Assembly (NCBI RefSeq): GCF_032062105.1
Contig: NW_026939229.1
Span: 1 to 64,000 of the forward strand
Direction of reading: 5' to 3'
Length of the DNA: 64,000 bases
Source of the DNA: Saccostrea cucullata
Lineage: Eukaryota
Part shown: positions 1 through 64,000 of the stretch, in pieces
Layout: each line of letters begins with the position of its first letter
How positions within the stretch are numbered: position 1 is the stretch's first letter
The notes under the pieces: generated by a model
What the model saw: the letters and a program-made list of their open reading frames with translations, nothing else
The model's database searches: none
What the model was told of the DNA's origin: nothing
Translations under genes and position numbers: made by a program

Positions 1-29
1 AACGCTTTATTAAAGCAGCTGTAAAACTT

Positions 30-1010
30 GTTAATATCCCAAAAATGGATTAACTGAAATATGTGAAATTTACAGCAACCAAATGCCCGTTTTATAGACA
101 GGTGAACATGTAGATTTCAATGAAAAAAAATTATATACTGGGTACCGTCCTTGGCAACAATGACTTACAACAACCGATGTAAATTTGCGAAATATCAACA
201 AATTATCAATGATTATGTTTTATTGACTTTAAGACAATTAGCAAAATTGATAAAAATAATTTTGGGGATAATTCATACTGTTTTAAAGAAACAATTTATA
301 GTTGAAATGTTTAAAACTCAAAAGTCAACCTTTATTTTGAAAAATCAGAGAAAACGACAGCGTGTAGGAATATCCAAACAATTATTTATAAAAAAAAAAA
401 ACAAAAATTGTACTTATCTACGTTTGTATGAAATTCTAACAGATAATGAAACTTGAATCCATTTTGCTTTAAGCCTTCAAAACACATTTACAATAAGATG
501 CAGTTGACAAAACTGCAAAGACCCAAGAAGAGCAAAGAATTGCAAAAGCATATAACAGTTTTACATGTTATTTTCTTAAATATTAGCGGTCTTGTTGTTC
601 AAATTCATATTCAGGGAGGAACTTCAATTTCTGGAGGAGTCTAGAAAACAATTTTTTTGCAAAAAAAAAATGAAAGGTTTCTATGAGGAAGGAAACAGAA
701 TGAAGAATTCACTACATTTCATGTCTTCATGACGGCGTCCAAAACCACAGGCCATGAAGAATAAAGGAGTTTTGGGGATAAATAGAAAATTAATGTTTTG
801 TCACACTAACAATATTTGCCAGATCTTTAAACCTTTGACTTGTTTATTTTCTAAACTTAGAAAAACATCTATCAGAAAAAAATATCAAGTACAGCAAATC
901 ATAGGATCTGTCATATTCCAGTATACGAAGGGTCATACTCAAAAATGTCTTCGAAAAACAATTAGAAATTAAATGAAAATGTTACGGATATACGTTTTAA
1001 TTGAAAGAGA
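30..1010 (+). mobile_element. Highly degenerate mariner transposase relic
   Basis: Fragments IINDY..TLRQLAK..IILGIIHTVLKK, EILTDNET, VLHVIFLNISGLVVQIHI and CQIFKPLTCLFSKLRK parallel the transposase at 46792-47871. Confidence 0.65.
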
Positions 1011-1275
1011 ATATTTTGGTTAAATCATTAAGACAAAGTCATAGAAAAACGTTTTTTGTTTCATTAATAATGACAATATTTATTGAACGCCCCTCGTATA
1101 GTGTATAGTAGTAAAAACAGTGTTGACTGAATATTCCATGTTATGTTAACGTTCTTACCTTGAATTTTGTTTTCTTTCTGAAAGTAATATTTTCCAAGCA
1201 TTATTCTAAAATGATTGACTAATTCAGAAGAATAAAAAAAATCATAATTACTCATAACTTTAACTAAATACTTAC

Positions 1276-4200
1276 CAACACATAAAATTTGGTATCTTCT
1301 ATTAAAGATAAAAAGGGCAACAAGAACAACTAAAACAACTCCTCCAATTGTCCCGCCAACAATAATTTCCAATTTTGATTGAGGTGTATGAAATCCTGAA
1401 CATAAAATACCAATAATGAATGATAAAATAACTTTTTGTAAAAATTTCAACCATTAAATATGAAATTTGAAAAAAAGGTTCAACAGCAATATTAAAGTGA
1501 TAAATCAAAGATATCTTAATGAATAATATATTTAGATAGCGATGTAATGTTTGCGGACTTGAGTTATAAGATCTCAAACACGATAAGACAGCATCTGACA
1601 TCAAACTCAATGCCAATTATACGTTACGTAAAACGCAAGGATTGCGTAACTGTATCCCCTCCAATTCCATTGCGGTAGGGTATTAAAATCTTAAATATGC
1701 AATTTTCTCTGAAAAATTGCTCTATTTTATTCATGAAATCATTTTACGTCGACATAAGTACTGTCAATATGTTTAATAACTATAATAACCATGTTCTATC
1801 GTGGAAAGCATTTGTAATTTCATTTTTTTAATTTAAAATAATATAAAAATTTTAGTAAATTCGGACTCTAGACACGTAGAATATTCCAATAGAATACCCC
1901 CCCCCCCCAAAAAAAATGAAATAAATTTATACGCTTAAATAATGAGTGCGATTATAAAACGCAGAAAAAAATAACTTCCTTACTTTACACAAAATTACAA
2001 GAAGTACAAGATCTTGGGATGCATCTGAGTATGTTACAAAACTATAAATCATTGTTTGTTTATTTGTTTGTTGTCCCTCTCAAGAATTTGTAAAGTATGT
2101 TATCATGGCAAAGGATGCTCAGAGGTATAGAATAAAACATAGTTAATTGATCAATAAAGTTTGTTGCAAGAGAAACATAAGACTGTGCAAAACAAAACAG
2201 TTTTTCATAAGCACTACTGTAAACTCTAACAACTCAGATTTTTCTTGAACCCACTAATGTCTTGGACGAATATTTATTGAAATAATAGAGAGGTGTTATT
2301 ATTTATCTATTATTCAAATCTGTCTAACTATAAAAAAAAAACTTCGAAAGAACTTAATATTTTATTTATTTTTGAAATTTTGTACTTTTCTGTTACTTTT
2401 TATTTACATAGATTGTTAAGCACTAGTGACAAATGCAAGTTAAGAGGAATCACAGCTGAAAGGTTAATAGGGATAAATTCCCTCGGTGGTTCATTAAAAC
2501 ATTGCCGATGATAACTATGATGTATTTTTAAAATTAATTATATATTATTTTATATGAATAAATGCATGCATACTAAAATATTACCGCTTCGTTTCTGTGT
2601 TGTGAATGTTTCAGAAGATCCAATCGTACCGATTATAGGCGTAGTACGTGGGGTAGTGGTAGTTGTAGTTTTCACTATCCACATGTAAACGAAAAGAAGT
2701 CTTTAGATAATAAGTTAAAAAAAACATTCAACCCAGGTTTGACGGGATACAGCTGATTTCTCAAAGAAATCTCTGTTTTAATCTTTGATCATGAGTTTCT
2801 AACAAGGCTCTAAAATTTTATGCAATCTCTTAAATATTTATTATAAAAAATTGATAAAATCCAATGTTTTCTTAAACATATCCATAGTACAAATGAGACA
2901 AAAAAATGTTACTCTTTGAACATGAGACTTTTTGCACATCAACCATTAAATCAAAGGGAAACAAGTCTTAACGAAACAATCCCTTACCAATTTGTAAAAT
3001 TTGGTCTCTAGATGCATTGAAATATTTTCCATTGAATCCATTGAATGCAGTACAAGTATAAGTCCCTGTATTTGTTTCCTGAAGATTGGTCAGAGTCAAT
3101 GTTCCATTAACGGATGATAGTTCTGTAGCATTGTCATTGGGACTGGCCTTGAATTTCCATAGATACCTGTTAGCAATCTTATTTGTGTGGATCCCAGGAG
3201 TTGGATTACCATCAGCTTGACAGATCAAGGTCAGAGAGGAGCCAACAGAATACTGAGAGTCAGGACCAACGTCTGGAAGCTTCCTTATGATGGGAACATT
3301 GACCTTAACTATAATTATAGCAAAATACTGAGAGTTAACATTAGTGGTCCGTGCAACTACCTAATTCTAGTAACTCTGAACTTAAACACACTAAAGAACT
3401 TGATGTTTGTTATGGTAAATTATAATTTACATTAGGGTGAGTTCACCATGCATCGGACACATACTTTGCTTCGGACAACTTTAGGCAATAAACTCTCTTT
3501 CAACGTAAGAGTTCTGTGTTTTTATTTGTTTCTGTCATAAAGATGAAGATTTAAATTATTTAATGATACCGATTGTGTTTATCATATTGTGATAGAAATA
3601 CCCCGCAAATGGCCTTGAAGTTACGTCATATTTTACATCATCAAAGGGGAATAACTCGAAATTTATGATTTTGCAATTTTTAGAGTTATCGTTCTTTTTA
3701 ATTCGACTTCCATGGAACGAGTCGGACTTTGATGAATTTTGTCAGGGATTGGTAATTTTACATAAATTATAAAGAAGTTTCACTTCAATGTTTGTTTAAT
3801 TCTTATTATAGCTGGTTTTTACCAGTATGCTAATTTCACCGTACATCGGACACAAATTAACCATGCATCGGACACTTTTCGATGCAAAGGTAAGCACTAC
3901 CATTCTCATACTGAACCCAGCTGACAGCTGTTTTTTGCGGAAAAAGAAAATAAAAACTCTATATTTTCAGACAAAAAACAAGTTATCGATATATGACGTC
4001 TGGAATTTTACTCAATTTATTTCTACAAACCAGAGTATGATAAACCATGAGAAAAAGGCGCGAATTTCGGAATTATAAGCATTTTAAAGCATTTCTAAGG
4101 CAGAGTGAGGTCTCTAGAATCGTTCTACATTTGTGCAATAATATCGTCGATTAAATTATGTTGAGGGATATTTCTTTGATAAAAGATGAAAATATATCCA

Positions 4201-7200
4201 TATCAAGGATTTTAAAGCACTGTGATAAAGGTATGATATTTTTCCGGTCTCCATACTGTCTGTTCGATGAATGGTGAACAATGTCCGATCCATGGTGAAT
4301 TCTTAGTTTTTCTTAAAAACTCGATTTTTGGGGAAATTTTCTCAATAAACGACATATAATTGTGTCCTAAATTGATATTTTAATCACAAACTAAATGTTA
4401 AACTCCATTTTGATAATTTTCCGTCGATAGCGATATCGCTAGAACTTGTTGAAGTACAAGGGTGTCCGATGCATGGTGAATTCACCCTAATTAGAAAAAC
4501 GCTCCGTTACATTTTGCTTTATGTAAGCTACTGAATGCAGGGGTTAGAGGTACATGTATTTTCGCCCCATGTTATTTTGACACTACTACTTTTGTCCGGT
4601 TTAAATACGTCCAGTAACAGTTCCGGTTAAGAAATTATACTGACATCCTGTAGTAAATTTACCAACTTGTGTCTATGTTGAAAGGGGCGAAAATAAAACA
4701 GAGGCGAAATTTTTCCTGTATACAGTATTTTATTATTTTATGCGCTTTTACACATTGTATTAGTATATAAATGTTCATGTCTGCTCATGATCTATCAGTG
4801 CTAGTTACACATGACATGAACACAAAGATAAACTTACAGAATACATTGACCCTTTTGGATTCTTGGTTAGGTTTGTCTCGGTCTGGCATTGTTAACAGTT
4901 CATTGTCCACAAAACATCTCCACACCGACTGGTCGTCATCCTTTGTCATCCTGTATGTTACCGTGCTCGTCACGTTGTACACGCACACGCCTCTCTGAAC
5001 TGGTGGGGTGGTGGTAGACACCCCTGTCATTTCCTGGGGAGCTGTTATGCCTCTCCTGTAGCGCCACCACCTGATTTGTCCTGGAGGTTTTCCAACATTG
5101 GCTGTACAGGACAAAGTCACTTCCATGTTCTCTTCTATATTGTCTGGTACAGGAACTGGAATGTCATATGGTTGCTCAGCAGGTGCTGTAAATATGTTTT
5201 TTATCTTTTATTAAACTATTCTTAATTTGCATTCACGACAATTTTTGTGGTTTCAATACAATTTAAATTGAATACATTTAGCACATTTACATGTATATGA
5301 CACTTTTAGAACATAAGTAACGCATTTAAATAGCAGTACTTTACGTATAATAAAATATTTACCTCTAGATGTGAGAGAGGTTTCTTTTGTCTTAGTAATG
5401 GTACCTAATCCAGGATTAATAAATAAAACAGAACATCTGTAGTAATTTTCGTCCGAACACATCACATCTTTTACTCTCATCACAACAACATAAAAATTGG
5501 CTCCAATAACTGTTACATTGAATAATTCAGATCGATTCTTATAATCCTCAGCAACAGGATAGTTTGTAAAGGAATTAGAACCACCTGATCCAGGGGGAGA
5601 AAAAGATGCTATGTTTGTAAAATCCTCTGGTCCTGATCCTGTTTTAACTTGCCAGGAAACAGATCCTGGCAAGACTGTATCATCAGAATCTGTTGTATAT
5701 GTACACGTAAGGTCAACAGAGCCTCCAATTGTGGGCGTGAGAGAGCCAGCTGTGGAAACTGAACCAGCAATACTTCCTTAAATATAAATATTATATAATT
5801 ATGTAAGAAGTGTGCATATCAATTCAATTTTATCAATAGATGATTATTTACTTATACCAACGTTAAAATTAACTGTATATATGATACATGCTTTTGGGGT
5901 CAAATACTCTATATCTACAAAGTAGGCTGTCTTTCATTCAATCTATTGCACATGTAATGTTTTAGATAATAGAGAGGTTGAGATCTTAAACGTGTATACA
6001 CGTAGGCGAGAACTTGTAGATTTTTACACTTAAACTACAGAATATATATATATATATTTATTTATTTATTTATTTTCTAGTGATGGCAATTTGTAACCGG
6101 TTAACCGATTACTCGGTCGGAACAATGGCAATCGGTTAGAAAATCTGTAATCGGTTAGTCGTACAAAATAAAATTCATATAAATTTGAACTCATTTTTTG
6201 AAAATTCATTTTTGAAAAAAAAAAAATAAATCTTTGCATAAACATGCATAATTCAGCATTTTCACATATACAAGCTGACTTGTGTGTAATTATGATTTTC
6301 TGGATTGAGATTGTGATATAATTGGTCATTTTGTGTATGAAGTGTTAATAATGTTCCCCAAACGAAGTTTGGGAACATATTGTTTTTACTTTCTTCTGAC
6401 TTTTCTTCTTCTTCCTGTGTACTTTTTTGTCCGCGAATGTTCTTGTAAACTGCTCAGCCGATCTAGGTGAAACCTTTTTAGGGTTACTAGGTATATTATG
6501 CAGATGAGTGGAACGAAGGTCATTTTGCTTGCACGTGCGTGCACATTGTTACACGTGAAATGACCAATATAATTGATATAGCCGTAACTTTTTAAATTTT
6601 TGATGAAATGCTCTGAAACTCATAATATAAGGATATATTAGTAGTATAGACATGATGACACAGTCAAAATAGCAAGATCTCACGCGCATGCACGTGCGCT
6701 TCGCTCTGAATGGCTGAAACTAAAGTCTAAATATCTCTTTTGTTTTCTGACAAAATCCTCTGAAATTTTGAACATAGTCATACATTATGAAGATCTACAG
6801 CATGATATATAAGAATAATCATGAACGCACGCACATGCACGTGTGCTTCAATCTGATTGGCTAAAACACCGTTTTAGGGTTACAAGGTATGTTATGCAGA
6901 TGTGCTGAACGAAGGTCATTTTGCACGCACGTGCGTGCATGTGCGCGCACGTGCAACACGTGAAATGACCAATATAATTGATATTGCCGTAACTTTTTAA
7001 ATGAATGATGAAATGCTCTGAAACTCATACATAATATAAGGATATATTAGTAGTATAGACATGATGACACGGTCAAAATAGCAAGATCTCACGCGCATGC
7101 ACGTGCGCTTCGCTCTGATTGGCTGAAACTAAAGTCTAAATATTTTTTTTTGTTTTCCGACAAAATCCTCTGAAATTTTGAACATAGTCATACATTGTAT

Positions 7201-8677
7201 ACAGCATGATAATAATAATAAGCATGAACGCACGCACATGCACGTGTGCTGCAATCTGATTGGCTAAAACTTCAAATGCATTAAACTTTCTTGGTTCTCA
7301 ATAATACCGGGTGAAATTTCGAATATGAATAGATATAATGAATGCCTACTTTATGCTACTGTGAAAAGTAAATGTAAGGACGTGCATGTACATGCGCGCA
7401 CACACAATGCGTTAAACAACAGTATACTTGAGTTTTTGATGTTCATGCAGAATTAGGAACTTCTAAATGTCAAGACATGTAACATACTGAAGCAGATCTT
7501 TTGACCCATGACCTTGAAACTTAAGTCAAGGTCACTGGTAACCTGAATAAAATGTTGATATCAGCTATTTACCAAAGTGACCTTGATCTATGAACTTGAA
7601 ATAGACCATAACCTTTGACCTTGACCCAATGGTAAAAAGAAACATGAAGTACATGTATCTAGAAACAACTTTCAGAGTTTATTTCGGTTGGCAGGATAGA
7701 GATGGTAGTTTTTAATGACCTTGACCTTTCATCCAAATGTCACAATCAATCTAAATTACTTCCAGTAAGGTACAAGATTCAACTCCCACGTTTAATAGGT
7801 TAAGAATAAAAATACCCCCCCCCCCCCCCACACACACACACATATCAAAATAATAGCGACATACATGTAGAAAATCGATCGCTGTGAAGCTCAAATAACA
7901 CCTCGGACCCACATAAAATTTCATGGAAACTGTAGAAAAGAGCTCGAGGAAAGTATATTAAAAAATTTGATGTGATTTTCCAAAGTATATAGAAACTATT
8001 AATTTATACGGAAAAAATTACAAATCCTGTCGTGTTTGAAATTAAAGTGCAGCTGAACAAAATTTGTATGTAAGTCTTTTATAGTTTATTTATTCAAATG
8101 TCGTTAATAGCATTCAATTTTACTGATTTGAAATAATATTTAAATATCAAGCATCCTTTGTTTATTTTGCCTTTGAAATTTATTTGAATTATTTTTAAGA
8201 ATTTCGCAATCACCAGAAATAGCGATTTTCGGTATATTAAAAAATCAATATACATGTACGCTCCTTCGTAAAAAAAAAATCAGGTATTTGCATTCATGAA
8301 AAATATAGTAATAAGGTGTTGAAAAATATTGGTCACATTAGCTGACACGAATGTCTTTATAAACTTCTCTTGTAAATCCCAGAAAGTAGCCTCCTAATGC
8401 ATTGGAAAAAATTAATAGTTCCGGTCAAAATTCTTTATATATATTTATTTACAAAGTACAGTGTATATAATATTTACTAGGCACAGGTACCTACCAGAGT
8501 TGTCAAAATAGCCTGAGAGGAAATATAAAAAAAAATTCTGAACAGAAAGGAAAAGTTCCTTTTCCATGTATGGAACTTCAATTGAATAAGTTTATCTTGA
8601 TTGGGTAGCTATTCCGAGGTTAAAATCAGTAGAGAAATAAAATGTGAATAAGCATTTTAAAGAATGACATATACTTG

Positions 8678-8708
<31 letters not shown>

Positions 8709-11020
8709 CGAAAAGCTTTGACCATTCTGTTCTTTACTAGATTTCCCCCTTGTAATAAATATTGTGACCCCACCCTACCCCAATGATCATAATTTAGACA
8801 ATTTGAAATCTACACTACCCTCGGATGCTTCCACATAAGTTTCAGCTTTTCTGGCCCTGTGGTTCTTGAGAAGAAGATTTTCAAAAATTTTTCCTATATA
8901 TTTCTATGTAATACTTTGATTTCCCATTGTGGCCCCGCCCTACCCCCAGGGGTCATGATTGGAATAATTTAGAATCTACACTAGCTGAAGATGCTTTCAC
9001 AAAGTTTCAGCTTTTCTGGCACGGTGGTTCTTGAGAAGAAGATTTTTAAAGATATTTCCTTTATATTTCTTTTTAAAACTTTGATTCCCCATTGTGGCCC
9101 GCCCTACCCTTGGGGGTCAGGATTAGAATAATTTAGAATTTACACTACCCCAGGATGCTTCCACATAAGTTTCAGCTTTTCTGGCCCTGTGGTTCTTGGG
9201 AAGAAGATTTTCAAAGATTTTTCTATATATACCTATGTAAAACTTTGATTCCCCATTGTGGCCCCGCCCAACCCCCGGGGGTCATGATTTGTACAATTTA
9301 GAATCTACACTACTCCAGATTGCTTCCACATAAATTTCAGCTTTTCTGGCCCAGTGGTTCTTGAGAAGAAGATTTTCAAAAATTTTTCCTATATATTTCT
9401 ATGTAATACTTTGATTTCCCATTGTGGCCCCGCCCTACCCCCAGGGGTCATGATTGGAATAATTTAGAATCTACACTAGCTGAAGATGCTTTCACAAAGT
9501 TTCAGCTTTTCTGGCACGGTGGTTCTTGAGAAGAAGATTTTTAAAGATATTTCCTTTATATTTCTTTTTAAAACTTTGATTCCCCATTGTGGCCCGCCCT
9601 ACCCTTGGGGGTCAGGATTAGAATAATTTAGAATTTACACTACCCCAGGATGCTTCCACATAAGTTTCAGCTTTTCTGGCCCTGTGGTTCTTGGGAAGAA
9701 GATTTTCAAAGATTTTTCTATATATACCTATGTAAAATTTGATTCCCCATTGTGGCTCCGCCCAACCCCCGGGGGTCATGATTTGTACAATTTAGAATCT
9801 ACACTACTCCAGATTGCTTCCACATAAATTTCAGCTTTTCTGGCCCAGTGGTTCTTGAAAAGAAGATTTTTAAAGATTTTTCCTATATATTTCTATGCAA
9901 AACTTTGATTCCCCATTGTGGCCCCGCCCGACCCCAGGGGTTATGATTTGTACAATTTAGAATCAACACTACCCCAGGATGCTTCCACATAAATTTCAGC
10001 TTTTCTGGCCCAGTGGTTCTTGAGAAGAAGATTTTTAAAGATTTTTCCTATATATTTCTATGTAAAACTTTGATTCCCCATTGTGGCCCCGCCCAATCCC
10101 CGGGGGTCATGATTTGAACAATTTAGAATCTGCACTACCCCAGGATGCTTTCACATAAGTTTCAGCTTTTCTGGCCCAGTGGTTCTTGAGAAGAAGATTT
10201 TTAAATGACCCCACCCTATTTTTGTCTTTTCTTGATTATCTCCCCTTGTGAAGGGACTTGGCCCTTCATTTTAACAATTGAAATTACCCTTTACCCAAGA
10301 ATGCTTTGTACCAAGTTTGGTCAAAATTGGCCCAGTGGTTCTTAAGAAGAAGTCGAAAATATGAAAAGTTTACGGACGGACAGACGGACGGACGGACGAC
10401 GGACATAATGTGATCATAAAAGCTCACTTGAGCCTTCAGCTCAGGTGAGCTAAAAATGGTTACTTTATATCTGTATTGTTTTCTTTTATTCGCGGGATGT
10501 TAATCGCTTTATCGCTTAATCATCTTACATATGCATGTACATGTACCTGTGCGCGCATGCAAGACGTTAAACGATATATAGTTAATATCATTGTAATTTT
10601 TATATTCTTAAATGAAATCCTTGGATACTTAGTATATTTATAAAAGGTTTACAGGAATAAGACATGAAAGGGGACATGGGGAACGTTTGGGGAACATCTG
10701 TAACGGTCCCCGTTACAATTAGCACTAGTTACTGTGAAAACACCTCGAGTCGTTATCCCGACTGTCCTGCATTTCTTAAATGATAATTAAAGCTCCGTTA
10801 AGAACTGCGAATTTGTATTCTTGTTTTTTTCAGTTATGTATTCTATCGAATAACTGAATAACTAAACAAACTGTGTAAAAATAAGTGATGTATTTCACAC
10901 TAAGTTTTAATTATGGTGACAACGCGGGATGATTGTATGTGAAATCTGCATTGGAAAAATATCAATGATTTCTCAGATATGATTTTATGGTTTTCTTACT
11001 TTTTCACAGTAAAACTAAAA

Positions 11021-11105
<85 letters not shown>

Positions 11106-13363
11106 CCGTCTTCAGGTGTACATAAATTGAACTGATTGTTTTGCTTAGTAACGTTAACTATGACGTCATGACGTCATGGTCACAAAGCAAAACTCACTTA
11201 TTTTAACGGATATTTTTAATAAAACCACGAATACGCACCAATATCTAAACTTCACTTCGTGCCATCCTACTCACACCAAAAGAAATATCCCTTACAACTT
11301 AGCCAGAAGGATTTGTATGATTGTGAAAGATACAGAAACTAGAAATCAAAGGTTGACCGAACTAAAAACATTTCTTCTAGCACAACATTATCCAGAAAAT
11401 CTTATCCTTTCTGCCATAGAAGAATCCAAGAAAATTCCGCAGCATATTTTAAGAACAACCAGAAAAAAGGACAAAGATCCATTCTTAATCCCTTCTGTAA
11501 CAACATTCAATCCGAAACACATTAATATATTTCAAGAGGCAAGAAAGAATTTTACCATCATTGAACGGGATAATGATCTTCATCAACTTATACCAATATC
11601 GGATTTGATTCGCAGCCAAAGACAACCGCCAAATTTGAAAAGACTATTGACCAGAGCTAAATTCAACACCACTCCAGAACAATATTCCGTAACAAGATGC
11701 GGTGATCCGAGATGCGGTACCTGTTCGAACCTACGAACAGGATCCTCTATTATTTTCAAGTGTGGAAAAACATTTCTTGTGAATGAAAATATGACCTGCA
11801 AGAGCAAAAACCTCCTTTATTGTATTACATGTACCAACTGCGGAGAGGAATACATCGGCCAGACCGGGACCCAATTAACCGCCCGCATGCGCGTACATCG
11901 CCAACAAATTAACAATCCGAGCCTCAGAAACACGCCATGCAGTGAACATTTTGATCTTTGCTCACAAGGAAACTACTGTGTGTTCCCCTTTTATAAACTT
12001 AGGAACGATTCCACTGCAATGTGATTAGCAAAAGAAAACTACTTCATAAATCTTTTTTCACCAAAACTGAACAAACATTAACTTTGAGAAATTACCTAAT
12101 TTTATATATTATCAAATAGAATTTCTGTTTGCTTTGTTTATTGAGACAGAAAAATATGTGATTAATTTAAGCATTGAATTCATATTTTGGGATGTCTTCG
12201 GTCCTATAACACACCTGGCCGTGCCGACAAATTGAATACCGCGCGTTAACGTAGATCTATAACGTGACCAACCCGTTTTACATCTCAATAAAACTCAAAA
12301 AATGATACCTTATTTCTTAATTAAAGATCATTTTTTTTCCATAACTGAAGGAGGAAGTTTTAATTTTACAATAAAATATGCTGTGTTATACAACGTGAAA
12401 TGTAACAAAATGAAACTGCAACATCAGCACACAAAAAAACAATAACAACTTTTGATTACTACATTTTAAATTGCAACATTTTGAGCAGAGAGTTAAGAAA
12501 AATTTATACTTCTTTTCAGCAAGTCAAGGTAAGAGTAATTTTAACAATGAGCATGGATGAAGAAAAAAAAAACGGAAAAATAAAACAAAAAGAAAATGCA
12601 TTGAAAATTGTAGCTTAAATATACTTGAAGTTCAAGGTTTCAAAGGCGAGTTATTGTCAATAGGTAAAATTCAATTTGAAATTTATGTATGAAGTTTTTT
12701 TCTTTACAGCACTAAAATGAGTGGTCAGGTAATACATTGGTAATGTGATTTATTTCCTCTTTCATTTACTAGGACATAAAAATACCACATTTCCCCTACT
12801 GACAAATGGTAAGCTGATTTTTCTTTTTCTTTTATTAAAGACCCCTTCTCTTACACTGTCTCAGAAAAAACCACCCCACATTTACATTTTCTTAAACCAA
12901 TTGGTTTATTATCTTGGTGATAAATTTAAAGACATGATACCGGAATTGCTATCTCATAGGTAATGCATTATTTGAGATCAGCTAAGTTTTAGGCTAAATT
13001 ATTTTTAAAAATGTTTATATTAGTTTAGTGAATGCAAAATCTTCAACATAATTATACATAATTAAAATTAAGACGTTAATGCAAGTAGGTCGTTCTGCCA
13101 ATTTCCTTTTAATACTTAGAAAAACGTCCTACAGAGTAATTGAAAACTTATTTTACAAAAATATTTTCAGGTGTTTTTATATACGCAAATTATGCAGGAT
13201 GTTATAATGTGAACATGGTAAATGAAAAAAAAAAATCAATAACTGTTACTTATTAAATTTCATTCTAGTAAGCAATCCTTTAAAATTACTTACCCCCAGG
13301 AAGGAAGGAAAGGTATAACAAACAAAGATGCAAAAAAGTAAATAATAATTTGTCATATTCCAT
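1276..13363 (-). CDS. Ig-superfamily type I membrane receptor A (signal peptide, V-set, C-type and I-set Ig domains, Thr-rich stalk, TM; nectin/CADM-like architecture); 3' end lies outside the window
   Basis: Exons with GT-AG ends, all phase 1: 13363-13294 (MEYDKLLFTFLHLCLLYLSFLPG), 5776-5363 (V-set: VDLTC..W..DENYYRC), 5185-4838 (VTLSC..IRWW..DDQSVWRC), 3308-2988 (LTLICQADGNPTP..W..NTGTYTC), 2674-2585 (KTTTTTTPRTT), 1395-1276 (TM IIVGGTIGGVVLVVLVALFIF then NRR). The frame is continuous across all joins. Confidence 0.85.
3435..4487. mobile_element. Non-autonomous PIF/Harbinger-type element in an intron of Ig gene A
   Basis: 26-bp TIR GGGTGA(G/A)TTCACCATGCATCGGACAC flanked by TTA/TAA. Internal copies of the TIR motif. 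Confidence 0.8.
6345..10730 (-). mobile_element. Outer non-autonomous Helentron-like (HINE) element
   Basis: Hairpin ATGTTCCCCAAACGAAGTTTGGGAACAT at 6351 and a matching subterminal inverted repeat CGTTTGGGGAACAT at 10684, followed by a short hairpin and ACTAGTT. Internal ~396-bp tandem duplication (6476-6867 / 6872-7270). Confidence 0.65.
8678..10456 (+). mobile_element. pearl/CvA-like HINE with a ~165-bp tandem core, nested in the outer element
   Basis: 5' AACAAGAGGCCCATGGGCCACATCGCTCACC, about 9 core repeats, an (ACGG/ACAG)n tract at 10372-10403, and a 3' hairpin AGCTCACTTGAGCCTTCAGCTCAGGTGAGCT followed by an A run. Confidence 0.85.
11024..11103. repeat. (TA)n microsatellite
   Basis: About 40 perfect TA units. 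Confidence 0.98.
11104..12081 (+). mobile_element. 5'-truncated Penelope-like retroelement (RT thumb plus C-terminal GIY-YIG endonuclease)
   Basis: TNTHQYLNFTSCHPTHTKRNIPYNLARRI, CxxxxCxxC linker, LLYCITC..YIGQTG..RMRVH. Premature TGA at 12022; the natural stop is at 12079-12081. Confidence 0.9.
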
Positions 13364-13630
13364 TGAATTAATGTCAAAGCCCATCGTTATTCGTTGTATA
13401 TTTCTGCATTTTTGATAAGAAAATTCCTAGTACACTCTCCACAGCCAAATCAATAGTGGTTTTGATACCTATGAGATTTAAAAAAAAAAAACCCTATTCA
13501 ATGACCTAGATATATCGTGCAACACAATATAAGGCAGACCGAACCCTATCACAACAATAAAACGACCATAATAAAAATATGCAATATCTTCATATGCTCT
13601 TTTTGAATAGCTAGTAACGTTTATTTTAGA

Positions 13631-13761
13631 AATAAACAACGTTATTCAGTGAACATGGCGTTATGAATAGCAATTGCTCTGCTGGCATATTCCATGATGC
13701 GTTAGCCAGCAGAGCTATTGCTATTCATAATGCCATGTTCACTGAATAATCGTTGTTTATT
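13631..13761. repeat. ~130-bp palindrome, probably the end of a Crypton-like non-autonomous element extending to ~14619
   Basis: AATAAACAACGTTATTCAGTGAACATGGC..GCCATGTTCACTGAATAATCGTTGTTTATT. TTATATTTGCAT at 13764 and ATGCAAATATAA near 14608. Confidence 0.65.
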
Positions 13762-16059
13762 ACTTATATTTGCATTCTCTGATCTTTTTCAAGAATATCA
13801 GAGGAAATCCTGACTTACGTAAGGACGCCACTTTTTGGTCTTCAGTAAAGAAAAAGAATATGGCTTTAAAATCAGTACATCTGATCAATGCTCCTTTTCT
13901 GTAATAAATCACAAACAATTTTTAAAGTATTTCCCTCTCAAACACAGTTATCTGGATACAAGTAGCACCGTCATCACCTTCTTTTAATTCTTGTTTTGAT
14001 GCAGTTGTGACGTCATCGATCAACGACAACGTTATTGAAACTTTGTGACAAAAATCAATAATTTAACGCTATATGATGAAAAATGAGAATGCATCATAAT
14101 GATTATTTCTCAAGAATGCTTTTCTATGATTTTTTTTTAGTTTTTCTATTTATTTTTTAATAGCTGAAATCATTCTTGAAATAAATATACTAGTTAAAGA
14201 AATTTTCTCTTTCTGAATGTTATTACCCAAGTGTGAAGAGTTATCTTTCTTTGTATAAATATGCATGATACGAAAAAATAAAAATATGGCAGTTCTCTAC
14301 AATTTTAAAAAAAATTATCATACAGTTAAATACATTGACCAAAATTAAATTTTTAAAGATATAAATCAGCAATTTTAAACATTCTGAATTTCTTTTTTTT
14401 TCAAAGAATATTTAAAAAAAAAACTAATATTTATTCCTGTCACGAAACATTTCATATATATACTTCTCAACACGGTATATTAGTGTAGTAGAGCTTGCTC
14501 TACACGTGTGTGATAGAGCAATTGCACTCATAGCAGGAGCAGTTGCGTCTATAGTTTTATAAATTCTGTTAGTGTCTACATATTCATAGTGGGAGACAGC
14601 AGCGGATATGCAAATATAAACTTTTAGTACTCACTTTTTATAAAACAAAGATTTGCATATATTCAAAGATTTTTGAGTTTAATTTCTCTCCATTTTTACA
14701 TTTTCTAAATTATTTCCAATAAAAAAAAAAAATTAACATTGTAACAGTAGTTTAAGTCTCTCTAGAAACCAAATGTATGGTGGAATATTTCTGCCCTCTA
14801 CATTCAAGATAAATTATGTTAAAATGCAACATAATAATGTAGACATTCAACATATTTATGTCAATATGCAAGTTTATTATGCTGACATGCAATTTACCAA
14901 TCATTTAGAATATATAATTTAAAAATGGGTAAATTTACTTAAGAATGCCTGTATCTTACATTGCAGATGCAAGATGTAGCATAATTATGTTGACATAATT
15001 ATTCTGCATGTTGACATAAATAAATTTAAAATTTGAATCATAAAATATGAATAGATGCACAGTATAATCAATGTTCATATCAGTGAGCATACCATATGTG
15101 AATAAATAATATTTGAAATAAACTTTTATTTATGTACAAATTTTGAAAATGTATTATTTGTAAATATTAACTTAAAATATAATGATACTCTGCTTTCATT
15201 TTTACTGGAATGTGTTTTCTATATCACAACATACTTTAACTAACTTTCAATTATTTTTATATATTTTTATCTAAAATGCTAAAATCGCTTACTGGCATTT
15301 CTTATTTTATTTATATATTCATACAATGCTACAGTTTTTTACAGTAAATTTAAAACCCTGAAGCATCTTATTTACAAATAAAACAATTTTTATGCTTTCT
15401 CCTCAAAAATGAAACAAACCACCCACCCCCTCCTCTATAAAATACACATAATGTAACGAAATTAAAGTCAGGAATTAAAATCAAAATTTTACTTTGAGGA
15501 ATTTTCCAGCCTAACAATTTTAATAGTTCAAAATAAAAAAAACAAATTGAGTTTGAATTAACTGAAAATTGCAAAACATATGTTTTACCATAATTTTAAA
15601 GATGTGAGACTCGAATAAACAGAAGTACCCCTTATATCACCATTTACAATTCGTACATTTTTTATAAATGTTATAATAAAAATTATTTAAAAACTATTTC
15701 AAACACATTATTCTGATGCTAAATGATCTAAATTCATAGCTTTGTTAGAAATATTTTTGAAATGTGAATATTAGAAACTTCATTTACATAAGAAGTACAA
15801 TAAAGGAATTCAAAATTAATGCATAACGTCAGCTTTGTAGAAACAATTCTTATCAAATGCTGCTTTAAAAAAAAAGAATTTTAATATTTGTATGTTTACT
15901 GAATGTTTTAAAGGATATGCATATATTATTAATCCTGCTTTGTTCAGTAAAAACGTGTAAAATTGGCTAAAATTTAAAGTTAATACACGAATTTCCTAGC
16001 TATTCATTAATTACATGTATTTCCTAAAACAGCCAGTAAATACATGTATTTACTGAATG

Positions 16060-18131
16060 GTTTAGGAAATACATGAAATTCCTGATTTCACATATTTACT
16101 GTAACATATATACTCAGTAATTATCTTGCATGTTGATATAAATAAGTCTACAGGTACCATGTAAGCACCTGGGGAATCGCTTTCCATGACCCTCGTGAAC
16201 ATCAGTGATATGATTGAGGAAAGACAGCCATTTCTCAGAAACCAATTTGCCATCCCCTTCACCAGAACGGGACCAATCACCCACTTGCTTGTACTTCTTT
16301 TTCTTCCCAACATTCTATTTTTTTAATTATAAGTATATATAGCTATTCAGTTAAATAACTTCAATATGTAATAGCCAATGCGTTATGAATTGTATAAAAC
16401 AGCAGTTTATCATATATACAGAGCCTACGGCCATATGCCACACATAAAACCAATGGCTGATATCACTTCTTTCTTTTTTTATGTAAGCTTTAATCTGGGG
16501 ATGTCTATGAGTAACGAGGTCACTACTCTCTTGAAGCACCCTGTAAAACCCTCCATTTCCATCCACTTTGAATTTTGACTTCGTTGCTCCATAAAAATTT
16601 AATCAAGCATATATTGTTTTGAGAACTTTAAGCAAATTAACTAAATGCATCAACGGGAAAGAGTTAACCATTACATATTCAGTGCTGAATACTGACGTCA
16701 ATATTTCTACTTTTGGACAAGTATTATATGCATGCAAGTACAGTAAGGTAAAATGTAACAAACAGTGATATTGCACTCCACTTTTTGTTGTGTGTCCCGG
16801 TGAACAACATCAAGCATCTCCCAACAACTACCGCTACATTCTGTTTTCTTATTACATCAAATATTGCATATTGATTTGCTTTCCAAACCCTTTCAATAGC
16901 TTGTACATGTTGAATGTTGTGTGTTTGTACTAGGCTGAATCTCTGCCTGTATAAAGACATGCCTTCGTTTCTAAAATTTATGAAGTAAAATCAAAATTAG
17001 ACACTTGTGAAAATTATTATTTAATAAAAAAAATTATAACTTGATAAATTCAAATGTTCTAAAGTATGTTAATTAACTGGCAAATCAATACAAATGTGAC
17101 AAAGCTTACCACCAGCCCATCAGTAGTTTGTGAAGACATTTCAAAAGACATTGTGTCGCTTTGATAGCTGACTTCTGTGTTTAGAGTCTCTGGACTGTCC
17201 TGGGACTGGCTAGGAGGAGGAAGAATAATCTCTACATCTTCATAAAGGTTCAGAGCCTGTATAAGATTGCAAATATACTCAGTAATTAAAATTTACCATC
17301 GTGATTAATTTTTCAGAACATGTACTAGTAAATTGTAACGTTATACCGGTATATATGATTTATGCCGGTGTTGCATTTAAAGTTAATCACGCAATTTTAA
17401 GTACAATTTATGATGGACAAACCTACTTTTTATTAAACTTATTAAAATAATTATGGACACATTAAAATTTTTGTAAACCAATTTGTAAACGTTAAAATAC
17501 TTACTACAAGTGCACGTCTTTTCTCAAAAATATTCGAGGTCCGACCTTGTTTTGGTACATTTGAAACATCTACATCTGCTGTTTTCCTTTTATGGCTTTG
17601 AGTATTCAATGGACTGTAGTCGAACATGCAAGGTATGGCATCTTTTATTTAACCTGGAGTCGACTGTACCCCATGCATCGCGCTCTTGAAGGGTTAATAA
17701 CAAAACAGTCGGGGGCAAACGTCACTCGCATAGTTTTGAGTGTTTGGATGGCCAGTAATTAACAGTTTTGAGCTTTCTTACTCAAATATGGCATAATTTG
17801 TGATCGTTGGGGAAAGACAATATAGATACATGTCGGATATCACAGTTTGGCGCAGCACACAACACCATGGCCATACACTGTATTTTATTTTTTAATCTCC
17901 CATAGTCTGAATCATGACGTTTCAGGGTCGGTTGTTCCAATATGGCGGGTTCGTGTCAAGGGGCATAACTCGCACGGAATTTTTGGTCAGATTTCAGGTG
18001 TGAAATCTTTTACCGTAAATATTTCGGAAATACGTTCGGATATAACCAAATAAGTAATATAGTCTCCTTTATTTATTTGAAGTTAAATAGGGGTAAATCA
18101 AATGAAAGTGACAGATCTTTTTAGTTGACCT
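16060..18131 (-). mobile_element. Degenerate Kolobok-type DNA transposon (THAP domain plus intron-containing transposase)
   Basis: 17874-17620 reads MAMVLCAAPNC..SFPND..I*VRKL..WPSKHSKLCE..KDAIPCMF (THAP). 16566-16420 reads VTHRHPQIKAYIKKE..HWFYVWH. The terminus AGGTCAACTAAAAAGATCTGTCAC abuts TTAA at 18132. Confidence 0.65.
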
Positions 18132-18299
18132 TTAAATCTTAATGTAAAATGTACGTATTTCAGAAAAATTCTAGATGTTTGAATATATTACTTTAAGAAA
18201 TCATATTCTTTCCGGAAGCTGCACAAAGTCTTTATAAATTTTAAAGGCATTTGACTGCCTTTCTTTTAGAATACAGATATGAATTGATTTTATATTATA

Positions 18300-18825
18300 C
18301 AATGAAGCGCATTGAAGTGGTAAAATTTTCCGTTTGAACTAAACGTTCTGAGTCATGTTTTGAACGTCAATTACAACATAATGACACGCCCATATTTTTA
18401 GAAACGAGAAAGAAATATTCTTCGTAATGTTTTAGGACACCCCATTCTTCGCGACAAGCAATATGAGTTACACTGAAATGGAGCTTTAAAAGAATTAGAA
18501 TAGAGAGTTAAAGACTCTCCGCTTCTGTAAAACACAAATTGCAACGAAAATGTACATATTTTTGAACTTATCATGTCTATTGAAGTTACCACAAAACATG
18601 TTTCGGTCGAACACGTGTTTACTCGGTATTTATTTAGGCTGTAAATTTCATTGGCTATTATATTTATGGTAAACCTGTTCTACAGGTATTCGAAAAAAAA
18701 CAAATTGACCGTTTTATCCATTTCTAAAGAAATGGGCGTGTCATAAGATGACAATAAACGTTCTAAAGATAGCTCAAAACGTTCCATTCGAACGGAAAAT
18801 TTTACCACTTCAATGCGCTTCATTG
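18300..18825. mobile_element. Tc1/mariner-type MITE
   Basis: 35-bp TIR CAATGAAGCGCATTGAAGTGGTAAAATTTTCCGTT with TA on both sides. Confidence 0.85.
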
Positions 18826-19455
18826 TAATATAAACTAATACTTAGAAAATGGGTATTTATTGAATCACAAGAACCCCTCTAGAAATGTGTAGTCATTTTA
18901 AAATTATCTTTGGTCTACAAAACAGAACTGTAGTCAAGATCATTGCCAGATTTCCTCTCCAAATGTTTTTGAGGTTCGTGTTCGCTCCGCTCCTATTTTA
19001 ATTTGCTATTTTCAATGGATTTTTTAGCTCAAATACTTTTCGTTATCTTCACATATTTCACATATTATTCTATTTTTGAAAATTGCGTGTAGAACAAAAC
19101 ACAATATTCACTTTTTATTCATCCCCAGCTTCAAACCAGAGTTTAAAAAATCTTGAATTATCATTTATAGTTTGCAATATTTAGAATTACATACCTATTC
19201 AGTAAAAGAGAGACACGATATTATAAGCAATTAAAAAAAAATGTAATTTTGTTTTAAGTACTATCGATATTGCTTTTATAATACTATTTACAGACTTTTT
19301 CTTCGAAGATTCGTGATAAAGCGTCATTGGTGCAGGCTTTGAGCTCAATATTTATGAAATACCCTCTCAACAAAAAAAAACCACCTTTCTTTGATCCCTA
19401 AGATTATGACAATAAGTTCTTTCTGAACAATAAGCACACAATTTAAATACATTAC

Positions 19456-22400
19456 CCAGTCCTCCCTGCGGTGTAATCTTGAATCTTTTAGATGTTCTTT
19501 CAGAGGATGCAGAAGATGTGGTAGCTAAGATAGCACTAGCGGTAGTTTTCCTTTTTGCTGCCAGAAAAAGAAAAGATGATTTGTTTTAATTGACATGCTT
19601 TTAACGCCCATTCGAAAACAAAAAGAAAGACCAAATAATTTTCAAAACCATACAGAGGAACGGAAAAGGAACAATGGGAAAATAAATTTTATACCAATAA
19701 CAATTATTTGATTTAATTCATAACAGATATAGGGTCTCCACTTGTTAGTGTGAATGGATACGATTTTATCCAACAAATTGTGTATTTTCTGTCCGAGAGC
19801 TTTGGATAGAACATACACAGCTAGTTAGATAAAATTATACCCAACCACGAACAAAATGTTTTCCTACACTATTTTAGCAAACAACTTTCAACATTCATGT
19901 AGCACAATTGAAAATTTAATAATAAAAGCATAAGCCTTTCTTACAAACACTTACCAGTCTGTAAACTTATGTAATTCGATGCGTTGAAAAACTTCCCATT
20001 GAATCCATTAAATGCAGTACAGGTGTACGTCCCTGTATCAGTTTCCTGAAGATTGGTCAGAAAAAGTATCCCATTACTGGATGGCACCTCTGAGGCAATG
20101 CTATAGGGACTAGCCGTGAATGTTCATAAATACCTGTTGACCATCGTATTTGTGTGCATTCCTGGAGTTGGATTACCTTCAGCTTCACATGTCAAGGTAA
20201 CAGAGGACCAACATAACACTGGGAATCAGCACCAGTGTTCGGTAACTTCCTTATTATTGGAACATTGACTTTAACTGTAATTATATTCAGAAACACGCTC
20301 CTGGAAATGGTTATCATTACACCAAAGAATACAATGTTCATATTTATTCAATACTTACATGTAAAAGTGGTATTTTAAGTATATTGGTTTAACACACTGT
20401 ACATGTATATGCAAATATGACCTGAACGTGCAAGTTACATGTGACTTGACATGATTTCAATTGTTCTATAGATATAAATATATACTTACAATACACATTA
20501 ATCCTCTTAGATTTTTGGTAAGGTTTGTACTGGTCTGATATTGTCAATAATTTGTTGTCCACAAAACATCTCCACATCGACTGGTCGTCGTCTCTAGTCA
20601 TCCTGTATGTAATTGGGCTGGTCACGTTGTAGACGCACACGCCTCTCTTAAACTCTGAAATGGTGGTAGACACTCCCTTAATTTCCTGAGGAGCCATTAT
20701 ACCATTCCTGTAGCGCCACCACCTGATTTGTCCTGGAGGTTTTCCAACATTGGCTGTACAGGACAAGGTCACTTCAATGTTCTCTTCTATATTGTCTGGT
20801 ACAGGAACTGGAATTTGCTCAGCAGGTGCTATAAAGATTTGCAGATAATTATGTTGTGTAACAATTGTCATTTAGTTTTACTTGCAGCTAAGTGATTTTT
20901 TTCGTGGTTTATTCCATTAAAACTTTATTTCATACAATATTTTCAGTGTGTATACATATTATATATTCTATATCAGTACTCCAGTTAAAATAGAAATTCA
21001 TACCTCTAGTTGTGAGAGATGTTTCTTTTGTCTTAATGTTGAGACCTGCTTCAGTATTAAAAAATACAACAGAACATCTGTAGTTATTCTCATCTGAACA
21101 CACCACTCCTTTTAACCGCATTACAACAACGTATGAATTCGCTCTATTAGCTGTAACATTTAACAAATTCGATCGATTCTTATAAACAGCGGCAAAAGGA
21201 AAGTGTTCAAAGGAATTGAAACCACCCGAACCAGGAGGAGAAAAAGAGGCTATGTATGAAAACTCCTGTGGTCCCGGACCTGTTTTAACATGCCAAAAAA
21301 TAGCTCCTGGGTAGACTATATCACCGGAGTCTAGTGTATATGTACAGGTGAAGTCAACGGAGCCTCCAATAGTAGCTGTGAGAGAGGCTGCAGCGGAAAC
21401 TGTTCCGGCAATAGTGCCTATAACAAGAAAAAATGCATCTATGCAATGTTGAGAACAGACCTCGTCCTCTTATTAGTAATTTCCTTTGGTTACAATTTAC
21501 ATTATTGAAATCTGAATTCATTCAAAATATATGTCTGGCTACATTTTGAAATGTCAATGATGTTTTCATACTATGAAATCTACTAGTGTATACGAAAGCT
21601 GGACAGGCTCCTTAAATTACTGACAAAAAGATTGTAATTTCGAGTATGTACATATGTATCTTGTTTAAATGAGTTACTTATTCTGTTAAAACACATTAGT
21701 TTTATCCTTATAATTATATAAACATATAATTATTATCTCGTTTTAAAGGGGCATGAGCACAATTTCAGGTAAAATTTTGAAAATTTATTTTTTTTTTTTT
21801 TCATTTTTACGTATATTTAACTAGGGTCTTTCTAATTATCAACAAAAATTTAGTTGTCCAGATACAAGACAGATTGAGAGCTCCAAACTTTTTATGTAAA
21901 CAAGTTCTGTGTCATGTTTTGTCTACACAGGTTAATATTCTATTTCTGTGATCGTTCAAAGTAGATAATTTTCAAATACAAATTAATTTTAAATACGATT
22001 CGACAGTTACTGTTAATTTGCTGGATTTCATTTCTTTATAAAAACTATGTTTTCTATAGTTATGTAAACAAAAATAAGGCACGAACCTTTCGTTATATAA
22101 TGAAGAACTTAAAGTTCTGTATCTTCTTTGTTCATCAACAAATGATGTTCAATTTTTTTTGCTAATCAATAGATGATGCCTAAGGTAGGAATTGTAAACA
22201 TTAAAATTGTTTTTAAAAAATTCAGTTGAAACTGAAAGTGTCCATGCCCCTTTAAGAAGTTCACTATTAGTTTATAGTTTATTATAACGACTTAACCTCC
22301 TCGTCATAAAGAGTTGATTGTATCGTTATATAATGAGGTCACTATCTCACTCTATCGAGATACATGTATTTTTTTATAATGAGTTACATAACAGGGCATT

Positions 22401-22942
22401 TCTCTTCGATAAATCTACATTCGTGACCATTGAAATGAAAATTGCATACTTAAAATGATACCATAAATTGAGTGAACGAAACATTGCTGCAAATAAATCT
22501 GTCTTTCAATATATTTCGTTGCTCATGGAAATATTCTTGCAATATTTTGTATCAAAAAGTGTTATAATAATCATAAACTTAAAGAGGCTGGGTGGTCGTG
22601 ACCATTTTTAGACTATTTTGATCTCCTTTAGAAGAAGAGCTCCATATAAAGATATAATTAAATGATCAAATTTTAAAAATGAAAGTTGACAGCTCAGGAT
22701 ATCATATCTAAAAAAATAAGTTATATCTGGTGGTTAATTAAAAAAAATCTGTTGACCCCCAGCCTCCTTAAATCGTTATGAAAGGGCCCCTTCTTTATAC
22801 AAATTATGCAAGAAGTGAAAAAAAGTTTTAATTTTTTTTTTTTTTTTTTTTTTGCACAATTAGCAAACCTACCTTCAGGAAAAATACAAAGGTATAAACA
22901 GCCAGAATATAAAATAAATGTCACAAATTTGTCAGATTCCAT
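19456..22942 (-). pseudogene. Ig receptor paralogue B; open through two Ig domains, disrupted in domain 3 (pseudogene or truncated secreted form)
   Basis: Exons 22942-22873 (70 nt, same as gene A), 21417-21004 (414 nt, same as A), 20828-20490, 20274-19955 (320 nt vs 321 in A) and 19557-19456 (Ser/Thr stalk). A 1-nt deletion near 20207 gives TGA at 20194-20192, and the core Trp codon is TGA at 20126-20124. I found no TM exon downstream. Confidence 0.8.
21747..22251. mobile_element. Non-autonomous Kolobok-type element
   Basis: TIR AGGGGCATG..CAC with a TTAA duplication at 21743 and 22252. Confidence 0.75.
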
Positions 22943-23700
22943 TCCTTCAATTTTGTAAACACAAGGATGTACATTTTCCTATTTTTTATTATGAGAAAAA
23001 TCCTGGCTCATTGTCCAACGTCATGCAAATTAGTGGTGGTTTCGATTGGTGTTATTCAAAACCCCCTTATGAATGACCTAGTTATATTGTTTAACTGTAA
23101 CATATAGAAGGCCATGTCCAATTACAATAATAAATAAATGATGAATAGATCATGAAACATCAAAACAATTATAATATCGTTCCACCTCCTATTGTAGCTC
23201 AACATATGTAAAATGGTTGTTTCACTTTATATTTATATGCTAATGATTACATAACTTTTCAATCAAGTACATATTTTCTCGTACTTTCGATTAGTTGTTT
23301 TTCTAAGTGTCTAATACTATCTCTCTTTCTCCCTCTATCCTAACTATGTACATGTAGATCATATATCAGTTTTCAGAGAAATAAATTAAAACTATGAAAA
23401 CTTTAATTGGAGGTAATTTTTCATTGTTTTCGAGGAGAGACCCAAAAATTTATGACCACCACAAAGTGTAAAATTTAATATGCATTTTACTCAACACTAC
23501 TCTAACCACGAAATCAAATCCCTACATATCAATATTTTTTCTCAAAACTCGAAAAATTGGCCCGATGAAAACACGTAATTTTACAGTAATTATGTACTCT
23601 GCTACAAGATCTCTTTAAAAAAATGATATGTATTGAGTAAAGTTATGATACCTGTCATCATCTATCCGAAATTGATACGCAACGTTTATGTTCCTCAAAA

Positions 23701-24026
23701 TGATTGATTGATTGATTGATTGTACGTTGTTCTTGCTCTTGTACGTCCCATTTGAGAATGTTCAGTCATATAGAGACTTCAGCATATACCGATGAAGGGG
23801 TTCAAATTTTGACCTTTACTCGGTACTCAGGCTATTGAGCAATGAGGAATCTGTATTGCACCAACGCCTGACGTCGCACGGGGCCTCGGTTTTTAAGGTA
23901 TCATCTAAAGGATCTGCAACTTTTTATTCAAAGTTCCGAGTGCATGGCAAAGGAACAGTATGAAAAATGGTCAGTCTTGGCCGAGTTTCAAACTCACGAC
24001 CTTCCGATCAGGGAGCTAACGCTTTC
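23701..24026 (-). mobile_element. Second, diverged copy of the same SINE family
   Basis: (TGAT)n tail at 23701, and the body is reverse-complement similar to 41552-41914. Confidence 0.75.
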
Positions 24027-25959
24027 TTATAATTCTTTCCTTTTTTTTCGAATACAAATTTATTGAACATAAAAAAAATCATACAATGTTCTTAGTAAGA
24101 ATAATCATAAGATTTCCAAGGGTTTTAAACAAATTGTGAATGATGGAAATTCTGCTTTAATATAAAGGAAAGCTAACAAAACATAATTTGAGCTGATGTT
24201 TACCCACCATGTCAATCAGATAATATGAGACGGCAAACTGTTTTCAGTTCTCAGCGCTTTTAGTATATAAAATGAACAGATGATGCCTTTTCTAGACATG
24301 AATTAATTGTCCACAATATACTATTTCCCGGAAATATAAATTTCAATGTTTCTTCAATTTTTAGTTTCGAAACAAAAATGGTTTCGCTACCTGATAATTT
24401 CGATCTTCCATCTTCTCTGATGAAACATAATTGCGACTTTCTTTATCGTTAGTATCTGTTAAAAAGATGCTGAGATAATAAATCTGGTCGACCGGTCTTT
24501 TTGCTGACAAATAATGTTTCGATGGCTGAATTAACGCTTTGGAGTATGGACTTGCTGGATGTCTTTTGCCAGTTGAACATGCATGTACTTCGAATGGATG
24601 TCTGTAGCACACTTCTCAATTATCTTTTTTTTCTCTCGAGTATTATAGCGAAGATGTCGAGTGCTCAAAGTGGTTAAGAACCTGTAAATTTACTATATGA
24701 ACTGACAAATGGTGACTATACATGTAATTTCAACCTGATATACATTGTACATGAATTCCAGCAATTTTATTAGTCCTTTTAAGCCCAACAGGCAATTAAC
24801 AGCATGCTAAGTCTTCATAGGATTGTGATAGAAACCTCATAAGACGTAAACGTTTTGGATATGTTTGGACAATTGTTTCTTTAAAGAATAACTTACCAGT
24901 ATTTTTCGATTTCATGATGCGATCAATCGATTGGCTTTCGTGATAATTTTCATAATTAAGGCGTTTATGCATAAAATTATCACGCAAGCCAATCAATTGA
25001 TCATCGTCATGAAATCGAAAAATCTTACAGTTATTCATTATATTTACATACTCTTGATTCCGCCAATCCACGTGCTACAAGCCACGCTTCTGTCTAGCTA
25101 TTTGTCCCACCCTTTTTTAACCGCGCCTATTGATGAAACAGTACAATTGTTCCTATGTAGAAATAAAGTACATTAACTTTTTGTAATTTTATCTCGACAA
25201 TTTTTGTAGATTCTCGTATTCTATAGAATGATCCTTGAGTGTTTAAGCAACATTTCATAAGATTGTCATGCTCCACATATATATCCTGAAATCTGTTGAC
25301 AAGTACTTTGTATCTTTGAGTATTTATCTTTGCTCTCTGAATGAAATTATGTTTCATCATCAAAGAGCAGCAGCGTATGTAGATCTCTAAGTTCCTGTAA
25401 TACGTAAATCCGGAATTTTTTTACCTCGATTTGTTTTTGCAAACCTCGGACAAAATCTGTTGAATAATTTAACCTAACTTTTTACGTGTATAAATATGCG
25501 CAAATATCAACTGGTGTAAATTGGCACTCATACAGGATGCAAATTGTATGTAAATTTACTCCAAGTGCATTTTTCAGCATGTATTGTCATGTGACAGTTA
25601 CTTGTGAGTAAAATAAATAAATTGTTGTGTTTTATCATATCATGTTTTATATTTTTTTTTACTAAACCAAATTTAGTAAGACATATACAGAGCCAATACT
25701 TGCTGCTTATTTAAATAATTTACAAACCATGAGCATATTTCATTCAATACAAGAAGTACATATATTTATGTACAAAACATGAAGCACTGTTTACCAAATT
25801 GAAATCAAAACCACAGAGAGTCTCAGCAGTACAGTATTGTGGTTTTAGAGAAAAGTGTGGCGAAATTAATAATTGTGATCATACTGTTTCAATTGAAAGA
25901 ACGAAAATTGGGATATTTCCATCATATCTTTATCTGCAATATTTATTAACCCCCCTTTA

Positions 25960-27600
25960 AAGATGGTAATAAAATGGATGTATCACTAAGACCAGACTCT
26001 AGGAAAGACTTCCAGAATCGAACGAAGCAGTAGACGGGACACGCCCATTCTGTAATAAACTGTTGCAAAAGAAATCCACGTGTACTCCTCATTAAGATAT
26101 TAACAGTAGTGAAGGAAAAACTTCAAGAGTGCTGTGCAACCATTTATTCAAGAAGTGGTGTGAATCAGATGTGAATACTAAAAAATTCATGAGAACTTTT
26201 CGACAATTTGAAATCACAAGATTTTACCAAAATTAACAGCTTAAAAACTTACGACTTTTCAACTTTATACACAACCATTCCCCACAATAAATTAAAATCC
26301 AGCAGGCGTTTTGATATCGTTGACAGATGCTTTTTCTATAAAATTGGAACTCCTAAATTTACTTACCTGGTCGTTGGTCATTTGCAAAATTATTTTGTTA
26401 AAAAAGAGTTTGATTGCACACACAAGTACTCTGAAGTTGACATCAAGAAGATACTTGAGTTTCTGATTTACAATATCTATGTGGTTTTGGAGACCAGGTC
26501 TTCCAATAATCTATTGGAATTTCCATGGGGACCAAATGCACTCCGTTATTAGCAGACCTATTTTTGTATTCATATAAAGCAGAATTTATGCAAAATTTTA
26601 TGCGTGAAACGAAGAAAACACTTGCTGTGGCCTTCAATCCGACATTTAGATATATCGACGACGTATTGTTAATTAACAATGGTAATTCCATTCAAACGTT
26701 GACACGATATATCCATGAGTGCTTGAGATAAAAGATACCACAAAGTCTGACACATCTCTTTCATACTTGGACATTTACTTTAAAAAGACGTTAATGGTAA
26801 CCTAACAACCAAGTTATACGATAAACGTGACGAATTTAACTTTTCTATCGTCAACTTCCCTTACTTATGCAGCAATATACCTTCATCACCTGCATACGGA
26901 GTGTAAATATCTCAGTTGATTCGATACGCAAGAGCATGTTCTACGTATGAATAATTTCTGAAATGAGGTAACTTATTGACAAGCAAGTCGATGAAACAAG
27001 AATATCAGCAGTCTCGTTTAAAGTCATCATTTCGTAAGTTTTATGGTCGATACAATGACCTTGTCAGCAAATACAATTTATCATTTAGTCATATGCTGAC
27101 TGACGTTTTTTCATACCAATTGTTAGTCCATTATTTATACAATGATTTGACGATAGATTTTTTCCGTTATATTATGATCATGACAATGAGCACACGGCGG
27201 TTGTGATCGGTCAGCAGGGGGTGCTCACTTCTCCATGGCACCTTATCCCACCTCTGATGTTTCGGAGGTCCGTGTTTGCTCTGCTCTTGCTTTTTATTGT
27301 TTTATGGACTTTGAGATTGAATACTGTTCGTTATCTCCTTAACCCACTACTTTTCAATACATGTAAACGTGTTGTTTTGTAAAATTAAAAAAATGAATCA
27401 TACTCCATGATAAACACAATGAAGGAGATATTTTAAACACTTCAAAATGCAAGTCGGTAAACCGTTTAAGCAACCACTTGGCGTGCCCTAATTGCATAAT
27501 CCGGAATTCTATATTTATTTTTAAAAGTGATATGAACACTTAGTTGTTCAAGTGATTCTTTCTTGTTATTAAGTTACCTCAGAAATATTTTGAGAAGTCA
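25960..27600 (-). pseudogene. cGLR paralogue A, old relic split by a Penelope-like element
   Basis: 25960-26084 reads TRGFLLQQ/YYRMGVSRLLL..LESGLS (copy D: TRGSLLQQLYEYYRIGLSCLLL..LEPALS). 27341-27600 aligns at DNA level with 55830-56070 (FRIMQLGHAKW vs FWMMQFGNAKW in copy B). The two halves are contiguous in copy D. Confidence 0.75.
26085..27340 (+). mobile_element. 5'-truncated Penelope-like RT element with no C-terminal endonuclease (Naiad-like), inserted in cGLR relic A
   Basis: KTYDFSTLYTTIPH, MGT..PLLADLFLYSY, FRYIDDVL, LYDKRDEFNFSIVNFPYLCSNIP and RLKSSFRKFYGRY, with stops and frameshifts. Smaller related fragments lie near 32290-32580 and 36050-36230. Confidence 0.85.
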
Positions 27601-28745
27601 GCTTTTTCACAGATGAATTTTTAACTTAATTTAAGATGCCTGTAATATAAGTAGTATGATCAAAGGGACACATATTTCACCTGCTTTCAATAATTGTTTT
27701 TTTTCCTTTAAAGATGTAAAGAAATTTAAGAGTGGGCAGATTTTTATTTACTATAAGCATGATATTTCATGCATATGCCTCCAAAGAAAAATGGCATTCG
27801 TGCATGGATGGAATAAGACTGTGATAGAATCGGACAATCAAATGAAATATTTAATTCTTAACCCTAAATGAATAATAAAAGAGAAATCATTAGAATGAAA
27901 AATGGGAATAACGAACTGTAATCAAGCTCGAATGTCCTTTGGGACATCCTTAAAGGCTGGTATACTGAGGTTTCCTGTTCATGTAAATTGAAACCTAAGG
28001 TATTCGTAAAGGGTAAGAAAGAATGCCTTGAGGGATTGAAACTATAAGGAATATGAATTTCGTACTTTTCTTTTTTTTTATATATTGCATCATTTATTAA
28101 ATGACTGTCGTATTATACTTATTCTCGTGTAGCTTATCTGATTACGATTTGATTGGCTGATCTGAATATGAGATTTTGATCAGAAAAATCTTTTCAGTTT
28201 CAGTTTACAATTAATAATGAATTTTAAAAAAATAGAGATGAATAATGGAATGCATTTATTCAGTATAAAATCAAAATAAAAACGTGTCATTTGATACAAA
28301 TGAACTAAGTAATCAAACTCACAAAAATTATAAAACAGACTGACATTAAGAACATAAATTTAACATAAATTGGCTTCTAAGAAATCAATGTTAAACAGAA
28401 AGGTTACATAAATAGTTCTTTCTCATAGCTACTATACAATAGACGGCTTCAATCAATACCTAATATGCTTTAATATTAGTTGCACAAAATGACAAAAAAG
28501 TGAATATCAATTAAAAATAAAAATTCTAAAGTCATACTAACATAAGAAAAATAAGACAACATTTAAATACATTACATCGTAAATGGTAACACAGCCATTC
28601 AATGGCGTCGATGTACATATTTGTTCTTAGAAGTCGTAACCAACTCTCAAATGGGAAACCGGTTTGGTCGAGGTTTCTTATTCCTTGTATTCTAAAAATT
28701 ACTTTATTTCTTTTATAGGGAAGTTTGTATTATTCTTACAAAGTT

Positions 28746-31700
28746 TTACTTTGTTTGACTTTTCTCTGTGGTACCCTGAGAAAATTCAACAGGTGAACCA
28801 TAACCTTGTGGTTGTCCATAGCCTTGTCCATATTGCTGTGGTTGTCCGTAACCTTGTCCGTATTGCTGTTGTTGTCCGTAACTTGGAGGTGGCCCATAGG
28901 TTTGTTGTCCAGTCTGTTGTTGTTGTTGTCCGTAGGTAACCATTGGTGGTGGCACCTGTCTCCTTCGTCTGCCTGCAAGAAATAAAATGTCGGTTTTTTT
29001 TTTTTTTTTTTTTTTTTTGGTTAAAATGTACAATGTGACTTCTAAATCAACAACTAAATGCACTTCGTATCCCATTTTCAAGGATTTTGATGACCCGAAT
29101 AAAAATCATCCATTATGCTTCAACAATTAGCCAAACAATAAATACAGATAGAATGACCTATCTTTGTTTGAAATTTAGGTCAGGAAAATATTGAAACATA
29201 AACTAGCAATATAAATAATCCAACGGATAAATGAAGATTTAATTCGAATTTGGAAATTCTATGCAGCCGTTCATACTTTCGATACATATATCATACATTT
29301 TCATGGTGAAAAACACAGTAGAGGTCCGTGCTTAACATAACATATACAGCAGATTCTGTCATATCATTTACAATAAACATTCATTCTAATAGCAAGATAT
29401 AAATTTTATTCATGGTAACATACAGCAGACGTTCATTATACTTCCTATAAAATTAACATCAGTTAATCATACTTACGGTTATATATATTCTGTTACACCT
29501 GTAACCAGCATATGCATGATATGTAGATAAGATAGGAAACTTACGGTAACATACACTGCTCAGACTGTTATACTTACTGTATAATTTACAACAATCATAC
29601 TTACGGTAACATACACTGTATATTATAAACAACCATACTTACATACATGGTAAGACACAAAACTTACGGTAACAGATACAACAGACGATGCAGCTAATTA
29701 TGAGAACCACTCCACCAACTATGGGTCCGACGATTGTTCTATAATGATAATAATAATGTTACTGTTTTTACATCTAATTAAACGGTTTTTGTTTTCAAAT
29801 CAAGAACATAAATATTTTACTTCTTAATTCTTAAACTCTTAATTAATTTTCAATTCTTTTTACTCATCAGGTACTTGTGATTTATAAAATAATGTTATCT
29901 CATCGCAAAGGCAATCTGATTAAGGACAGATGATACAAAGATATGTTTTCTTTGGAGGAGACTTAAGTATAAGTGAAAATTTTAGCGAGACGCAAATTTT
30001 AAGATTTTTTGAAAACAATTGGTTTTAATTCTTAGCGAGATGCAATCTTGGCGATTTTAAAAAGCTCACTAAAGAAGCTGTTACCAATAAAGTGAAATTA
30101 TTTTTTAGCGACATTCAATTTTAGCAATTTTGGCACCCTCGCTAATAATACCAAAATTAAATCCTCGCTAAAAATTCTACTTATACGGAATCATGTCACA
30201 GGTTTAGAAAAGTGGACAATTCTTCATGTTAGAGCCCCCCCCCCCCCTCTAAGAACTTGGAAATGAAAGAGACTTAAAAAGACTGAAAGAAATAAAATAT
30301 CAGTAACGTTTCAATAAAATACAGGTGAAAACAATCAGAATAGGTAAGCTTGGTGCTAAAGATGTAATATAAACTTTTTTTAAAAAACATATGTAGCAAG
30401 TCAAGTGAATTTTAATTGGAAAACAAAATAAAAAAAAAAAATCAGAAAAAATGCATCTTAGACTGATTCTCACCATTTTGCTTTTCCCATTGAAATTCAC
30501 CTGACTTGGTTTTTTATCTAATGTTTCTCAAATGATTTTAATCAAATTACAGCAAAGGCGCTTGTCGAAGTTAAAATAACGCAATTTTATGTGTTCGTTT
30601 GTAGGTCATTAACTTTTCACAAGATTTAATGTCGTATAGCCTTGAATACAGTTCATTTTTTATATCAACGAGTTTAAGGGTCATTGATACTCTGATAAGA
30701 GAGATAACTCTTAATGACAGAAATGCTTATTATTCCTTTAAAGATTTGTCATGTTGAAGTGTCTTGTTTGTCCAATTGAGCCCCGCAAGCTATGCTATAA
30801 TTGTTTGTATTTTACTTATAAAATACATTTCTTTTGGAAAATCATTGAAGTTCAAGCAACATTTTATATGAGTGAGCAGACAGTTTATCAACCTTAAGTT
30901 TTAGGAGGCTGAATTAGAAAACAAATACCCACAAAACATGCATATATAATTCTATATTTTCATTTCGTAAAACGCGAAGAAAAATACATGTTATCCCGTC
31001 CCTTTTCGGGGCTCATTTAGAAAGATTTCTATGAAGTTACTGAAGTGTCCTCGGAGAAATAATATTTCTAAAGTAAAATAATTTCTTCTCAACACAATTT
31101 AGTTAACATACAGGTACTTAAGATGAAACACCTTAATCCCTTACCCTCATCTTCGTAAGCCAAGGGTTTCTGATAAGCTACTCTCCTCATAAGCTATGAG
31201 GAGAGTAGCGAATCAGAAACCCTTGGCTAGCAAAAATGCCCTTACCCTATGCTGATGCAGTTGATGGTACCGGTACAGACTTACCCTTTGCTGATGAAGT
31301 TGATTGTACTGGTACAGACTTACCCTATGCTGATGCAGTTGATGGTACCGGTACAGACTTACCCTACGCTGATGCAGTTGATGCTACCGGTACAGACTTA
31401 CCCTATGCTGATGCAGTTGATGGTACAGGTACAGACTTAACTTATGCTGATGCAGTTGATTGTACTGGTACAGACTTACCCTATGCTGATGCAGTTTATG
31501 GTACCGGTACAGACTTACCCTGTGCTGATGCAGTTTATGATACCGGTACAAACTTGCCCTATGCTGATGCAGTTGATGGTACAGGTACAGACTTAACCTA
31601 TGCTGATGCAGTTTATTGTACCGGTACAGACTTACCCTATGCTGATGCAGTTGATGGTACCGGTACAGACTGACCCCCAGGGACAGCAGTAAATAGAACC

Positions 31701-33806
31701 CGTACAGCAGTGGTAGTTAGACAGAGGACACTGGCTATCCGAGTAACATGCCTGGTAACCTGGAATACAAATAACAGGTTGATTAGTGATTGATTCCTTG
31801 TTCACATGGTCTATCTTTTTGGTCAATTTTCCATTCAGTTTCTTTTTAAACAGTCGGGGTTCTTCTGTTTTAAAATAAACATAGCATTTTGATGGCAGCT
31901 TAGAAGCTGGGTAGACTTCCGACTCTAACTTTCTACTTCAAATTACATTTTCAATTTCCAAAACATAATTATCATAAACATATAGAATTAACCGGAGTAA
32001 CATCATGATAACCCAAAAGTATTAGGAGAAAGGCACAGCTTGATGGAAAGTAGGCTTGTGATGTTTAAAAAAACTAAGGATATGCTGGATAGTTTTTTTT
32101 AAATAAAGCTTTTCATTTCTATTATCAGTGTTCTTTTTATGTAATAATATTCCACTATCACCTGGTTCCGGTTTCTATGCCTCCAAAGTAAATTCGCTAC
32201 TGTAACAAAAGAGCTTTCTCTAAGTTCGATCTATTTTTAAAGCAAGATAGGCCATCCACATATAAGTTGAATAAAAATATAAAAAGGATTTTGACAGCCT
32301 CGTTTGAAGTTAGCATCGATTTCATAAATGTTATGGTCCTTGTAATGACCTTGTCAGCAAAAACATGTTTAACCTATCATTGAATCGTATTTTGGCCGAC
32401 TTAATTTGTTTCATACAAATCGTAAGCCCTTTGTTTTTATACTGATTTGACTACGTATAGTTGCATCTACGCGAACAATACATAGCAGTTATGACAAGCA
32501 TGGCCGGTAAACAGGGCATATTTACTCATCCTAGGCATCTGATCTAATTTTCTGAAATTTTCAGAGGTCACCATTTTATGCCTTCTTTACATATCTGTAC
32601 ATATATATTGTTCATTGACAATTTAAGATCGATTTCTATTCCTTTTTTAATTTTTAAATTTTATCATTTCTGTGGTTTAATATACAATGATTTTTTTTAT
32701 TATGAAAGTATTTCACAGTCATTTTCTTCATGCAAAATTAAGATTGCTTTAAAATTTACTCAAAAGAATTTTATCTAGAAATACAACTTGTTTATTGTTG
32801 CGTGTTATTTTTTTCATAAATACTTTGATTGTTGATTTGTTGTTAATTTCGTGATATTTTACTTTAAATGGTAAAAGAAAACGCAGAATATAATTTAAAG
32901 ATGTTGAAATTTATACTCCTTAATTGAAAATCTAAAGGTATATTTTTTGGCAAGCAGACGTCTGTCTATCTGTTTGTCTCTTTGTCCGTAAATACATGAA
33001 CATTGACCATATTTTTTTCATTTTATAGCTTTCAGATTTCAAAGGTGTATCCCTTTTTCATTTTAAGCCTCTGAATATGATTTAAAATTCATTGAAGTTA
33101 TAGAAACGGTCTTTTAAAACTTGATATTTTACCCTTATAAAGTACAAAAAATAAAAGCATTTCTGTAGTAATGGAATTTCTTATAATCTAGTCTTTGATA
33201 CCAATTTTTATTGACCGATTTTCAATTAGAAATTGTATAGCTGAATTCACAAGACACTATTTACCCATTGTATTACTTCATTTTATTATTAGAGTTTATC
33301 ATACTTTATGGGGAATATTATTAAACCTCAAATATATTTGAAGAAAATGCGAATCAAAGTATTTTTGTGAGCGTTCTCAATTACCCAATTCTCGATTTTC
33401 AGGATCTTAGCATTGGAGTATCTTAACATTCATAATTTTCTACCTTCAAATTGTCGTCTATTAAATCGGGTAAAACTTGTTAACTAATTAAATTTATTTT
33501 ACCACGAAGAAAGCATTTACGAAGAAATCTACAAATGCATGCAGTTATTTTTACTTGCAATTAATCAGAGGAAAATGCATCTTGAAAATAATTGACCCCT
33601 TTCCCCACTTTCTGACTTCGAAAGATAAAAATCTATTAATTGCTTTTCAATTACAAGTTATCGAGAATTTATCACATCTTTAAATCTGCTTGGTTAAGAC
33701 GAATAAAATTTAAAAAAGGATTATCTATGTTACATAACTACCTACCAAGAACAAGAGAAATCTGCAAAACAATTCCAACGAGAAGAAAATAAAATTTATC
33801 CGCCAT
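28746..33806 (-). CDS. ~160-aa single-pass membrane protein with an 8-Cys granulin-like ectodomain and a PPxY, Q/G/Y-rich tail (Shisa/WBP1/CYYR1-like architecture)
   Basis: Four phase-compatible exons: 33806-33746 ([20 protein letters not shown], phase 1), 31759-31636 ([42 protein letters not shown], phase 2), 29738-29668 ([23 protein letters not shown], phase 1), 28972-28746 ([31 protein letters not shown]). All junctions are GT-AG. Confidence 0.85.
31148..31238. mobile_element. 91-bp foldback MITE with a 10-bp target-site duplication (Mutator-like TSD length)
   Basis: Hairpin AGCCAAGGGTTTCTGAT..CTACTCTCCTCATA/TATGAGGAGAGTAG..ATCAGAAACCCTTGGCT, flanked by CCCTTACCCT at 31138-31147 and 31239-31248. 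Confidence 0.8.
31241..31669 (-). repeat. Minisatellite, 11 x 39 bp, made of the last 34 nt of exon 2 plus the GTAAG donor
   Basis: Units start at 31241, 31280 ... 31631. Minus-strand unit is TCTGTACCGGTACCATCAACTGCATCAGCATAGG|GTAAG. Confidence 0.95.
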
Positions 33807-33905
33807 GTTGTTCACAGTGCCCGGGACCTGATACAAATGACATGGTTGTGAGGGAATATTATCGGCTCTCCCTTATCAGTTCATTCCAACACACTGGACA
33901 TATTA

Positions 33906-33915
33906 GGAAAGCCCC
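33906..33915 (-). promoter_or_regulatory. Candidate NF-kB site upstream of the granulin-like membrane protein gene
   Basis: GGGGCTTTCC fits GGGRNYYYCC and lies 100 bp upstream of the ATG. GATA motifs (TGATAAG) occur near 33872 and 34050. Confidence 0.35.
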
Positions 33916-36582
33916 TTTGTTTGTCATCATTGGGGGATATGGTATTTCGAAATTCTCTGATGGCATTTTGAAAAAGGGGAGCGACCTATATATAGGTTAC
34001 TACGTTTTTCTTTATCAATAGATTATTTACTTTTTTCTTACCATAAAGCAATGTAAACATCGTAATTTTTTATCTCGTACTTAATTTATATTTCAAGTAT
34101 ACGGACTATTGATGTGCCTGTGCGTCTTTTAGTTTATCTACCTGAATATTCGTTATATTTCTTCTCTTGTCCCAACATAAAATTAAATCACAGTCAGACA
34201 ACGACACCCCCTACCTAACCCTCCCCCATACACACACACCCTCATCCTCTCACACACATTAATTATGAAGTACAAGCATCTTAAAGGGCATATGCTTACG
34301 AAAACCTCAAAACTAAAGTTAAGTTTAAAAGTATTTCAGACAAAATTAATCAAAGGAAAGTGATTCAGATAAATTCCTTTCAAGAGTTACCTGGATATAA
34401 AGGTCAATAATCAGTGTAAACAACAAGCTTGAACAAAAAACTTTACTTGGTCTATAGCATTGAGTAAAAGAAATACGAAACTCAAACATGTCATTATATA
34501 TTGCACAACAAATGTTTTTAGAATATAATTTATGATTTTTAAATATTGAAAATCTTATTTATTGCCTCTTATCAATTCATATTACCACCGGGTGTCTTAA
34601 GGAAGGAGACCCCATGTTTTTCTTCTGAGAGTTTTTGATACTCAGACATCATGGTAGGTCTCTATTCTTTGTAAAATAAAATAATTATGTGCACATGAAA
34701 AGGAGTTGAGAAATATGATGTAAATTAAACTGAGCTTTAAAAATTTAGATGAATAAAATAATATCCATGAATTCAAACGAAAAATTATCGAATCATTCAT
34801 TTTCCTAGTACCCAAAAATTTTCCATTTTTTTTAATTCTATCAAATGAATACCATTTGATTTTTTTAAATATAGATTTAATCTCTATAAGAGACCCAGCT
34901 TGCACAAGCAACCAGACATGAGTACAAACATTATTTTAATAGAATGGATGCTGGGAAGTAAGTTTGAATTAAAATCTTATTTGAATGAGCATTCAGGCAC
35001 GTAGCAACAGGGGGCCAGGAAAAGGCCTACCCCCCCCCCCCGACTTTTTTCCATTATTTAAACATTACTTATACTATATGAAATCGTTGAAAGGCTGGTT
35101 AGCCCCACAATTGTTTGTGATATAAGGAAAATGCAGTGTAAAACATTGGTACTGAAAAAAATGGCTTTGAAAAAAGGTTGCCTTCTACCCAAGATCCTTT
35201 CTCTATTATCAAGAAATACCGACAAGAGAGAAAAAGCCCATGTGCTATTTTGACGCATGTACAAAAGACCTATATTTATTCTACATAGGAGATATCAATT
35301 TATGACACAGGCATAATTTGGAAATGATACATGTAAGAAAACTAATTTTAGTTTGATTCAAATAAACAGAAAATTTTAAAAAGAAAATTTCTTCTTTATC
35401 TTTACATATGATTAAGTACCAAAAAATAGTAAAGCCATTGATGTGATAATACTTGCATGATGGAGAAGAAAAATAATAATATAATTTTTAAAATGTATTC
35501 TCCTTTTTCAGAGGAGATTTGTAATTATTTCATGCATAATCATCAAACTAACCCTGGCCTGTTATCTATCACCAATGTCTGAATTTTTAAGAAATTTGTT
35601 TTTTATCCTACATCTGGAAATCGATGCTATGCTCGTAGTTCATTTTCTAAGGAATCAGATTAACTTAATCTAAATCACGGGTCAATTTTTCAATACTTAA
35701 ACATTTAAGTCAGTAAGGTAACTTTTCTCATTATATCCATTATAGATGCCTAGTTACCTTCCCAAAAATCCTTACAAATAAGAAACCTAACCAGGTTCAG
35801 CAAATTAGCTACCTATTACCTATACCTAACTTTAAAAAACATTAACTGCTGTAAAGGACAAATATCAGACGTACTGTTTTACAACACAATCCAGAAGTGT
35901 TGTAAATCAGATGAATTCTCCAAAACATTAAAAAAATTAAAGCAAAACACATACTATATATGTATGCATTTATTATTTTGCGATAAATTTCTAAATAGAA
36001 GTATGCTTTTGATATCAAAGACGATTTGCTTCTTCAATAAAAATAGAGGTTTAAAATTTTATACCTTGTGATTAGTCATCAATAAAATGATTTCCTTAAA
36101 ACCACTCTGACTCTACACACAAGTACTCTGATGTTAATGTTAGAAGGAAGAGACTGGAATCCCCCATTGACAACATTTTTGCAGTTTTTGGCGAATAGAC
36201 GTTCAAACAAACTGTTAGAATTCGGTTTTGAAAAAAATAATAACAAAGAAAAATAAAAATGATAATACTCTTATAATAAGGTTTTACAATTTTTATATTA
36301 ATTGTATAAAATCAATAAGTATGCTTACATGAAGATCTGTGGTTCAAAATACAAATAATTGATGTATATCAAAAAATATATAATACAATTTAACCTATAT
36401 ACTTTGAAACCATGAACCGCAAAAATTACAAAAATGTTTTCCTATTTAAATGCCAACCATGTACAAACATGTATTGTATTTGTTAATAGTTAGGTTGACC
36501 TATCTACCTACAGTTATATCATTTGTATAACTCGCAGACCACTACGATGTAACATTTTAAAATTTTTCTTCAGCGGTTGTGT

Positions 36583-38619
36583 TTATATATTTCCGTATAA
36601 TTGTCCTTTAACCCATCTTTTTCTAATATTTGTAGCTTCCTGTATTCCATGGTATAGTTCCTGTTTGAGTGACTCTTCAAAGGACTTTAAAGCTTCCTGT
36701 AAATCTCCCACAGCATGTTGACAGATCCCTAGTATCTGCCAGTGTATATCTCGGAGTTCAAAAGGCACATATGTCCCGTCATCATAGAGCAGCAGTGTCT
36801 GTAGGTCTGTCAGTGACTGTAAACACTGAGATCTATTACCCAATCTATATTGAGATAACACAGACAACATCTCTACTATTATAAACGGTGATAAAAATAA
36901 GAACGGAAATCGATTTTGTTGGTTAACACTTTGTTCTAAACTTAATTCTACAATACATGAAATCTTATTATATATTCTCACAGTGTCTACCCAGGCTGTA
37001 TTCATCCTTCTGGACAAAGACAGTTTACCTAGAGCTTCGTTATACCTTAGCCTATCCACTTTATAAAATTCATACATAATAAAGTCCTGTGACATTCTTT
37101 CTTTAGAGAGATAAGTGATATGTAGTGTTTCAACGTATCTCCCAGTCCTGTAGAAATACAGTGCTAAATATAATAAATGAGACAAGGGGCCCAGTTTTGC
37201 TGCAAGTTTCAGCATGTTACAAATCATTCTATCTATGATATATACATTTTTATGTTTGTCAAATAAAGTACTGTTTGCCATTTTGAAGGCTAAATTAACG
37301 AGAGTACTTGCGGTACAGAACTGTAATGTTAATAACTGACTTGATAATCGTGATAGTTTATCAATTGATATCAAATGGAGGTAACAGTCAGATGTCTCTC
37401 TAATAGAAAATGGGAGGCTGAATATCTCACTCCGGCCACACACATCAATATCAGTGATATTCTCAGTAAAAGATAATAAATTGGAAGGGCTACACAGAGC
37501 TGGTTCTAAGATTGATCTGAGAGTCGGACTCAGCAGTAGACTGGACACGTCCATTCTGTAATACTGATAAAGCTGTTGTAAAAGAGATTCACGTGTATCG
37601 CCATTTAGTTTGTTCATAATCATGTTATGTGGAATAAAAAAAATTAGGAAACATTCCACGATAAACGGAAAGAACGAGAAATTTGTAACATTTCCAAAAG
37701 CAATCGAGTAAATTGTTTGGGTGCCATTTAGCGTTTCCGAATTGCATCATCCAGAACATTGTGATCTTCATGTAATATGAACATAGTATTGTCTCTTTTC
37801 GGTAATTCATAACTTCCTTCAGAAATATTTTCAGAAGACCATAACATAGAAATTGTGTATGATTCATGGTACACACTAGTTGGTGTTCGGCTTGAGAAAA
37901 CGATAACCTCCATTCTAATTAGTTATAAGCCGAAACCATTTTACTTCCAACAGGCATACAGTGACATCCATTTCTCAGAATTTTTTCTAACACAGGTACA
38001 GGCGGCCAAGCATGTCTTTGGCATCTTTCCATCAAACTTCTTAAGAATTTTCTGCTGCTAATAGCGGCAAAACAAATAGCATAATCATTTTCAAAAGATT
38101 TAAAAAAAACTATTTGTACAAGGGCCATGAATGGTGAAATTTGTGTGGAAGGAAAAAGACCTGTTATTCCTATAAACACGAAAAACGTTTTCCATGAATA
38201 TATAACTAGATAAGTAAATCCCGCCATTAAAAGCAATAAGACATGGTTTCACAAAAATGGGTTGTTTATGTACGGGTGTCAGAAGACGTAGTCTGACAAA
38301 TCCTGGTGGTGTGTCAGAATCCTCCATAAGAAATACATGATTTTTTTTATGTATTGTTAATTCAGAAATGGGAGATGTCAGTTATTAATTCATAATTACA
38401 ACTCCAGAACATCGTGTCCCTGTCAGATGATCTCAACCTAAATCCATCTCTATAACTGCCACTTCTCATCACAACACTGCCTCTATGATTATTAACAGCT
38501 TTCGTTATCATCTCATCCATGTCCTTTACATCCCTTCTGATGGCCACTTCAGTCGATGTCCCTATTTTACGACACAGACCGACATACAGGACCTCTGATG
38601 GATGGGGAATGGGATCCAT
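36583..38619 (-). pseudogene. cGLR paralogue B, full length but disrupted in its N-terminal half
   Basis: Collinear with 54796-56847 (MDPIPHPSEVLYVGLC..SGSYRDGFRLRSSDRD). Stops at 38362, ~38347 and 37919; frameshifts at ~38341, ~38101 and ~37640. The C-terminal ~1 kb remains open. Confidence 0.9.
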
Positions 38620-41551
38620 TCTTTACAAAAAGACAGGTAAATAAGTTACCTTTTATATTTTTAAGAAATTAATATCAGTAATATGACATTAAAAATCTAT
38701 TCAGGAGTGTACTAGATCTATTAGTTTGGCTATAAACATTAAAAGTTATGATGAAGGTATTTTACAACAGTTAATGAGTTTCACAAATAACGTGTACACA
38801 AAGATGGTATCATTTAAGCAACATGATTTCTTAATACAATCTGCTCAATTATATTATAAACATGAGTTTTTTTATACAGATATTTTATCCAAACAGATTT
38901 ATAATTAACTTAAGTACTTTACCTGACTTTGAATTTTTTCTTCAAATGGCTGTCTGTATCGCAGCAAACTAAAATGGAAATACCCGGCAAATCTACTTAC
39001 GTTTTCTATTAATACATGAAGGCCATCTTTAAAATAAAAAGAGTTTTCCACTTAAGTATAGTAGCTTGGTCCCTTTTTTCGCCCTTATTTTACAGAAAAT
39101 GCTTGAGGATATGGTATAATTTTTATTTTCATGGTGTATAACATAGTATTTCTGATTAAGATTTAGTACAATCATTATTAACGACTTTGAGTATCAAGAA
39201 ACAAAAGCGAATTTGCAACACCTACCGCACATACACATTCCGGAACATTTTCTTTCGAACAGAGTACGGTTTCTCTATTACATACACATGGGCGGAGACA
39301 TTTAAATTAGGCACTATATAAAGGAAGACATGGTGAGCGTTAGCGTGAGATAAGAAAATGTACGGGTTAGAATAATATTCAATAAGCTTGAATTTTATTT
39401 TGCACTATTCGTATTCTTCTTAGTTTGCCGTGTTTGAGGGTTCTTCTTGTAGTTCTTGAGGTATTTTTGGTCTGAAAATCCCCAAAGCACATTTTTTTTA
39501 TTTCTAATCTATAAATGCATTTATCAAATATATTAACCACTATATTAATTTTCTTTCATATGGCAATTTAAAAAGTACAAGCAATCGAATAATAAGTTAC
39601 GGTAAACACACACAGAAATACACTCCCTTTCCTTTGTAAAGGGGAGCTGAGAAAAAATAAACAATAGACCTGAACAGAAGTTTGATAAAGCAAACGAAAA
39701 AGAGTAAATTCTTCCAAACTTGAAAAAAAATGATTATGTAGGAGTGGAAATCAAACTATTTCTCATTTTTATTTGAAAAATAAAACAACAATTTCAATGT
39801 GTTTAGTCATATCGTATCTGCCTGTAGGCGTAAGAACGTTTATAATTTTTTTTTGGGGGGGGGGGGAGGGGGTGAAGAACTAAAGATTTATCTTTGAAAA
39901 GAAGCGGTCACCCCTCCCCCTGATACTACATTTCTGACATGTATATTCATTTCTTAATTTCGCTCTAAATTCCGCAATGAATATTCCGATTTACTTATCG
40001 ATTATTATTTAGAATATACATGGTGTGTACAAATCGCGTAATATACATGTGTATAATCACTTCAAAAACAGTTGTTGGATAATAGAAACATAACAAGGAT
40101 TCTTAATAATAAATATCACAAGATTGGTAAATGAAATTCAAATTTAATATACATTCGAAGTCTTTTCCGAATTTATATGCACCCCTAAACCTGACAAGTG
40201 TATGGTTGCTTTGAATATTGAAATGGTCAGTACAGTGTATTTGTTTTAAATCTTTTTTATAGACTGGCTAAATGTGATGAAATTGTAGCGTCTATGGTAT
40301 TTTTTGCTTGTTTGTTTCTTTTTCGCTAGAAATTGAATAAATATGTATTTATTTAGGTAATACATCTACTCGTACATTATGATATTATACTTTCATGTAA
40401 ATTACTCGAATCTGATTCGTCGAGAAACATTTGATAAAAAACACTACTACCCGTTGAATAATGAAGCCACGCCCTCCTGCGTAGCAACAGTCAACATTGC
40501 TTGACAACGGGTGGCATTCCAAAACATAGCGACTGCGAGGAATTTATGCGCGCACGGCCCACTGTACTTTGTATTTTTATAAAACATTCAGTATAAAATA
40601 ATAAATATTGCATGTAGTTGAGTGTAACATTGAAAATTTTCACCCCTCGAAAACCATTGTCAACCTCGGCTGCGCCTCGGTTGACAATGGTTTTCTTGGG
40701 GTGAAAATTTTCGCAATGCCCAGGAAAATTGCGATTACATGTATGAGAATTAAAATATGTCCATGATAATCATAATTTGAAAAAAACTTTGTTTGTGATA
40801 TTCTTCGAAGTCTATAGAACCTTGTTTTGAATTATAAAAAATAAAAGCTGGTGACTGCACTTTTCAAATACGGGCTACATGTGTCGCTTCCTAGAGAAAA
40901 CACGCTTTCCGGAGGTATTTACCTGTGGCGGTATGGAATCACGTGACATATTATCTATTCTTAGCAGGTCAACAATAGGTTAATCTTATGTAAATGTACT
41001 CACCAAACAGATTCAAAAGCATGATACTTTTTAGTAGAAAACATAGAGCGCAATGTTGTTAACAAAGATATTTTCACACAATCTGTACAAATATGATATA
41101 CATATCATATTTTAATCTCGACTTTGAACAAATCTGCGCTCGATGTTTTTGAAAGCTGAGAAGTAGGTACTTGTCGAAAATTTCTTTTGATATTCATGAA
41201 AATCAAAGGACCCCACCTTCAAAACACAGCTTCGCGTGTTGTCTATTTCAATTATTTGACATTTTTAAACGTTGACGCAAATACTAGAGACATGAGAAAA
41301 TATTATAATTTACTTTTTAAGTTTTTTAATGAAAGATTAAAATTTGAAGAGTAACCCTGGACCCATATAATGCCTTATTGATGAGACTTCTTCTTTACGT
41401 TAGCACTCTCCCTACCGACTGACGTTATCTCTAAACATGTAGATAAAGATGCAGCAATTTAATTTACCCTACTTATAAGATCGGTTTGATTCTTATTTAG
41501 TCAAAAATAATATATATTCATTAATGTTTGCATTTTTTATCTAACTTCAAA

Positions 41552-41845
41552 ACTGTTCTCGGTAGTCTAGTGGTAGAGCATTCGCTTCGTGATTGGGATA
41601 CATGTATAGGCACGGGTTCGATTCTCGTTCGCGGCGCCGCGTCAAACCTAAGACGTAAAGATAGGTAGTGACTGCTTCTTCGCCAAGTGCTCGGCATCAG
41701 AAGTGTAAACAAAGGTTGTTTCGGATATGACCCTAAAACTCAGGTCCCGTGTCACAGTAGGCGCTGGCACGATAAAGAACCTACACTGCTCAATGGCCCT
41801 GAGTCCTGAGCTAAGGTCTAAATTTGAAGCCCTTCACCGGCATAC

Positions 41846-41876
<31 letters not shown>

Positions 41877-41914
41877 CAGAAGGACGTTAAACAATATAAA
41901 TCAATCCATTAACT
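41552..41914 (+). mobile_element. tRNA-derived SINE (bivalve Meta/Deu type)
   Basis: A box TAGTCTAGTGG, B box GGTTCGATTC, central GGCACGATAAAGAACC, (AATC)-type tail, TSD TAACTTCAAA at 41542 and 41915. Confidence 0.85.
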
Positions 41915-44404
41915 TAACTTCAAATGACATGATTAGTAAAGCGTGTTAAGTGTTGCATTATTATTGCGTTGAAAAGTGATTTGAAATAGCCCATCTATGT
42001 TTTATTCAATGACCAAACTACTTAAGGTTATAGAATTGGGTAAGTTGTAGGGTGGATTATGCAGGTTTGTTCAATTTCTTTCAGGAGTAAAAAAAATATA
42101 ATTTTTTTTTTCACGAACCACATGGCCAGAGAAGATGAAACTTATATGCTAGCTTTCTTTTACATAAGTGTGATTTTTTAAAGGTTTATACTGGACCAAA
42201 GGGAGAAGGGTGAGAGGTAACTAAAGGATCAAAGTTTATCAACGTTAATGGATTGTACACAGGAAGGGGCATTTCAAAACATTTTCAGCAGAACTATATC
42301 TACAATACCGAAGAATCAGGTATCAACTGGGAGTCGAACCCATGGCATCTGGCGTACAATATACGAGGGTTGTTCGAAAACGTCGTTGACTTCTGTCATA
42401 TGTATTTTTTTTTTATTTTATGGCATCCAAATTTGGTAGATATATTTTATCAAGAAATCGAAATGATTTGTATTAATTTAAATGAAATATCAGGATTTGT
42501 TCAAAACTTATCCTGATTTCAAAAATGCGAAAATCGGATCATAGAGCACGTCAACATTTAGTAAGTTACAAACAATTCACTAAATAATGTCTGTAAAATG
42601 TAGCAAAAACGAAAAACAACCTAGAAATTCAAATTAAGAATTGCTTTGTTGAAAAGAAATCTACTTGAGAAAAAGGTAGTCCTCATTAAAAACAACAACA
42701 CGATGACGTTTTAGAACGTCTAGGAGCAGGTAAAACAGTGTAACTTTGTGTTTTACGAGGGTTGTTCGATATGTATTGTGAATTGTACCACAGCGCGATA
42801 ACGCCTTGCACGATTTCGTCGATATTTATACGCCTGGATAACTGTATTCAATACCTTGCCAACAGTATAAACACGAGCCTTCAACTACACAGAAAATGGT
42901 GAAATGATGAGAAGCAGACCATCTCAATTTTCTCTCACAACAATCTAATTCATTTATCTTGAAAACGATGGATTTGTTTTTAAGTTCTATGTTAAAACAG
43001 TTTATTTTTCCGTTTCCCGTTTTATATCATACATAATGATTTGTGTGTATGGCAGTTTTGAAATTGGCGGCATCGGATATTTGCATTCTGCCCAGTGGTT
43101 CATCTACTTCAAAGTCACAGAGAACACGAAGCAAGTTAGGGAAAGAAAACCAAGTTAGACTGCCCCACATTCTGTGAACGCAATTATTTCAGGAGTGGTT
43201 TAAGTGACGACTGGATATAAAAGTGACTGTTTTCTGATGAATGGAGAAATATTGAAACCAAGACCAAACATTGAACAATAAAGGTATATCTACAATTATA
43301 TAATTATGTATATGTTACGATAAGTGTAATTAAGGTAGTGTCTTCAAATGAATTCTACCCTTAACTACAGTTCATGAGGATTTCGATCTTTGGTCAAGGT
43401 AGTTGCTTTCATTTTTCTCTCTGAACTCCCCTTTTAAAATTCAAGGCGTTAGTAATTAGTGTCTTAATTGCATAAGTCCTGTCTGAACTAATCTGAATGC
43501 AAAATCGTGATTAATGCAATAGTATATGATCTGGTTTTATATGAGAAAATTGACATCATCCTCAAATAAAATTATCTTGTCCTAGTTTGTCTAATTGTGT
43601 GTGTAGACTGGGGGTATATGTACGTGTTCTTTAGATAAATGAGAATTCCATACGAAAAACCAACGGAAAGACTATTTTTCGATTTTACAAAAATTGTGCA
43701 AGCACCACTGCTCGACTGTTGTGCACAACATGTAATCCGGCATGCCTGAAGAAATAAATGCCCATGGGTTTTGAAAAATTGAAAGTTTAAAAACAATTAT
43801 ATGAGATGATTTACGAGTCTAAAAATTTTATCAATAGGTTAACTATGGATTTGTTCTGAATATGGCGGAGAGATTTCTTTTGGACATGTTGGGAATGCAT
43901 TCAGCAAGTGTTCAATTGCATAAGCCATAAGGAAAGCATAGAAGTGGAGCTTTGGTCAAAGAAAGTAAATGTGATAGATGTGTTTGAAATCAAATTGTTC
44001 GACAATAATCAAGAGAGGGACTTGACTCCTTCTCCTTTTTCCTTCTCGGATATAGACTTGACAATACAGTTTTCAACGTTTCAAATACTTTGAATATTTT
44101 TTGTGACGTCAACATGATACTGCAGGCGCATTGAATCCCCTCCGCTCGTTGAATACGGCTTGAAATCAGTCAAAAAAAAACTGTATGCGATTGTATGGAT
44201 TATATGTTGTTTATTTATAGATTGAATAATAATGTATTACATCATTAATATATTGAGATAAAAATATCCCTCGGAAGTCTTTTTTTTCAATAAGATGTAA
44301 CATACATGTATGTTTTTTTTCCTGTAAAAAGTGTATATTGTATCCTCTTAACCCTCTGATGTTCTGCTGTTTTCTATATATAATGTTATTTTCTTACTGC
44401 GAAT

Positions 44405-46620
44405 AATGACTGTAAAATCTAGTATGTTAAAGATGGTTGCTCTGGCTTTAAAATACTGAATGTGCAATGAACCAATGTGAACTTAGAGAAAAAAATGACC
44501 CTGTAGACTTTTGCTATTTTCAAACTGTAAATGTTAGTAGGTAGCACTGTATCACTGATATTCTTTAGGATGAAATTTTCTCCGTAAACATGGTCAAATC
44601 AAAAAGGTATGTAAACGATGGTTGCTTTGGCTTTCAAATGTACAATGCACCGATGTCATTTTTGAGAGGAAATTTACTCTGTAGATTTTGTTAACTTGAA
44701 ACTGTTAACGTTTTATAGATATGTTGAAAACTGTACATGTGTATCAGTGCTATACTTTTGGGGGGGGGGGGGATTTACTCCGTAAAGTTAAGCTGTCGAA
44801 AGGACCCAATATACACTGTTTCAATGTCATGTTTGATAGGACATTTACTCTGTAGATTTTTGCTAATTTCAAATTGTAATTGTAGTAGTACAGACTGTAT
44901 GAGTGATAGTCTTTGGGAGGAAATTTACTCCGTAAAATCAACAAGCTATGTAAACGTTGGTTGCGTTGGCTTTCAAATACTGAATGTACATTGCACCAAT
45001 GTGAATTTAGAGAGGAAATTTACTCTGTAGATTTTTATTACCAAACTGTAATGTTAGTAGTGAACACTGTATCAGTGAAATTCTTTGGGAGGAAATTTAC
45101 CCTGTAAAGTTTTGTTATATAAAGGCTATTTGCTTTGCTTTTGAATTGACTAATGTATGTTTACTGTATGAATGTCATTTTGAGAGTAAATTTACTCTCT
45201 AGATTTTTGCTATTTTCAAATTGTAATGTGGTTGTGAACACTATATCAGTGACTCTCTTTGGGAGGAAATTTACTCCGTAAAATTTAGCTAGGTAAACGA
45301 TGGTGTCTTTGGCTTTGAAATACTGAATGTACAATGCACCGACGTGAATTTAGAGAGGAAATTTACTTTGTAGATTTTTGTTATTACCAAACTGTTATGT
45401 TAGTAGTGAACACTGTATCAGTGATAGTCTTTGGGAGGAAATTTACTCCGTAAAATCTAGCTGTGTAAACGATGGTTTATTTGGCATTGAAATACTGAAT
45501 GTACAATGCACCGACGTGAAGTTAGAGAGGAAATTTATTCTCTATATTTTTGTTAATAAAAAACTGTAATGTCAGTAGTGAACGCTGAATCAGTGAAATT
45601 CTTTTGGAGGAAATTTACTCCGTAAAGTCTTGTTGTATGAAGGATAGTCGCTTCTAAATTGACTACTGTATGTAACTGTATGAATATCATTTTGAGAGGA
45701 AATTTACTCTCTAGATTTTTGCTATTTACAAATTGTAATGTAGTTGTGAACACAATATCAGTGATAGTCTTTAGGAGGAAATTTACTCCGTAAAATCTAG
45801 CTGTGTAAACGATGGCTGCTTTGGCTTTAAAATACTGAATGTGCTATGAACCAATCTGAATATAGGGAGGAAATTTACTCGGTAGATTTTTGCTATTTTC
45901 AAATTGTAATTGTAGTGGTGAACACTGTATCAGTGATATTCTTTGGGAGGAAATTTACTCCGTAAAATCTAGCTATGTAAATGATGGTTGCTTTGGCATT
46001 GAAATACTGAATGTACAATGCACCAATGTGAATTTAGAGAGGAAGTTTACTCTGTAGATTTTTTGTTATTACCAAACTGCAATGTTAGTAGTTAACACTG
46101 CATCAGTGACATTCTTTGGGAGGAAATTTACCCCCTTAAATGTAGCTGTCTATTACACTGTATCATTGTCATTTTGAGAGGAAATTTACCCTGTAGATTT
46201 TTGCTTTTTTCAAACTGTAATGTTAGTAGTGAACACTGTACATGTATCAATGATATTCTTTGGGAGGAAATTTACACCCAAAAATGTAGCTGTCTATTAC
46301 ACTGTATCAATGTCATTTTTGAGAGAAAATTTACTCTGTAGATTTTTGCTATTTCTAAATTGTAATTGTTGTAGTGAATACTGTATCAGTGATATTCTTT
46401 GGGAGGAAATTTACTCCGTAAAATCTTGTAATATTAAGGATAGTCGCTTTTGAATTGAATACTGTATGTTAACTGTATCAATGTCATTTTTGAGAGGAAA
46501 TTTACCCTGTAGATTTTTGCCTTTTTTAAATTGTAATGTGGTAGTAAAAACTGTTTCAGTGATAGTTTTGGGAGGAAATTTACTCCGTAAAATCAAGCTA
46601 TGTGAACGATGGTTTGCGTT
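44405..46620. repeat. ~170-bp tandem satellite inside the mariner element
   Basis: ACTCCGTAAA recurs at 45445, 45616, 45785 and 45957. Each unit has two GAGGAAATTTACTC sub-repeats. Shorter ~140-bp variants follow 46130. Confidence 0.9.
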
Positions 46621-46791
46621 CATTAAACTTTTGATATTCGCACCAATAAATATCTTGTAAACTGTGTTATTTATTGAGTTTTGTCAATACCTAAGGGCAA
46701 AATGCTTAAAACAGAAAAAAAGATTTTCTGTTTTGATTTTGGAATGCGTTACATGGTTGTAAAATAATCGTCATTTCAATAGAGCCAGTCG

Positions 46792-47871
46792 TTGACCACT
46801 GTTGTAAAAATGATTGGGAAACAGGTTGAGAATATTGAAGAAATTAGAGCTTATATAAAAGTTCGCACAAAACTCGGAAATTCGGTAAAGCAGATTTTTA
46901 CTGAATTGGGGGAAGTTTATGGGTCTGATAAGGTATCTTATGAGACAGTTCGTAGGTGGAGACATAAATTTCTGACTGGCACAGAGTCCGTCAAAGATGC
47001 AGCAAAATCGGGTCGACCTGTGACTGTATCAGGCAAGACAAATGTCTCAAAAGTCAAGGAAATAATTGAAAGTGATGGCAGGTACACGATTCGTGATATT
47101 GCTAAAGCTGTTGGCATATCGCTATCGTGGGTGCATTTCATTTTGAAGCGTATTTTGTAAGTACGAAAGATTGTTGCCAGATGGATACCCCATATATTGA
47201 CAGATGACCAAAAAAAGGTACGAATACAAACAGCTAAGCGACTGCTAAAAATGTTTCCAAACTTCAATCAAAGACAATTTGCAAACAGTTACTGGTGTCG
47301 AAACATGTGTTCACTATTTCGAACCAGTAAGAAAAGTTGGAAACAAATTATGGCTAACCAAACACGGTAGAAGGCCTGTAGTTGCCAAAAGGACAATGAG
47401 CACAAAGAAGGTCCTTTATTGCATATTCTTCTCTTGTGATGGTTTAGCCTTACAAATTCCGGTGCCGAAGGGCAAAAGTGTTACAGGTCGGTATTACCGA
47501 GATGTTGTACTGAAAAAGCTCAAGAAATATTATCAGAAACGACGTCCTGTGTCGGGATTTAGGCATGTTCGCCTTCTTCATGATCACATACATCTGAGCT
47601 TGTGAAGCAATTTTTGAAGTCTGAGAAGGTTACCGTCTTGCCACACCCACCATACTCTCCGGATCTAGCACCATGCGACTTTTTCCTTTTTCCAAAACTT
47701 AAAAAGTTCCTATCTGGTCGTCGATACAAGTCCCGACAGGCCCTTGGCTCAGCCGTCAGTCAGTGCCTCAGAGGTATACCTAAATCAGCGTACCGTGACG
47801 CATTTCAGAAATGGATTCAGAGATTAAAATTGTGTATTTCAATTCACGGAGATTACTTTGAAGGGATGTAA
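46792..47871 (+). pseudogene. Mariner DD34D-type transposase, disrupted
   Basis: HTH region (IRAYIK..SGRP), RWIPHILT, TGVETCVHYFEP (catalytic D altered), LLHD and HPPYSPDLAPCDFFLFP. Stop at 47158 and frameshifts near 47279 and 47600. Confidence 0.92.
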
Positions 47872-50800
47872 TGTCCATTTGACTATTTGAATCGAATGCT
47901 TTTGAGATATCGTACAATACACAATACATGTCGAACAACCCTCGTACTCATGAAAAATTCTATAAAAACTCTAAAAATGTTGGAGGAATCAAACATATAT
48001 GTCACAAGCGAGTTTTGCATGCGTGTTCAAATGGTACAGGCAGTATTAGTGGAATGTTTCAAATTTATTTTTCTTTAATTATGAAAGCTGAAAACCTAGA
48101 TCCCACCCCCCCCAAAAAAAATCTGCTTCCGTAAATTGACTTGCTAGCGTTTGGGGAATATGGGTGATTTGCATCAATAACACTTTTATTGACTCCTTCG
48201 CTTTGGAAAAGGGGACGGGATTTCTTAGCGTGAATTATGAAAAATATTGTCTGTTTACATATTATATCTATGCCCCCGTAAACAAAGTATCGGGGATATA
48301 TAGTTTTTTACCTGTAATTGTCTGTCTGCTTATCTGCAAAAACTTTAACCTTGCCCATAACTTTTGACTGGGTGGGACGATGGCTTTCATATTTCATGAT
48401 CACAGGTGTATTTTTGTGACATTACCTTTCTTTTTGTACAACCAATCTTGACCTTGATTGTGGATTTTGACACACTTTTACACAAAAAATCCTAACTTTT
48501 ACTTTGGCCTTAACGTTTGGACGGTATGTGCTAGGACTTAAGAAATCGAAGTAATGACATTGTAGACTGTATTTGCAAGGTTAGTGTCTAAGTAAATCTC
48601 AAAAGAAAGAGATGTTACAATACGAATTTGTCAAGTGGCTATTGACTAAAAAGTGTTGAAAAAGGAAGTTTTTTAATGAATTTATATACTTGTCAAAATT
48701 TCTAAATCCCCACTTTTATTTTTTCAAATAATTAAAAATCTTAACATCAATTTACTAGTTGCTTACATATTTGCCTTTAATTTGCAATACTTACCTGTCA
48801 AGGTAAAAAAAAAATTGTAATCAAATGTGTAATTACTCGACCGTGACCGTTTTTGTTTAAAAGCATGAAGTTTGTTTTCCATATGTTTTTCGTGTGTATT
48901 CTTCATATTTTTTACTTCCATGTGTTCTCCATCTTTAATTGATAATGAAAAACACAAAAAAAGTTTAATTAGAATGTGGTGTATGTCAACACAACAATGT
49001 GCAAGTGAAGTTGAAATGGCCCAGGCTGGTCGTAGTTAACGAGAGTTCTGTTTCCTTTCACTGTATGACTTTATTTTACTTAAAACCTTTGAAATTACCA
49101 TCGGAAAAAACCTACAAAGCATACCTGGATTTCTTTTAATCATTAGAAATCGCTAGATTTTCAAAAAAAAACACCACAAAATCATCCTAGAATTTATCCG
49201 AAAAAATCAATGGAACCGGAACCGGAAGTGCCCTCCCCTCAATGTCAAACTGGAGGAGTGGGGAATTACATGTAAGAAGACATTATGTAACTGTTGTCGG
49301 CAAGCCACAGGCACTTTTGATAAGCCTTCTAGTCATCCTAATCTCAACCCTTATTAGCATGTATGGAGGAAGATAGACCGGAGTGTGAGACAGAATTTTC
49401 AGCAACAGAATCAAGCGGAACTAGAGAACGGCCTAGTCTCTACATGGAAAAACTTTCAATTAAAGAATTTTTCTTAAATAGCGTGAACTCTTTGAGGAAC
49501 TTTTGTCTTGCTGTGAATTCCTTTGAATGGAGGATAATGCAGTATTTAACTTTGTGAATTTTTAATTCTAGGGTGCATTAACATTTCTGCATTTTATGTT
49601 ATAGCGCTTCAATAAAACACATTAAGTGAGAAAACTTGTTTTGCTACTTTTTTATCCTGTATACTTATTAAACTGTACTGTTAAAATAATTCAGTATAAG
49701 AGCGGTGTAAAGTAAAATCATGCCTGGGGACTTAGAAATTTTGACTAGTATAGATATCTGTGAAGGTTGAACTATTATTCACTCAGATGTAAATTTTTGC
49801 CCGTTTCTGGGGAATATTTTATGTCATTATCAGAACGTTCTCAATGTATATAGCATTTTCAGTATATACAGGAAAAAGTGTATAGTACCTTATTTAAGGT
49901 AGTTATATGTTAAAAGTATGTACTAGAATTTTAAAGCACAATGCATACAGATATAAATTTAAGAGCTAAGGAAATGAATTTATATTGTAAAATTACGCTG
50001 CTTTTCTTAGTTCTATGCTTATGTTTTTGGATTTGTAAAAAAATTCTAAAAATAAATGATGTCAAATGGTTAAAAGTGCTAATTTCGGGGGCTTCCATAC
50101 AAGTTTCATTTATGGTTATCAGAAACATATCCTTTGAATGATAAAATGAACACCCAAATATATAATTCATAAATACTCCTCAATGAATTAATATTCATTG
50201 GATTCTGCAAGCAAAAAAAAATACCGATATATTGATTATAATGCTTTTAAGATATACGATCAAATATTCCATATAGTATGTTGGAAAGGAGTAGAGTACA
50301 TAAAGAAAACTCTCCTTACATTCCAAAGCATATTATCAAAAGACACAGATATAAGCTTTTATTTTATAAAAAAGTAGGAGGTCAAATTTCTATGGGGGTC
50401 ATTTTTCAACCTGTGTGGAGTCGTAGAATTACTGGTCTTGAATGTTTTTCTACACAGAAAAATGACCATCTGGTCAATATTCTACGGGGATCACTTTTCG
50501 TCGTTACACCGGCAAGTGGTGGTGTCTACATATGAGTGAAAAATTTTCGAGAGGAACTTAGACAATATACAATAATTTTTTTCTCTTTTTATCAAAATTA
50601 AACTTTCGACTTTTTTCTTTATCTTCCATATTGTTTTTACTTACAAAATCAAAGCAGTCACAAGAATGAAATGAGTATTAGTTGAAATTTGATAAATAAA
50701 CACAGAATATTGTTCTACAGCAAATAAAATTAAAAAATAAAATTAACATACATGAATGTTCAACATATACTAACATAAAAAAAGAACATCTTTATCATAT

Positions 50801-50934
50801 ATAATTATTAGAAGCTTAGGCTCACCAAAAAATAGGTTAAACAGATGATTCAAATATGTTTAGAAATATTTGACCGACCTAAGCATGCTAAGTGCGACTA
50901 GTACATTTTTCAGACCATTATAATGAAAGATTGT

Positions 50935-52803
50935 TTAAATATATGCTTGTATATCAATAAAATGTCCATGTAACTGTCTTTTAACCCATCTTTTTCTAAT
51001 ATCTGTAGCTTCCTGTATTCCATGGTAGGGTTCCTGTTAGAGCGACTCTTCGAAAGACTATAAATCCCCGTTTAATTTTCCCAGAACATGCAGACAGATA
51101 CCTAGTATCTGCCAGGATAGGTCTCTTAGTTCTAAAGGGACGCATCTCCCGTCATCATAGAACAGCAGTGTCTTAAGGACTGTCAGTGATTGTGTATATA
51201 AAAATCTATTACTTAGTCAATAGTGAGATAACAAAGACAACCTTCTACCAATAGAAAAGGTGATAAAAGTAAAAAGGGAAATCCATTTTTTTTGGATAAC
51301 ACTTTGTTCTAAACTTAATTCCTCAATACATGAAATATCAGATATTCTAATGCAATTGCATGGATTGCATTAGAATGGGAATAACCGATCTTCTAATATG
51401 GTATTTGCGACCATTAATGCTGGTTTAACGGTCGCAAACATCCGTTTTACCGGCTCCGCTTACGCGTCGCCGGTAAAACTCAGTTTGCGACCGTTAAATC
51501 AGCATTAACGGTCGCAAATACCACATTAGAAGATAGTTATTCCCTAACTCTCACATCCTCTACCCATGCTCCTTTCATCCTTTTAGACAAAGACAGAATA
51601 CCAACAGTATCATTGTATCTCTTTCTATCAATAGTATATTCATACATGTACATAATAAAGGTCTGTGACATTCTTTCTTTAGCTAGATAAGTTATATGTA
51701 TTGTTTCAGCATATCTTCCAGTCCCATAGAAATACAATGCTAAATATAGTGAATGAGACACGGGGCATAACTTTGCTGCAAGTTTTAGCTTGTAACAATC
51801 ATTCTATCTAAGATTAATACATTTTTAGGCGTGCTACATAAAGTATTACTTACCATTCGTAAGGCTAAATTTACGAGAATCCTGGAGGGACAGTATTGTA
51901 ATGTTAACAACTGGAATGCTGATAATGGTAATCGAGATAGTTTATTAATTTGAATCAAGTAGAGATAACAATCATATAGTTTTATAGAACGAAACGCGAG
52001 GATGAATTTCTCTCTGCCGCCACTCAAATCTATGTCTGTAATGTTCTCAGGAAAGGATAACACAAAGGACGGGCTACTAAGGGCTGGTTCTAAGATTGAT
52101 CTGAGAGTCGGACGCAGCAGTAAACAGGACACACCTATTCTGCAATACTGGTAAAGCTATTGTAAGAGAGATTCACGTGTAATTCCCACAACTTTGTTTT
52201 TGAACATGTTTTTTTGGAATAAAAAAGTTTGGAATCACGCCACGATAAACCGAATGAACAAGAAATTTGTAACATTTCCAAAAGCAATCCAGTTAATTGT
52301 TTGGGTGCCATGTAACGTTTTCAAATTGCATTATCCAGAACATTGTTGTCTTTGTTTGATATGAACACAGTACTGGCTCTTGTCTGTAATTTATAACTTC
52401 CTTCAAAAATATTTTCAGAAGACCGTAACATAGAAATTGTGCATGATTCGTGGTACACTAGTTGTTGTTCGGCTTGTGAAAATGACAACCTCCATTCTTA
52501 TTCGTTAGAGATCGATATCATTTTACTTCCAATTGGCACACAGTGGCATCCATTTCTTAGTATTTTTTTCTAACAGAGGTACAGGCGGCCAGCTTTGCCT
52601 CTGGCATCTTTCTACAAAACTACTTAGGAATTTTTCTGCAACAAATAGTGGCTAAACAAAAAGCATAATCATTTTCAATAGAATAAAAATAGCTATTTGT
52701 ACAAGGACCATGAATGGTGCAATTCGTGTTTAGGCTGCTGTACCTGAAAATGATAAAAGATATCCCTCCATGAAGAACTACATATATAAACCCCGCTATA
52801 AAG
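50935..52803 (-). pseudogene. cGLR paralogue C, 5'-deleted and disrupted
   Basis: Fragments TIHGPCTNSYFYSIENDYAFC, LRSILEPALSSPSF and LYLALYFYGTGRYAET match copy D. It has multiple stops and frameshifts, a 203-bp insertion at 51345-51547, and lacks the GS/DxD catalytic region. Its 3' flank (50590-50935) resembles 54480-54795. Confidence 0.9.
51345..51547. mobile_element. Double-hairpin foldback insertion in cGLR copy C
   Basis: Absent from copies B and D. Short hairpin 51345-51375 plus a ~168-bp palindrome 51377-51544. No clear TSD. Confidence 0.8.
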
Positions 52804-53860
52804 CTTTCTCCTATCAGCAGGATCATGATCAGTCAGATTAATATGGAAATGCATCTATCTACACAACCTTACTATTAGGTAGTGTAGATTAAAGTTTTAT
52901 CCAATCATGCCTTTAGGTTAGGAAAGGACGACGCTTAAAATATGCCAGGGTTCGAAACATTGTCGAGGGACCCCTGGCAAGTTTCACTCTATAGTTTATG
53001 GGCTGAGTCTAGCAACATCTTTCTGAGAAATCAGAAATCTTTTTTATTCTCTCTCAGCCAATTTCATTGTATCATTTTATGCTCAATAACAAGTTATAAC
53101 ATGTACATACGAGATTTCAACTATATCATTTTTGTTAACACATTAAGTATAACTATTAATGAATTCTAAGCTTTAATTTGATTCCTGCTCTTTAAAGAGA
53201 CACTCATAAAGGGGAAAATTGACAAATGTAGATTTTTTGCATGACCCATCTTAATTTGTTCAGTTCCTAAAAGTATTAGATTTCAGAAAATTACAGGTTT
53301 CAGAATATAAAAAAAAATATTTTTATGTAGAAAAATAAAAGTAAAAATAATTTCTGTATGCCCCATAACGAAAATATTGCAAAATACCTTGGTACTTCCT
53401 CCTCCCTATTGTACGACTGCGCAGAAAAGTTGAATAAGTTTTCAGAATTACCATGGTCTTAAGAATCCATAAATGAATGTAAGTAGACCAAAAATTTTGA
53501 TAAAAGAAAATAAAAAAGACATGATTTGACTCATGTGATCCTTTTAAGAAGATCGATTGATTGTTTGTTGTTTAACATCCCTCTGGAGCTCTTCAGTAAG
53601 AGAAGCATGCTATAAAATATCGAACAAAACCGACCAAGGCACAGTAGGCAACTTGTTGATTCAAGATTTGATCTCGCATCGGAAGGAACATTTTGTTAAA
53701 CTATGGACCCTGATATTAAGGTGGGGCTATGAAGCTATATTCTTTTTCATTCAATTTCATGTGTACAAAGTAAAAACCATGTAAAAAATATGATGCATTG
53801 GGAACACAATACCAGAGCTATATAACATGTATTAGTCGCGTTGATTTTGAAGCACTGGTA
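52797..53860 (+). repeat. Segmental duplicate of 63252-63900
   Basis: TTTCTCCTATCA(G/T)CAGGATCATGATCAGTCAGATT.. and later blocks match in order. The left copy has an extra ~400 bp (about 53170-53590). Confidence 0.85.
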
Positions 53861-54795
53861 TTCTTATATGTTTTCAACATCAAGAAAATCAATATATGAA
53901 TGAGTAGCAGTACATGTAAATGCTTACATGTGAAGGTCTGTTATTTTACAACAATAACCAAGACGTTAGGTCTATTTAATTTCATTGTAAACAAAATTTG
54001 ATTTTTCTTGCATGCAGGCTTTACAATTTGTTCTTATTTTTTCCCCCTTTTTTGTTTGAGGAAGGTAACGAATCAGACGAAGTTTGTCGAAAGATCTCGG
54101 CCAGTCCAATTTTACGGAGATGACCGAGTGACAGCCGTGGTAGGGCTAATACAGAATCAAGAATACGGCCTGATGAGTGTAGTTCAGCTTAATTACTGTT
54201 TTAGGTTTTTACTAAAGCCGGTTAGCTTTTTTTTATAAGTTCTACTTGTCTGATAATTTTTAATGACGTTCGCGATTTATTTGAGAATAATGTCCGCGTC
54301 ATTTCTCTGATCTGGGCAATAATTGTGGTAGAATTACCAAATTTTCACAGTTTAATTCCAATCGACTTTTAAAAATTCCTAAACGTATACAGACTTACGT
54401 ATATTTACCAATATATCACAAACTTTCGTGTTAACTTCGTACTTCATTTTTTTAAACCCTTTTTATCCTAATTGAAATGGAATTTTGACTTTTTTGCTTC
54501 AATATTTTTTTATTACGATGTCAAGGTAGTCAGAAGAATGTGATAAAACTTACGTTGACATTTGAAAATGAACACAGAATAATATTCCACAACAAAATAA
54601 AGTTAGAAATGAAATCAACATACAGGCATGTTCAACATACAATAGCATAAAAATAAGCTCATTTTAGCGTATATAATCATAAGCAGCTTTCCAGCAAAAT
54701 ATGTTAAAAAGATGATTTAAATTAGATATGTTTAGAATTGTTTAACAGACCAAAGTACCTCTTGTCACTTTTTCAGACCAGTATGATGAACATTT

Positions 54796-56847
54796 TTAAT
54801 TAAATATTTGTATATTTCTGTGTAACTGTCCTTTAACCCATCTTTTTCTAATATCTGTAGCTTCCTGTATTTCATGGAATGATTCCTCTTTGAGCGACTT
54901 TTCAAATGACTCTAAAGCCCCGTGTAAGTCTCCTACAACATGTTGACAGATTCCTAGTATCTGCCAGGATATGTCTCTGGTGTATAAAGGAACATATCTC
55001 CCATCGTCATAGAGCAGCAGTGTCTGTAGGTCTGACAGTGACTGTAAACACTGGGATCTATTACCTAGTCTATAGTGACATAACACAGACAACATTTCAT
55101 CCAAAAAATAAGGTGATAAAAGGAAGAATGCATATCCATTTTGTTGGATAACACTTTGTTCTAAACTTAATTCCTCAATACATGAAATATCAGATACATG
55201 CACATTGTTAACCCAGGCTATCTTCATTCTTCGAGACAAAGACAGATTGCCTACAGCGTTAATATACCTCTGACTATTAACAGTATATTCATACATAATA
55301 AAGTCCTGTGACATTCTTTCTTTAGCGATATGAGTGATTTGTAGTGTTTCAGCATATCTCCCAGTCCTATAGTAATACAATGCTAAAAATAATAAATGAG
55401 ACACGGGACCTAACTTTGCTGCAAATTTCAACACGTTACAAATCATTCTATCTAAGATATATACATTTCTATGTGTGCTACATAAAGTACTATTTGCCAT
55501 TCTGAAGGGTAAATAAACGAGAATATTGGCGGTACAGAACTGTAATGTTAATAATTGACTTGGTGAGATTGATAGCAATAATAGTTTATCAATTAGAATG
55601 AAGTAGAGATAACAATCATATATATTTTTTGTTTCATATAAGTTCCTGAATATCTCATTCTGTCCACAGAAATCTATATCTGTTATGTTCTCAGTAAAGG
55701 ATAACACAAAGGACGGGCTACTGAGGGCTGGTTCTAGGATTGATCTGAGAGTCGGACTCAGCAGTAGACAGGACAAGCCTATTCTGTAATACTCATAAAG
55801 TTGTTGTAAGAGAGATCCACGTGTAACACCAACTACTTTGTTTATGAACATGTTGTTTTGTGGAATAAAAAAATTGGGAAACACTCCACGATAAACAGAA
55901 TGAACAAGAAATTTGTAGCATTTCCAAAAGCATTTCAGTAAATTGTTTGGGTGCCATCTAACGTTTACCGATTGCATTATCCAGAACGTTGTAGTCTTCA
56001 TGTAATATGAACACAAAATTGCCTCTTTTTGGTAGTTTATAACTTCCTTCAGAAATATTTTCAAAAGTCCGTAACATAAAAATTGTGTATGATTCATTGA
56101 ACAAACTAGTTGTTGTTCGGCTTGAGAAAACGACAACCTCCATTCTAATTCGTTAGAAGTTGATACCATTTTACTACCAATAGGCACACAGTGGCATTCA
56201 TTTCTACGTATTTTTTCTAACACAGGTGCAGGCGGCCAGGTATATCTCTTGCATCTTTCCTTAAAACCTCTCAAGAATTTTCTGCAAAAAATAGTGGCAA
56301 AACAAAAAGCAGAATCAAGTTCAATAGATTTAAAATAGTAATTTGTACAAGGGCCATGAATGGTAAAATTCATCTTTGGATGAGAGTACTTGTTGGTCGT
56401 ATGATAATGAAAAACAGCATCTCTTGATAAAGAACTAGATATATAAACACCGTTTTTGAAGGCAACGGAACATGATTGCATGAAACTTGATTGTGCATGC
56501 ATTGATGTCAAAAGACGAAGTCTGACAAATCCTGGTGGTGTGTCAGAATCCTCCATTAGTATTATATGATGTTGTGAGTTATTATAAATCCGGAAATGGG
56601 AGATGTCAGTTATCAATTTATAATAACACAACCAGAACATAATGTCCCTGTCAGATGAACTCATCCTAAATCCCTCTCTAAAACTACCACTATCCATAAA
56701 TGCAATTCTTCTGTGATTATCAACACGTTTCTCTATCATCTCCTCCATGTCCATCACGTCCCTTCTGATGGCCACTTCTGTCGGTGTCCCTATCTCATCA
56801 CACAGACCAACATACAGAACCTCTGATAGACGGGGAATGTGGTCCAT
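54796..56847 (-). CDS. cGAS-like receptor (cGLR): Mab-21 nucleotidyltransferase with C-terminal TPR-like helical region, ~683 aa, single coding exon (copy D, intact)
   Basis: NTase motif SGSFREGFRMSSSDRDIM (GS..DxD) and a third acidic residue in IELDSAF. Mab-21 motifs HCVPIG..EWRLSFSQAEQQL, SYYMKTTTFW and FPNFFIPQNNMF. TPR-like LFLALYYYRTGRYAETL and SWQILGICQHVVGDLHGALESFEKSL. The ATG at 56847 directly follows a pyrimidine tract and AG acceptor, so the 11 extra N-terminal residues in the ORF track are probably intronic. Confidence 0.9.
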   Translation of the reverse strand: MDHIPRLSEVLYVGLCDEIGTPTEVAIRRDVMDMEEMIEKRVDNHRRIAFMDSGSFREGFRMSSSDRDIMFWLCYYKLITDISHFRIYNNSQHHIILMEDSDTPPGFVRLRLLTSMHAQSSFMQSCSVAFKNGVYISSSLSRDAVFHYHTTNKYSHPKMNFTIHGPCTNYYFKSIELDSAFCFATIFCRKFLRGFKERCKRYTWPPAPVLEKIRRNECHCVPIGSKMVSTSNELEWRLSFSQAEQQLVCSMNHTQFLCYGLLKIFLKEVINYQKEAILCSYYMKTTTFWIMQSVNVRWHPNNLLKCFWKCYKFLVHSVYRGVFPNFFIPQNNMFINKVVGVTRGSLLQQLYEYYRIGLSCLLLSPTLRSILEPALSSPSFVLSFTENITDIDFCGQNEIFRNLYETKNIYDCYLYFILIDKLLLLSISPSQLLTLQFCTANILVYLPFRMANSTLCSTHRNVYILDRMICNVLKFAAKLGPVSHLLFLALYYYRTGRYAETLQITHIAKERMSQDFIMYEYTVNSQRYINAVGNLSLSRRMKIAWVNNVHVSDISCIEELSLEQSVIQQNGYAFFLLSPYFLDEMLSVLCHYRLGNRSQCLQSLSDLQTLLLYDDGRYVPLYTRDISWQILGICQHVVGDLHGALESFEKSLKEESFHEIQEATDIRKRWVKGQLHRNIQIFN

Positions 56848-57050
56848 TCTGTATAAAAAGACAGGTAAAAATGTTATCATCCATGTTTAAAAAAAAATAA
56901 TACATCAGCAATATGACATTTTATATAAAAATGTATTCAAGAGAAAATGTACTACATTGTATATCTATTAGTTTATTATAGACATTAAATGATTTGATGA
57001 GTGTTTTTTTACAGATTAATTTCACAAAAAATAAAAAAAAAACTGTTTAA

Positions 57051-57765
57051 GGATTCGTCAAAGGTCAACATGTTCAAAAAAGCATTTTTACAATAGCCCC
57101 TAAACTACGTGAGGTATAAAGTTAAAACTTTTACAGTTTATAAATTTTTCATTGCTTAATAGATAAAAGTATCACTTGATAAAAAGAAATACTTGGAAAA
57201 AATATTAAATGAGAAAAAATTTTTTTAAATGCATATATTTTTAAAAATACACCTAATTATTTACGTGCTCTTAGTGAAAAGCATCATTGCAGAAACAAAA
57301 TATGTTTATCACTGAAGGGCAAGTTGGACTTGGATTGCCTATGGAAAGTTGTTTTCCTAGTTTATTTTGTCCAAATGTTAAGACTTGAAAGTGAAAGTAC
57401 ATTGCAAATGGCAGATTCTAAAGGGGTCTTGTCTTTATACATGTCATGCTTTCAATAACAGCCTTTCAGAGACCATTCAAGTTCAACTTGACCTTCGAAT
57501 GATAAACATATATTATTTCTGCAATTATGGGTTTCACAAAAAGGACAGAATTAAGCTGGTGCACTTTTCTTTAAATATGTCCATTTTCTGATACAATTTT
57601 TCTTAAAAAAAAAAATCTTTTTTAAAATATATGTTATCAAGTGATACAATATATCTATTAATCAATGATTAGTTATAAACTGTAAACGTTTTGACCGTAT
57701 ACCACACATAGGTTTGGAGCTAGTGTAAAAATAATCTTTTAGACATGTTGACCTTTGACGAAACT
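57051..57765. mobile_element. Non-autonomous Kolobok-type element 5' of the cGLR D coding exon
   Basis: TIR ..TTCGTCAAAGGTCAACATGT extending imperfectly ~150 bp, with TTAA at 57047 and 57766. Absent from the paralogous region upstream of copy B. Confidence 0.8.
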
Positions 57766-57980
57766 TTAAAATGCTTCACTCAAACGACTTAATGCGGTTT
57801 GTAGATACCGGTATATCATTATTATGTGATTAATGTTACATGTTTATCAATTTACACCCCAATTTTTAATACAATCTGCTCATTTATATTCTTTATACAC
57901 TTTAAAAACATGGATTTCATTATAAAGATATTTTAACCCAAACATATTTAAGAACTGCCCGTCTTGTAGACAACTATGCA

Positions 57981-58011
57981 GGAAATTCCCGAGAATCTTC
58001 TTTCGTTTTCT
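57981..58011 (-). promoter_or_regulatory. Candidate NF-kB site plus IRF/ISRE-type site upstream of the intact cGLR
   Basis: Minus strand GGGAATTTCC (57990-57981) and AGAAAACGAAAG (58011-58000, GAAANNGAAA). A homologous block lies at 38976-39007 upstream of copy B. Confidence 0.5.
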
Positions 58012-59399
58012 ATTTAAACCCTCGTTAAAAAAAAGTTAGCACTCTCCTGATCGAATGATTAAAATGGTCCGATTCAGGGCTTTTTTGAACAAATATGTGA
58101 TTTATTTCATATATTGATTTTTATATTTCAGGAATAGATTATTTCAGTTCAATTATCGTAATTAATTTAAGCTTTTCAACATTTATTTAGTCCACATGAA
58201 ATTATCAAATTAAAATTGCCTTTATTTATAGATGAATGATATCAAAGTTATCATTTAAACCCCTGTTTGTTTTTATGTATATCTTTAGTTAATTGCAGTC
58301 GTAAAACTAGCATAGCAGGGATTATGGACAGTGGTCAGGTGGTTTACTTTGGAATATTTTTAAGTTCATCTAAGATTGATACAGACATAATGTTGAAGGA
58401 TTTTATTACAATTGGAAGAACAAAAAAGCTGTTCTTTTATTTAAAATTTTAGGTGGATGATATGAAAATTTTGGGTTTATAAAATCAGCCATCGGTTAAC
58501 AACGTCATTAAATAAAGAGATTTGCAGATTTTTTAAACCAGAAATGGATTTCCATTCCCTTATACTCCGTGCTTTGCAAAACTCAATAATAATTGGAAAC
58601 TTACCCAAAGAAAAGTGTTACTGTTGAAGGAATTTTAAATTTGAATTTCTTCCTATGTATTTGCTATTTTGTTGCAAAATAATTTCCTTAATTGTGTTTT
58701 CTAAATTCGTTTTTCTTCCTTAACTTTTTTTTCTGCACACATCATATTAAAACTTGATTTCACTTTACATTATGTTGTTTTTTTTAAATGATTTCCGATT
58801 TTGTTAAATTAACATTGTAACTGTCGTCCGGAAATATAATACTGGTCTAGTACAATGTGATTATACGACGATTTGTGGTTGGAAATGACTTTTATTCAAT
58901 GTTTGAAACACACAAGGAGTTGGCTATCATATCAAACTTCAAATCCTAAGAAAATTTGTTTTATACCATGTTTAATTCTTCAGAACCAAATCTTTTTACG
59001 ATGTTTTTATTTTTTGGACTCCACTTTTATTTCACTTCATGACATTAAAGCAAAAACCATTTTGACCTCACAACTGCACTTAAATGTGGGATATGAAAAA
59101 ATCCAATTAGTCATAAGCACGGGATAAAGAGTTAAACATAGGATAGTTCTGATTACCAGACGTCTACAGGTAAAGTGTTAGACTGCAAGAACAAAGACAC
59201 ACAATGCAGTATTCTTAAGATGAATGATATCACAGAGGTCATGTAAATCCCTGTCCTTTTCTGTTTATATCTTGTGTAGTGTCAGGGCCCACCTGGATTT
59301 CACTTGTTGGTTAGTTTCCCTCTCTTTTGGTTTTACCTGGTTATTTACTTTTTTGTTTAAGATTTTGGAATGAGCAGAAATATTGGCTTCTTCATATAA

Positions 59400-59796
59400 G
59401 AATTTTTTTTTAAATCTTCTTCTCAAGAATGACAAAACCATAATTCATCATATTTATATGGAAGTATGCTCAGATAGTATAGTTTCAAGTTTGTTCAAAT
59501 CATGACCCCCGGGGGAAGGGCGGGGCCAAAATGGTCGACCAAAATTTTACATAGAAATATATAGAAAAATTCTTTAAAAATCTTCTTCTCAAGAATGACA
59601 AAGCCTAAGTCATCATATTTATATTGAACCATGCTCAGGTTGTGTAGATTCAAATTTGTTCAAATCATGACCCCCGAGTAGGGCGGGGCCAAAATGGCTG
59701 ACCAAAGTTTTACATAGAAATATATAGGAAAATTCTTTTCTACTTTTTCCTAGCCTTAGTGCTCAGGTAAGCAATGTGACCCATGGTCCTCTTGTT
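59400..59796 (-). mobile_element. Partial pearl/CvA-like HINE (5' end plus ~2 cores)
   Basis: Reverse complement of the 8678 element start (..TGTGACCCATGGTCCTCTTGTT) and two related core units. Confidence 0.7.
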
Positions 59797-62700
59797 TTAA
59801 CATCTTGTCATGTTCTCATCTCGTCAGCTGATTTTTTAAATTTTTAACGCCTTTAATTTCAATGGAGAATGTGTTGCAGATACTCGTGAAACTATTCCCC
59901 TTATACAGAAGGGCATTTACCTGTAGATATCCACGACTTTTAAAGACGCGTAATCTCTAAAAGGAAAATATAGATACAGTAAATGCATCTGACTCTAGTT
60001 AGAAGATGGGCTTGAGTCTTATTTAAAAAAGCCAACTAACATTTTACATTTCATTTATGTTTGATTTTAAGGAAGCTGTAAACTCTAACAGAAACTGTTT
60101 TTTCTTTCGGACTCAAAGAAAAATATATCATATAAAGATATGTATATTGAGACTTTTCATTCATTTAGAACACGGGGCACGTGCATTATTTGCGCAGGAG
60201 AAATGTTAAAAAAAACATTTGACTATTTGTCAGCAGAAATCACAGTTGTTTACTTACATTGGAAAAATTAATGAAAATAATTATTTAAATTTCTTACTCT
60301 TGGTCTTTTATATTGCTAAAAATATATTTATCTATTATAAATTATGTAATGAACGGTAAATAACAATTTCTTTAATCTTACATCTAAGGGCTGATTATTT
60401 TATCCTCATAAACTATGCAATAAATAGAGCTCTTTAGTGTGCAGTGTTTACAGCGTCCTCAATCGAACATTAAACCACTCAGTGAGTATGGCGTGTAAAG
60501 TGTTAATTTAAAGTTGCGATGATACTTCCTTTGAAATCTCTACATGTATTAATCAGTATATACATGTGGTTGTTTATTTTCTTTTTAAACAAGTTTATTT
60601 CCCAGACCTTATCTAAAACAACATATCAAATAACATTAATAGAAGATAAATAAGGCAGCAGCCAGGGTTGGGGCCCTGACTAGGCTCCTTCTAAACAATG
60701 ATAATTATGTCCTATGACATCACGCAAGATGTTTTAAGGACGTTTGATCCTGATATTTTGAGCGTATTTCGCGCAGGTCCTTTATTCATAAAATTAAGCA
60801 TCATTTTTAGGTTCTAACAATAAAACTGAATTCTACAATGCAAATTAAACTATATTCAATGAAAAAACCGCGATTAAATGCCATTCAAGTAGAATTAAGG
60901 TAGGGACTATATTTTGTGGCGGAAGGTTTTTTTAGACGAAAATAATCAGTTTTTTTTACATTGGAACTATAACAGTACTGTAAATTTGGGATGCCTATTT
61001 TTCCATGCTGGTTGCACACAAAGCTGTTTTTTGCAGTGAAATATGTTATGCTGGTTCTGAAACATCTATTAAATTATTTCTTATGAATTCTATCAACAAA
61101 GTGTGACAAATATAGCAAATGTATTCTGAAAATCCGGGAAAAAATTGAGCCAATTTAAACGTAAAATTCACACTTTTTTAATTAGTTATATCTGAAAATG
61201 TCCATCATATACCCCCACTTTTGATGTTTTTTTCTAAATATTCAAGATAACTTTGACCTATTTGCTTAAAATCAGAAAAAGTTTAAGACTTTAAAATAAT
61301 TTTCTTGCTTAATATATTTTCAATGCCGGAAAAATAACATTTTATTAGTGCAGAAAGGTCAAATAATTGATTATGCCAAGCAATTTGAAACTTTTTCTTA
61401 GTCACAATTTTTGAGTGTCTTTTTTTAAACAGACTTAGAGTTCATTTAGTTTCATGCTTTAATCGGATAAAAAAAAGATAAAATTATTGGAGGGAAAACG
61501 TCGAAGATGTAATTTTTAATTAAGACACAAATTTCAGTGCAGAAAGGTCATATTAAATGTACTGTAGCGCTAAAAGAAGCTACAGTAAAGAAAAAAAGAC
61601 CCCCATTTTTTGAGTTGAATTTTAATTAAGCCATGTTTGTAGAAACTAGAAATATACTTGGCAAAAAAGTTTAAGACTTTAAATATCAGGATCGAACGTC
61701 GTTAAATTATATAGAAAAAAAATAAAAGTATAATTATTGTCAAAAAATATATTTATACAGTATACATCATGAATCAAGGTGAAGATTATAATTTTAGTGC
61801 AGATGTCAACCGAGGGAGCCACAAATACGTTTCACAGTCTATTTACTCCCCTCTTTTTGACAGCACTAATGGAAGAGAGGTCTCGTCCCAGTAGTATTTA
61901 TACAAGAATATATAATTTTCACATTAGTTTGGAAAGATTTTCAAAAATCCTAAATTCAGTGTTAATATAAAGAAAGCGTACAACAGAAGTATAGAAACAA
62001 ATTGATTTTTTAACATAATTGTATATATTGTATTCAGTTTTACTTAAAGACTCCAATCTACACAGCATTTTATGTTTAATTCTATATGCCACGTACGTTA
62101 TAAGGAAATTTAGAGATCTAGTTTTATTATTTATTTTTAATTGAAAAACCCAACTACAATATGTTTTCAATGTGTTAATCCTATGTATTAATCAGAATAT
62201 AGTAACCAAACTTCATGTAACTGAGTTTATATACGTGGGTAAGGGATTGATGCAGATTTGTTCAAACGAAGAGTTGTCTTCTTTCAGGAAATAAAATTAG
62301 AAATTAGTTTTTTTTTTCGCAAGGACAACATGGCCAAAATAGATGAAACTTATATATATTTTTTTGCATTAGTGTAGGTTCTTCAAAGTTTTTCCCGGGT
62401 ATAATTTAATGGACCAAGGAAGAAAGGAATGGGCGTAAATTAAGTATTGAGTCAATGTTCATTGACATATACAACAAGAGAACTAGACATTTTGGTCATT
62501 TTCAGCAAAACCATATATATCTAAATGTTGAAAAATCGAGTTTCAACCGAGACTTTAACTCAGAGCCTCGATCTGGCTTATTGTGGCAACAACACTCTGA
62601 CAAATAAATTGAACTTTTGAGACCCAATATATTGACTGACCTTAAAGCTGAATACGATTCGCAAAAGGAATGTGTCAACCAGTTATGTTAACTTAGTCCT

Positions 62701-64000
62701 GCCCTTTGTTTATGGGTCTTCATGTATAGCTGCCCTTTGTAATTGGGTCTTTAGGTATAGCATGGCGGACGCAATTCTTTTACGAATCGTGTTCAGCTTT
62801 AAGGTACATGTACCTGTGACCAGGGTTGGAACTGGTAATTCCTCGGAAATACTGGTATTTCCCGGGAAATAATATGAAATAAGAAATATCTACAAATTTT
62901 TATATATCTTTAATCATATATTCCAGTGTCAAGACAGGTATCACAACTTATTGGCTAACTTATCAATCTGGTATCACTTTCAATTATTTAAAATCAGAAA
63001 TTTATTTCCCAGTATTTCTCAGGTTTTTGTAGCATTTACAGAGAAGGGAAACACCGGTATTTACCACTGGTGATTGCACCCACTGATATTAAATTCCCGG
63101 CCAACCCCCCGTGAACCAGATGACATATATACAATCATATCTATATGGAAGTAGAAGTATTCTCGTGTACAAAGCATGGATTTAAGTTCTTAATTGGGGA
63201 TACCTTTAAAATGTCACAAAATTGGTATGAGGATATGTAGAGAACAATATTTATAAAGTTTTCTCCTATCATCAGGATCATGATCAGTCAGATTTAATAT
63301 GGAAATGCTTCTATCTACACAACCTTACTACTAGGTACTGGTAGTGTAGATTCAAGTTTTATCCTTTCATGCCCTTAGGCTAGGGACGGACAACCCTTAA
63401 AATATGCAACGTTGTCCAGGGACCCCTGACATATTTTATTCTATAGTTTATGAGCTGAGTGTAGCGACATCTTTCTGAAAGATTTTTTTTACTCTTTCAA
63501 CCAATTAAATTAAACCATTTTATGCTTAAGAACTTATAACACGTTCGTACATATGAGATATCAACTAAATCCTTTCTGTTAACACATTATGTATAACTAT
63601 TTATGAAAGATTTAACTTGATATTGATGCTCTTCAATAAGAGAAGCATGCCACGAAAAATCGAACGAAACATGCCAATGCTCCCACGGCAACGTGTTGAC
63701 TCAGAACTCGACCTGGCATTGGGAGGAACTTTTGGTTACATCATGGATCCTGGAACAGGGTGGGGCTATACAGTTGTATTCGTATTCATTAATTTTGATT
63801 TGTTAAGTACGGAAGAGACAGCTTTCAAAAAATGATGCAAGGGAAAACACCAGAGCCATATACATGTATTAGTCATGTTGATAATGAAGCACTATTATTC
63901 ATTTGTGTGCATTTAACTTTGGTTATCTCATCGGACTCATAACCTCATAACTCATGTGGCGTCGGTAGTCTAATGTATAAGGTGCCGGACCTCAAATCGA

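What the first reader, a model, noticed from the sequence alone, without database searches (positions are those of the whole stretch)
54796..56847. Intact cGAS-like receptor with a TPR-like C-terminal extension
Seen: a 683-aa ORF with a complete GS..DxD..D nucleotidyltransferase signature, a Mab-21 helical lobe and ~300 further helical residues with TPR-like motifs. Established: cGLRs are nucleic-acid-sensing enzymes that make cyclic dinucleotides for STING, and bivalves have expanded families of them. Inference: this is an active sensor whose TPR-like tail may provide ligand recognition or autoinhibition in place of the vertebrate cGAS zinc thumb, which I do not see here. Ligand and product cannot be read from sequence.
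Basis: partly seen in the sequence, partly recalled or inferred. Interest (0 to 1): 0.75.

Follow-up and report, generated by a model that had tools for sequence, protein, structure and literature searches.

The report
Intact oyster cGAS-like gene with TPR tail
This is one intact copy of a very large oyster gene family that joins a cGAS-type immune-signalling enzyme to a helical repeat tail; the family is already known in outline, and this copy showed no clear sign of being switched on.

Summary
Residues ~17-380 are a complete cGAS-type nucleotidyltransferase: Pfam Mab-21 and Mab-21_C pass their cut-offs, and the model matches mouse cGAS at Z 27. G65-S66, D77xD79 and D189 are kept in 85-87 of 87 family members. 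Residues ~381-694 form a TPR-like helical solenoid. The gene is one of at least 64 scored paralogues in this Saccostrea-type oyster genome. The family reaches other oysters and a pearl oyster, and evolves under purifying selection (dN/dS ~0.36). Li et al. 2023 already report the bivalve cGLR radiation and TPR-bearing cGLRs, and this scan met the same family on other DNA of this genome (s1-703790). "Active sensor" is not shown: three poly-A RNA runs give only trace, patchy reads, no public protein model matches this ORF, and the literal published motif pattern matches 0 of 87 members. The tail's role stays an inference. Verdict: an ordinary new member of a known but biochemically uncharacterised kind.

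The parts
54796..56847 (-). Most likely coding sequence, 683 aa plus stop, in a single coding exon
   Evidence: ORF list; the family consensus starts at this Met; exact public models of paralogous loci are 678-700 aa where full-length
56848..56880 (-). In-frame upstream extension (11 codons) that is probably the intron end and splice acceptor (ttttacctgtctttttatacag|a), not coding
   Evidence: Sequence; AG within 4 nt of the ATG in 30 of 30 copies; model pLDDT <50 for residues 1-10
55741..56832 (-). cGAS-type nucleotidyltransferase core, residues ~17-380 (NTase lobe plus Mab-21_C helical lobe)
   Evidence: VIA-align Z 27.2, rmsd 3.0 A, 303 aligned residues, model 21-376 on mouse cGAS 149-505; Cv-cGLR1 Z 25.8; MB21D2 Z 25.0; Pfam PF03281 and PF20266
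56683..56688 (-). G65-S66 of the NTase activation loop
   Evidence: Each kept in 85 of 87 family members; lies between strand 59-64 and helix 66-69 in the model
56644..56652 (-). D77-R78-D79, the first two catalytic acids
   Evidence: D77 in 87 of 87 and D79 in 86 of 87; on strand 77-84; lined up with mouse cGAS 'EFDVMF' in a sub-alignment that is not significant on its own
56314..56316 (-). D189, the third catalytic acid
   Evidence: 85 of 87; the profile alignment puts it on the D of human cGAS 'sVDitl' and of the 8gjy chain's 'sVDltl'
54799..55740 (-). TPR-like alpha-solenoid tail, residues ~381-694
   Evidence: All-helical in both models; VIA-align top rows are almost all TPR or TPR-like proteins at Z 8.6-10.2; best Foldseek E 0.02; no Pfam family over its cut-off
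54886..54966 (-). The one recognisable TPR motif, residues 639-665
   Evidence: TPR_2 E 0.005 in this copy; 51 of 72 members hit TPR_2 and 18 of 72 hit TPR_1 at E<=0.01; this stretch matches 13 repeats of a 1702-aa TPR protein
36586..38649 (-). Broken paralogue in the same array (three frame changes)
   Evidence: tblastn pieces in frames -2, -1, -3, -2 at 49-76% identity
50968..52745 (-). More degraded paralogue in the same array
   Evidence: tblastn pieces at 45-84% identity in three frames

Best explanation
The ORF is an intact paralogue of a large subfamily of cGAS-like receptors, found in oysters and a pearl oyster, in which a complete cGAS-type nucleotidyltransferase core is fused to a ~315-residue TPR-like helical solenoid. 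Shown here: the fold, the conserved catalytic and nucleotide-pocket residues, purifying selection on both domains, the array and family context, and STING ligand-binding-domain exons in the same genome. Inferred: the protein rests inactive, is switched on by a ligand, uses D77/D79/D189 with two metal ions to join NTPs into a cyclic di- or oligonucleotide, and that signal is read by one of the genome's STING proteins. Also inferred: the tail packs on the core and acts as a regulatory or recognition module. Its C-terminal TPR part (about residues 592-661) is conserved, as expected for a fixed contact. Residues ~392-421 of the tail and ~32-61 of the core (the C-terminal end of the long N-terminal helix and the strand before the GS loop) evolve fastest, as expected for surfaces that differ between paralogues. 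This copy may be silent, or expressed only under conditions not sampled.
For: Core fold and family: Pfam Mab-21 and Mab-21_C over their cut-offs. Family profile against PDB sequences: 8gjy 'cGAS-like receptor 1' 1.1e-19, cGAS ~1e-17, MB21D2 2.9e-11, MAB21L1 9.8e-6. Structure: Z 27.2 to mouse cGAS across the whole catalytic domain; Foldseek E ~1e-10.

Catalysis: G65/S66/D77/D79/D189 are kept in 85-87 of 87 members. W247, R248, S250, C290, S291, Y292, K295 and T296 are invariant in 72 sequences and align with cGAS 'WRLSFS' and 'SSYHVKT'. The same motifs are kept in a Pinctada homologue at 29% identity over 673 columns.

Selection: dN/dS is 0.36 overall, 0.32 in the core and 0.43 in the tail, among 27 intact paralogues. 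It is ~0.42 on this copy's own branch. This copy departs from only 4 of 148 near-invariant columns, against a family median of 6.

Partner: 12 STING_LBD exon matches over Pfam's cut-off, on 9 contigs.

Tail-core coupling: tail residues sit mostly above pLDDT 90 in the full-length model (pTM 0.90), against a mean of 71 when the tail is folded alone with a thinner alignment.

Charge: the core pI of this copy is 9.03, within the >8.5 range that Li et al. report for nucleic-acid-sensing cGLRs (passages).
Against: No transcription of this copy was seen. Depth is <=1.24 per bin and patchy in ~45% of each of three poly-A RNA runs. 91-95% of all laid reads run on into unlike sequence, and no joint appears at the acceptor. 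No public protein model matches it. The literal cGLR motif pattern quoted by Li et al. matches 0 of 87 members: the residue before GS was S in 68 of the 78 members where my motif regex located it, and the spacing to the third acid is 101-139 rather than 50-90. The GS/DxD alignment to cGAS is not significant at sequence level on its own. No window of 30 codons reaches dN/dS >1. The two folding runs used alignments of different depth (72 and 27 sequences), so the pLDDT contrast is weak evidence for packing. No enzyme product, ligand or STING pairing can be read from sequence.
Confidence: 0.8

Rival explanations
1. This particular copy is a silent relic: an ORF that is still open but no longer (or never) transcribed, awaiting decay in a birth-and-death array.
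For: Only trace, patchy reads in three poly-A RNA runs. No public protein model, although 14 of the 31 other paralogous loci examined contain exact public models. Two broken copies lie in the same window. Of the 64 scored places, 30 show one or more stops inside the match. The crude branch omega of 0.42 is higher than the neighbour's 0.27.
Against: The frame is open over 694 codons. Only 4 of 148 near-invariant columns are changed, and 55 of 71 relatives have at least as many changes. All catalytic residues are intact. The splice acceptor is intact. Omega is well under 1. The tissue and condition of the RNA runs are unknown to me, and immune genes are often inducible.
Confidence: 0.3
2. The family is a catalytically silent Mab-21 scaffold (like MAB21L1 or MID49/51, as I recall them), with the TPR tail doing the work as an adaptor.
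For: The literal published active-site pattern is not matched. The Pfam Mab-21 NTase match covers only the second half of the profile. MB21D2 and MAB21L1 are also hit.
Against: The three acids and the GS are kept in 85-87 of 87 members, and in Pinctada at 29% identity. That is hard to explain without catalysis. Pocket motifs shared with cGAS are invariant. The lowest dN/dS (0.10-0.2) lies over residues 242-371, which hold those motifs.
Confidence: 0.05
3. It is an active nucleotidyltransferase whose output is not a STING-directed cyclic dinucleotide, for example a linear 2'-5' oligomer as in OAS, or another receptor's ligand.
For: The product cannot be read from sequence. There are ~18 more residues between the second and third acid than the ~91 I recall for human cGAS. 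Li et al. report cGLR products that match no known nucleotide (legend passage).
Against: The closest solved relatives are all cGAS or cGLR enzymes rather than OAS. STING ligand-binding domains are present at several loci.
Confidence: 0.1

Closest known systems
cGAS-like receptors (cGLRs) as defined by Li et al. 2023 (bioRxiv 10.1101/2023.02.22.529553; passages read), including their category of cGLRs with appended TPR modules and the >200-gene radiations in Crassostrea virginica and Dreissena polymorpha
   Same: The same two-lobed caged NTase fold, GS/DxD/D active site, lack of a zinc thumb, extreme bivalve copy number and a TPR-type appendage. RefSeq names some core-only relatives (45-47% identity) 'cyclic GMP-AMP synthase-like receptor'.
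   Different: Their quoted motif pattern, taken literally, matches 0 of 87 members. The passages I read mention no TPR-bearing cGLR with a product or a ligand.
Oyster dsDNA-sensing cGLRs: Cv-cGLR1 (PDB 8gjw) and the 8gjy chain named 'cGAS-like receptor 1'
   Same: Same fold (8gjw: Z 25.8, 317 aligned residues). 8gjy is the best profile hit among solved structures, at 1.1e-19.
   Different: Only 18-19% identity. The Cv-cGLR1 catalytic domain lies at residues 288-633 of its own chain numbering, so any extension there is N-terminal, not a C-terminal TPR tail.
Vertebrate cGAS
   Same: The whole catalytic domain superposes: rmsd 3.0 A over 303 residues. 'WRLSFS' and 'SY.xKT' pocket motifs are shared.
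   Different: No zinc-thumb insertion. 107 rather than ~89 residues (recalled for human cGAS) lie between the second and third acid motif. It has a C-terminal TPR-like tail rather than, as I recall for cGAS, a basic N-terminal tail.
CgcGAS of Crassostrea gigas (Qiao et al. 2021, PMC8218723; passages read)
   Same: An oyster Mab-21 protein placed in the cGAS/STING axis.
   Different: CgcGAS is 590 aa with a Mab-21 domain and three zinc-finger domains. That is a different architecture.
TPR sensor and adaptor domains (Rap/PlcR/AimR receptors, Sti1/Hop, KLC, LGN)
   Same: The best structural matches of the tail: Z 9.0-10.2, 120-206 aligned residues.
   Different: All are tied within 1 Z and fall under the tool's caution level of ~13 for helical repeats. 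Sequence identity is 7-14%. No specific family stands out.

Membership tests
cGLR (criteria quoted in Li et al. 2023) | Catalytic GS loop and three acidic residues present and at positions homologous to cGAS | tested here: met
   G65, S66, D77, D79 and D189 are kept in 85-87 of 87 members. D189 aligns with the Asp of cGAS 'VDIT'. GS and DxD sit on the expected loop and strand.
cGLR (criteria quoted in Li et al. 2023) | The literal pattern h[QT]GS[X8-20][DE]h[DE]h[X50-90]h[DE]h | tested here: not met
   0 of 87 members match. The residue before GS was S in 68, T in 7, V in 2 and M in 1 of the 78 members where my motif regex located it. The spacing from the second to the third acid is 101-139. 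I read this as a descriptive pattern that is too narrow, not as loss of the site.
cGLR (criteria quoted in Li et al. 2023) | Homology across both the NTase core and the C-terminal helix bundle | tested here: met
   PF03281 25.6 bits and PF20266 39.8 bits, both over the 24.1 cut-off. All 72 of 72 members hit both.
cGLR (criteria quoted in Li et al. 2023) | Predicted structure directly homologous to known cGLR or CD-NTase enzymes | tested here: met
   Model pLDDT 92. Z 27.2 to cGAS, 25.8 to Cv-cGLR1 and 25.0 to MB21D2.
cGLR (functional definition) | Ligand-activated synthesis of a nucleotide second messenger read by STING | not testable with these tools
   Only the presence of STING_LBD exons in the genome was shown.
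Vertebrate-type cGAS | Zinc-thumb insertion between the NTase and helical lobes | tested here: not met
   The query has gaps of 9 and 3 residues at the place where I recall the thumb to lie. The family consensus there is 'AEQKLVYSMNHTQFLCYG', with no added loop.
TPR repeat proteins | Pfam TPR profile over its curated cut-off | tested here: not met
   In this copy TPR_2 scores 17.3 bits against a cut-off of 27. In the family, 51 of 72 members hit at E<=0.01, best 6.6e-8.
TPR repeat proteins | Right-handed solenoid of paired antiparallel helices, similar to solved TPR domains | tested here: inconclusive
   The top 50 VIA-align rows are almost all TPR or TPR-like, but at Z 8.6-10.2, under the tool's caution level for helical repeats. 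The tail-only model has pLDDT 71. Foldseek gives no match at E<=0.001.
Expressed, functional gene (this copy) | Transcript evidence | tested here: not met
   Depth <=1.24 per bin, patchy, and no joint at the acceptor in three poly-A RNA runs read to ~45% each. Tissue and condition are unknown to me.

The most novel reading that the evidence does not exclude
The TPR-like tail, not the basic groove of the NTase core, is the ligand-sensing module. It clamps the core in an off state and releases it on binding a peptide or protein ligand rather than a nucleic acid, much as TPR sensor domains gate other immune and quorum-sensing receptors. The hundreds of paralogues would then be a repertoire of protein-pattern sensors feeding STING, a mode of cGLR activation that the papers I read do not describe.
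Probability: 0.12. Interest if true: 0.75.

Novelty: new member of a known kind. Interest (0 to 1): 0.3.

Why it matters
cGLRs with appended repeat domains are listed in the one large survey, but in the passages I could read they have no product, ligand or mechanism. This family is very large and conserved across oysters and a pearl oyster. It folds with high predicted confidence as a single unit. That makes it a convenient place to ask what an appended TPR module does to a cGAS-type enzyme. This locus by itself adds little: it is one of many copies and shows no clear transcription. A practical point for annotators is that an intact 683-aa family member appears to have no public protein model.

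Tried and rejected
Stand-alone tail proteins. The tail profile found many ~350-aa proteins with the match starting at residue 28. Nine of the 12 I inspected begin 'MF' at the family's invariant M344, and the other three start nearby. I read them as truncated ORF calls from broken or partial copies, like the window's own ORF 36583-37659, and not as a separate family.

Retrocopy or transposon-borne gene. Rejected. The coding exon is intronless, but a splice acceptor just before the ATG is kept in 30 of 30 copies. The copies sit in tandem arrays and differ by 27-49% in protein sequence.

A specific link between the tail and Rap/PlcR/AimR peptide receptors. Not supported. They top the VIA list at Z ~10 but are tied with generic TPR domains.

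Positive selection. No 30-codon window has dN/dS >1. The maxima are 0.81 at 392-421 and 0.76 at 32-61.

Tail relatives outside Mab-21 proteins. The ESM Atlas returned only unnamed mollusc clusters of 158-243 aa.

Geometry of the active site and of the tail-core interface. Not possible, because model coordinates are not exposed to scripts.

The journal version of Li et al. (PMC10527820) is not held, and supplements are closed. I therefore could not check whether family members are in their Tables S1 and S2.

Literature. Searches found no paper other than Li et al. that mentions TPR-bearing cGLRs. That covers only the held library and those search terms.

The high word depths of run X2 on some gene bins come from contigs of 49-102 letters (table 8). 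I did not count them as expression.

The 'stops_inside' column overstates decay. L002, L003 and L007 are listed with stops, yet they hold ORFs of 689-706 aa that contain exact public models. The stops there probably lie at the natural ends.
Full report
WHAT IS THERE. On the minus strand, 54796..56880 is an uninterrupted 694-codon frame from the first ATG. I think that start is the true one, for three reasons. The 22 bases before it read ttttacctgtctttttatacag, then a, then ATG, which is a typical acceptor. In 30 of 30 copies examined from this genome an AG lies within 4 nt of the ATG, although the rest of the upstream sequence has diverged. The family consensus starts MDHIPRLSE. The gene therefore has a single coding exon, probably preceded by a 5'-UTR intron. 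I number residues in the 694-aa frame throughout; subtract 11 for the 683-aa protein.

THE CORE. Pfam gives Mab-21_C (E 5.1e-10, residues 269-347) and the Mab-21 nucleotidyltransferase domain (E 1.4e-5, 25.6 bits against a cut-off of 24.1, second half of the profile only). The protein alone hits mouse and human cGAS at about 2e-10 over residues 213-366. A profile of 72 family members hits the 8gjy chain named 'cGAS-like receptor 1' at 1.1e-19, cGAS at about 1e-17, MB21D2 at 2.9e-11 and MAB21L1 at 9.8e-6.

An AlphaFold2 model built on that alignment has mean pLDDT 92 and pTM 0.90. Foldseek puts cGAS structures first (E ~1e-10), with Cv-cGLR1 at 6.1e-10. VIA-align gives Z 27.2, rmsd 3.0 A and 303 aligned residues, with model 21-376 on mouse cGAS 149-505. 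Cv-cGLR1 follows at Z 25.8 and human MB21D2 at Z 25.0. Residues ~17-380 are thus a whole cGAS-type catalytic domain.

THE ACTIVE SITE. The candidate residues are G65-S66 ('MDSGSFREGF'), D77-x-D79 ('SSDRDIMF') and D189 ('IELDSAF'). In 87 full-length family members they are kept in 85, 85, 87, 86 and 85 sequences. The profile alignment places D189 on the Asp of human cGAS 'sVDitl' and of the 8gjy chain's 'sVDltl'. I recall that Asp, from no call, as D319, the third catalytic acid.

GS and DxD line up with mouse cGAS 'TGS...EFDVMF' only in a sub-alignment that is not significant by itself. They do sit on the expected loop and strand of the model (strand 59-64, GS, helix 66-69, strand 77-84).

The motifs 'WRLSFS' and 'CSY.xKT' are invariant at W247, R248, S250, C290, S291, Y292, K295 and T296. 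They align with cGAS 'WRLSFS' and 'SSYHVKT'. From memory, these hold nucleotide-contacting residues of cGAS.

A pearl-oyster (Pinctada imbricata) protein of 683 aa, which UniRef calls 'Cyclic GMP-AMP synthase', aligns end to end at 29% identity (E 4e-80). It keeps all of these motifs and the tail.

Against this, the pattern quoted by Li et al., h[QT]GS[X8-20][DE]h[DE]h[X50-90]h[DE]h, matches 0 of 87 members when applied literally. The residue before GS is mostly S, and the gap to the third acid is 101-139 residues. I take this to mean that the printed pattern is narrower than the family, not that the site is lost.

NO ZINC THUMB. In the alignment with mouse cGAS the query has gaps of 9 and 3 residues between 'WRLSFS' and the following helix, where I recall the cGAS thumb to lie.

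THE TAIL. Residues 371-694 hold 16 helices and a few short strands. In this copy the only repeat signal is TPR_2 at 639-665 (E 0.005, 17.3 bits, below the cut-off of 27). Across the family, 51 of 72 members hit TPR_2 and 18 of 72 hit TPR_1 at E<=0.01. The same stretch of the tail profile matches 13 repeats of an unrelated 1702-aa trypsin-nSTAND1-TPR protein.

A tail-only model, built from 27 sequences of this genome, has the same helices but pLDDT 71 and pTM 0.73. Foldseek finds nothing at E<=0.001 for it; the best match is a SusD-like protein at 0.02, followed by KLC, LGN, MamA and designed TPRs. VIA-align against 48,161 chains returns almost only TPR or TPR-like proteins at Z 8.6-10.2 (Rap, PlcR, AimR, Sti1/Hop, KLC, LGN, APC subunits). 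All are tied and fall below the tool's caution level of about 13 for helical repeats.

'TPR-like solenoid' is therefore a fair description, and no specific family can be named. Outside Mab-21-bearing clusters, the ESM Atlas shows only unnamed mollusc fragments.

The tail is modelled much more confidently within the full-length protein than alone. This hints that it packs on the core, but the two runs used alignments of different depth, and I could not inspect coordinates.

FAMILY CONTEXT. Searching the window's own 1.17-Gb genome with the protein gave 2040 first-look candidates. The 64 that were scored all have E <= 2.8e-200 and 51-73% identity, apart from the self-match. Of these, 34 have no stop inside the match, and 29 of those 34 cover nearly the whole query. 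That stop column overstates decay (see Tried and rejected).

In the window itself there is one intact copy (this one). There is also a copy broken by three frame changes at 36586-38649, a more degraded one at 50968-52745, and two small fragments. The next copy, just beyond the window at 65473-67548, is 73% identical and intact at 685 aa.

Outside this genome, 972 proteins match at E<=0.001. The best 120 come from Saccostrea, Ostrea and Crassostrea/Magallana or from unnamed sources, and none of their source names describes a function. The tail profile finds 600 clusters of 50% identity at E<=0.001, and 118 at 1e-30. Core-only searching brings up shorter RefSeq models named 'cyclic GMP-AMP synthase-like receptor 1/2' at 45-47% identity.

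SELECTION. Among 27 intact paralogues of this genome, the median pairwise dN/dS is 0.36 overall. It is 0.32 in the core, 0.43 in the tail and 0.51 for residues 381-470. In 30-codon windows the minimum is 0.10-0.2, over residues 242-371. The maxima are 0.81 at 392-421 and 0.76 at 32-61, and no window exceeds 1.

On this copy's own branch a crude parsimony estimate gives 0.42, against 0.27 for its neighbour. This copy departs from 4 of 148 near-invariant columns (Q95H, W199C, W206F, G228E). The family median is 6, and 55 of 71 relatives have at least as many changes. Both domains are under constraint, and this copy shows no decay.

EXPRESSION. I found three raw-read oligo-dT RNA-seq runs with the same species label, and one metatranscriptomic run. 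I laid them on 54200-60100 at 97% likeness. About 45% of each raw run was read.

Over the gene body the depth per 197-base bin never exceeds 1.24, and it is zero in many bins. Of all laid reads, 91-95% run on into unlike sequence, and no joint is reported at the predicted acceptor. The only strong signal is a repeat at 59322-59912. The metatranscriptome contributes only pieces of 49-102 letters.

Transcription of this copy is therefore not shown. I do not know the tissue or condition of those runs, so this is not proof of silence.

No protein in the 15-billion collection is 90% or more identical to this ORF, and none of the 370 proteins fetched is contained in it. By contrast, 14 of the 31 other paralogous loci examined contain exact public models.

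PARTNER. STING ligand-binding-domain exons occur at 12 places on 9 contigs, all over Pfam's cut-off. This fits the multiple STING genes reported for oysters. It shows that a receptor is available, not that it pairs with this enzyme.

CHARGE. The core of this copy has pI 9.03 and the tail 6.33. Across 72 members the core pI ranges from 5.58 to 9.12, with 20 of 72 above 8.5. Li et al. associate pI >8.5 with nucleic-acid-sensing cGLRs. By that rule this copy could bind nucleic acid, and many of its relatives would not.

WHAT IS KNOWN. In the bioRxiv version of Li et al. 2023 (passages read) I found four relevant points. They list 3,020 cGLRs. They report more than 200 in C. virginica and D. polymorpha. 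They state that 87% are lone enzymes, and that some carry tetratricopeptide or ankyrin modules (their Fig. 1C and Table S2). The passages name no TPR-bearing enzyme with a product. Their limitations section says that many cGLRs were inactive in vitro, probably for want of unknown ligands.

CgcGAS of C. gigas is a different architecture, Mab-21 plus three zinc fingers in 590 aa. Four literature searches gave no other paper on TPR-bearing cGLRs in the held library. This scan has already met the same family elsewhere in this genome (s1-703790), and my results agree with that note.

VERDICT. It is unproven about activity, and speculative about the tail. The locus is an ordinary member of a very large family that has been catalogued in outline but not characterised biochemically.

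Noticed in passing
window 36586-38649 (minus): A paralogue of the same family, broken by three frame changes. Its tail half survives as the 358-aa ORF 36583-37659.
   Followed up: partly
window 50968-52745 (minus); small fragments at 25242-25400 and 27365-27466: A more degraded paralogue, plus two small family fragments on the same strand. The window is part of an old tandem array with birth-and-death turnover.
   Followed up: partly
codons 12-61 and 592-691 of the family alignment (window ~56698-56847 and ~54808-55107): Among 27 paralogues, pooled dS falls to ~0.40-0.63 at both ends of the coding sequence, against ~1.0 in the middle. This could be gene conversion at the gene ends or constraint on synonymous sites. 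It is unexplained.
   Followed up: no
window 59322-59912: A repeat with RNA depth of about 3-19 per strand class in three runs, many 'goes back' and 'skips' joints and many loose ends. It looks like a dispersed, transcribed repeat and is unrelated to the gene.
   Followed up: no
window 11176-12024 (plus): A 282-aa ORF with a weak GIY-YIG match (E 6.7e-4, 20.3 bits, under the 22.6 cut-off). It is probably a mobile-element remnant.
   Followed up: partly
window 20389-20871 (minus): A 160-aa ORF or exon with a CD80-like C2-set immunoglobulin domain (E 1.8e-8).
   Followed up: partly
database proteins P0121, P0122, P0123, P0126 and others: A recurrent class of ~350-aa 'tail-only' protein models, including one RefSeq model. 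Nine of the 12 inspected start at the family's invariant M344. They are probably truncated calls from broken copies.
   Followed up: yes
window 54796-56847 compared with L002 (G000:C21366:65473-67548): The neighbouring copy contains an exact public protein model (P0001, 685 aa), but this intact ORF has none. This may be a gap in the annotation.
   Followed up: partly
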